A stretch of DNA of 64,000 bases from Botryllus schlosseri (taxonomy: Eukaryota). Each line of letters begins with the position of its first letter. Within the stretch, counting starts at the first letter, position 1. The stretch lies in the NCBI GenBank assembly GCA_051294905.1, contig CM119372.1, positions 39,248,001 through 39,312,000 of the forward strand. The letters run 5' to 3'. The notes beneath the pieces were generated by a model, which saw only the letters and a program-made list of their open reading frames with translations, searched no databases and had not been told where the DNA came from. Both the position numbers and the translations under genes were made by a program. Of the stretch, positions 1-64,000 are shown piece by piece.

Positions 1-1633
1 ATTTCAAGTTGAATACATCTGCCCTACAATACTGCACCTAATGTTGATGTAAGAAAACATTCGAGAAATTTGAGGGGCTTGGCCCCTTTTGACACCTTCC
101 GGCTACTCATATGTCGTCATATTCAGCCTACACCCTAAAATACGTTTCAGTAAAAGGCTTGCCGTGTTAAACTTTTTTTACTGTTGTCTAAAACATTTGA
201 ATAATTCGGTGTTTTTATTTTGCTCCTTATGATAAATTGTGTAATTCGGATGATCAAAATCACATGGCGTTTCAAATTGCAGCAACAAAAGTTTACGGTT
301 TTTGTATTGACATGGATATCTCATTATGAATGAGTTGAGACCCAAGTTATGAATGATTTACACCTAACTGCGAATAGAGGACGAATCTACAATGCGTTCA
401 TGAACCGCTTTTTCACGTACCGCACTGAAAGTTGGAGTTATAATTTAAAGTCCCAATTGTGATCCGAACTAATTCATCTTTGTTTTTATTTTCGTGGATG
501 TTTAGCAACGGGAACGTTTCAAAATACGTTGGCCGCGAGTGTGAGGGATATTGCTGCAACTATAAAATATTTATCAATATTTTTATCACGTTTCACGATG
601 CCTTCGTGGGCCGCACAAAATGTTGTCACGGGCCGCATTTTAGCCCCCCGCCCCCATGTGCAAGACCGATGGTTTCCATACTTCCTGACTCAACACTCCT
701 TATTACGATCATCATATATTTATCACTTCCTCCGAAGTCAATATGTCAGGTTTTATCAACCCATTTGAAACCAAGAGCTGTTTCTTGTGTATATAATAAT
801 GAGAAGGGCTACCAGTTACTCCAGCCGTTTACCAGTCCGTTGTTGAATTTCTCAGTTTTGACATTCGGAGTCATCTCTTTTGTTAGGGAGCAGAAACCCC
901 ACCTATAGTCCTCTGAATGTCAGGACAAAGAAATTCAACATCGCACATGTAGATGACAGGAGAACTGGTATTTATTATGTAATATCAAAAACAAATTCGC
1001 CTAAACTTTCTCTCCGAAGTGCATCCGTGGTTGTGAGTATGTCCATTCTGATGGCTACCCCAGGAAATTGATACATTGTCTACAAAAAATGCAGAACAAA
1101 TTTGACTCAATTCCATCCGGTAGTAGCAAATTTATTTGAGTTTCACTTTGAGAATTCTGGGATTACGCACCGTAAAAGCTGTTTTTTTCCATATCCAAAA
1201 TATCCAACTGCAATAACTTTGCATCTACCTGTTGGAATTGAGTCAAGTTTGTTTGGCATCGTTTTTGTAGCCAACGCATCAATTTCATGGGATGGCGAGA
1301 ATGGACATATTACTCACAACCACGGTTACCCTCCGGAGAAGAAGTTTAGGTGAACAAGAATATCTCATAATATGGATAGCAGACATGGGGTAATCGCGAT
1401 TAGTAATCGTAATCGATTACGACGATTACAGCATTTTCAAGTAATCGTAATCGCAATCGATTACATTCGAAAAAAATCCAAAGTAATCGTAATCGTAATC
1501 GACTATTTCACATATCTAATCGATTTCTTCGTGAAAAAACGATTACTTTTTATTCGTACAAAGACTATGACATGAACAGAACAGTGAGTATTCTGGAACA
1601 ATGAAGAGTCCGATAATACGCCATACTCATACG

Positions 1634-2942
1634 CAGGGTTGCCATACCGTCCTTATTTCTAAGATTTGTCCTTATTTTGAAGGGCCACGTCTTAGAAAAC
1701 TCAACTGTCCTTATTTTAAAGAAATGTCTTTATTTTTGACTTGCGTCCTTATTTTGTCTTATTTTCAACAACTATAGAAGTTCGACCGTTCTCCTCTGGT
1801 ATCTGTGTTGCATAATATTCATAAATTTGCGTAGAGATTTTATGACATCATAAAGTAAAGGAACTATCGTGACGTACACACCATAAGATTTGACTTCTAA
1901 GTGGTGAGATAGCTCGGGCCGTGAGTGGTTTCGTCTGTAGCAAGCTACCACGGCGGACGTCATTTTAGCAGTAAACAGCAGTACCAGGTTCCTGCTGTTT
2001 GGTCTACAGCAGAATAAGCTCAAGCTGTGGGGAAGGCAGCATCTATTGCGTAGTGAAAAAAGGCGCAGTGCAGTTTGGTTGTTTGTTTTGGGTATTCATG
2101 GTGGTTGTCGACTACTATGGTCATTTACATCAGGCCGATATTCTTCTTATTTTTCGTAACTGCCGACTAATAGCGCGGCCCACCTCTAGGCTTTTGTAAG
2201 ACACCGCTGACGCGGATGAGGTGGCGAGGAGGAGCCTAGGTAAACCTCCAACACTTAGGTATCGGAATTCCGAAGTCGACCTCGGTCGGACTCGAACCCG
2301 CACCCATTGGTGTTGCAGCCGGGTATTATACCACTGCGCTATCTCGTCACGGCGCAGCGCAGTCGACACATTGGTAAAGAGTAGTAAAGCTATTAGTCAT
2401 TGATAAATTGTTCTAAATTATATCGCTCTTGCGCACATAGTTTTAGCTACTAATAAGGCTAAATTTGATTAGTTAAATGAGCAGGCGTAAAAACGTTTTT
2501 CGTGAATATTATTAGAGATAATTCAAAGGTATCTCTAACGAAGTTTTAAGGGCAAGTGTTTCGAACATTGCAATATCTGCAATTGTGACATTAACCTGGA
2601 GGCCATAGGAAAGACCGCTTTCTAAACTCACATTGATACCCCAAAACACAAGAAGTGTGTCATAATGATTAATTAGAGCCAGTCGATGATTAGTTTTTCT
2701 ACAAGTCAAGAGCACCAACGTGTAGGGCTGACGAAGAGCTGTTTCGGCCCTGAGTAAAGGTAAACCTCGACCTGAACTGTCGTGAGCACTTTTTAATAAC
2801 AAGGAGTTGCAGCAGCAGATTGTTTCTGGCGAGAAGTATGGAATGTGATATACCACGGCAAAGTATGTTCAAAAACGCTTTTTTATGCTAATATCATTTT
2901 TCGACTGTCCTTATTTTTGGGTCTGTGTCGATGGCAACCCTG
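1634..2942. mobile_element. hAT-type non-autonomous element nested in 1380-4786
   Basis: TIR CAGGGTTGCCAT...ATGGCAACCCTG; TSD CTCATACG (1626-1633, 2943-2950); CCTTATTTT subterminal repeats. Confidence 0.88.
2170..2348 (-). mobile_element. tRNA-derived SINE (tRNA-Cys-like head)
   Basis: Minus strand has an A box TAGCGCAGTGG, a B box GGTTCGAGTCC and a GCA anticodon-like loop, but an imperfect acceptor stem and a non-tRNA tail; degraded second copy at ~40150-40293; 3' end approximate. Confidence 0.7.
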
Positions 2943-5617
2943 CTCATACGTCTGATATTCAGATGCTACTTCCCATTATTATGTCACAAGTAGCCTATTC
3001 GCTTTGCTTGTCATTGCGTAACGTATTGCCCACGCGTAGTAAATAGATACTGTATTCGATGTACAATTTGTACATGTGTTTGAGTGATTGTAAGAACATC
3101 CGCCATGCCTCATATCAGGTTATCAATGCAGTAGGATAAAAATCACAACTTCGCCTAGCTTCAAATAGTAACGTATGTATTGATGTTTGGTTACGCTTAG
3201 TTATAAAGCAGTTTGACTCTTGCTGCTTGACGAGCGTCGAGCAGTATAGGCCTATTGACGTACATCGGACGGAGATTTGAAATTTTGTACTCATCAAATT
3301 GAACATGACGGCAACAACATCAAAGAATTGAATATATACGGCTTAATATCGATATCTTTATTGTAGGCCGAATTTTATGTTCAATTTGTCTTATTCTCAT
3401 GGCCCTACTTGAAACGGGGACCAATCGTTACGTCGCTATTCTTTACTGAACATTTGGATCGGCAACCATAGCCATCCACATATACACCATGCTAGCGTGG
3501 GTTAAAGCTAAAATCAGGACCGAAACAGCACTTCGTACCCAAAACATTAGTCTCGCCGCCAGGATGATCAGTCAAAATTCTGGCTTACCAAGTTCATCTG
3601 TTCCCTTCTTTTATGACCGGGCTTTTAGCCACAACTGGATGACATGTTTTGATGCGATGTAGCATGTAGATTCGCTGTGCATTTTCTTTCAATTCGCGCC
3701 AAGTGCAAAAAATATTTCAAGTTCATGACCAAATTTCGTGTATAATATTGGGAATTCCATACATTACTATTCATTTTTGATCCTCTCTCAGCCCCGTGGT
3801 CAGATATACCGGTCGAGCTGGGAGAGGTGGTGTTAACGAAAAGTTAGGGTATGCAATTCATAATTATAATATCTTCTGGCGGGCCCAATTCCTGACCACC
3901 CGTCTGTTATAGTCAAAAGTTATTGGATTCACCCAAACGTAGCCGACTAAAGTAAACTAAAGAAAATCTTTCGTGAGACGCACACATAAATTGTCATTTT
4001 TTACGGGTGAATTTTTATCCGAGATGTCCTGGTGACACTTGTATTGTGGGGCTCAGATTGACAGGACAGGGTTATTCGTCGCGCCCCATCCATCGTGGTT
4101 ATGGACAATGGACACATACGCATAGTTTCGGCCAAGGTCTCTTTTTGGTAGCGCGCTGAAACTGAATATGTCCCGGTGTATCGTGGCGCGGTAATGGCCG
4201 GCACCGAAATGCCTAGTTCTATAAAGTATGCATATTTTTTCTTGAGGGGGAGAGGTATGCATTCCAAAATCGAGATATTTAGCGACATTAAATCGCGAAG
4301 TGCGAAGATTTTTTTTTTCAAAATTATCAACTATCTCGAAAATACTCTATAATTTAGGTTAATTTAGGAAATAATTCTGTGTCCCCTTCGAGCTCGCCCT
4401 TGGCCCCCTAATCTTGGAAGGTTTGCTTACGGCCCGAGTTAGAATGCAGATCTTTTGATGCAAGAAATCATTAGCTGTATAGTTGAGCAGTGGGAATATT
4501 ATGACGTAAACAAAGATGACATGATGACGTCGCATTTAAAAATAAAGTTGTTTTCTGATGAGGCCTTTACATCAAAATCGTTATATTGTCTTCCAATATG
4601 TGTTTAAATAAAATTTTAAGAAGCAAAATAAATGTAATCGTGAGTAATCGTGATTCCTTTTCCAATGTAATCGTAGTCGTAATCGACTACTTCCTGATTT
4701 TGCTGTAATCGTAATCGTAATCGCGATATCCAGAAATAATCGTAATCGCAATCGATTACATTCATGAAGTAATCATCCCATGTCTGATGGATAGTATTAG
4801 GGATTATTTGGGGTTTCGGATTACTAACAAGTCTATTTTCGTTTGTAGCGCTAGGTAGAACAATAACTAATGCTCCTCTAAATATGATCATCATGAGCTT
4901 GTGCTTTTCGGACATAGTGTCAGCCCTTGCCTTATCGTTCATAGTATGACAAATACTGTTCTAGGCTGCTCAAAGATAATACTCGTGGAATATTGCGATC
5001 GGCAAAGCTATGATCCCGATGCTTTCAATACTGTGATTACAATCCAGCTGGTATTAGGATTGTCAGTTTGGCGATTGTATGCCATTCTCTATCGTCAAAG
5101 GCGCTCAGCTTCATGTCATTGAGACGTGCAAATCAGATTGCAGTATTCTCGTGGATTTTGACGTCGGTACTATTTTTCTCTACAGGCTTATTACTCGAAT
5201 ATTGTAGGGTTACCATATTTTGGAAATCTGAAAAGAGGACAATTTTTCAGAATTTTCAGACTTTCAAAACTGGTGGAAAATCCTGAAAAAATGGTCAATG
5301 TTTCCCACTTCGTTGTCGGTTGACTACTAAAAAAGGTCAATTCTCTCGCTCAGCGTCCAAATTACAGTTTTTCTGTTCTCATTTTCAAGTGGTTGACTTA
5401 AAAAAAGGTCATCTCCGGCTCAGCTCTCAAAATACCCACCTGAGCGTTACTTCGGTGCTGATTTACGGCATCTCAGATGATTTTGGCCGTAAATTTGACC
5501 TAAATTCTCAAAAGAAGACAAAATCTCAAAAAAGAGGACAAGAGGGCGTCCTCCGAGGACGCTTTCAAAAAAGTCAAAAAAGAGGACAAATCCTCTTAAA
5601 ACAGGACGTATGGTAAC

Positions 5618-8236
5618 CAATGTTCCCTCTAAGCTGCGCACGTGCGCAAATGCGCAGTGCTGAGACGGTCTCTGCGCACACAAAATCTAAGCTGCGCACA
5701 AAAAATCTGCAGTGATGACTTATTTTTTAGTCGCTGCGCACCGTTCTCTAAGGGACCGAGCAAGCGCGCAGACTCGTGTAAAATTAGAGGGAACATTGTC
5801 AGGGGCAAATAGTGTTATCGCAGAAGTCTGAAACCGAGGTACAAGTGCGGCCCGTAAAGGTAAATATTGCGCTCTGTGAAGAAATGATAATTTGCAATGA
5901 CGTGCGCCTCACGAAAGAGATTTTTCTTTTAGTATATGGTCTCGTACGCGTGAGCGATACTGATATCATTTCTATAGCGCAATCTTTTCTGGGAATGGCG
6001 AATTAACATGGTTTAACAAAGTGACAAATAACAATGGACTAGCTCGAAGTTAATCATCGAGAAACTAGCGAATAGTATTCTCCGCGTGGCATATACATTG
6101 CACAATATTTACGGTACAATTACATGCCGTGAATTTTCGAAGTCATCACTTACATCAGGCAAATCTGATCACGCATGGTGACATAGGATAATATGCAGAA
6201 TATGCTAGTAGAAGCATCAATATTGTTGAAAAAATCCATCCCCTTGCATACGTTGATCGGGAAATGCTTCAACTGCGCACTGTAGGGCGTTGAATTACAT
6301 CAGCTTCTCAGCAGCATAAATTTTGATTTTATTCGATTCGTTTGAACGGGAATCTTCTGTCGATAAGGTCATACGAAATATTATTTTTCTTGTTTCAGTC
6401 AGACTTGAATATTCGTATCACAATGTTGGGATGACTCGAGTCAACTTTTTCGTATGACTTGACTTGACTCGAGTCACTTTGCAAAAATAACTTGACTTAA
6501 TTCGGCGCTTCAGAATTGCGGATTGACTCGTGACTCGGAGCAAAATTTATGAGTCAATTTCAAAGTCATCAATAAGTAAACTGTGTAATCCCTGTATCAT
6601 GTGTGTATTCGGATTATATTAGCGATACGCCGGTGACACTTGTGAGAGCAACCAGTCATTCACATATTGAACGTTTCACCGTTCCTCCATTGTTACATCT
6701 CAAATATATTGGCCGCAAACGAAATGATCACAGCTTACGTTCCCGTAGTAGTAAGTAGATTAATTTAATAGCAACGAATTTCTGTTGTTTCTTAGACGGC
6801 TCAGTGCTTACATTGCGCAGTGCTCACCTTTACCAACCAGCTTGTATGATTTAAATAGAATGAATATAGTTCATGAATTTATATTCTCACGGATGTATAG
6901 CTGGGTAGTGTATTTTACCATATCAATTTGTTTGAACTTATCGAGGCTTCGTATTCGAATCTCTATTTTGGCTGATAATAACATTAATAACAGACTGTAT
7001 TAGCATGTAACTATACAGTTACTCACGTATTTTATTAGTAGTTCTACGTGTGTGTGTGCCTTTGCGATACAATGCAATTTTGCATGTATATTTACCTTTA
7101 TATTCTTTATTTGATTCAAGATAAATGGCTGATTAATCTGTCTTTCACACAGCTGGCAAAATGTTGTGACTTTGAATCGTCACTCTTACTTCGAAAATTC
7201 AATTTGACTTGAATTATGACTTGACTCGTGACTTGACTTGACTTGACTCGACTTGACTCGAGTCACCTCCGAAAATCGAGTGACTTGACTTGAGTCGAGT
7301 CACCTTCGAAAATCGATTGACTTGACTTGACTCGAGTCAAAATCTGCAATGACCCTACATGACTCGCGACTCGAAGGTCGTAACTTGATCACAACACATG
7401 ACTGTTTGTCTTGATACTAATGAGTGCATTGCCGGCATTAAGACGTCCCACCAGTGTTTTATTGCGGTAGGCCTACTTCGATCGCGTGTAAAGTATTGAT
7501 TTGAAGTGCGTTCTCGTGTGTGTATGTCTACTAGTAATCTATATGTCACCATTGCACGGATTTATTGTGACGTCACAGATGGTCGCACAAAATTACGAAT
7601 CGCCGTCTATAGTACTTGCGGTTACAAGCGTCCATTTGTGTCACTACAAGTGTTGGCTAGCTGCTTGCCTGTGTGGCCAACGTTGAGTGAATACTTGCTA
7701 ATTCTGCTTGTCACTATTTATCATGATCGCGTTTAATGATGGCAAAACGAATGGGTAGTTTCTTATGCTCATCCTTTCACCTAGTCAAATTAACAAAGAA
7801 TTGCGATCCGTTTAACATGGAATGGTTGTCGGAGCATGTGAAAACGTAAGACAAAACTAGATACGCCCGAAGACGTTTAACTATTATTTTGGGGTCCTAC
7901 CTTTTCCAACACACCTGACTCGATCAGCTCTACCAGAAAATCTGATAACGTGAGCAGAGAGAGCATAAAAATTAATAGCAATATACCGACTCAATCATAA
8001 ATGATAGAGTTTTTTCGCGCATCGCGCGATCAGACGTCACATCCACTGAACTGATACCTTATATAGATGATAAGCAGCCTAAAAGACCGCACGGACCAGG
8101 GGGGGTCTGGGGGCCGAAGTCCCCCAGAAGTTTGATTTATCACCACATGGCGGCCTATTAGCGCACTGTTGTCCAAGGGCCTGCGCAGTGAGTTGGCGTG
8201 TTTGCGCAGACTCGTGAAAAATTAGAGGGAACATTG
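5618..8236. mobile_element. Composite insertion bounded by CAATGTTCCCTCT MITE ends
   Basis: TSD ATGGTAAC (5610-5617, 8237-8244) flanks a full MITE (5618-5798), ~2.4 kb of cargo and a second right end (~8160-8236). Confidence 0.8.
6421..7398 (+). mobile_element. hAT-type MITE, GACTC/GACTT-repeat family
   Basis: Colinear with 40795-41769 and, inverted, with 9622-12519; no TSD recognised. Confidence 0.8.
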
Positions 8237-9873
8237 ATGGTAACCTTAGAATATTGTCTAATCGTCCATTATTCCTGAAGTTACGATTTGCTTTTTCACG
8301 AAGTAGATTAAGTGGAACGCACACCTTATCTATGTTATAGTTGTCGTGGTGATGAATTTAACCCTGATCACGGCGATTAAGATTAGATTCGCCTTGCTTC
8401 GACGGAAAATGAAAAGGCTGGAACTTACAAAGAACAACAATTTTCGAGACGAAGAAGGCGTTGTGTCAACTCAGTCTGATTACGGCATCCTTTGTAATCG
8501 AATATGCACCCAAGTTCATCTACTAACAGGGAATCACGATCTTCGAGACGAATAGAAACAAGAGTTGTGCCAACTCTGATTGCGGTATCCTTTGTAAACT
8601 GATATGTATACCCAAGGTTGTCTATTGCATTTTGAGTTTAGTTGGTTTTAAAAGTCATCGTTACCTTAATGCAATAATAATCTTAATCTTATATTTGCTA
8701 TCGCATGGATTACTGAATTTAACAGTCTATCAGTTCGATCATATGCAATCTCAGCTCTGAGGAATTGCGATCATCGATGAGGTATGTACTCCTGTACATA
8801 TTCTGCATGTGCTCAAAATGTTGTAGGCTAAGTCTTGAGTACCGAAAAAGGACGAAGCTGCGAGTGACATTGGAGGACAATTTGATGACACTGCCGTCTG
8901 AATTGGCGATGAAATAACGCATAAACTCTGTACATAACTAATTTTCACATCCATCATCCATTTTCAAATTACTGAAGTACTTTTCCTCTACTTGCAGTAC
9001 TTACTCAAGCAAATCCATTTTCCGTTACTGCTAGTTCCACCTCCTCATCTTGTGTGACTTATTTTTGGCCATTTACTGTTTGTCAAGTATAAGTATTACT
9101 TACTTTCAATAGAAGGGAGAGAGAGAGGAAGGGAGACCAAGACGCAGAAATTCCGAGTCCAGAATTTTCACTATGCTTCACGCGAAATATATACGGAGTG
9201 ATGAATATATTACCACGGAAGCATCGGACAATACCGGCTGCCTGGTTTATTTATGCAGTTTCGGGCCCCATATAGTCGCACATATGTAGTTAGATTCGTA
9301 ACGGTGCATAGAGCTCTGAGACATGGTTGGAATTATACGATATATCATATTTCAGTCACATTCCTCATCGGGTTAAGCGGTAATGTAGATTGTAGTATTC
9401 CTTACAACTTTTCCGCATAGTCCATCATCGTCTTATTAGCTATACTGGCTTGGTAATACGCTATATCGCAACATTGTCTGAGCGGGGTTGAATTCTGCGT
9501 CGCTAAAGTTCTACTTCTACTACTCGAGTAGCCTTCCTGATTAATTTGTCCAATTCTGTTGACTACCTGAAGACTTCTGTTATATTCCATCCTTTCATTT
9601 CAACCTTGTTCGTGTGTACAACAGTGTTGGGATCAAGTCACTACCTTCGAGTCACGGGTCATCTCGAGTCGTTGCACATTTTGATTCGAGTCAAGTCAAG
9701 TCAAGTCATGTCGAGTCACGAGTCAAGTCACAATTCAAGTCAAATTGAATTCTCGACGTCTCAGGGACGATTCAAGGTCATTACATTTTGCTAGCTGCGA
9801 GAAAGACGGAATAATTTGCAATTTATCTTGCATCAAATAACGAATATAAAGTTTAATGTGCATGCATGAAGAT

Positions 9874-11486
9874 TAGGGTTGTCCAAAATTTGGAAAATCT
9901 TAAAAATACCCCGTGATTGTGTCTCATTCCATAGATTATTGATAAAAAATAACAATGAGCCCAAAAGAAGCTCACGGGAACGCCGTTAAGATTTCGGCCA
10001 AAGCGTTTTAAAGTAGCTGCCCAAGAATGGGCGTGCCACCGACCATAGAACGGCGAGAAGACTAGTAATCAAATAACCACGGCTCCTGATTGGCTAATTG
10101 GCTATGCTTCAATGATCACCACAGCAACAACTTGCTGATTATGTGCTCAAGGAGTCTGCTACCGGTGGGGATTCTGAAATCGCGTTGTTGGTAGGTTGGC
10201 AGATGATGATTTAAGATTAATTCAGGACATGTTAAGGTACGAAATACATGATGAACAATCAACAGCTGCTTCACAAAAATTCCTACAGCATGACTGCTTT
10301 ATTGGAAGGAAACGGCTGTAGCCTACATGCCGTGTTTTCACCGAGGGAAAGCAAAGGCGCTTATGCAAGCGGTAAACGAATTCTCCGTTTGGAAAGGATC
10401 CATCATCAGTGAACACAAATATAAAGCTTATCAATGACACGATACCGTAATTTGTGTGATCTTATTAGGCTCAAGCTGTAATATATAGGTGACGTTTTGA
10501 ATGATATTGGAATCGGCTGAATCAGCGGGTTATGCTTGACACTCATCAGATGCTTACAGTAAATTGAATTCACCTGTAAGTGTTGCTAAAGTCCCTAATG
10601 ATAACGCACACTCGCACAGGCTATGCCCAATGTGGTATGTCAAAGTCCCTATTGATCCCGCAGAAAATAGGTGTAAAGATAATCACAGACTATACTGCAT
10701 AGTATCCAGCATAGTTTGGACATGATATCCAGCATTGTGCTTACTTTACACCTCTTTTCTGCAGCATCATTAAGGACTTTGACAACACTTACATGTGAAT
10801 TCAATTTGCTGTAAGTATAACTGCCAAGCACAACCGGCTGATTCAGTCAATCCCTAGAGCATTCAAAATATCAAATATATACTACAACTTGAGTCCAATA
10901 AGCTCACACAAAGTATAGTGTCATGGTCAAGCTCTATATTTGTATTCACTGATGATGGATCCCTTCTGAAACGGGGAATTCGTTCACTACTTGCATAGGC
11001 GTCTTTGCTTTCCCTCGATGAAAACACGGCATGTAGGCTACAGCCGTTTCCTTCACAGCAAAGCAGTCATGCTGTAGAAGTTTATGTGAAGCAGCTGTTG
11101 ATTGTTCATCATGTCTTTCGTACCTTAACATGTCCTGAATTAATCCTAAATCATCATCTGCCAACCTACCAACGACGCGATTTCAGAATCCCCACCGGCA
11201 GCAGACTCCTTGAGCACATAATCAGCAAGTTGTTGCTATGGTGATCATTGAAGCATAGCCAATTAGCCAATCAGGAGCCGTGGTTATATGATTACTAGTC
11301 TTCTCGCCGTTCTATGGTCGGTGGCACGCCCATTCTTGGGCAGCTACTTTAAAACGCTTTGGCCGAAATCTTAACGGCGTTCCCGTGAGCTTCTTTTGGG
11401 CTCATTGTTATTTTTTATCAATAATCTATGGAATGAGACACAATCACGGGGTATTTTTAAGATTTTCCAAATTTTGGACAACCCTA
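9874..11486. mobile_element. Fold-back (near-palindromic) hAT-like element
   Basis: TAGGGTTGTCC termini; TSD ATGAAGAT (9866-9873, 11487-11494); inverted arms of >700 bp with the centre near 10710. Confidence 0.92.
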
Positions 11487-11565
11487 ATGAAGATGTTGTG
11501 CCTATCACGCACACGTAGAACCTCAAATAAAATACGCGACTAACTGTATAGCTATGCTACAGTCT

Positions 11566-11960
11566 CCTCCGCTATGCACTCGGCATTCACTATCCGGAGC
11601 ATATATCCACGAACGCATTGCGAGAACTCACAGGAACGGTCCCATGCCGTCTACTGGCAGTTGAACGACGCTTCCGCCTAACCGGCCATCTAGTGCGGCA
11701 TCAAGACGAGCAACCAGCCGCCGCCATCATCAATCACATTCCCACGGGGCCATGGTGCAGAGGTGGCTGGAATCGTAGAACATGGCGCTCGACAATGGAG
11801 GCTGATCTAGCGCAACGCGGGCTGTCGCTTGAAGACGCCCACGACCGCCTACGTTGGAGACGCTTAACACGAGCCCAAAACTGATTATCTCGATGTTCTT
11901 TTGTCTCCTGTTTTCTTTGGCCCTTTTTTATTTTATCTAATTGAAAAGTCGATATATATA
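11566..11960 (+). mobile_element. 5'-truncated RTE-like non-LTR retrotransposon, 3' end
   Basis: ORF 11618-11884 (RRFRLTGHLVRH...PTGPWCRGGWNRRTWRSTMEADL...AHDRLRWR) resembles the RTE ORF C-terminus; (AT)n tail; TSD TACAGTCT (11558-11565, 11961-11968). Confidence 0.8.
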
Positions 11961-12719
11961 TACAGTCTGTTATTATCAGCCAATAGGATCGAATACGAAG
12001 CCTCGAGAAGTTGTATCAAATTGATAAGGTACAATACACTACCATTTACACATCCGTGAGAAAATAAACGCATCAACTATATTCGCTAGATTCAAATCTT
12101 ACATGAGGGTTGGTAAAGGTGATCACTGGGCAATGTTAGTACTGAGCCGTCTAAGGAACATAGATAGCTTACGTTGCTATTTTATTATTATTATCATTAT
12201 TCTACTGCTACTACTGCTACTACGACAATGTAATCTGTGATCATTTCGTTTGTGGTCAATGTATTTGTGATGCAATAATAGAGGATCTTTTAAACGTACA
12301 TTCCGTGAATGCCTGGTTACTATCACAAGTGACACAGGCGTATCGCGAACAATACGAACATACACAAAATACAGTGATTTAATAGATACCGTCTACTTGA
12401 TGACTTGAAATTGACTCGTAAATTTTGCTCCGAGTCACGAGTCAATCCGTATTTTTGAAACCCCGAGTAAAGTCAAGTCAAGTCATACGAAAAAGTTGAC
12501 TCGAGTCATCCCAACACTGGTGTACAATGAGCGAAACCACCTTTTGTTGGGGTTCCCTTGCGGTTAGTACCTGGTTCTTTGACTTCGGAAGCGTTGAGTT
12601 TAACAGATTGCGAAGCACTTCATTATGATATCATCATAAACTATTCATATCTTCATGTTAAATGTATTGTTTATTTAAAACTATCAGAGGATTCACTAAA
12701 TTTGATATATAGTCGTCAC

Positions 12720-12911
12720 CAATGTTCCATCTAAGCTCCGCACGTGCGCAAATGCGCAGTGCTGACACGGTCTCTGCGCACAGAAAATATAAGTTGCGCA
12801 CAAGATATCCGAAGTGATGACCTTTTTTAGTCGTTACGGACTGTTTTCCAAGGGTCTGCGCAGTGAGTTGTTGAGTGTGCGCAGACTCGGCAAAAATTAG
12901 AGTGAACATTG
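12720..12911 (+). mobile_element. Short MITE, CAATGTTCCCTCT family
   Basis: Similar to 5618-5798; near-TSD GTCGTCAC/GTCATCAC. Confidence 0.85.
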
Positions 12912-13479
12912 GTCATCACATCCTTCAACCCATATTGGGTTATACGTTACACTACAAATAGAATTTACGAACACTAATGATGGTGTTTCTGCGCGGCAGT
13001 CTGAATCACGCGTTGCCTAATACAGGCGCAGAAGCCTGTCTAATGGGTTATCTACGAATGCTAATCGTTCTAATTCATAAACGTATTTCACGAGTTTAAT
13101 TACAAGTTAAAATCTGATTTAGATCTGTAATGAATTTTGTAAATATTGCTAATAGGATTTATTTTATTATCGAATAATCGTCTTCAACATGGCCCGCCAG
13201 CAATAAATTCCCGCCTCATTATCTAATCGAAAGCTCAATGTTATTTCTAGGAAGGTTGCACGTTTACGTGGTACAGCTTTAGTGTATTTTACATTCGGGA
13301 AAAATTTGCTTTTCAGAATAACCATGTCTTGAAACACGAATGATATGCATTCGCTATGTTACATATTTGATTCTGAATGACTTAGTGATCGCTCTTAAAA
13401 ACATTTCCTGGGACTTCGGTGTAATCAAATTCAACCAAGACACCCATTCAGGGTAGGAAACGATAAACATACTCTAGAC

Positions 13480-15350
13480 CAGTGGTTCTTAACCTTTTTT
13501 CCTCCAGCGCCCCCTTTCAAAGATTATCGTGCTCCAGCGCCCCCCAACCTCATATTGTAAGGAATGTAACAAGGACAATGAGTAAAAGGGAGGGCCGTAA
13601 CAGCACTTCGTCAACCACCCTAAAAACGATTGCCTTGCGCACCCATAGCGTTATAAACCAAACTTCTGAGGGATTCGCCCAAAGAACCCCGTAGCGTGAT
13701 TTCGATGGTCAGCAAAGTTTGTGTGGCCTAATCCTGGTCGCTTTAGGTGCCAAAATATTCTATATTGCATGAATGAATAGGTGGTAATTACATATATATG
13801 TCGCTATAAACTTTTTATCCTCTCAGCCCACGTAATCAGATTTACTAGTAGCGCTGACTGAGCTGTTGTATTGGAAAATAAAGGGCAGTAATTAATAATA
13901 AACATATTCGGGCGTGCCCGTAGGTACAATTAATTCGTTACCAGGGCCGTAACAGCAATTCGTCATCCCCCCCCCAAAAAAAAAACCGTTGGTCTTGGCC
14001 CCCCGTAGGGCGATAAATAAAACTTCCGAGGGGCTCCGCCCCCAGACCCACCTTCGGCTATCCGCTATTTGTTGATACTGGTCATATCTACATTGGGTGT
14101 GCATGTGCATTTACTGAACCAGCTATTCTCGCCTAGACGCGCAAAGCGCGAAAAATTTCAATAATTATTGATTGAATTGGTCAATATGATCGGGAAGTGC
14201 ATAAATATTAATACCAATTTTAGCCCTTTCTCTGCTCACGTAAACAGATTTACCGGTAGAGCTGATTGATGTGTGATTGAAAAGGTAGGACCCCTCAATA
14301 ATAATTATACATCTTAGGGCGTATACCCGTTGGCAGGAACGAAACGACACTTCGTCAGGCCCGCCGAAAAAAAACTTGGGTCTTGGGCTCTCATAGGGTG
14401 ATAAACAGACCGCCCCCCATCACGTTATTCGCTTTTGCCACGAAATCAGCTGTACTGTTTAGCGAGACAGTGCGAAGCGCGAAAATTTTCGATAATTTAC
14501 GATAAAATCGGTCAATAAGATCGGGAATTGCTTATATATTGCTATCAATTTCTTGTCCTCTCTGCTCACGTTACCAGATTTACCGGTGAAGCTGAGTGAG
14601 GTGCAATGTTCCCTCTAAGCTGCGCACGTGCGCAGTGCTGACACGGTCTCTGCGCACAGAAAATCTACGTTGCACACAACAAATCCGAAGTTATGACCAT
14701 TTTTTTAGTCGTTACGCACTGTTGTCCAAGGGTCTGCGCAGTGAGTTTGTGAGTGTGCGCAGACTCGTCAAAACGTAGAGGGAACATTATGAGGTGTCTT
14801 GGAAACTGTAGGGCCCGTAAGTAATAATTAAACATAGCCGGGCGGGCGGACCCGTTGATATGACTTCGTAGCATGATTTCGTGACCTCCTGTCTGCTATA
14901 TCAAAAAATATAGAATCGCCCTACGGAGAAATCTAGTTCTATATATCCCTGTCGTTCAATCGTACTAAACTAAAAGACGCACACTATTTCAAATTGGCAT
15001 TTCTTCACTGACATATTATTTTTCCCTGCCAGATGGAATTCGTCTTCTGAGGTTCAGATTGCCAAGACAGGAACATTCGGTGCCAGTCATTTAGGCGCCT
15101 ATGGACAATTAAACCTATATGTGTTTTGTAGGCTATAAATAACGAAGTTTTCGGTGTTAATTCACTCTGAATACTCATTAAGGATATGTCCTACTACCAC
15201 ATCATCTACTACGAAGCCATTTTTCTCCAGTGCCCCCCATACCGCCCCCCTGAGCCCAGCGCCCCCCATATCGCCCCCTGAGCGTTTCCGCCCCCTTCAA
15301 AATCGCCAGCGCCCCTTGGGGGGCGCTGGAGGCAAGGTTAAGAACCACTA
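13480..15350. mobile_element. hAT Charlie/Buster-like non-autonomous element with internal tandem units
   Basis: TIR CAGTGGTTCTTAACCTT...AAGGTTAAGAACCACTA; TSD CTCTAGAC/CTCTGGAC; its right end recurs inverted at ~61516-61700. Confidence 0.85.
14604..14789 (+). mobile_element. Short MITE, CAATGTTCCCTCT family, nested
   Basis: Similar to 5618-5798; TGAGGTG on both sides. Confidence 0.85.
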
Positions 15351-16194
15351 CTCTGGACAGAACGGTGATATCAAGCACTACCATATCTTTGATGTGATGA
15401 TGGCGGCTATTATCAGGACCCCGGTTATATGATTGGTGGAGCAGGTATAAACGATCTACTGATGGTTAGCCGGATACTTTCATCTGCGTCTGTTCTTGAG
15501 TCACATAACACCCTTCAAATCACCGTGTTAGAGTTGTTAGCGTACATCGAAATGTTGAGGCAAAAGTTATTTCACAATTTGCTACGTTAGATGTGTGTAC
15601 TCCATAAGCAACTGGTGCTCTTTTCAGCAAAACAAGCGGAAATACCTAGTGTTGTATGGACTTATTGCTGCACTTTCCACTGACATCAAGTTACGAAATT
15701 CATCAAATGGACGGGTACTGGCTCATATCATCGTCGTGTATAACTCGGTGAGTCACATCATAGGTTCGCGTTCGTGCGCGCAACTTTACTTTTACAAATT
15801 GAAATGGTGGGTTGTTTAACGCATTTAAATACATGCGACAAAACCGACTTTATGTACGTTTACCGGTATTCTAGTAATTCCTAACTGGGATTGACCTGAA
15901 CCAGTCGCCGTTCTGCAGGAGGTCAAGGCACTCTTGACTCATAAATATGATTCGTGATATCACGCCTGTCTTTGCCATCATTGGTTACAGGCAATAAGGT
16001 GTGATCGGTATTCAAATTGTGACTGTTTTAGTGGCACGTAGTGTACTTTCTGAAATGCCGATTCAACCTCCAATATTTCTAACTAAATTGCAATTGAACA
16101 GCTCCCATCGCGCTGCTGCATTTTGACAGAACAATACGAGACAGTTTCTAAGGCGAAGCGTCGAATTTCAAACTGATCTCTAAAGGGCTATAAC

Positions 16195-16547
16195 TAGGCT
16201 TACCATACGTCCCGCTTTAGGCGGGACAGTCCCGCTTTTTGACGTCTTGTCCCGGCGTCCCGACCAGTCAGCCAAACGTCCCGCTTTTTAAGGCCGGCGG
16301 GTATTTCGGAGTGAAAAACGGTGATTTGAGCTCTGAGCGGAAAGATGACCTTTTTTTTTTAGTCATCCACCTAGCAATGCGGAGAGAAAAACGGTATTTT
16401 TGAGCTCTGAGCGGAGAGAAGACCTTTTTTTTTAGTCAACCGATCAGAAAGTGGGGATAAATTCACCGGTTTTTGAGAATTCTTCTCCGGTTTTGCAATT
16501 TCTGAAAAAGTGTCCCCCTTTTAGATTTCCAAAATATGGTAAGCCTA
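16195..16547. mobile_element. hAT-type MITE (TAGGCTTACCATA TIR)
   Basis: Perfect 13-bp TIR; TSD GCTATAAC (16187-16194, 16548-16555). Confidence 0.9.
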
Positions 16548-16984
16548 GCTATAACAGTGGTCAGACCAATCGGCAGTAAATATTTACCATAGTAATATCG
16601 TTTTGTTTGAGAGTCCAAATTTAATAGCTTGTTCCTTCAAGACTCTATTGAAACGCAGTACTAGTGTGCACTAGTAATATATAGTAATGGATTAGAACAG
16701 GGGTGGACAAACTACGACCCGCTGGCCGCATGTTGCCCGCCTCTGATTTAAATTAACAAAATCACCGCCAATTGTGTTCTTTATCACATGAAAGATTCCA
16801 CGATGGACATTTTTATTTGTGAAATCGACGTCGCGTCTGTTTATTTGAAACCAAAATTACGAGATCGCCTGCTGTGCAGTGGTATAATCCATGTTGGACA
16901 TATGTGTTTTAAAGAGACCGATCCGCGAAAAAAAATCATTTTTAGTACTGATCCGCAGAGCAAATATGGTTGGCGACTTATGGT

Positions 16985-17810
16985 TTGGTACATGGTACTT
17001 CGACCGTAGGGGGGAGGCATTGTGTGACGACAGGTTCGGAAATATCATTATTATATCATGACGAACTTCAAATCAGTTCTTGCAACACTTATGATTTGTT
17101 AAAACCTATCTGAGTCTCGGCTCAGTTTACAATCTGCTTATCACATGTATCAACCATTCTTTGGTAATACGTGTCATTACATATAGAATTCAGGAACACC
17201 GATATTGGGTTATAGTTCTCAAATACTGTTATAGGCCTACCAGGCAGCCTCTTCCAGAAGTCGGGGGTTGTATTAGCATTCACATCGAAGGCATTGATTT
17301 TATGAATAAGGATGTATGCAGCCCAAATAATAATAATTCAAATGAAATTTATATTCAGTTGAATGACTGAAAATATAAAGCAACCCCATATAAAATAATG
17401 TTAGGTTAGGAGGAGTTTAGTATCTGGTTCTTCGACCACGGAGACGTAATGTCTGACAAATTCGGAAGCACTACGTTATGATATCATCTTCATGCAATAC
17501 GCATTGTTTATTTAAAACGATATGAGGCACCATGAAGCCGAATATCTCTTCTTGGCATGTTTGAATCCATTGTGGGTTTACGGTACTATACAAATATAAT
17601 TTACGAGCACCAATATTACCAAATGATAGTTTTGGAATAAAGATATACGCCTACTTTGCAAGCTTTTCCTGAAGTCATAGTGGAATCCACATTGAATGCA
17701 TGAATTTCCAAGGTAGTAACGTGTACAAGCCAAATAACAATAATGTAAATGTACATATTATACACGTTCAGATGAATGAATCGCAGTTGGCCCGATCTGT
17801 GCGCATTTCG
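16985..17810 (+). pseudogene. Two tandem decayed copies of an unidentified coding segment
   Basis: 16985-17370 and 17419-17780 align as W(Y/F)FD...I.EH.Y...IVL...Y.PT.Q..PEV...IHIE...PNNNN...Q(L/M)N, with several synonymous codon differences in the + frame; further copies at 12560-12980 and, inverted, 62040-62320. Confidence 0.55.
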
Positions 17811-18404
17811 TCAAAATTTTCCCTATTTGCTAACACATTACTTCTGCTCAGAACGACGCTCCGTATTGGCTTCATTAAGCATTTTAGTCAATAAACGTCT
17901 GAAACATTTAATTAAACTCTCATAATATTTATCGTGGAGCAGCTTTCACAGCAACTTACTCAGTAAACAAATATCGGGGCTCATATCCTTTTGATAGTTT
18001 ACAAATGTCAGCGGGCCAACTTAAAATTTTTGAAGCGGTTCGTCGGTAGCTTATATAGCCTACATAGGCATCAACGAGAAATTGACGACAAAGTATGTAT
18101 GAATTCTGACTAAACAGAATTAACCCACAATTCGCGTCGGAGCCTTCGGGGCTTCGTCACCCTGTCGGGCAATTCATTGTCTATATCGCGGCCTTCGAGC
18201 AATGCGGTAAGTCGACTTGCTCCACATGATCCATTCGTGGAAACCTCCCTCAAATTATACGATAACTGTGATTTTCCGGAGGTCTGCGACTGTCATGCCC
18301 ACACATTTGATCAGTTCTTCCCCGCTTCTCGCGTCCCAGGATCCTCTCCAGTCCAGCACTATACCGGCGAAACGTATTACCTCCATCTTTGTTCTTGATT
18401 CTAC

Positions 18405-19637
18405 CAGGGCTTTGGAGCCGGAGCCCGGAGCCGAAGCCGGAGCTCTACATCAAACTCAGCCGGAGCTGGAGCCCGTTATTTAAGGAGTAGCTCCGGCTCC
18501 GACGTATTTCATAAGATGCTATTATATATATGCAACAACCACATTTGCTGATTTATCATAATTGAACAGCAGGCCTGAATTTTATTGCTGTTCACAGCAA
18601 TGGCATAGAGTAAAGTGCGTTCTATTGCAACTATGATGTTATCGACAATTGACAAGTATTCATTATGACGTCACAAGCCGGCACGGCGGCACCTATGTCT
18701 TCGTTGCTACATCGGAGTCGGATGTTACTGACGGCTGACAGACTATAGATTACTATAGATAACTATGGGTAAAATAGTAATCTATATAGACCAGGAATGG
18801 CCAACCTTTTAGGCTAAAGGGGCAGATGCAATTGACGAACGAGTGCGCGGTCTACTAGCCGCGCCAAGAGAGTAAAATTTTCAAAGTTTATAAATAAACC
18901 AGGTCAATAATATTATTACTTGAGTATATTGCGGGTCTACTGGATACCGCCCGCTATGCTCAGTTTGCAAGGACACGACTATTCGGCGTCTGGTCAAATC
19001 GATATGGAAGATCTCCGATAATATGCGACAATCATTTTGTGCCTACATTTCACCGTCGACGATCTTTATGCGAGCGCAAACGCGAAAAGACTTTCTCTCG
19101 TAATTGCGAATACAGTTAGACTCAATCGGGTAAATTAGGCGTTTTTTTCATTTTCAGTAGGGGGTAGGCTACCAAGCAAGAAATCGTGTGACAATTAAAC
19201 ACGCGAAGCGTGAAGAAAAATTTCACTACTATTTTAATTTATTGTAATGTACGACGATTTACTGAAAATGTGACTGGACCCTGGATCTGCCAATGCGTCG
19301 GAACTGATATTTTAGTCATCAACATCCCAAGTGTCGCAGCCAGACTTGTAATTTTTGGTTGGCATTGCAAGTTCACAATCTGAGCAATTCATTTTCGATA
19401 ATATAATAGGATATTGCCTGGCGGGCCACGCACAACCCTCTCGCGGGCCAAATTTGGCCCGCGGGTTGGCCATCCCTGATATAGATAGGCCCATTCGATA
19501 ATTTCCGAGCCGGAGCTGGAGCCGGAGCAGTGGTAATAATGCTGCTCCGGAGCTGGAGCCGGAGCTAATGTATGATAGAAGAAAGCTCCGGAGCCGGAGC
19601 TGGAGCAGTTTAAATTTACGGCTGCTCCAAAGCCCTG
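18405..19637. mobile_element. hAT-type element with GGAGCC subterminal repeats
   Basis: TIR CAGGGCTTTGGAGC...GCTCCAAAGCCCTG; TSD GATTCTAC. Confidence 0.9.
18792..19478. mobile_element. Charlie/Buster-like MITE nested in 18405-19637
   Basis: TIR CAGGAATGGCCAACC...GGTTGGCCATCCCTG; TSD ATATAGAC/ATATAGAT. Confidence 0.8.
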
Positions 19638-19740
19638 GATTCTACCCATTGCACGATATGTGGAGTCTGTTAGTTGAGTCTGGTACTTGAGTAGCTTTCC
19701 TGCCACTTTGACCACCTCTAGTTATATACTATCATAATTA

Positions 19741-21297
19741 CACTGGTCAACACTATTTTTGTTGACTTTGATCGGACAATTGTTTCTGACTAAGTTTTGG
19801 GCGTGAATTCAAAAATGACTTTGGATTAGGCACCCACTACATTGTCTCATAACCCACATAATATCACTATTTTTAATATTTTGTGTTTATTGTATAAAAC
19901 GTTTCAAAAACCACCAGCAGTCGAGAGTAAATCAATAGACTTCAAATAAACATTTGCACTGCTTTATTTGGTTGATTTAAACTGATATTGCTTCTACATG
20001 ACAAATAAAGTGCGAGTTTCAGGGTCCAACTTTACGCTAATAACCTATAATTCTGTAGGTTGTCTAGTTTGATACTCGAGCAACAGCGAGTTAACATATG
20101 TAGGCTCCAATCTACTCTTGTATCATACCCTCATCATCTTCAGATGTTGGGGGACATTTTCTCCTTGTCCATCTCTTACCATGTCAAGGTTTTTATGGAA
20201 ATTATTTAGATATTTTAACTTTTTTGAATATCTGCTGTCCGACATAAATATACGGCAGTGACACATGTGAATCGGGGTACACGGGCATCCCTGTTGTCTA
20301 TCCACTAGAAAATACAATATTTCAAAGCTGACACATATGATTCTATCGTGCTCGTGATTTTGCAACAATTCAATGTTTCTGTATTACTATTAATGTTTCT
20401 GTATTATTCACGAAGACTAACTGAGTGTGCAATTGTTACTGCACCAATGACTTTGCCATTTGGAGAATGGCGCACTTTAGGCTCCTTTTTGAGCTACCTA
20501 TAGGCATTTGCCATTCACTTGACTTGAAAATCGGGATTCCCAACTCCTCCGGTAATCCATGGTAACGGTGTCATGCCAATGGCAGTATCACGGAAATACA
20601 CAAAGCTACCGAAAGTAGGCCTACGAACAAAAGGCTGTTTCTCCTGGTAGAAAGTGAGATACCTTATCTACCTTGCCAAGTAATCTTTTTTCACTTCATA
20701 AGGATGTTAAAAGTTCCAAAGATTTCTCTTCCAAGTCCTGAAGCTTATGTCAGATCAATAACTCGTGTTGATGGACTACTCGACGTTCCTAATCAACTTC
20801 GATTTCAAAATTCTCATCATTTCTTCATCTTGATCCAAATTATCGAGCGTATAGGCGTTTCAGGTTATACACTGGATAAGCCGAATGTGGCATTGGACCT
20901 ATAGCTGATGGTTAATGACATGTTTGTTTTTCTTGCCATATCCTGCAGTTTCCATCAAATATGTGTGTGAAATATCCTCGGATAATCGCATCCTCTAACC
21001 AAAAATGGGTGAAAACATCGGCCTAGATCGATACCAGTACCTTCTCCCTACATAATTCAATCGAGCCCTTGACTATATAACTTATTCTATGGTAAAAATG
21101 TGGATTTTTAGATGATATGGAAAAGTAATGTGGCTAAATTCGTGAAAATTTGCGTATTTTGGGCATATGTCGTAGAACAAAAAGTTGACCTGATAGAAGA
21201 AACCAGTGGCATTTTTGGAATCAGCACCCCAAAATTAGCCTAAATCAAGTGCCAAATGAAAATCAACAAATTTTTCGTTCTAAATTGTTGGCCAGTG
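19741..21297 (-). mobile_element. Chapaev3-like (CMC) decayed element with transposase remnant
   Basis: CACTGGTCAACA...TGTTGGCCAGTG termini; minus-strand peptide NNFHKNLDMVRDGQGENVPQHLKMMRV*YKSR at ~20110-20220 resembles the DFFPENLG..SDEQGERFHQDI..ME.RYQGR motif. Confidence 0.7.
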
Positions 21298-22322
21298 ATA
21301 AGTAATGATTCGAATAAATTCGTATGTGCATTGTTGGGGTACGTCCAAGTATCATTTGGAAACATATTCCATCGTGACTAGATGAAAGGCATACTACCGC
21401 CAGAACCGCTCTTCCTCGTCATCTGATCCGCGCAAGGGGTATCTTGAAAAAGCCTAGAAGTGTGCCGTGCTTCAAGTCGGCAGATAGGAAATAATATCAA
21501 ATAGAATATTGGCCTGCTGTAAATGGCCATTGTAGTTATCAAACACCGCGATTATCACAAACAACAGAAACAACAACAACAACAACAGATTACGGCCACT
21601 AGGTGTTCGATTGTGATCCCCGTGTTCGGCGCCGTGTTTCAGCAAGTTGCATTATTGACTTCAATGAAGTTTCGTTTGGTTTGCTTTGCTTATTCCAGAA
21701 TAATTACATTCCGGGATCGACTATCAGCCCTAACAGCTCCATCACCGGAGACGCTCATTGTTTATTGTGATGTGCTTGGAAAGGATTCTTAATCGGGTTT
21801 CATTGATATTAGGATAATCTTCCCCGACATGGCCCTCCGGCGCTCCAAATTCACAACATCCTTTACTCGGAATCCCCGCTTTACTAGAAAGGTTGCGCAT
21901 TTGAGTCGTACAGCATTTGGACATTGTGCATTTCACCAAGGGATGGCTGGTTTACAGACGGTCTAATCAGCGGATTTAACGTAAGAGCGTAAGTGAAATG
22001 ATCCACATATAGTGGCTCTTATTTCCAACTATTTCCGATGCAGTATCATTTTAGACTGTTCAGATCCTTCACAGTTCCTATTACGCAATGATTCTGGCTC
22101 TAGATGTGCATCATATGAATGTATATAACGGTGGATTGAACTGGGAAAGACGTGGTGACCGTCTCTAGAGATATTTACCAAGAGATTCCGGAATACCTAT
22201 TAGGTGGACATTTTGATGTGACCGTCAAATCCTATAGAGCCAACCGCGCATGGTTGAAAGTTAGAACACGATATTCTAGTGAGGATCGCAATGCTCATTA
22301 CTACCGTGTCTTTGCTCTAGCA

Positions 22323-23455
22323 CAGGGGTGGGCAAACTACGGCCCGCAACCCTATTTTGTGCGGCCCGTGAAACCCCCTAAAACGCCAAAAATATTACTA
22401 ACATGCTTACTTAAAATAAAATTGCTGTACTTGCTTAAACTTTTTCTTAATATATTTCAACATGATAATGATAAATTATATTCTTACCGTAGTACTTATT
22501 TATTTCATTGATGGCGCGATAACCCGGCCCTGAGGTCCACGCATTTTGAAAGGCATCAATTGCTAAACATCACAGAAAGTGAAGCGTAGATGACTTAAAT
22601 CGGACCACGACTGTGATTTTAGAGTGGAAACACGAGCAAGTTTATTGCTTTTCGTGCTGTACTTGGAATAACCGATCCACGAGTATGTTACATAGATTCG
22701 TTCTTTGCAGGACCGTAACTGCTGCACCCCATACCCACCAATTAGAGGGTCGATCTCGAAGGGGACCTAACATTATTTCGTGAATTAACATAAATTATCG
22801 AGTATTTTATTGAAAATTTATGCAACTTCTTCAAATTTCTTGTTGCCTATTTCTTGATTATTGTGTACCTATCTACCAAGAAAAAAACACGTGATTTATA
22901 GAATGGGGATTTCGGCGTCGGCATTACCACGCCACGACTGACCAAGTCTTATCAAGTTTTATGTCACGTATTATGCAACTCCGAGAGGTCAGAACGAACG
23001 GCAGCGAGAAAACCTTGGCCCGAACTTTATTTTTATATTATGGAAGCGTATCTAAAAGTAACATAGTTATGATGCTGTCCGCATAGTGTGTCTTGGAGTT
23101 AAATCAAAAGCACAATCAGCAAATCTATGAAGAGATCGCTGCTCACAGACTCAAATTTACATCCAGTTTTAAGAACGTGGACAACGACTTTCGTCCCTAA
23201 TTAGACGATAAGGACGACGAGCTTATAGATTTTCGTCAATGTTTCTGGCGCGTGTACGATATCATCAAATCAATGCATTTTTGAAATATACAAATACATA
23301 ATATTATTTCCATTTTGTCAGTCGTTACATAATATCATACATAATCAAAAGATAATATTGAATTTTAGCTTGGTATTCCAATTTTATATAGTGCGGCCCG
23401 CGAGTGGATTCAAATGCTCATGCGGCCCGCGAGCTAAAAAGTTTACCCACCCCTG
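22323..23455. mobile_element. Charlie/Buster-like non-autonomous hAT
   Basis: TIR CAGGGGTGGGCAAACT...AGTTTACCCACCCCTG; TSD CTCTAGCA; GGCCCG subterminal motifs. Confidence 0.9.
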
Positions 23456-24040
23456 CTCTAGCATGATTTCGTTTTGATGATGGCGGCTAATAAGCAATTC
23501 GCCTGATTGACGGCTCTTTACAGCGATCTTCTGGATAGCAAGCTATTCTCTTCTGCATCTAAGCCTAGGCTTATTATAAATTTATCACCTGATAACCGTA
23601 TTGGGTCGAAAGGGGTTTGAGTTTTCGTTCTGCCAGATGTGAGGTATGCATAATATTTAGGTAGCCTTCGGTAAAACATGCAGATATAGTTTCATTTCAT
23701 CATTTTAATAGAATTCTTATCAAGCATATACCAAACAAGATTGAGACACATTAAAAAAGTCAGATTGTGTTGCGATAAGTATGATAATCACTTCAGGCTT
23801 TATAATTTGATATGGCGGTAAGTTTTCCGCATGCAAATCCATGATGCAAACCCTGCTTTAAACATATAGCACCAGGTACCCTTTTTGCCAATATTAAAAT
23901 GCAAGTGCAAAATAGATATGACATTACAGAACCAAGTTTTATTACGGCAGTTATAACTTGCCTAAACTGTCGACACCATAGTAAGGATTTGATTCGCGGA
24001 TTTGAAGATCGATGATTAATGCACCACCATATGAACTATA

Positions 24041-26116
24041 CACTGTAAAAAATCTGGTAGATTTACTGGGAAATCTCTGTAAATTTTACAACGAATTACC
24101 GGTCGCAGCCAATAACTGTGCGTAGTTTGTAATTATACATTTTGATATGTAATATTACCTTAGTTTAGCTGTGAAGTCAAGTTACCAGAATTTATTCGCA
24201 AAATTACTGACAGTTACTCGTAACTGCAGTTTACCAGGCTATTGGGAAGATTGATTAGCTTCATAATCGCTGCAACCAATATATACGTGGAACTGAATGT
24301 TACTGATATATCATTCTCGTGGTGATTTGACCTGGATTCAGCCTCGTTCGCGAAACTGGGGTGTGTCGTACGGAAATTGTTGGCCCTAGTACCAATTTCA
24401 GTATAGTACATAGTAGGGTACAAGAAACAACTGACAATCGTAGCTAATGTGGTTACACCATAGCCAATTTAAGGCTATGGCTATACGGCCGTTCTCGCTG
24501 GTTACATTCGTTGTTACGGATAGGTCTGATAAGTTAGAAAATAAGTTTAGGATGTATAATATTGTTCGGGAAACTAGAAATATCAGCACCGCACGCTCAG
24601 TTGACCATTTGTTAATGGCGGACCAGGCGACCTGTAATAGGTTACAATAGGTTACTGTTACGCGTTACTGCTTTTTCTGAGTTTCGTAGTAAACAACCAA
24701 CGCACAACTGTGACATCACAAGCAGCGTCTGGTTAAGTAAGTACAGTAAGTAGTGAACATCACGTGGAATATATATCAATTTATACGAAATTAGATGGAA
24801 AAGAAAGGGACTATATGTAATGGTAAATGTTTCTGTATGAAAAAGAAATTATAACATTATAACGTGGCCAGTAAATATTATTGGTGGCATGTCAGCGGAT
24901 GAATACCACTTATTTCGAAATCGTTCGAGTGTCGTATCGTCGTCTGGCCATTATTGAGATTTGAGCAAAGGGCGGAGCGAAGGTTGTTGTGCTTGAAGAA
25001 AGTGGACACTGGACACGATCGTGAAAGATTCCTAGGAACGCTGAATGGGATACGCATCGTAAAAGGTACAGTAGGCTACTACATAGTATTTGTTACGGTG
25101 AATATCTGCGACTGTGCAGTGTGCTCACCACATTGATTTCATGATAGAAATATTTCATTCGCCGCATTCTCTGTTCTATTTTGGGATATTAGTCGACTTA
25201 TATAGTGACCTGTGACACCACATACTCCGCCGCGGAGGAGTTGAAACTGTTGGCTTGTTCATGTCATTTTCGGGCCATAGCATAGAGATGTTTTCATCCA
25301 CTGCTGGATTTGTTTGGCACACATGCCACCTCAAATGAGGAACCATTTGCATCAATACATTAGATAAAGTTAATCATGAATCTCTGAGCTATATCATGTA
25401 CAAGGCGGGCCTTCGTTACACAATGTACCAGTACCGGTACTTCAAAACATGTTGTATTTTTGTTAGCCTATTTGTCTTAAGTCTGTATAATGTCATGTCT
25501 AGGTTAGGAACTTTGCTTTAGATAGCGACTTACTCATGAATTCTTTTTAGTGGAACTGCAAGATACTAGTTACACAGAAGGAATGAGGACGAGAAAAAGA
25601 AACAATTGGAAGTTTGGCCGGTGGTGGAATTAATTCACCTTTTCTTGAGACCACTCGTGTTACTGCATGTCTCCTAAGAAGAATTAGACCTCCAGCAGCA
25701 ATACTTTCCCATCGATAACCACTTCATCGTGATATCATGAATGAATATACAGTTTGTTCCAATGTCGTTTTGGGAATGTGAAGAAAATTTTGCTATATTT
25801 TAGTATCGGGTTGCTTTGCGATAGGTATGGATGTACGTGAATTTACAAGCTGGTATGTAATCCTGATTTACAGGGACAGCATGTAGGTAGGTAGGCGGTA
25901 AAATGACAGTATCGTTAGTAAATGTACAGGAGAACATGTAGATTGGATGTACTGGAGGTGACTGTAACATTACAGTCTGGCCTGTAAAGTGGGATTAACG
26001 GACGAGTGTAAGTTAAATTTACATTGACTGACGGTAATGTCAGATTACCACGAAATGTCTGGCTACCGTGCTTCCAAACATTTCGCGGTAAATCGAGGTT
26101 TTTATTTTTTACAGTG
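24041..26116. mobile_element. CACTG-terminus (EnSpm/CACTA-like) non-autonomous element
   Basis: CACTGTAAAAAAT...ATTTTTTACAGTG, with TA on both sides; TTAC/GTAA-rich subterminal regions. Confidence 0.7.
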
Positions 26117-26354
26117 TAGCTGGTAATATAAACACTTCTCTGCGTTTCGGATTACAAGGACTTTGCCTGAAGTAATTTCCGGAATGAGGATTAAAAATTA
26201 TGTCACGTCTGCGCTACCTAAAAGTCAAGAATTAAACGAATCACGTGGAGACAGAATACCATCCTTTTGATTGAACACGTTTAATCGTTTCACAGGTCGT
26301 GATATGTGTGAGAATTTCACTCTGTGATGCTATAGATATTGAATTTAGTTCAAG

Positions 26355-27383
26355 ATGAACACAACGGCAGATGGAACTTATCTCATCACAACCTCGGATT
26401 CCTCACGTAAACAAAAGTTAACCGAGAAGGAACTTCTCATAATATGGATAACTTTCGGAATGATTTGGAGTTTTGCTTTGATCGCCAATCTATTTTCGGT
26501 TGTAGCACTCGCTAAAACAAAACAAACTCCTTTTCATGCCATCATCATCGGTTTATGCTGTTCCGATATTATCTCAGCCATCGCCTCACCTTTCATTGTG
26601 GGACAAATTATGTACTCTAATGCCAAGAAAGAATACCCTTGGAATGTTGTAATCTGCAAAGCTGCAATTCCGATGGGTTCGATAACCAGTGCTGTTACGA
26701 TCCAGCTCGTGTTCACATTGTCTATTTGGCGATTGCATGCTATACGCTGGCCTCACAAAGCTGTCGGATTTATGACAGTACGTAGGGCGAAACAGATTGT
26801 GATATCAACGTGGATAATTTCGACGTTTATGCTCCTGCCTCTCGCTGCATACTATTTGGATGTTGTTCCTTCGACTGTCGACCATGGAAAAAAAATATGC
26901 TTTACCTCGGAGCAGACTATTTGGATCGGATATATCTACCATTTCGTAGATGCCGTGGTGATGAATCTGATTCCAATAACTTGGATCTTGATACTGTGTA
27001 TTGTGACCGGATTTTACGTACTGCGACGGAAAACGAAAAGACAGGATCTTACGGGCGATCATAAGCTTCGGAGAGAAGAAAAGCAGGCTTTGTCCCAACT
27101 ATCACTGATTATCGCCTCCTTTCTGGTTGGCTACCTCCCAAAGTTTTTTCTCGTCGTTTCGTATATTGTAGGTCACAATAGTCGCGTCACCACCATCTCC
27201 TATTTGGTATCACGCGGACTTTTAAATACTACAGAGTGCATCAATCCAATCATTTATAGCATCAGCTCAGAGGACATACGACATTCGATGAAGCATATTT
27301 GTCAGCGCGTATCCTGCATTTTCCGACACCACCCAGAGGAAAAACGCAGTGGAGATCGCGAAAAAACTGAATGCGATGTTTGA
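26355..27383 (+). CDS. Orphan class-A (rhodopsin-like) GPCR, 342 aa, no intron in the CDS
   Basis: Seven hydrophobic segments; TM1 AN, TM2 LCCSD, ECL1 YPW..C, TM3 LSIWRL, TM4 W, ECL2 Cys, TM5 P, TM6 FLVGYLP, TM7 NPIIY; N-terminal NTT glycosylation sequon. Confidence 0.93.
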   Translation: MNTTADGTYLITTSDSSRKQKLTEKELLIIWITFGMIWSFALIANLFSVVALAKTKQTPFHAIIIGLCCSDIISAIASPFIVGQIMYSNAKKEYPWNVVICKAAIPMGSITSAVTIQLVFTLSIWRLHAIRWPHKAVGFMTVRRAKQIVISTWIISTFMLLPLAAYYLDVVPSTVDHGKKICFTSEQTIWIGYIYHFVDAVVMNLIPITWILILCIVTGFYVLRRKTKRQDLTGDHKLRREEKQALSQLSLIIASFLVGYLPKFFLVVSYIVGHNSRVTTISYLVSRGLLNTTECINPIIYSISSEDIRHSMKHICQRVSCIFRHHPEEKRSGDREKTECDV

Positions 27384-27454
27384 CTCCGGACACAGATGTG
27401 CTCAATACTGTCTATTTAATATATATATCAGTGATGAGGTGATCAATAACGCGA

Positions 27455-27605
27455 TACTTGTACTTTTTCTAAGTATCGATGTAACTTCCTCTACTTGCAC
27501 TGGTTACTTACGTAAAGGGATTTTTTCCGTTACTATTACTTCAACCTCGTAATATTAGCTGATCCAGTTATTTGATTTTCGCTATTCACAGTTTGTCAAG
27601 TAGAT
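27455..27605 (-). mobile_element. Decayed end of an AGTAGA-repeat MITE, with a matching remnant at ~8975-9105
   Basis: Reverse-complement similarity to 36170-36330. Confidence 0.65.
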
Positions 27606-29935
27606 GTTCATCCAATGTGACAGAGAGACAGAGACTGAAACGGAGACAGTTAAATTTAGGAGCTTTTGATTTTCTTTGAATTGGACCCAATAATGTTTTT
27701 TTTATTCGTTTTATCGCTTGTACATACCAATAGCATTTATTGTCTTGCCCTGGTACCGCTCCAAACTTGCTCGTTGATTTTGACGGTGCTCACTGGCAAG
27801 ATTGGTGATGAGATTTCCTGTTATAAATCTTGAATATGTCATCTTACACTGGAGATTGAAGATTTACATTTGCCGATGTCGATTTCGCAGCAAAACTTGA
27901 GACTTATCGGCAGTGTTAAAGTCATGATTATCGGGCACATGAGTGCGCATTAGGGCTCTTCAAAAATGACTTTTTTTCTCAAATCGTACTGGCTACTTGA
28001 TAAAATTGTTAGGTTACCTAATTTAAGCCTACACACAAAATTTGGTCCAATTCCAGCCAGTAACCGCTTTGCTACAGGCGGCATTGGTGCATTTCCCGAT
28101 TTACGTTCGCGAAGCATTTCGGGAGTGCATCGGTCAATTCGTAAATAAAATTTGCATGTCGACGGCCGCCAACACATACTAATTGAATTACGTGTTGACG
28201 GCCGCACAAATTTCGTTCTACGGCCGCAGACTGGCCACCCCTGGGCTAGAATTAATTCCACTTCCGGGTGCATGCCGCGATCTTATCAATATAAATTCAC
28301 TGTCTATCTAATGCCTAATAGTTTATTATTCGATATTGTTGTTCTCGATACGAGTACATCCAGCAATCAAGTTTACCGGAATGTAGAAGGTTCACTGTTC
28401 AAACGAATCGAATAAAATCAAAATTTGTGCCACCCAGAATCTTGTGATGCATCAATATTTGACAATGGCATGGCCTGGCATGGCCTACTGCACGTTAATA
28501 ATGAAAGGAACACTGAAAAATGATTTTGTGCGACAATTTCGGAGTACGAATGTAAAATGTATGAAGTAGATAACAAGAAGTATGGATGATGGCAAATGAG
28601 AAAGCGTGTATTCTAATCAGTATCGCCACGAATAGGTTTCGAGTCTGACACCGTATCTAGTAGCTTTCGTCACGGCAATTTCTCATTATATCGGGGTAAC
28701 CGTTTGGCGCCGGCGTGGGTATTTTTACCCATTGCAGGTACGAGGGAAGCGTACTGTAATAGAACCACTATATATCCCGTTCTAATCGTGCTAGGTCGCT
28801 GCTGTTCATTTCTGAGGATAGATATTGTTTGTGAAAGTTCACTGATACCATATTATTTGATATACATTATATCTAAGACGCCGAAATCGGATATCAAATA
28901 CCGTAGATAAATATGTTGTAAAATACATTGACTCGGCAACGCGCGCGTCATTGACCACTCTCACATAACGTACTGTATGATTTGTTCTAGCCGTCTTAGA
29001 GCGTAGTTGTTTCTTTCTGTGAAAAGCTAGTGTCCATACAAGTTCACACATATCTTCATATCTGATATTAGTTACATATAAGGTGTTCAAAATCTATGTG
29101 ATAGGCCGCGTGACAAAGATATCCGGCGACCGCATCATTTCGCGGAAGCGCGCGTTCCCGATACTCATCATATACCATGTCGTATATTTGGTTTTATTCG
29201 TCATAGCCAGTTGTTGTAGTTTGTTTCTATGAATAGCGCTTGTCAGCTTCTGATTTTCTTGCTAAAACAACTATACTAGTTATGTCTGCGTCGCTCAAGG
29301 TTGCGCTTGAAAATCGGGAAGAGAATTCTCGCAGCCTACCGTACCAGCTTCAAGCAGATAGATGAATACTGGTCACATAACGGGATATGTATCGAGTTCT
29401 AATAGTGATATACCTTCATAGATTTGTGTCTGTGAATAGTTGTTGCCTATACCATCCTAAATAATGGCTAATGGTCAAGTATAATTCGGAATAAATACAA
29501 TATTACTCAGCGCATATACCTACGCAAAAGTGCTCATCTGGATATACAAAGAGCTGTCGTATAACGATATATATCTTTCGTTGTAGTAATGAAAGGCATT
29601 TACGGATTGTCTCTTTCAACAGAAGTAGCCAATTTCCACCTTCAAGGCCAAAATAAACAACATTAGTTATGCCTATGTCACCCCAAGGCCGCTTCTGAAA
29701 ATCGTGAATAGAATTCCTGCAGACTACCACACTAGTGTCAAACGCAGGGACGAATATCCGTAACATAATGTGTCATATCCTGAATTTTATCGGTAGTAGA
29801 CATTCTTAGATTGTTTCTGTGGAGAGTACGTGCCCATAAGATTATATCTACATCAGATTAACAGCTAATAGTGATGTATATATCGCAACAAGACCAATTC
29901 TACACGCTGTGTATTCCCCGCAAACGTGTGTATCA

Positions 29936-30499
29936 CAGGGTTGTAACTTGTAACCAAGTCACAAGGCTCCGAGTCACAAGTCAATCTCACTTTTATAGTT
30001 TTGACTCGAGTCAAGCCGAGTCATTTCAATTCACCACCGAGTCAAGTCCGAGTCCAAGTCAGCGAGCAGAGTGCCGAGTCCGAGTCATGGAATTATGACT
30101 CGAGTCCAAGTCCAAGTCATTGTGTTGACTGCTCGGTTTCCAGTTGAAGTCTTGGTAAACCCACTTTTTATAACTCTGTTTGGTGATATCGAATGGTTCT
30201 CATTTATAATATACCAATTTTCCTCACTTTTAGCAGTTTATGGTCGCATTTTCAAGTACCAGTACCAACAGACGAAATGCCAATAGTGTGTTGGCTTCGG
30301 AATTATAATGAAATGTCGGTCATGGCCGTCTGAGTCTCGAGTCAATGACTTGGTTCGAGTCATGCGCAATGACTCGAGTCCAAGTCGAGCCAATACACAG
30401 AATGACTCGAGTCGAGTCGAGTCATTTCCGTATTTTGAATAAATGACTCGAGTCAAGTCGAGTTATCAGAAAATCGTGACTCGAGTCATTACAACCCTG
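29936..30499. mobile_element. hAT-type MITE with GAGTC/AAGTC repeats
   Basis: TIR CAGGGTTGTAA...TTACAACCCTG; TSD GTGTATCA/GTATATCA. Confidence 0.85.
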
Positions 30500-31889
30500 G
30501 TATATCATGTTTGTATGAAGTGCTACCAACTAACGTCATAAACCTTACGTAGTTGTGAGATATGCGTTTGTGGTTTGTCCTTATGGTTAGGTCTTGACAA
30601 TCTCCGTTTATCAATACTAAAGTGACCCATTTACGTGCTCTATAAGCTTTGTAAATGCCCTGGAAGACTACGCTACCTAATAAATACACGCGCATCACTC
30701 GCTCACTCGCCGATGACTCATTCACTCTGCGGCCTGGCCTGTGCAAACCGTCAGTACTGTATCTATTGGATAATGGCGATATTATAGCGTATTAGATCGA
30801 CTGAGCCATCTCCATGATCATGATTTCCTCGTCGATATGATTCACAAGAAGCCTATGTCACCAGATATCCATGTTAAGGTTTATAAAGAGTACAGTAAAT
30901 ATAATACGTTTCTCATCAACGAATTCTCGGCTTGCTCTTGATATAAGTGGCCAGACACACGGCTCGAAATGATTTGAGTGGCGCAATCGGATACGCGTTG
31001 AAATTCTCAATCGAACGACACCTTGTTTACCGTGTTCGAATCCCATTAAAGTACAGTTTTGCGATTTTGAAAATTGAAGTAAAATTTTTCGGAAATAACA
31101 GCCGGTGCCAATCGGTGCTGTATTGCTGCATTTCCCGAATAATGGCACAGGCAAAGCCGTGTTAGAGAAACAAATCTGCGCCGAGATGAATTCCAATTTG
31201 CAGGCACACACCAGCACACCCTCCAATTTTGCGCTACGATTACCACGACTATCACGAAGTTAGCTAGCTCAAGAATGGTTTTGTAAACGAATACGAATAT
31301 GGCCGCACATAATTTAGATTTCAGAAAAGCAGAACATCTATTTGGGCGCCTGATCGGGAGAGGAGATCTAGGATGGTGCTTCTCAGCACACGTTAGGCGC
31401 GCATAGCCAGTCGAAAAATTAGGGGGATTTGGACTTTTTTCAAATTTACCAATATAGCTTCAATTCAATTCGGGTTAAGTATATGTGTAAATGGCGATCA
31501 TATACTCTTCGTATTGACGATTTTAGGCGTATGATAAGCTTGTCCCTGATCTCTGGTGAACAATTAAATACGCGCGCGTATTACGCAGTCTCGGCGACAG
31601 TTCTGGCAAATCAAAATGTCCGAACTTGATGGCACCGATTTCAAACCTTTGTCGTCTTTCAGAACTCAAGCCATGATACACATCTTCTGATCATTACGTT
31701 CAAGTATTAGCGGTTATCAATTACGCACGTTAAAGTCTGTTTGTAGTGATTCGATATTATTCAGTTTTGCGATGTCGCTTTTTAATCAATATGACATAAA
31801 ACAATCACTAATTAGCGTAAACTCGACCACATTGTCTCCAATCCAGCGAGAGATAGAATACAAAGCATGCGAGGCCCGAGACGCGACAG

Positions 31890-32057
31890 TTAGGCCAGCA
31901 ATGATATATTTCACACCAGGCCTATTGCAGCCGCTATCGTGTAGGCCAGCGATGATATCGTGCACAGCAGGCCGAAGCCGCCAATGCAGATGCGATTGCG
32001 CACTGTGCAGGCAAGCGATGATAAAGTGTGAACTGAGCCTATTGCAGATGTGATTGT
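31890..32057. repeat. Three diverged 50-65 bp tandem units
   Basis: AGGCCAGC(A/G)ATGATA-like starts at ~31892, 31942 and 32008, each followed by a (A/T)TGCAG motif. Confidence 0.6.
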
Positions 32058-32416
32058 TCAAGCCTGCGGTACCAGGGTTGTTCGAGACGCGATAAAGCAG
32101 GCTAGCGACGATTGCCACGCGCACGGGAATGAATGACCTAATTTCGCGACCATCTCAGCGGGAGATCATCACAGACTCTTCTTGCTAATTGACAACACGT
32201 TTCTCGCAAATCAGCCGCGCGGAACACTGATAACACAATTATTGAATGGCAAATGAATATTAGTTTGAATGATCATTTCAAAATGACGGGGTTTCGCGTT
32301 TCAAATAGGGAAGTTCGACCCCCGAAACCACCGTGGATACACACCTGGCACACGCGCGTATCGAAATCGAAGACTTCTCCAACGAGGCCGCATCGATTCG
32401 CCTAGTTACTAATTAC

Positions 32417-32836
32417 CAGAGATGAGCGGATTTGAAATTTCTATGTCCTAATCCAATCCAAATCCGAACCTTCAAATCCAAATCCTAATCCATAACTTTT
32501 ACATATTCAAGTCTATGTCCAATCCTAATCCGATTCCAACTGGAAATTCAGAAAAAATACTAATTCATGCAATGGAGGGATTCGAAAATTTTCTTTCACA
32601 ACCAACGATTCACTTGATTCAAGATAAATTAGTGACCTTAAGTACAATAATAACTGATCTGAATAAAGTTTGTCGCCATTCGCCACACGACATTTCAATC
32701 TCCCAGAAAATAGGTCAATCCAATCCAAATCCTAACCCGTTCTGAAAAAAATGTCTAATCCAAATCCAATCAAATCCGAGAAAATTTCACAAATCCTGTT
32801 TTTTCAAAACCTAATCCTAATCCATGCTCATCTCTG
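32417..32836. mobile_element. hAT-type MITE with AATCC/CCTAAT repeats
   Basis: TIR CAGAGATGAGC...GCTCATCTCTG; TSD CTAATTAC. Confidence 0.9.
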
Positions 32837-33259
32837 CTAATTACTGGTCACAAATCACTTGGGCGTTTGAGCATTTTGTACGAGGTGGCGGCCACCTCGT
32901 AACCTCGTAAGTCGGCGCTAATGTAACACTGTGTAACACAGTATATTAATTGCTTTGCTCTAAAACATTGCGTTCCGACATCTAATATAAATTCAGCAAC
33001 TACAACACACGGCAAAATCGAGTGCGAGTGATTTGATTCTGAAGCGAGTAATAGGCTTCAAGTCGCGTCGAGTATTCTAGTTCGTAACTTTAATGCTACT
33101 AGAACAAATTTATTGCCAGCTCCACATCAAATGGGTATTTTGGTAGATCTTCGACCGTGCCTGTTCCATTGCAGTTATTCATAATGCTGTGCGTTGATCA
33201 CGACTCCAGATATGTCATGTTCACTAATGCTTTGAACTACATGTTCTCTATTCCGCGAT

Positions 33260-33532
33260 TAGGGTTGTATTTGAAGCAAATGGGGTTTTAAAACATTTCA
33301 TTTAAAAAAATGTTTAAAGCATGTTTTAAGCACTATTTCAATATATTACCATTAAAACACAAAACTGTGTTTTTTAAGTTTAAAATCATGGCATAATCGT
33401 GTAAATACTTTGGAAAAACATGTAGTGTGAGTCTATTATGGACGATTTGAAGCCGATATAGTCGACGTATACGATATGGAATGGTTGGAACCCTCGTAAT
33501 TGTTGTCGGTTCAACAGCTATAGCCTGTATGT
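33260..33532 (-). mobile_element. Truncated TTTAAAAC-family MITE
   Basis: TAGGGTTGTATTT terminus; inverted similarity to 54434-54867. Confidence 0.7.
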
Positions 33533-34352
33533 TAGGGCTGTCCTAAATTTGGAAAATCCTAATAATACTCCGTGATTATGCCTCATTCTATAGATTATTC
33601 ATAAAAAAAAACAATGAGCCTGAAAGAAGCTCACAGGAAAGCCGTTAAGATTTCGACCAATGCATTTGAAAGTAGCTGCCCAAGAATGCACGTGCCAACG
33701 ACCATAGAACGGCGAAAAGACCAGCAATAACATAACCACGGTTCTTGATTGGCTAATCAGCTATGCTTCAATGATCACGACAGCAGCAGATTGCTGATTC
33801 GGTGTTCAAGAAGTCTGCTACCGGCGGGGATCTGAAAGCGCATGTTGGTAGGTTGGCAGATGATGGTTTAAGATTAATTCAGGACATGTTGAGGTACGAC
33901 ATACATGATGTACAAACAACAGCTGCTTCACAAAAACTTCTATAGCATGACTGCTTTATTGTGAATGAAGCGGATTGAGCCTTGCTAGCTGTAGCAAGTG
34001 GTGAACGAATTCCTCGTTTCACAAGGGATCAATCGTCAGTGAATACAAATATAAAGCTTGACACACTAGACTTTGTGTGATTTTATTTGATCCAAGTTGT
34101 GGTATATAGTCGAAGCTTTGAATGCTCTAGGGTTCGACCTAATCAGCCGTTTGTGCTTGGCAGTTGTACTTACAGCAAATTGAATTCACTTGTAAGTGTT
34201 GTCAAAGTCCTTAATGATGCTGCAGAAAATAGGTGTAAGGTAAGCACAGACTATGCTGGATATGATTTCCAAACTATGCTGGATACTATGAAGCATAGTC
34301 TGTGCCTTTCTTTGCACCTCTTTTCTGCGTTATCGTTATAATGACTTTGACA
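33533..34352 (+). mobile_element. Truncated second copy of the fold-back element (one arm plus hairpin centre)
   Basis: Colinear with the arms of 9874-11486; palindromic centre at ~34200-34350. Confidence 0.85.
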
Positions 34353-35052
34353 TTCAGCATGTGGCAAATCCGGCGGCTCACGACCGTTTATGGTCGTGAA
34401 TCCTTTTATAATTTCAAAATGATTGGTGGCCTACCTCAAAATTGATCTGATTACTAAAAATAAGGTCATCACCTTTGCGTGGACTTATTCACGACCTGTT
34501 TTTGAAGATGAATGCGTCCAACATCTTCGCATTCGCCAGAAAAAAGGCAGACGATTCTCAGGTTAAGAACTATTGTCTTTGATTAAAACATCCGAACCGC
34601 CGTGACCGACACCAGGAAATGTACCATTCTGTTATAATTGCGATTACAACTAGATTTATTTCAGTTAATAATGTTTTTGATTGATTTTTTTTTATTGTAG
34701 TTGTTGCGATAGCGAGGCACCAATAATAAAATTAACATATGTGACTCTAAATCGCGCGCAGCGCGAACAAAAATATCAAGTGCTTGAAAATAAGATAATA
34801 TTTATGCTGATTTCGTAAAAAAATTTGAGCTCCTTTTTACCAGCCTTCAAAATTCCGGACATTTACGCTTATTTTAGCATTTCCTCCCAGATGCAGTTTA
34901 AACGGTGAAATTCCGGACAAGTCCGGGAAATTTCGGACGTATGGCAACCCTATTATTATCATTATTCTCGTCATATTGGGTTTTAATAAGAACATCTCAT
35001 TCTAAAATCTTCAGTCTCCACGCCCCGTACCTACTGTAAAGTCGGTTTCTGC

Positions 35053-36338
35053 CAGAGGTGGTCAAAGTAGTCAAGAAAGCTACTCAAGTAGAAGTAGAAG
35101 TAGTGACGAAAAAATCTACTCAAGTACGAATAGAAGTACTTCTTCCATAATCAACCTAAAACTACTTGAAGTAGAAGTAGAATTTACTGACTTGAAATCT
35201 ACTCAAGTAAATAAGTAGTTGTGAAAACGATCGTAATTCGTTCGCATGGATTGTCAAAAGGTGCAAATTGAGCTATGCGAAAGGTGCCGAGCTTGATTCA
35301 TTTTGATGCATACCAGGAGGTATCCAATGTTCGACATCATAAGCATTCGTCCGCATCATGGAATGAAAATGATAGTATTGATATGGAAATGCGATTCTAA
35401 TCCTCTGTTTACTCGAACAGCACGTTTTAAAAAGTATCATACTATGGCGCACTCCCCCATATTATAAAGCCCGTAGTTTAGTCGAAGAGCAATATGGAGT
35501 TGCATAGGATACGGTGTAAACACTTTGCGCGATTAGTAAGCATTAATAAAAATATGGTGGATCGTAAAAATGCCTTAATGTGTAGCTTTATTTCCGGAAA
35601 TTAAAGTCATGACGGCACTTGCTTTTATACTTCAACATGTATGTTATCCAAACAAAATAACTGATATTAATTAGAACTCAAAGTATATGAAACTGGGAAT
35701 TGAAAGTGAAATATAAATACTACTTCTAAAGCGGAAAATGTATTTCATGTCTTCAGTCAGAAAGTTTCAAAGATGGTATGCTAAAACAGCTCTAAAACTA
35801 AAAAAAAGTCAGAGTCCGCTTTCCTAGATTTGGACACGCCATGGACTGCTAGATTACGATATAAGTAAATGCTAGATTGCGAAACATCAGTTTCAAACGT
35901 TATGATGAGCCATATATACTGTGATGAAATATTTCATATTGGCGAAGGGCGACAATGCGGTGTGAACGGAACCACGTCAACCCGCTACCTAAATCATATT
36001 CACCGATACTTTCGTGAAATCATACAGGTTACTCCGTATCCACAGAGCGCGAAGCGCGACGAAAATTCTGGGCTTTACTCAACTTTTATGAAAATTAAAT
36101 GTTGATACTCCGTGAAAACAGCCCCGAAATTCCTCAGGGTATCTTCCTGATTAGAGGATTAAACTACTTCTACTTGACAAACTGAAAATAGCGAAAAGTA
36201 AGTAAGTAGATCACAAAATATTACGAAGTAGAAGTAGAAGTAGCGAATATCAGATCTACTTGAGTAAGTACCAGAAGTAGAGGAAAACTACTTGAGTACT
36301 TCGAAAAAGTAGAAGTACTTCGTTAGTGACCACCTCTG
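35053..36338 (+). mobile_element. hAT-type element with AGTAGA repeats
   Basis: TIR CAGAGGTGGTCA...TGACCACCTCTG; TSD GTTTCTGC; full-length similarity to 43490-44766. Confidence 0.92.
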
Positions 36339-37958
36339 GTTTCTGCTGTGAGTAAGAAATTTTGTCATGGCACTGAAAACACGTTCTGTCAAATATGAGT
36401 CGGAAACGATGACGACGAAAAAGTCAACCCGACTCCAGTGGGAGTATTTCTATTTGATTCAATTCTGTACCCAGAACGATTGATTGGGGACATTGAACAT
36501 AGGGTTAAACTTAAAATTGTTCTACACCACAATATAATCAGCCTCTCAATCATTTCATACTCGAAAACTTGACCGAATCGATTGATTATCCGGTAAAGAA
36601 TTTCTAATTAGAATATATATCGAAATCAAGTCACCATATTCTCGTGCAGTTTTCTGATATTATTGATTTACGTTTTTCATTCAAAATCGGGTATTCGAGC
36701 TGAACCGGTAGCTCATGCAAGCTTGGGAATTGAAACAGTTCACGTGTCGCAAAATTTGGATCAAATTTCACCGTCTGATCACCGAATCCGGACAGTGCCA
36801 TTTTAACCATTATCAGGTTTCATCATTACTAAGAACGGATGTATATTCTACTCATAAATTTCTGAAAATATACCCGTCAAGTAGAAGCGAGATCGTTCCT
36901 CGCAACCGGAACACCGTGTCGAAGGCCACGGTCGCAGAACTGTGGAAAATCCACGATCGTTTGAAAAAGAGATGATAAAGAAAGTTTCTTTTAAAAAGTA
37001 ACTTTCCCGGTTCAGCTGATTAAATAGGCGACCCATAATTGCCATGGGTGAATCGGTATTGCCTTTTAGCTGCTTTATTCATGAACCGTTTCAATACAAC
37101 GCAGCTCTTGATTTCTAAAGCTACCCCGCCCCATTTGCTCCTAGCGCCACCTACCGCCCAATATTACAGCCAGCGCCCCCCCCCTAATCGCCTATTTCAT
37201 GGTCAGCGCCTTTTCCACACCCGCGACCGCCCCAGGGGCGCTGGCGCCCACTACGGAAACCACTGCTCCATACTGACCCTTATGACAGTTATTGTAGTGA
37301 TGGCACGTGGGTAATTTCAAATCGCGCGCCTCGCTGTCTCTTCGAGCAGACTATCTTCCGGTTAGTTGGAGGTGTCTGTAATGAAATTTCTGTAGCAGTT
37401 GTTATATCGTGGATAATCAGGAGTTTTAAAATTGCAACCACGCTAAATCTGTACACGTTTTAGGTTAATATGGATTCACGCTCACCCGGTTGGTACGGTG
37501 ATCTGGCGCGTCACGCACGTTGTCGCACGATTCAATTCGCGTATTCACTATACTCGCTATTGTAGGTGACATCCGTGCGATAGTCGTGCGTCGGCCAACA
37601 TCGTATATGGCCAGTTGGCCACGCAGTCCCGGCAGTAGGAGGCCATTTATTGCATGTGCCATTACCATCCATTCCATCTTACAATGATTTATTCACCATA
37701 TTGGTAGATGATCTATATGAAAAGCAAAGATATGGATATTATCGAAGTACTTTCAATTGTTTGTGCTATTCCTGTAGTACCCACCTATACAGTATTTAGG
37801 CAACACCTTACCTTTTTACTTTGAAAGTACTTTTTGTTCAAGGTTGCGTCGTTTTATGAATGAATTTATCGTGATAATGGATTGATTGAACCCCCGTATC
37901 ACTGTAACTCAATATATTTCCAAACATCATACCCATTTGTAGTGTCACTGTCCAATTA

Positions 37959-39370
37959 CACTGGTCAAAAAAATGAAGAAAAAAAATTAGGCAGAACACT
38001 TGAGAGCAGTTTCTGGGGTTTTTGAGGTTGCTGATTACGAATATCACACCAGTTTTGTCAGATTGGCTCTTTGTCAGGATATATTTATACCCCTAAAAAG
38101 CCCAAAATTACCGTATTTAGCCTTAAATATTTCACTTGGTAGGAAGAAAATCGTAGTTTTTTTCTAATTTTACACTGCGCATAAATAGATAATTGACTAT
38201 GAAGAATCCTCATGTCGATCTCAGTCATTCTATCAATATTAACATGACATGATGCGAAATATTTGTTTGTCAAAAAAGCAGTTTGTGAAGCCTGAAAATT
38301 GTACTTTTGTACAACGGAAATACATATTATCCTGTATCAATTGGTCATTCTACCATGATTACAGAGGAGTATAAACTATAAAATTTATTCCTTGAAATGC
38401 TTAACTACTATACTCATATGCGTTTCATTTCTTTTGACTGGTAAATGGATAATTTTCCGCTTAGTCAACAAAGTGGGTATACCTAGTAACCCTTTTAAAC
38501 GAGAAGCTTAAATCTGGTATCTGGTATATTCGAATACCGATGAAAGATTCCGATTTCACATTAGGAAGGAGTTCACTGCCTGTAATTTCTCCTAAAATGT
38601 AGTAAATAAAACTTTTTAGATGATCACAATGCACCAAACAACAAACAGTTGGTCCGAAAATTCACATGTGCATAACGAAAACTTGAGCACAAACATAAGC
38701 ATAAAAGTTCACTTCCTGTTCAGTCATCTTGATATATTTCCTGCTCATCTTGTTGATTAGCAAGGGGAGAGATTCTACCAAGACATCAGAACAACAAAAG
38801 AAAGATATCAGGGCAGATGAGATGACAAATTGAACATAATATGACAGACCATTGCCGGAACCTTTCGAGAAACTGCCCTAAATAGCTTACAGGCGAAAAT
38901 CGTACAAAAAACAATTGTGCTCTAAAATAAATTAAAGTATTATATTTCAACTGATTATTTCAAATTTACAGTAGGTGGTTGACGTAAAACCGATTGAATT
39001 TATGTCACGTTATTTATGTATCTAGGTGAATACTTATGTACATGACTGGAGTTTATTTATGTACATGGTATCCGTGAAAGTCTGTAACTATGATTTATCT
39101 ATTACCCCTTAATATAGTGCTGTTGCTGTATTTTGATTCAAAGAGTCATAACAAGTAGATTGAATTTCTAAACTTTATAGTACGACTGAGCCGATTTTAT
39201 ATCTAGTCATTACCGCAAAAATGGGAGATTTTAGTCAGAATACCCCCATGGGTTATTTCCACAACAAGAGCCAATTTGAATAAAACTAAGGTCATATTCG
39301 GAATCAGTGCCCTTCAGAACCCCCTACACCACTCTTACTTTGTCTGCCTAAAAATATGTGTTGACCAGTG
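37959..39370 (+). mobile_element. Chapaev3-like element with transposase C-terminal remnant
   Basis: CACTGGTCAA...TTGACCAGTG; 3-bp TSD TTA; 38698-38860 reads SIKVHFLFSHLDIFPAHLVD*QGERFYQDIRTTKERYQGR*. Confidence 0.85.
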
Positions 39371-40794
39371 TTATCAATTACTACGAGATTTTGACACAGA
39401 AATAATATTAGCACTTAGTCGGTTTCTTGAATAAGGGCCGCGAATCCACGATGTGTATGTTTTATAATCACTTGACGATTTCAATTATTTCCATTGTTTT
39501 TATTCGTGTCAGATACCAACGCCACAAAACAGGCGACCTAAAACAGTGATCGGGCTACATAAGTTTAGGTAGCGATCATGTGGTGGGAACCACTGGATTA
39601 TCTCACTCCGCCAACTAGCCAAACCTCCGACACGCCGATATTTTTAATTAGTGAAGTACGGAAATATGTCTAATATGATTTATTCAATATTCAGATAATC
39701 ATCATTTACATGGCCCGTCGGCGATGAATATGCGCCACATTGTCCACTTGAAGATTCGGTTTCATTTGTAGGAAGACTGCGGGTTTACATCGTACAGTAT
39801 TTGCTCATTTTGCATTCCACGAAGCTGCGGTTACTTTATATATTTGACGATGTAGTAAAGGATATGGTAGCTTAACAGGCTTGACTACGAGCTTTGGTCA
39901 ATACCTCCACTGATAGTGTCCCTGATTGGTCTAGGTTTGTCAATAGAATATTATGTACCGAGATATGTTTTAATTATTCATAGTTTGCATTCCGCAATCG
40001 CCTTATCTGAAGATGCTTATCAGCTGCATGTATTCTGTGATCCACGTGAATTTTGTTGTTGTTTATGGTATCAATAGTGTTTTCCTACTACAATCGTCGT
40101 TCACGCCAGGCAGATATTATTATAATTTTGTAGTCGCCGACCTGTAGCACCGTGCTCTCCTATGTGCCTTTTAAGACACCGATTACGCGAGTCTGATGTC
40201 GAGGCGGAGCATAGATAAACCTTCAACACCTTGTTCGAACTTAAACCAACGAGCTATTGGTGTTTCAATTGTGGATCATACTACTATGCTATCAAGCCAT
40301 TGCATGAATTTGCTTCTAAATGCCGTAGTGGTCGCTTCTAAAAATAATTCCGGTGGATCATTTATAAGCTGGACCGTTTAATGCAGCGGTTTTCAAAGGA
40401 TGGGCCCTGGCCCACTGGTGGCCACAGGAGTTATTTGAGGTAAGTCACAGAGCTAATTGGAAAATTGTAGAACTAGTGAAAGTTTATTTATATTTGTTAT
40501 GTTCATATATTCACAAATATATTCATATTATCGAATTATACGTACGCTACATAAAGCATTTCACCCGATTCAGATCAGATGTAGTGGCACGTAAGGAGTA
40601 ACAATTTTCTAGTCGAAGATGGGAAAGGGAACGGCGGATTTTGTCATCCGGCTATAACGACCTACGGCCAAGAGCAATGAAAATAATTTCGATTATATAA
40701 TAACTGGAAGTTAATGCGGAAGTAACCAAGTATTCCGGGGGTGTCATATGTCGTATGCCCTTGCAAAAGATGTGCCTTAGACTCGTACTGAAGG

Positions 40795-41769
40795 CAGTGA
40801 TGGGATGACTCGAGTCATGACTTGACTCGAGTCAGACTCGAGTCAACTTTTTCGTATGACTTGACATGACTCGAGTCACGTTGCAAAAATGACTTGACTT
40901 GACTTGACTCGGCGCTTCAGAAATGTGGATTGACTCGTGACTCGGAGCAAAATTCACGAGTCAATTTCAAGTCATCAAGTAAACGGAGTCGATTAAATCT
41001 GAATCTTGTGTATGTTCGGATTGTTTGCGATACGCCGGTGTCACTTGTGAGAGAAATCGGTAGTCGCTGATTGTACCTTTCACTTATCCTCCATTGTTAC
41101 ATCACAAATAAATTAATCGCAAATGAAATGATCACAGCTTACGCTGTCGTAGTTCAGTAGTAGTATAGAATAACGTAATAGCAACGTATCTCTGTGCTTA
41201 GATTGCGCAGCACTCATCTTTACCAACCCTCTTCTATGATTTGAATCGAACGAATATAGTTCATGCGTTTATATTCTCACGGATGTGTAGATTGGAGGGT
41301 ACTGTGTTGTACCAAATCAATTTGTTTCAACTTCTCGAGGCTTCGTATTCGATCCGCAATTTTGGATGCTAATTTCAGACTGGATCATGTATCTCTACCG
41401 CTATACTCACGTATTTCAGTTCCACGTGTGTGTGAGTGATACAGCGCCTTTTTGCATGTATTTAACTTTATATTCGTTATTTGATTCATGATAAATGGCC
41501 AATTATTCTGTCTTTCACGCAGCGAGCAAAATGTAATGACTTTGAATCATCCATCATACTTCGAACATTCAATTTGACTTGAATTGTGACTTGACTCGTG
41601 ACTTGACTTGTCTTGACTTGACTTGACTCGAGTCACCTCCAAAAAACGAGTGACTTGACTTGACTCGAGTCACCTTCGAAAATCGATTGACTTGACTTGA
41701 CTCGAGTCAAAATGTGTAATGACTCGAGATGACTCATGACTCGAAGGTAGTGACTTGATCCCAACACTG
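40795..41769 (+). mobile_element. hAT-type MITE, GACTC/GACTT-repeat family
   Basis: TIR CAGTGATGGGAT...ATCCCAACACTG; TSD ACTGAAGG. Confidence 0.92.
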
Positions 41770-42551
41770 ACTGAAGGGTATTTGATGTAGATATATGGTA
41801 CTTCGGCAGGCCGATTTATTGTAACATTAAAATAACTGCAATTGCAGATCAATTATCAACTTCCCGTGGAAGTGTGCGTCCGGCCTCAAAGTCATTGTAC
41901 ATAATATAAGTAAGAGTAAGATGAATTGATTGTATCATTGGATTTAATTTTCTGACATCGCAACCACAATTGGTACAACACATGCCATGTACTGCACATT
42001 GTACGTACACAGCTAGCATATTAAAAAAATCTTTTTCCAGCACCTCTCTTTAGTGTTCCAGTCACCAGAGAATTGTTTGAAGCGGGTCCAGAATTGTTAT
42101 ATTATTGCCCACCATAGTGGAAATAAAACCGTAATCACACAGTGGATGCGGGGATTGTATCATTAGGTTCCACGACGTTGGACAAACAACAAAAGTGCAC
42201 AATAGTTTTACGATCTTGTACGGCCGTAACTGTCGCACCCCAAGCCACCAATCGCGGAGAGCTCGAAGGTACACAAATTATTTCGTAGGTTTTGTTTGCT
42301 GGAGATTTGTTTAATCTGAAAATTTTCGTCGAGCTTCGCGTGATTTCATATCCCTACGCGCCTACATTTGAATATGATTAGTAAGAGAAAAATGTGCATA
42401 TGTGAGAGAAATAGGCCACACATTGAACAGGACTATGACTTGAGGATAAGAGGTGGGCCACAGAACATATTCAAACCCAAGAATGGGCCACGGCCCAAAG
42501 AGGGTTGAGCACGCCTGGTCTAATGTGGTTATCGGATTCAGCAGTGACAAC

Positions 42552-42994
42552 TAGGGTTGTGTTTAAAACAAAAATCAATTTAAAACTTACATGTTTAAAA
42601 AATGGCCCTTGTTAAAAATGTTTTTTTATATGTTTTTTGAAGCCATGACATCACGCATATTCAATTGTGACGTCATAGTGGATTGATATTAGCAATTGAA
42701 AATATGGGGTAAATATAGCTCCTTTCACGAAATAGGCTTCCGACCCCTGTCATATTTGGACAAAAAATATCTTTAACCAGGACTACACCGTCATGAAGCA
42801 TTTTGACGGTCGGCGATCATCATCATCCGAACATTCATTCCATCGGCTATGCCCGGTGGTAATCGTCCGTAGGCTCATATACAACATGTTTTTTGGAAAG
42901 TAATACAAAATTATGGCATAAATATACAACTTGAAAAAAACATTTTTTTGAAGGCCTTTGTTTAAAACTACCATTTGTTTTAAATGCAACCCTA
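42552..42994 (+). mobile_element. TTTAAAAC-family MITE
   Basis: TAGGGTTGTGTTTAAAAC...GTTTTAAATGCAACCCTA; similar to 54434-54867; no TSD evident. Confidence 0.8.
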
Positions 42995-43489
42995 GTTAGA
43001 TGTGTGTGCTCCTGATATGAGTGATACTATTTTCAGCAAGAAATATTTTGTGTTTTTCAGTCGTATTTCGGTAACCATCACTCACAAAAAGTTACGAAAT
43101 TCATCAACTGGATGTGTACCAATTCATTTGATATCAGTGCAACTCGTTAAGTAACCTTATAGGTTTGCTACCGTCCTGGTTTAGAAATCGAAATGATGGA
43201 TTGTGTAACGCATGGAAATGCATGTGACAAAACCTGCTTTATTAACGTTTAGTGCTATATCAACTGATTGCACAATACCCCATCGTTCCAATGTTAAAAT
43301 GAAATTTCCGCTGCCGGGAATTACATATTGGATTTTCACGGTTTCACACTTTTGAAGCTACATTATATGGGCTCGACCTCTTGAAGTAGCTAATTATTTA
43401 ATTACTTAATTAATTATTATTAACAGATTGAAATTCTAGGATTGCCAGCGCTTAGCCTCGAAATATCTCACCAATGTGAATGAAGACAG

Positions 43490-44766
43490 CAGAGGTGGTC
43501 AAAGTAGTCAAGAAAGCTACTCAAGTAGAAGTAGAAGTAGCGACGAAAAAATCTACTCTAGTACGAGTAGAAGTACTTCTTCCATCAGTCACCTGAAACT
43601 ACTTGAAGTAGAAGTAGAATTGACCGACTTTAAATCTACTCAAGTAAGTAAGTAGTAGTGAAAACGATCCTGATTCGTTCACGTGGATTGTCAAAAGGTG
43701 CAAATTGAACTATGCGAAAAGTGCCGAGCTCGATTCATATTGATGCATACCAGGAGGTATCCAATTTTCGATAGCATAGGCATTCGTCCGCATCATGGGA
43801 TGAAAATGATACTATTGATATGGAAATGCGATACTAATCCGCTGTTTTCTCGAAGAGCACGTTTTAGAAAATATTGTGGTATGGCGCCCACCCCCATATT
43901 ATAAGGCCCGTAGTTTAGTCGAAGATTAATACGGAGAATTTGTATAGGATACGGTGTAAACACTTTGCGCGATAAGTTAACGTTATAAAAAATATGGTGG
44001 ACCGTAAAATGCCATGTTGTGTAGCTTTATTTCCGGAAATTAGAGGCATTACTACACTTGCTTTTATACTTCAACATGTATGTTATACAGACAAAAGAAC
44101 TGATAATCATTACAACTCAAAGTATATGATACTGGGAATTGAAAGTGGAATATAAATACTACTTCTAAAAGCGGAACATGTATTTCATGTCTTTAGTCCA
44201 GTAAGTTTCAAAGGCTGTATGCTAAAACAGCTCCGAAACTAAAAAAAGTCAGAGTCCACTTTTCCAGATTAGGACGCGCCATGGACATGCTAGATTACGA
44301 TATGATAAGTAAATGGTAGATTGCGAAACATCAGTCCAAACGTTGTGATGAGCCATATATATAGTGTGTTGAAATAATTCATGTGGGCGAAGGGCGACAA
44401 TGTGGTGTGAACGGAACCTAAATTATATTCACCGATACTTTCGTGAAATCACAGTGGCCACTCCGTATCGGATGCGCGCGAAGCGCGACGAAAATTCTGG
44501 GCTTTACTCAATTTTTATGAAAATTATATGTTAATTCTCCGTGAAAACAAACCCGAAATTCCTTAGACTATCTTCCTGATTGGAGGATTGAACTACTTCT
44601 ACTTGACAAACTGAAAATAGCGAAAAGTAAGTAAGTAGATAACAAAATATTACGAAGTAGAAGTAGAAGTAGAGAAATCAAATCTACTTGAGTAAGTACC
44701 AGAAGTAGATGCAAACTACTTGAGTACTTTTTAAAAGTAGAAGTACTTCGTTACTGACCACCTCTG
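43490..44766 (+). mobile_element. hAT-type element with AGTAGA repeats, second copy
   Basis: Same TIR as 35053-36338; TSD GAAGACAG/GAAGGCAG. Confidence 0.92.
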
Positions 44767-45002
44767 GAAGGCAGATATTGCGTCTGTATTCTAACTAAAA
44801 GCGAAGAGTAGACGTGATTAAGTTAGAGAATGCTTGGCCTATTTATACTATACGTATAATTGCTGATCCCAGCAGTTTACCGATAAAAATATTTGCCAAT
44901 CCCTGGCATCAATGGAACTAAATGTCGTGACTATTGATGTTCTTTATTGTTAGATAACTGTATTGGTAGACTTGCTGTGGGCGGTATGAGTATGACGTAG
45001 GT

Positions 45003-46521
45003 CAGGGGTCTCCAACACGCGGCCCGCGGGCCGCATGCGGCCCGTGAGGTCATATTTTGCGGCCCGCGACCTGATTTGAAATTTCGGAAGAAGGCTTAGT
45101 AAAGTATTTTGAAATGCTGAAATTGATTTCATTTTTTTAAACATATTGTTGTTGTTGTTCAAAGTAAGTTATTCTCCTGTGTCCAACATCACTATTCCTC
45201 ACTAGCTGATACGGCTTCGGCGATTGCATTATCATTCCATGGAGGAAGAACTTGTTGATATGACCATTCATATTTTCTTGATGGGCAATGGCCCACCACT
45301 GCCGAGACCGAGTCGCTTAGAAAACGACTTCGGGCTCCTCAAAAGATCAAGCTTTACGAGGAGATAGTTTTCCAGCAATAACCGTGTCCAGGCCATCCGC
45401 AGCCAATCTACGACAGTAGAAGAAACGAATTGACTCCCTAATTATTGAGAGATTTGAATTATTCTTGAAATATTCTCCGCGCTGCACGCGGTTCGATGCG
45501 AGTTTGGTTCCGATTTTAATATAGTAGTGTGCTTATTGTTATCTGAGCCGTACAGTACAGATGCGAACAGCAGAGGAAATTGATGCGCCACATAAAGAAA
45601 TACCTATTAGTAATCGTGTTCTCCTCGTGAAGGAAATTTGTTTCTGGTAGGCATACGTTTGGGCAAATCCAATATATTTCCACTATACCGACAATCCTGA
45701 TGTGAGGTCGAGAGATAGCAACATGTAACAAAGGGGACTAATAACAATTCGCCCTCGCAAAATGCAGCACAGCATTGATAACTTCGCTAAATGTTTGAAC
45801 ACACCCCCTGCATCAACTCTACCGGTGAATCTGATGACATGGGCTGAAAAAGGATAAATATTTGATAGTAAGGAAAATGGACGTAGTTTATTTTTGTCCT
45901 TGATGTTTTTTGCGGCATATACACCGACTCATGATACACATGCACACGATCTGCGCATGCATATGCATACCATGAGTGCATGATGTGCATATGCCGCTGG
46001 ACAAGGAAGGTACATATATAGCCTTGTATGGCTTTCTAAGTCTTTCACCACCTCTCCATACTATCCCATTATTGCATGAGCATCAAGCGGGGAAGTCATG
46101 GATACCAGTTTTACTGATCAGGTCTTTGGTCTGACCCGGCCGGGGATCGAACCCACGACCTACCGATCAAGAAGCCGGACGCTTTACCATTACGCTATCT
46201 CGTCGATAATAGGTGAATAATAAGTAATAGGTGAAACTATACTGATATTAATGACGAAATTTCTCATGGTTGCGGAAAAATTCTCGCGCTTCGCGCGTCT
46301 AGAAAACGAATCCCTTGACTATTCATAACATGACTACTCGCGATTTCGGTGTGCATAGTAAGCCGATATGAGTAAATAGATTAGTTTAGAGTTCACCGGC
46401 AACGGACAATGGACATGAAACTGCGTTGCCTATTATTATCTCCGTATTGAAGTCATGCGGCCCGCGGCCTCTACGAATTTCGAAAATTGGCCCGCGACTC
46501 ATTTTGAGTTGGCGACCACTG
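45003..46521. mobile_element. Charlie/Buster-like non-autonomous hAT
   Basis: CAGGGGTCTCCAAC...GTTGGCGACCACTG; TSD ACGTAGGT; GCGGCCCGCG motifs. Confidence 0.88.
45992..46204 (-). mobile_element. tRNA-derived SINE with MetaSINE-like core
   Basis: A box TAGCGTAATGG and B box GGTTCGATCCC, followed by CCGGGTCAGACCAAAGAC...AAAACTGGTATCC...CCCGCTTGATGCTCA, which resembles the Meta domain (from recollection); 3' end approximate. Confidence 0.7.
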
Positions 46522-47040
46522 ACGTAGGTAGAGACGGTCAAAGTAGTATGCTTTGGTACTCGAGTAGAATTAGAATAACCGCCGTAAACGTTTACTCAAT
46601 TAGAAAAAGGGTTTCATGTGAATTTAGTGAAATGACGTTCAGGATACTGATTAAAAGGTTGTTACGCATTCGCTACGCTATGCATACGCTACACATGCGC
46701 CAACATTTACGTGGTACTGTGCAGCAATCTGCGTCTTATCTAAATCGACTCATATTTGAATAAATTGATCAGTTTATTTTGCAGTTATACTTTCTTCTCA
46801 CTGCTGACGTGCATTATAAAAACGATGATGCATATTCTTGAAATCGCCCATTGAGGTTACTTGGCAAAACCTATTATTGATAAAAAATTTGTTTCACGCA
46901 AAATTTCTCGATTTAGTACACATATAGTAAGGTTGCATTTGAAAAAACTGTTGAACCGACTATTTGAGGGTTCCAACCATCACATATCGATATACGTCGG
47001 CTAAATCGGTTCGTAATTGTTCGAAGGCTCATACGACATG

Positions 47041-47817
47041 CAGAGTTGGACAACTAGAAAATTTTCCGCTTTTCCAAATTAGATTAGAATTAGAATTAGA
47101 GCCACACATTTTTTCCAAATTAGATTAGAATTAGAATTAGAATTAAAGCTACACAGATTTTCGAAATTAGATTAGAATTACTGAATTCGCAAAAAAAACT
47201 TGGAAATTGAATGAAATTGTGAATGAGAAATAAATACGGCAAAAAATCAAGCTCAGTTCATATCAAATGACAATGCGTTCCCATAACCATGAGAATGGCT
47301 AACGCCTGAACAGTGCACACCAAGCATGGCTCGCTTTGCACTCACTAGGGGTCACCAAGACGCGGGCCACATGCGGCCGGCGATCTGATTTGTGATTTTG
47401 GAAGAATGTAAAGTAAAGCATTTTGAAATGCTAAAATTAAATTCAGTTACAAATTATTATTGTTGTATAAAAATATGCTATTTGCCTGTGCCCAACAACA
47501 CTATTCCGCACTAGCTGAAACGGCCTCGGCGTTGTACTAACGCACGGCTAACATTAGTCACAATTACTACTATGATTGTAAGTACGGTATAAGTAATGCG
47601 ATGGTGGCTTGGCAGTGGATTTCCCTGCGCGAGAGGGATATTCTTGTTAACTCGCTGCAAAATTCCGTGCACAACTAGGTATTTTAAGGAAAACAATAAA
47701 TTAGATTAGAATTAGAACATACGACTTTGTCACAAATTAGATCAGAATTAGATTACTTGCATTTCACTCTAATTTAGTTGAATTAGAAAACTAAAATTAT
47801 CTCGTTGTCCAAGTCTA
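47041..47817. mobile_element. hAT-type MITE with TTAGA repeats, nested in a TTTAAAAC-family copy (~46860-48972)
   Basis: CAGAGTTGGACAAC...GTTGTCCAAGTCTA; TSD ACGACATG. Confidence 0.85.
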
Positions 47818-47931
47818 ACGACATGTTCTTTGGAAAGTATTTACACAAATATAGCATAATTTTACAACTTAAAAAAACACAATTTTTTTTAAGGCATTTG
47901 TTCAAAACACTGTTTAAAACATGTTTTAAAT

Positions 47932-48926
47932 CAGAGGTCTCAAACTCAAATGTGCTCGCGGGCCAATTTCCTACTTTTTGATGGCGCCGCGGGCCGCAGC
48001 ACCAATAATAGCGAAATTCTATATATATCCAAGTAAGCCTCATTTGAGGAGACCTTGCAGACTGACATTCCGCACGCATTGTGAAAATGTGATTTACTAT
48101 TGTGAATTTGCGCATGGCACGAAAAAATAACAATTTTAGATATTTGAATAATATTGTTATTGTACTTGGATAGTTTGTCAAAATATTTAATTGTAGACAC
48201 CATGCGAGAGCACAAATGCATCATGACATCGTAAAAGCTGTCGCGTTATAATTTTGCAGCTAGCGGACATTTGGCGTGTCGCAATTACAGGCAGAATTTT
48301 AGAATGTTACAAAGATTGATCTGATATCAGAGCATTGGAGCAGTACAGCCGAATTCGGGCTTCGGGTATACTCCTGATAACTAGGCCATTGATTATGTCA
48401 TTATCAAAGCCAAATTTAATCAGCGTTAGATTTACCTTCGAATAATTGAACAGATCAATAACAACAGACCAGTTTGATAGTGTTTTGCGTCCGTGGTTGT
48501 ACCAAGTCACGGCGTTCCGAGTCACAAAAGTCCTTCTCTGACTGAATCTTTTGACGCGACTCAACTCAACTCGAGTCATTTTCATTTTATCACCCATTGA
48601 GTCCGAGTTCGAGTAATTCTACAAAAGGTCGCGTCCAAGTCCAAATCACAATTTTCAGTACGAATCATAAACGGGTCATGTTTAACCATCATAGACATAA
48701 TGTCACGTAATAGGTAATCTTCCACTGCGTCGTAACTTTTGAACGTGATGTAATAATAGTGACGATTGATGAGTAGTTTCAGGTTTCTGAGTAGTTTTAG
48801 AGCGAATTTCAAGTTCTCAAATTAAAAACAGAATTGGTAGTTAAATATTGTCGAATACTTCGAAATCCTAAATGCCTTCGCGGGCCGCACAAAATGGTCT
48901 CGCTGGAAGCGTGTTTGAGACCTCTG
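47932..48926. mobile_element. Charlie/Buster-like MITE
   Basis: TIR CAGAGGTCTCAAAC...GTTTGAGACCTCTG; imperfect TSD TTTTAAAT/TTTCTAAT. Confidence 0.8.
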
Positions 48927-49071
48927 TTTCTAATAAATTGTTTTAAAACACCGTTAGTTTTAAATGCAACACAACAAATAGTGTATCCCAAGAAATATAA
49001 TACCACAGAGAATACCTAATGTGGACACTTCCACAGTTATCATCCACAGTGGTTATTATGTAGTCCTATAA

Positions 49072-49951
49072 CAGGAGCGGTCAACTTCTTCGGTTAGCGG
49101 GCCTATGGGAAAATGAAGTACTTGACCGGCCGGCTAATACAGCATCAATACACTAACTACGTATTTATCCATCTATACAAGGAATAAATCGTATTTAATG
49201 TAAACTAAAAGTTACAAGCATTGAGATCGAAAACATAATTTAATGAATATGTTAATCTAATGTACTTCAATATCTTTTGAAGTCAATCAGACATTTGCGA
49301 TCGATCAAAGCTGTCAACAAGTTCTTTGGACTCTGGCTACATGCCAGCCATCCGATAGTCGACAAGCATGTCACATTCAAGTCGAAATACAAGCAATCAC
49401 TAGTAAATAAATACTAGTCCATCCTCAAGATTACCGGACCACGACCTGAGCTATCGACCTCGCCGTCCATGACACGCCACCTCATTTTTGCCGCTTGTCG
49501 CTTTTTTCTATACTATTTTCTTTACTTTTCATTCAGTAAGCATGCCTCCTGTTTACCTCGCCTAGGCCAAGGTGGGTGTCAGATCCCAAAGACTACTCCA
49601 AGTCGCTTCGACACCTTCTTATCTTTTCATTGTATCGCATTTTGTGGTGAAGTGATAAAAAACCCTAATAAACCAATGATGATAATGATGTCGGAAATAG
49701 ATTGTAGAAACCCTTAGTAAAGACTGCATTTGAATATCAGTTAGATTGCAACGCAGTCTTGTCTTGGTAATCATTGTCAAAAATGTATGCAGAGCCGAAT
49801 AAAAAAAAAAAAAAAATCATAACCATCTTTTTCAGGTTGGAAAACTTGGATTCGTCTGTTATTACTTTCACATTAGAATTTCACTTTCAGGGTAGTAACC
49901 CTCTGAGGGCCGCTCAGAATCCCGGCGCAGGCCGTATGTTTCCTGCCCCTG
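49072..49951. mobile_element. Decayed Charlie/Buster-like element just upstream of the second GPCR pseudogene
   Basis: CAGGAGCGG...CTGCCCCTG; TSD TCCTATAA/TCCTATAG; GGGCC subterminal motifs. Confidence 0.65.
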
Positions 49952-50078
49952 TCCTATAGAATATTATCCTTTTGGTGAAATACTTCGAGTTCAATCTTTT
50001 CGCAGGTCCCATTACGTTTCAAGGATTCATCGTGTGATGAGCGAAAAATTGAATTGAATGTAACTCAGCGGATCCATA

Positions 50079-51125
50079 ATAAACGTAACCACAGATGGTG
50101 CTGATCCAGCCACAACGGTGTCATATGAAACCTCGGATTCTACTCTTCCACAAAGTTTGAGCGAGAAGGAATTGATCATGATCTGGAACGTATTCGGGAT
50201 AATTTGGGGTTTTGCTTTGATCGCCAATCTAATTTCGGTTGTAGCATTAAGTAGAACGAAACAAACGCTCCTCACTGTTATCATAATTGGCTTGTGCTGT
50301 TCCGATATTTTGTCAGCCCTCGCCTCACCGTTCATTGTTGGACGAATCGCGTACTCTGGCGCTAAGAAAGAATACCCGTGGAATGCCGTGATCGGCAAGA
50401 CAGCGATTTCGATGGGTTCAGTAACAGGTGCAGTTCCAATTCAGCTTGTACTTGCATTGTCAATTTGGAGATTTCATGTTATTCGCCGGTCTGTAATATC
50501 CATCGGAAGTATGACATTAGGGAGGGAAAAAAAATTGTGGTATTTGCCTGGATGATTTTGACAGTTATGTTCATGCCTCTTGGTGCATACTTCCTGGATA
50601 CTGTTCATTCTTCTTCTGAACCTGGAAAGCCAATATGCTTTACCACGAAGCATGGCCATTTGGATTGCTAATGTGTACAATTTCGCAGATCTCGTGATGA
50701 TGAATTTTATTCCGATAATTTTAATCTTTATGTTGTGTGTTGCGATCGGATTTGCGGCGCTTCGACAGAAAATGAAAAGACAGGAAATCACGGGAGACAA
50801 TCAGCTTCGTGTACAAGAGAAGCAGGCGTTGTTCCAATTATCTCTGATTGTCGTCTTTTTCCTGATCGGCTACCTTCCAAAGACCTTTCACATCATGTCG
50901 TATATTGTTGATTACAAAAATCAACGCGTCCTGACCATCTCTTATTTATGATCCCGTTACCTTTCGAATATCACAGAGTCTCTCGACCTGGTGGTATACA
51001 ACCTCACTTCGAAAAATATACGATCTTCTACAAAGGATATTGTTCGTCGCGCATCCTGTATTTGCAGACACCGCCCACAGGACAAACGTAATGGAGATAG
51101 TGTGGAAATGCAATGCAATGTGTGA
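50079..51125 (+). pseudogene. Class-A GPCR pseudogene, paralogue of 26355-27383
   Basis: Colinear over the full length; start codon position reads ATA; -1 frameshift in an A run at ~50530 and +1 at ~50654; TGA in TM7 (50949-50951); NPIIY replaced by DLVVY; ends QCNV* versus ECDV*. Confidence 0.92.
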
Positions 51126-51361
51126 CTATCGATCTGATTTGGTATAGCGCTGCTGTTTGGCTCATTTTCCTTTCATGAACTATATAATGGATATGCGTTA
51201 TTTAATTGATTAGGAAAGAAAATCATATATTTGGCGAATTTCCGGCATAACGTATAGTGCTGATGCGGTAAACAACAAATTTCGATGCAAAATATTGCTT
51301 CCAAACCTATTCCGATTATTAAAAACGCGTCTAATACGGCAATTCTTGTAAAGATTTATAC

Positions 51362-51713
51362 CAGTGGTTCCCAACGTGCGCGATATCGTCCCCCGGGGGA
51401 CGATTTTGAGAAGCATACAAGGGGGCGAAAATACCAATGGAGGCGATTGGAAAGGCGGGTAATTCTGTATATGGCGCGAAAGTTGACTAACCAAAAAGGT
51501 CAATTGAACGGAAAGTAGACACAGAAACCGGTTTTCCGAGCACCTACTCGCAAAAATTAGTTTTCTTTTTTAGTCAATTCACCAGTGATCAGAGTTTAGT
51601 GAATAAATTTCCCGGTAATATGCCCCGTTTTACGGATCCGTAAATATGGAGGGCGAACATCTGTGTCGAGCTTGATAAGGGGGCGATGGGTCGAAAAAGG
51701 TTTGAAACCATTG
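51362..51713. mobile_element. Decayed Charlie-like MITE
   Basis: CAGTGGTTCCCAAC...GTTTGAAACCATTG; GGGGGCGA motifs; TSD poor. Confidence 0.6.
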
Positions 51714-54433
51714 ATCTATTTCCATGGGTGAAGCTGGTAAAGCTGTCATGCTGCATCTCAAGTACAGGGCAAAATTTTTCACGTGCAACAGAACACACTT
51801 CTCTCGGGTGATATATCTCTAAGAATGAGAATTTCCATGTATTATTCAGATATTTACAGTTAATAAAGGATAATTTTCCACTTCCTTCCCTCATAAAAAC
51901 TTTACTTGAAATTACTTAGCAATAAAATGCAGACAAAATACGAAGCAATACCTTAAATCCTGATATTTTATGGTTTGAAACTATCGAATTTAGAAGTTTA
52001 GACTTTAGGATATAGCTCCATAAGTATCGGCGTACGTCACTCATTTATACCTACTCGAATATATGTGAAAGAACTTGGTACCTGAAAATGCTGCTGGCCT
52101 GTTTTCCAACCGAAATACTTTGAAACTGTAATAGATGTCCCTATTTTTTCATGCATTTACAGTGTAATATTTTGTAGTATATATAAGGCATAGTTAAAAG
52201 TGTTGACATTGTTGCATACAAACAATATATGCTTTTCAAATATCTAGGAAATGGTCACGGTGTCTGGTCAATTTCTTGGTTTCGTGTTTCTAATTTCTGA
52301 TCAATTTTCCGTACAGGTGGTATGTAATAAAATTCAACACTATTGCACGATCATTACATATTCATAAGTCATTTGGTCGGTTTCTGTGTACGGAAAGGAC
52401 AATGTTTATCGTTCGGGCAGATCGGTTGCAGTGGGCCATGTAGGGACGCGTTTCCAACCCGATACCACACGATGTAGTCCTAAAATATTTGCTTTACGAG
52501 TGCATTTATACAACGCAATAGTCAATGGCAGATAAAACAGGACATGCGCGTCCATGGCCTCTAACGTATGTAAATGTGGCACAATTGAACTTAGGGTGTG
52601 CAATAAAATTTATTGATTGTTGACTAGCATAGACTTATCACTCGGTTATCGCTTATCACTACAGCCAAACTTCTGAAGTCAAGCAAACTTAGAATTACAA
52701 CATTCATGCAGTTATAACACTATTTCTAGTTGCGGAATAGAATCTATGACCAGAATCTGCTCAACAAATTACGAAACACTTGCTTGGTTAGTAGTTATCG
52801 CTGAACTACGGTGGCAAACCAGGCGAATGGATACGCGCGTAATATTTCAATGGTTTATTTATCTATTCGGAGGAAAGCTGAGGTCGTGAAATCTACCGCT
52901 GATTCCATTTGGTTTCGAATTGCGATTGAAAAATCAATAGCCATTATTGATAGGCTTTGTTTACACGGTATTCTAGGGTGATTCCAAGCCGTCGATGATA
53001 TGCTACGCGCGCGAAGCATTGACACATGCTTTTATTTGAACTAACATAGCTCGCATCATTCCTGTAACGATTCGTTTCACTTCGTAGAGAGCGCGTCATT
53101 GCTTGGGGTTTCGAAAATTCCTTTTCTTAGAGCCGTCTAAAACATGACATTAGGGTTTTGACAGGGCACCATGCGGCATACTGTTTTATAGCGCAAGCTA
53201 TAGATAGAAGGGTACAATCATCGTCAAGTAGTTGGAACTTTGGCTGATGAGTAATTTCAGTATGAGAAAAATGTATCCCAGGGTCAGTAATTTCGCTGTA
53301 GTATTTCTTTCCGTTATTATTTCTTTCAAAATACTATACTTTGTTATCGCTCCCATGACGCAAATTCATAAACTTCGATATAGTAATGGCGACTCGATAG
53401 TTTGACTGTGATGTATATTACATTATAGAAAAGGTTGAATTCGGGACCTACATAGGTGGATGTAGAAATTGGTTGGTCGAGTTCGGTCGCATGGTGCTCT
53501 ATACTGTATATAATAGGGTCTCTATATGTCCTCTTTTAGGAGTATTTGTCCTCCTTTTTCAGGGAATCGAAAATGTCCTCCGTGGACGCCTAAATGTCCT
53601 CGTTTTTGAAAATTCGACCTCCTTTATAGGTTTTACAGCCAGGGTAATCGACAGGCTGAACTAAAAACGCCATAAATGACGCGTTTCCTTTAATGCGGAC
53701 CCCCGAGCGGGTTATTCGGGTGCGGGACTTGTAACACGATATCATTTTTTTGTCAACACCACAGCAGCATCGTTAAAAAGCGGCTACTTCGGGAGTCGAA
53801 ACAGAATGATGACCTTTTCGTAGTGAATAGAAGAAGTTTTACAGTACAAATTTTAGCATTCAGCAGTTTTCTAATCCCGTAATCTGACTTTTATGATTTC
53901 CAAAAACTGCCTTCCTTCCCGGATTCCAAAGGTGAGATGGCCCGTGATGTAATTCTCAAAATTAGTTATAATATCAAAAAAATGCATGACCCAGGTAATT
54001 TATTATGAACTTGCATGACCAACCGAAAATTTAATGAGCCTGACCCCGAACTTTCGGATGTTCATGACGAAAATAACAGTTCCGACGCACTAACGTAGCC
54101 GGGAGCCATCCGCATTTTTGGTAAATCTTCGTATATGGCACAAAGTAGAATATATCGTGACAGATTTTTTTTAACTTCATATCGTTCATAGCCGATCGCG
54201 CGATTCATTGTAACTCGACTTCTTGGTTTTAGTATTGGTGCACCCTCCTGAAAATTAGGAATTAAAAAAACGCCCGAAATACGGAATTGCGTCTATCAAT
54301 ATTCGCAATTACCAGAGAACGTGTCGTCCAACATTCGACTTTGCGTCTACGCTCGCAGAAAGATTGTCGGCGATGAAAACTTTGCACAAAATGATAGATT
54401 CATGTTCACTGAAATCTTTGATGTTGATATGTC

Positions 54434-54867
54434 TAGGCTTTCATTTAAAACAAAAGTAAATTTAATACAAACATGTATAAAACAAGGCTCTTGTTTAAAA
54501 CATGTTTTTAGTGTTTTTTTAAATTCATGACGTCACAAATGATCAATGGTGACGCCATAGTGGATTGACATTGACAATTGAAAAAATAGGGTAAATATCG
54601 CTCGTTTGACGAAATATTTGTACTATTGCTGTTATACCGACTATTTTGCGGGCGCCAACCATCCCATATCGACATACGTCGGCACTATCGGATTGAAATT
54701 GTCCGTAAGCTCATACAACATGTTGCTTGAAAAGTATTTACACAATAAGGGCGTAAATTTACAGCATGAAAAAACACAATTTTTTTAAGGCCTTTGTTTA
54801 ATACACTGTTAAAAACATGTTTTAAACTAAGTGTTTTAAAACACCGTTTGTTTTAAATGCAGCCCTA
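54434..54867 (+). mobile_element. TTTAAAAC-family MITE
   Basis: TAGGCTTTCATTTAAAAC...GTTTTAAATGCAGCCCTA; TSD GATATGTC. Confidence 0.88.
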
Positions 54868-55566
54868 GATATGTCCAAACACCGATTAACCATGTCCTGG
54901 CTGAATGAGCCCAGCAGTATACAGAGGAGACCTACAACATATGCAACTAACATTATTATTGACCGAATTCATTAATTACCTTTAAAAAAATCGCGCCTCT
55001 CGCGGCTAGTACAAGTCCACAGAGCCCGCTCTTATCGGACGACTAAAAACAGACATCAACATCAAAGTGGCCCGCGCAATGTTTCGTAAATCTCATGTGT
55101 ACCTTTGGCCGAAAAGGCTGGTCACCCCTGGTATAGGGCGTGTAGGTCATAAATTTTTGGTACCAAATCATGCACATCATCTTTATGCGTCTTCTAGGAA
55201 CGGTTCATGAAAACAGAACCCTCTTCACACCTCGGATACATATATGTCCATATATGAATCAGTGTATATTTATTGTAGCCTATTCACCCATTGAAATAAC
55301 CATGAGGAGCAAAATTCTGTACCTAGAAGTAGGCCAACTGTTTAATTTAAATGATTTGCACCCAATGCTAAAAGGTAGAAAAAGCGGTGAATTATTTGGT
55401 TTTCGTTTACTATGCAGAACTGCTGGCGTACCCTATATTTGTGTTGGGGCCTTGAAGTTATCACACTGGTCCACGAATCGTTTAATTTATTTATTGTCAT
55501 TTCAGCCAGCATATTCATATTAATAGTCCGTGATTCGAATTTGGAACCAGGCTCCTGACAAGTGAA

Positions 55567-56802
55567 ATGTCTGGGAGTGGAGTCACAGATTTGGAATATG
55601 ATACCACCACCCCTAATTCTTCACCACCAGATTCTGATAATTGGTTTTACGTGGGGATTGGTATTCTTTCTGGGTCAATGGTAACTCTGCTCGTGTTGCT
55701 CGCAATTTACTGCTTTTGCTTCAGCAAGCGATATGATGCAATCGGCGAGACTGCTGAGATGACATGCCAGAAAAATCGCAAGGTAAATGACGATGCGGAG
55801 CGGGTATCTTCTGTGTCACCGATTGTAACCGATGCCAATCCAAAAGCCAAGAATGAGTATGGTTACGCTCCTAAACAGAAACATCGGGCTGGTACGGTGC
55901 TGGCAGTAATCGACGAAACTTGCGAGACTACAGATTCCGATCAGTTTAATGAAAGGTCGATAGACTCTGTTGTGACTGTAAAGCAATCCCATTATAAAAG
56001 TAGTCCCAAAGCTGGGGTACAAGTCACCGATGAGTTACGCACAAATTTTGACGCAGCATCAATAGTGCAAAACGCGAATGAGTCAACTATCGTCGATGAA
56101 ACAACAGAAACAGAGACGGGAGAAACCACACCAATAACCGAAAAAATCGAACCGGAATCGACATCAGAAAGAGTGATTAAGCAAGTAATAAAGGAACTCT
56201 ACCCGACCGTTGATGCGCTGAAAAATGAGGATGATTCACCAGTGGTCACAAACCCAGCGTTCGACTTACAAGCAACTGCTAACGACAGTGTCAGTATCAG
56301 CAGCTTTCAGGCGCCCGTAAACGATATCGCAACAGATGTGAATGACACGGACGCGTGCGAGACGCGTGAATTTAGCGATATTGACTTTGTCACCGCTGAT
56401 GAATCATCGGAAATAGACTTAGTTGATACTGATGATCTCGAAAGCGGTCAAAAGGCGTCAGTGTTCCGTTCTCTTTCTGAGGTTGTTGAAACAGGAGAGG
56501 ATACAGACGAAGACGAGAGAGTCTCGCGCGCAGAATATAGTTTGCTACAGAATGACGATGATAAAGTGGATACAGCCGCCAATGAATCGCTTGATATCGC
56601 TTCCATAGATTCGGCAGACAATAACGAACGAAGCGAAACAGGTGCAATCAAATCCGTGGATACGGAGAGGAAATTAGCAGGAAGCGAGTTTGAAAGCAAC
56701 AGAAAAGAGTCCACCCGATCAATCGGGTCGGTGATCGACTTGACGCAGGACTCGGGTTACCTAAATGTGCTACCACCCCCTCCCGAAAGCATATATGAAT
56801 AA
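55567..56802 (+). CDS. Single-pass membrane protein with a long acidic, probably disordered tail and tyrosine motifs (transmembrane-adaptor-like)
   Basis: 411-aa ORF in stop-rich DNA; TM at aa ~27-52 ending CFCF, then SKR; D/E/S/T-rich tail; candidate splice acceptor TTTCAG ending at 55505 and in-frame upstream TGA at 55531; AATAAA overlaps the stop. Confidence 0.8.
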   Translation: MSGSGVTDLEYDTTTPNSSPPDSDNWFYVGIGILSGSMVTLLVLLAIYCFCFSKRYDAIGETAEMTCQKNRKVNDDAERVSSVSPIVTDANPKAKNEYGYAPKQKHRAGTVLAVIDETCETTDSDQFNERSIDSVVTVKQSHYKSSPKAGVQVTDELRTNFDAASIVQNANESTIVDETTETETGETTPITEKIEPESTSERVIKQVIKELYPTVDALKNEDDSPVVTNPAFDLQATANDSVSISSFQAPVNDIATDVNDTDACETREFSDIDFVTADESSEIDLVDTDDLESGQKASVFRSLSEVVETGEDTDEDERVSRAEYSLLQNDDDKVDTAANESLDIASIDSADNNERSETGAIKSVDTERKLAGSEFESNRKESTRSIGSVIDLTQDSGYLNVLPPPPESIYE

Positions 56803-57352
56803 ATGTATATGTCAACCGAGTCGAGCTATTCAATTTTAATAGAAACGTTACCACATATCCATCTAAATGAGTGCTCTTTAACGTTTTTTGAACTTTAAAA
56901 CTTGATTTCAACAAAATTTTGCCCGCATGTATGTAAATTAAGTGCTATAGCATATAATGTTAGAATTGGACTACTTATCTTCATCTCTGGATGGAACTGT
57001 CTGTCCTTACGAAATACTTCACCTAAAAACTGACGAAGTTTTACTTGAAAAACTTTATCTTAACGAAATCTAGGCCTTTGAAGAATTCCAGTAGTTACAT
57101 CACGCATTATGTTACAAATAATTAAAATGTGTTGTATTACAAGGTTAGATAGGCCTACTTTCCAACATTTTCTGGTAGAAAGTGTCTGTTTTTACCAGGT
57201 GGATTGCCAAGAATGGAGAAAGAATATTCAACAGCAGCAGTTCTTGGCTGGCAACACTGAAACGCACCATGTTGCTTCATTCGGAGTATGTTGTCAACAT
57301 CACAATTTTTCACATAAGAACCAATGTCCACGCAGTCTTGCTTCAGTTAGGA

Positions 57353-59884
57353 CAGTGGTTCCCAACCTGTGGTACGCGTACCACTAGAGGTACGCGAAGA
57401 TCTTCCAGGTGGTACGCGAGTAGATTATGTTTATTTGTTTTTTCGACCGAAGGTAGTTATTAGCTCAGGTGGGATTGAGTTGGAATTTTCTGAAGTTTTT
57501 TGACTAGTGGTGAAAAACAATTCCATGCATCCTATCAACCGTGACTGATAATGCCTAGTTTAATAGAATTTGTTATTACTAGCGCGATTTTTTTTACATG
57601 TCAAAATAAGTTGAAATTTTGCCAAAATTGTTTCCTGAGTCAAAATTTTTTTTACCCCGACATATCGTTTGTATCGTATATTTAGCACTATCAGTGAACT
57701 TATCATTTGAAATTTTACAGCTTGTGACCTACTTTATAGGCCTACCGTTCTAGACGGCCGATTGTCAAAACATCGTGAATCATAAACGGTCAAACGTAAC
57801 AAATAGTTTGACAATTGACATGGGGCTATGGCTAACGTGCCGCAATATCCTAACTGAAGCAAGACTGCTTGGGCATTGCATGGTTCCTATATCAAGAAGC
57901 GCATGATGATAAATTGTGATGAAGACCAAAAAAATATTTGGCGGACCGGTGAATCATCAAAAATATTAATCAACCAAAAATTTCAAGAATTAAACCGTTT
58001 TCTGTCTGTATGATACAAGAGGGTGACGTTTTGTGAGTTTTGTTCGTAATTAAATATGTTCATGATAGTTTTCATGTGATTTTGCGGTAGTTAGTCTGGT
58101 AAGTCGAGGTCGAACTGTTTGGCCCAGATAAACGTGCTAGCGCCGAGAGTCGATTACAGTATTTTGCACCGAAGTCCGTGAATTACCACCTGAGGCATTA
58201 CGCCAATTCCAATAATATTATTCTCTTCGACAATATACAGAGAAAAAGCGTTTTGGAGTCGGAACAAGCACCTTGTCGTGCTACCTTGGGTATTTTCCAC
58301 AACCACCACTACTACTGCTATACGTTGCACGAAAACACCTGGCAACTGCGCTACGGGGTCACCAACAAAATGAATGAATCGGAAACGAATGATCGCGCAA
58401 ACTGTTAAACGAGTCAGCTTGTACTTGTCGCTCGCATGTCGTCCCCAGAGGCGGCTTGAACTTCAAGTTAATTCATGGGTGGGAAATTATTTTTCTAGGC
58501 GTGTGAAAAGAGAAGCACAAAATAGGTTTGTGGGCCGTGCCAAAAGTTCAAACTATATTCCGTGACGTATTTTTTATTTCTAAACAGAAAACAGTGAATT
58601 ACATTGTTAACACAAGTTGCTAGCTAAGTGGATGTGTTAAATTTAGACTATGAGAAAGGTAGGGTTAATTTACCAAATATTGTATTGATTCATTCAGTGA
58701 CAATATTCAAAACAGTGCGAAACATGAAACACCTAAATCACATTTCCCGATATCCTTTTTCTATGGAGACGTCAAAATCTATTTGGGGTATTACAAATCT
58801 GGTCTTGGTTCCGAGCTGTGCTGTGGCATTTAGCTTCGTTGTTTGAGAGTTTCGCTGGCTAATGCTCTGGAATCCGCGCTCAGTCGGCCTCAGCCAGCCG
58901 ACAAGTGTTTGTATTTAACTGCGTTTTTATCATAATGCTGAATCAAAATATATCTACAAACACGGCGATCTGCTCACCACAAAAAAATTACGGGTTTTCC
59001 TCTCACTCAAGTAAACAAATATTTAGTGATCCAAATCTTCTTTAAATGTCTGCCCTCAGCATCTACCTTTATTTTTGATCTTGTTATACGGAATATGGAT
59101 TGAAAATGCATGGCATGACAATTTAAACCACAGACCGGGTAATTTGTAATGTAACAATGGCAAAAACGTTTTCAACTATCAGGAAACCAATACTTTTCAC
59201 TTTAATTGTTACGATATACTTTGCTATGATTGCGGTATTTTGAATCCAGATTATACGAATTATACGTAGGCTGCGTAATTACTGTAGTGTACACAGATGA
59301 ACAAGCAGGCTTAAAAGTAAACGCATTTCCGGTTCATTCCATGCAACCCTTGGTTTTAATTCACAAATTAATATTCAAAAGTAGGTTTTATGTTCTAAAT
59401 TCAAGGCTACGTTTCGTGGGCCCGTCAAAATCGCGTTGCAGGCCGTACTATGCTCGCAGGTCTGAATTTGATCGGACATGCGTCCAGGCCTAATGGTAGG
59501 CTACCTCACGAAGTTTTGAATATGTTTAAATTTGATGTCTCATTTATTTCATCAATTCGCAAGCCTTCAACATTTTGCATCTTGGAATTAGAGTATCAAA
59601 TGATAAAATATCTGGCGGACCGGCAGAAAAGTCAAAATTCAGTTTTTTTAGGTCAAAAAATGTTAAAATTTTGATGTTTTCGGCCAAAATCCTCCATTTT
59701 GTATTTAAAAAAATATTCCCCTATATGTTTACACCCCACATAGGTCAAATACGTGAATATGACGTCATAAATGATGGAATCCGTTTATAACCGCCTACGG
59801 CGCGCTTAACTTATGTAGGTGGTACACGAGCACTGCACAAAACCTCGAAGTGGTACGTGGGTGAAAAAAGGTTGGGAACCACTG
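57353..59884 (+). mobile_element. Charlie/Buster-like non-autonomous hAT with GGTACG motifs
   Basis: TIR CAGTGGTTCCCAACCT...AGGTTGGGAACCACTG; TSD AGTTAGGA. Confidence 0.9.
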
Positions 59885-60279
59885 AGTTAGGATAATGCGG
59901 TACTTTGAGCATAACACCATGTCAACCTATTTGTTTCATTTGAATGTTTATTATTCACAATGAGCAGACAATGAACCGTCTACAACGGAAGGCCTATAAA
60001 GTACGCTACAAGCTATAATATGTCAAATGATAAGTTCACCGACGATGAAAAATCCACGATACATACGAAATGCACGTTGCAAAAAAGTTTTACCTTTGCA
60101 AACAATTTTGACATTTTTTGACCTAACGCTGCAATTTTGACTTTTTTGACATGTCAAAAAGAATTCGCTCTAGTCATCAGTTTCTAAATGCTACATTTTT
60201 CTATTCAATATTCCGAATATGCCAAACACCTTATCTTTCCGCGATTGGACGCGCAATTATCTGCTCCCTATTTCTAAGT

Positions 60280-61089
60280 AAGTAGTTGTCAACCGGGATC
60301 CGCGAAGTAATTTCAGGGGGTCCGCGAAACCTCTAAATTTGCAGAATGTGTGAAAATCGACTTCCTATTTTTTTAAGTATACAAATCCCGGAGCAGTTTC
60401 GCTTCATAACTGCTAAAACTAAAGGACTTATGCAAACATAATGGCCGTTTGAGATGAGATATTCTACTGTCCAAACTCATTTCAATCGCCAAATTGCCAA
60501 TAGCCTACTGATACAAACATATTGCAGTTTAAATATGTTTTGTTTGGGTTTCGGAATAAATTCGCTTGTAAAAAAAATCATTTTTACCGCGTTATACAAC
60601 ACTGCTTTTCCAAAATAACTTCAAGATGAGCTGCTTTATAGAAATGACAAGGCTGGACGCTATATTATTAAAAGGATGATGATATTGGTGCCATGTATGT
60701 TGCGATCAGACCTTAACATGTCGTTGGAAGCGTTACGCGTTATTATCAAACTCGCCACCACCGCATTTATTTGTGGAAATTAATGGATTTTCAGCTCTCG
60801 TACATGTCAAATCAATGGCGCAGATTTTCGAGGCACGGCAGTGTACTACAAGAAATGAAGTCACATAATTCGCTTTGAAGTACTAAATGTCTTCCTAATT
60901 TCGATATAAATAGTATGATGTTAATTTCAAGAAAGGTCATTTTGTTGCTGTTTATCACTAGCCTTCAGTTAATATTTGCACAAGACGGGTGGCGATTGCA
61001 CGGTAATAGAGCTAAATTTGAACTAGGACTTGGGGGATTCGGGACACTCCTAAGGGGGTCCGCGAGAACGAAAAGGTTGAGAGCGACTG
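60280..61089. mobile_element. Decayed Charlie-like element with GGGGTCCGCG motifs
   Basis: AGTAGTTGTCAACC...GGTTGAGAGCGACTG; imperfect TSD TTCTAAGT/CTCTAAAT. Confidence 0.6.
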
Positions 61090-61342
61090 CTCTAAATTAT
61101 TATTTTTGCCTCCGTAAGTGCCGTAAGCCATGTTCTCATGCTCACAATTATTCGTGATCAGAGTTTTCCTGACAGACATTTTGATTGTAACGCGAAATTG
61201 GACAGTGTGATTTTGCGTATGCCTTAAAATTGGAATTCATTTCTTCATTTTTCCAAAGGCTTTACGAACATTGATTTGAAAACGCAATTTATCTCCAATA
61301 TAATCAGCGAAGAATTGCAGCGACGCAAGCTATTCTCGAAAC

Positions 61343-61700
61343 AAATGTTTCCTCTAATTTTGCACAAGTCTGCGCGAACTCACCAACTCACTGCGCGGTC
61401 CCTTGGACAACAGTGCGTAACGACTAAAAAAAGGGTCATCACTTCGAGTTTCACGTTTTTCTCTGCGCGGCGACTCTGTCAGCTGTGCGCGGCCGCCAAC
61501 GCGCGCACCTTAGAGCAGGGGTTCTTGACCTTGCCTCCAGCGCCTCCAGCGATTTTGAAGGGGGCGGGAACGCTCAGGGTGCGATAGGGGGCGGAAACGC
61601 TCAGGGGGCGATATGGGAAACGCTGGGCTCAGGGGGGCGATAAGGGGGCGCTGAAGAGAAATGCCGTAGATGATGTGGTAGTAGGACATATTCTTAATGA
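61343..61700 (-). mobile_element. Adjacent fragments of the CAATGTTCCCTCT MITE and the 13480-family right end
   Basis: Inverted similarity to 14604-14789 and to 15175-15350. Confidence 0.75.
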
Positions 61701-62469
61701 GTAGGCCTTTTCCGAACAAATTAACATTCCACAAAACATGTAGAACCCCGAAATTTTTGGTCACGCAATGCGACGATGTTTGCTACATGTGTTTACATAA
61801 ATGTAGTGGGTCATATACAACGAATTGCGCGTACTTTTAGATCACCAATTTCCCGTTATTTAAAACACTGCCGTCACACTTGCTGGGGTTATTTTCAACA
61901 AAATGTTTCGAATTCGGTAATATATAACCCGTAGCGCACAGCGTGTGAAAATCGAAGAAGGAGGCACTGTATATCACTTTTGATTGAGAGTGATGGCCCC
62001 ATGTACATAAAATAAGTTTTGACGCTTTGTGCACGAAATGAATAACTAAATATACTAGTATTTGAGAACTACAAAATTAAATCGTCAGAATATTTCTTCA
62101 TCGTATCATAAAGGATGATACCACCTCGTGTTGTGGTTCACAGCCTCGCATGAACGTTATATAATATGAGTTGCTTTGTTTGGAATACATTCATGTTAAA
62201 ATTAATAACTGGGTACAATACTAAATTCAATGTGAGCAGATATATGCATCCAATTCTCACTTGACTTACTTATAGTTACACAAAGCACTAAGACAAAATC
62301 AAATACCATTCATTTCCCCGTATTGCCAATCGCCGATGTGAATTCAGGAGTGCTCGAACCACAGGGTGTTTGGCCATACCCGATTGTTGATATAACAACC
62401 TTGATTTGACCCTGAATATACACTTCACAATTATTATATGGTTTATTATAGTCGAATGATCCTCTAGCG

Positions 62470-63983
62470 CATTGGTTCCCAACCTGTGGTACGCGTACCA
62501 CTAGTGGTACGCGAAGGTCTTCCAGGTGGTACGCGAGTAGATTCTGTTTTTTTTTTCAACCGGAGGGAGTTATTAGATCGGGCGGCGTTGATTTTGTTTT
62601 TTTTTGTAGCATCGCCTCCTCGTATTCGACGCTAGCTTCTCACGGTATTCCCCAGCTGGTAATTTTCCCTTCTACGTGGGAGTGCGAGGAAGGATTTTCA
62701 TCCCTGATGACTAAGTCGAAGAAACGAAACCGACTTGTTGCGCCCATGTATGACTATTGATACGCTGTGAGTAAACGTATGCCACGCATCGCCCAACTAG
62801 TGCAGGGGCGGCCAACCCGTGGCCAGCGGGTCAAATGTGGCTCGCGAGAGGATTCTCGGAATTAGTTATAATATGAAATAACAAATTACTCTGGTAATTT
62901 ACTGTGAACTTCCAAGACCAACCAGAAACTTGATTAGTCTGACCCAAGAATCTGGGAGGTTGATGACTTAAATACCAGTTCCGTCCGACGCATTGGCGTA
63001 GGCAGGAGCCAGCAACATTTTTCGTAGATCTCCCAATATGACCATAAAGTAGAATATTTCGTTGTAGATTTATTTGGCTTGACATTTTTCTTAGCACTTC
63101 GCGCGATTTATTGTCACTCAATTTTTAGCTTTTTGTAGTCCTTCCTGAATATAAAATTACGCCCAATCTACTTAATCGACTATATTGGCAATTATGAGAG
63201 AATGTGCTGTCCAACATCCGACTTCGCGTCTGCACTAGCAGAGATGATGATGGAGATGAAGATGATCGGCGATGAAACTTTGGCACAAAATGACAGACGC
63301 ATGTCCACCGAAATCATCGATATTAATAGGTCCGAATAATCCTGTGATCGCCAAGTGATTACAGTGGTATACAGAGGTGGCCCGCAATATATGAAAGTGA
63401 CATTAGTATTGGCCGAACCCATTCACCAACTTTAAAAAATTTTCGCGCTTGGCGCGGTTAAGTCACCAGAGCACTATGCACACTGACATTTCATGGCATA
63501 ATTGTTATCGATTTTGATGCGTAGTAATAGAAATTTTGTTTTCATCATTACCTAAGCCGGTTCGCTCCTATCGGGTGGCTAAAAATAGGTCATCGACATT
63601 TAAGTTGTCTGAAAAGGGTTACAGACGTCATGTGGCCCTTTGTTCGAAAAGATTGGCCGCCCCTGAGCTAGTGGAAAATAAACAAATGCAGCCATCGCAT
63701 TAAATAAATTGACTTTTGGTGTTTGCTGTTAATTCATTGTGTTGTTCTTCTTGTGACTGGTGGTGAAAAGACAATTCCATGCATCCCATCAGCCGTGACT
63801 GGTAATGCGTATAGTTTAATAGAATTTGTTATTACACCTCGCATAGGTCAAATACGTACTTATGACGTCATAAATGGTGGAAACATTTTTGACTGCCTTC
63901 GGCGCGCGAAACTTGTAGGTGGTACGCCAGCACTGCATGTACCTCGAAATGGTACGTGGGTGGGAAAAGGTTGGGAACCACTG
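62470..63983 (+). mobile_element. Charlie/Buster-like element of the same family as 57353-59884
   Basis: Same termini; TSD CTCTAGCG. Confidence 0.9.
62803..63665. mobile_element. Charlie/Buster-like MITE nested in 62470-63983
   Basis: TIR CAGGGGCGGCCAA...TTGGCCGCCCCTG; TSD AACTAGTG/AGCTAGTG. Confidence 0.88.
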
Positions 63984-64000
63984 CTCTAGCGTGATTAAAG

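Follow-up and report, generated by a model that had tools for sequence, protein, structure and literature searches.

The transmembrane adaptor PAG is described as exposing 16 amino acids on the outside and carrying a 397-residue acidic tail with proline-rich stretches, and all but one of its tyrosine motifs are reported as conserved between human and mouse (PMC2213442). Nine tyrosines of LAT are likewise reported as kept in human, mouse and rat, and LAX is presented as being without a juxtamembrane palmitoylation motif (PMC3342071). In the ampullae of Botryllus, homologues of Src, Syk, SHP-1, GADS and Grb2 are reported to be expressed; nearly all homologues of the ITAM/ITIM pathway are described as present, LAT and SLP-76 as not found in ascidian genomes (PMC12582321, PMC12065747). 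With LAT reportedly absent there, a LAT-like role of the protein studied here would matter. Moreover, an adaptor with a short ectodomain would escape homology searches, so that any candidate of such shape deserves a test.

We analysed a 64-kb stretch of Botryllus schlosseri DNA, called the window hereafter. It encodes a 411-residue protein, P0001, for which the original prediction had proposed a LAT/PAG-like adaptor architecture with an ITIM-consensus motif. Like PAG1/Cbp, P0001 has a short outer piece, one helix and juxtamembrane cysteines (PMC2213442, PMC3342071, PMC3492796), followed by an acidic tail in the range of 360–400 residues, in which Ser/Thr sites are numerous and one stretch is rich in proline. 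Unlike PAG1/Cbp, described with ten tail tyrosines, motifs of the YEEI/YSSV type and a CxxC, it has eight tail tyrosines (three of them kept in its relative P0002), no such motif, and a CxC; the two proteins have no sequence or profile similarity. With LAT, NTAL/LAT2, LAX and LIME it has in common the topology and a tail without catalytic domain (PMC3342071). These proteins are described with several conserved Grb2-type YxN motifs, whereas P0001 has a single, unconserved YxN and no homology to them. A weak likeness to the LIME1 and SCIMP clusters is seen at the level of features. P0001 thus shows the short outer piece without signal peptide, the single helix and the non-catalytic tail of TRAP-type proteins; it is not classed as one of them because conserved tyrosine motifs and homology both failed.

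Three other kinds of protein invite comparison. Botryllus FcoRs, like P0001, are ascidian single-pass proteins with YxxI/L/V motifs in the tail (PMC12582321, PMC12065747). Unlike P0001, they are described as type I proteins with a signal peptide, Ig/Sushi domains and canonical ITIM, hemITAM or core-2 motifs, none of which P0001 has. The NUMB PTB ligands Sanpodo and LNX2 carry, as P0001 does, an NPAF motif of the phosphorylation-independent kind (PMC9856935, PMC7373230), and Sanpodo is described as a membrane cargo internalised through NPAF (PMC9856935). Unlike P0001, Sanpodo is four-pass and LNX2 a soluble ligase; P0001 has no homology to either and is a candidate NUMB ligand only. Finally, poxvirus A36R and herpesvirus UL132 were the top named clusters in a feature search (0.86–0.89), below its reliability marks and with no alignment; like P0001, they have an N-terminal anchor and a long motif-bearing tail. 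A36R and UL132 have sorting and actin roles. No sign of a viral origin of P0001 was seen, and none of 136 candidates from viral contigs was related to P0001.

Architecture of P0001 and its single relative

The coding sequence and its membrane-proximal parts are as follows.

55567..56802, + strand: P0001 coding sequence, 411 amino acids, uninterrupted, from translation; aligned with P0002 over its whole length, Met1 included
55567..55641, + strand: residues 1–25, acidic and S/T-rich, predicted extracellular (N-out), net charge -5; 14/25 identical in P0002
55642..55731, + strand: predicted transmembrane helix 26–52, then K54-R55, from hydropathy and AlphaFold; 21/27 of the helix identical in P0002

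The frame, 411 codons and a stop, is the longest in the window, where 3e-7 open frames of its length are expected by chance. Its best Kyte-Doolittle 19-mer scores 2.38 at residue 29, values do not exceed 0.42 after residue 60, and the N-terminus has no hydrophobic signal peptide. The helix contains GxxxG and C49-F-C51; K54-R55 and a 357-residue acidic tail (22% D+E, 20% S+T) follow. C49 and C51, by motif reading, are candidate palmitoylation sites. Translation and hydropathy thus bear out the architecture originally proposed, namely a short N-terminal end, no signal peptide, a transmembrane helix, CFC, KR and an acidic tail. P0002 has it in common: the helix, GxxxG, both cysteines and KR are kept, and the charge asymmetry across the helix is -5/KR in P0001 and -3/KR in P0002. 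The juxtamembrane cysteines, likened to those of LAT and PAG, are present and kept, but a pattern search finds them as CxC in both proteins and not as the CxxC of LAT, NTAL and PAG.

No catalytic domain was found in the tail by Pfam, PDB sequence search, hydropathy or AlphaFold. In the AlphaFold model, built from a two-row alignment, 365 of the 411 residues have a pLDDT below 50 (mean 40), and the membrane helix is the sole part above 70. The tail is likely disordered according to this model, although a low pLDDT from a two-row alignment is no proof by itself.

P0002, 417 residues long and derived from a Logan contig, was the single match to P0001 (E 2e-153) among 1.84 billion representatives (50% representatives), and forms a cluster of one. 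The proteins align end to end from a shared Met1, with 277 of 411 residues identical (68%) and six gaps that all leave the frame intact. Because of this end-to-end alignment with frame-keeping gaps, we infer that the P0001 frame is a protein-coding gene under selection. P0002 may be an orthologue or a paralogue. All statements on conservation compare these two sequences, P0002 being read as protein only. Within the tail, 241 of 357 residues are identical (67.5%). Conservation there is highest for acidic residues and for Gly, Leu, Arg, Ser and Pro, and the most variable part has 24 of 55 residues identical. Nine identical runs of 7–13 residues are shared by the two proteins; the clumping of identity along the tail is not significant (p 0.17–0.18).

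A profile of the two sequences, searched against proteins of near or shorter length, gave no further relative. Pfam returned no family for P0001 (E<=1), nor for P0002 and two pieces (E<=10), and the PDB sequence search no match to P0001. No second copy of P0001 lies within the window, and none of 132 candidates from a metagenome scan was related to it. One of 115 candidates from a second metagenome scan, L001, was rejected as a seed-driven chance match (23/70 identical) to a CxxCH-rich protein. No described ascidian transmembrane adaptor was found in the literature, where an entry in a supplementary annotation table could still exist. The suggestion that the protein is undescribed is borne out, in that the databases and literature searched held no described relative. 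The gene looks undescribed, lineage-restricted and ordinary in kind.

Tyrosine motifs of the tail

Two of the tyrosine motifs of P0001 are best followed by position.

56536..56547, + strand: YSLL; Tyr kept in P0002, with Gln at +3
56752..56769, + strand: SGYLNV, matching a relaxed ITIM and YxN; substitution plus a one-residue gap in P0002

All motifs named in the original prediction could be located, YDAI at Y56, YPTV at Y212, YSLL at Y324, SGYLNV at Y398 and SIYE at Y410, but the tail holds eight tyrosines (56, 98, 100, 143, 212, 324, 398 and 410) and not only these five. YSLL, said to stand after DEDE, is present, but DEDE ends seven residues earlier, so that no hemITAM is formed. The reading of SxYxxV at Y398 as an ITIM holds for the relaxed pattern only and not for the canonical I/L/VxYxxI/L/V used for Botryllus FcoRs. 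Pattern searches of P0001 for dileucine, ITAM, ITSM, YxxM, hemITAM, FcoR core-2 and YEEI/YSSV motifs gave no match.

Three of the eight tail tyrosines (38%) are kept in P0002: Y98, Y212 and Y324, each preceded by Glu. Y100 and Y143 are lost, and Y56 and Y410 are replaced by His. At 68% overall identity, one of the five named motifs is intact, YPxV at Y212 with its hydrophobic residue at +3. Keeping one of five has a binomial probability of 5e-4 if each motif is retained at 90%, and of 0.19 at 50%. The P0002 tail holds three tyrosines in all and neither an ITIM nor a YxN. Leaving aside a single Met, no residue class in the tail is less conserved than Tyr; the Tyr deficit against 67.5% is not significant (p 0.08–0.12), and there is no excess. 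Between these two sequences, tyrosine sites may have been either gained or lost. Overall, the proposal of a multi-tyrosine ITIM/Grb2 adaptor is not supported by the comparison, the ITIM/YxN tyrosine, YDAI and SIYE all being gone in P0002. The tyrosine motifs are thus not kept in this relative, a possible orthologue.

How often such motifs arise by chance was estimated by shuffling the tail 20,000 times: 35% of the shuffled tails had one or more relaxed ITIMs, and 36% one or more YxN. P0001 has four YxxPhi motifs, and at least four were seen in 6.4% of 20,000 shuffles (p 0.064), a mild excess. Judged from the two sequences, the headline SGYLNV "ITIM" is probably a chance or lineage-specific variant, and P0001 illustrates how easily ITIM matches arise by chance.

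P0001 might nevertheless be a LAT/PAG-like phosphotyrosine adaptor whose tail would be phosphorylated by Src/Syk-type kinases and assemble SH2 proteins, YLN binding Grb2/GADS and the ITIM-like site recruiting either a phosphatase or Csk; P0002 would then be a diverged paralogue or have lost tyrosine sites. Its size and make-up do resemble PAG, and the feature search gave the clusters of LIME1, SCIMP and poxvirus A36R, as leads only (0.83–0.89, recognition 1346). The SH2 and kinase partners reported from the ampullae, next to a LAT homologue not found (PMC12582321, PMC12065747), would suit such a protein, as would the four YxxPhi motifs and the three kept tyrosines with their preceding Glu. The codons of Y398 and Y410 are also unchanged in a second sample, X1, in which a contig over 56616–56797 has 0 differences. 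We nonetheless consider this reading unlikely. Four of the five named motifs are not intact in P0002, and its matches to ITIM and YxN do not exceed chance. Where NTAL and LAX are described with five YxN (PMC3342071), P0001 has one; it has none of YEEI/YSSV, hemITAM and CxxC, and its RNA is near zero in two bulk samples. P0001 is accordingly a weak candidate for a LAT equivalent, of the right shape but with tyrosines not conserved in the single comparison.

Candidate docking motifs and possible function

Several motifs of the tail that would act without phosphotyrosine are kept between the two proteins.

56164..56211, + strand: amphipathic helix 200–212, then YPxV; 12/16 identical, helix predicted, pLDDT 47–56
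56245..56262, + strand: VxNPAF, candidate phosphorylation-independent PTB (Numb-type) docking motif, kept in P0002
56701..56745, + strand: RKES (PKA-type) and VIDLT (SUMO-interacting-motif-like), VIDLT lying inside an 11-residue invariant block
56770..56799, + strand: LPPPP (Ena/VASP EVH1-type), kept; terminal SIYE, Tyr replaced by His in P0002

In both proteins, no part of the tail has a higher hydrophobic moment than helix 200–212 (0.79; shuffle p 0.04). The adjoining YPxV is of the YxxPhi type, a sorting signal for AP complexes, and RKxS is the pattern of PKA sites. In both proteins NPx[Y/F] lies in a region predicted to be cytosolic and disordered; the fuller VxNPAF pattern, chosen after viewing the alignment, occurs in 0.8% of shuffled tails. 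The kept blocks are residues 227–234 (7/8), 387–397 (11/11) and 401–409 (9/9), the last including PPPP at residues 403–406. In LNX2 and Sanpodo, NPAF is reported to bind the NUMB PTB domain with no need of phosphorylation (PMC7373230, PMC9856935), and an ascidian Numb gene is described (PMC4282237). VIDLT is given as the core of the SUMO-binding peptide of PIAS2 (PMC9071424). LPPPP matches the Ena/VASP EVH1 motif, whose core is counted 4,994 times in the human proteome (PMC8789275). Since the docking motifs were selected with the alignment in view, and identity shows no significant clumping in the tail, they are candidates only.

As our best explanation, to which we give about even credence, P0001 would be a membrane-tethered scaffold or cargo, N-out (type III) and likely palmitoylated, working through phosphotyrosine-independent docking motifs. 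Helix 26–52 would serve as a reverse signal-anchor with the N-terminal end outside, and C49 and C51 would be acylated. By analogy with known ligands, NPAF could recruit a Numb-type PTB adaptor and YPxV the mu subunit of an AP complex; with both, we propose, P0001 would be internalised or sorted. LPPPP may tie the protein to Ena/VASP and cortical actin, and TRAP-type proteins are reported to be able to anchor the cytoskeleton as well (PMC3342071). Ser/Thr kinases, not tyrosine kinases, would tune the tail, and expression would likely be limited to a rare cell type or stage. A docking or sorting role is likelier than an immune adaptor because P0002 is without immune-type tyrosine signals. Several points stand against the scaffold reading: the "conserved blocks" may reflect no more than the general level of identity, the SUMO-type motif has no obvious role at the plasma membrane, EVH1-type and similar short motifs are common, and the RNA evidence is very thin. 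At the least, P0001 is an undescribed, lineage-restricted membrane protein with candidate docking motifs.

The same alignment could be read more simply, the tail being an acidic spacer, or a cation-binding or structural element, under loose constraint, or the whole a young drifting gene. The lack of significant clumping agrees with this, as do the residue classes that are kept best (acidic ones and Gly, Leu, Arg, Ser and Pro), the single relative and an RNA level close to background. The nine identical runs and a 411-codon frame intact in both copies, over which five X1 contigs show no frameshift, make it distinctly unlikely. We hold it to be highly doubtful that P0001 is a convergent, non-homologous stand-in for the LAT/PAG-type protein reported as lacking from ascidian ITAM/ITIM signalling; it would then be a palmitoylated scaffold whose tyrosine sites change fast from species to species while its Numb-, SUMO-like and Ena/VASP docking motifs stay in place.

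Gene structure, transcription and neighbouring GPCR copies

Signals around the P0001 frame were scored with a crude splice-acceptor score, given as percentiles of the AGs in the window.

55484..55505, + strand: candidate 3' splice acceptor, T-rich tract and CAG, 99.8th percentile of window AGs (crude score)
55531..55533, + strand: in-frame TGA between this acceptor and the ATG
56798..56803, + strand: AATAAA over the stop codon, candidate poly(A) signal

The acceptor ending at 55505 lies 61 nt from the ATG and, if used, would define a 5'-UTR intron or a trans-splice site. Because TGA 55531–55533 is in frame, acceptors at 55505, 55509 and 55526 cannot extend the N-terminus or add an ectodomain. 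A second candidate acceptor, AG 55629–55630, lies within the frame in phase 1 and reaches the 99.1st percentile, on the same crude score.

Reads of four of 24 runs (X12, X16, X9 and X1) were placed on 49900–58500, which was divided into 30 bins; 15 repeat-laden bins were dropped, leaving five over the gene and ten of unique flank. X12, bulk RNA of which about 6% was read, gave about five reads' worth in three of the five gene bins, in a single orientation, and covered none of the ten flank bins (Fisher p 0.02, with bins chosen by the analyst). No reads over the gene were found in X16, also bulk RNA. X9, which bears another organism label, is uninformative, with just 26 partial reads across 49900–58500 and none over the gene. 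X1 consists of contigs whose RNA status is a guess and which may be DNA; it covered five of five gene bins and one of ten flank bins at a depth of about 4. The corresponding p of 0.002 is to be read with bins that are not independent, and DNA with diverged flanks could look alike. X1 differs at 13 of 1,291 letters, without any gap inside the frame, and one of its contigs is unspliced across 55350–55753. Among the splice joints listed for the four runs, none lies at the 5' end of the P0001 gene. In sum, these few reads come from one of three RNA runs, with no joint at the 5' end among those listed. Transcription of the P0001 gene is weakly indicated, at a level near background. A lone X1 contig at 52513–52690 (depth 2.7) stands 2.9 kb before the ATG, in unique sequence that is otherwise without coverage; it may represent a 5' exon, pre-mRNA or DNA.

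These data also bear on the possibility that the frame, with membrane helix and tail, is the final exon of some larger type I receptor, the phase-1 acceptor at 55629–55630 joining it to ectodomain exons and codons 1–21 being intron. Phase 1 is usual before membrane exons. A branch-like word, CTAAT, stands just upstream of this high-scoring AG, and no read shows the true 5' end of the mRNA. However, P0002 has the same Met1 and, without a gap, shares 12 of the 21 residues encoded ahead of AG 55630, and the search of 1.84 billion representatives gave no longer relative. Pfam found no ectodomain among the 137 plus-strand ORFs of at least 42 aa in 27400–55500 (135 unmatched, two GPCR pieces). The AG at 55550 is weak (75.7th percentile, crude score), and the X1 contig across 55350–55753, maybe DNA, is unspliced. 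We regard a last exon as quite improbable.

Upstream of P0001 lie three same-strand copies of a single-exon rhodopsin-class (class A) GPCR, one intact and two broken.

26355-27383, + strand: intact GPCR, single exon, 342 aa; 7tm_1, E 8e-23
50079-51122, + strand: broken GPCR copy, 52% identical to the intact copy
4788-5181 and 8286-8637, + strand: third GPCR copy, with stops and frameshifts

The nearest solved relatives of the intact copy, distant ones, are somatostatin and opioid receptors (E about 1e-14), and the exact-sequence collection held no match to its protein. It has WRL where DRY is usual in class A GPCRs. The copy at 50079-51122 has a frame change near 50500–50560 and an in-frame stop near 50949, and no reads or contigs of the four runs fall on it. 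The third copy is apparently divided by about 3.1 kb of other sequence. The original prediction had placed P0001 next to a rapidly turning-over receptor cluster; the copies do turn over but are class A GPCRs, not immunoreceptors, and their link to P0001 is adjacency only. T-rich AGs stand at 26295, 50005 and 55505, about 60–75 nt before the coding starts of two GPCRs and P0001, which suggests, as far as sequence goes, that they share a layout in which a single coding exon follows a 5'-UTR intron or trans-splice site. That P0001 is an accessory or scaffold of these GPCRs, as a trafficking partner or a kinase anchor through helix 200–212, would suit the common strand, the similar gene layout and the conserved amphipathic helix and RKES site, but is very unlikely, as the nearest copy, 4.4 kb upstream of the P0001 frame, is broken, copy C has no GPCR reads in any run, and the AKAP-like pattern seen in the P0001 helix is absent from P0002 and arises by chance in 33% of shuffles.

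No tandem repeats occur within 51000–60000. A 92-codon frame at 60879-61157 (+ strand), with a signal-peptide-like start, a basic end with three Cys and no Pfam match, may be due to chance or derived from a repeat. At 22140-22511 (+ strand), the first half of a 123-codon frame without Pfam match resembles a coding exon. Finally, a 1.3-kb segment is duplicated within the window, its two copies at 35053-36339 and 43490-44767 being 88% identical.
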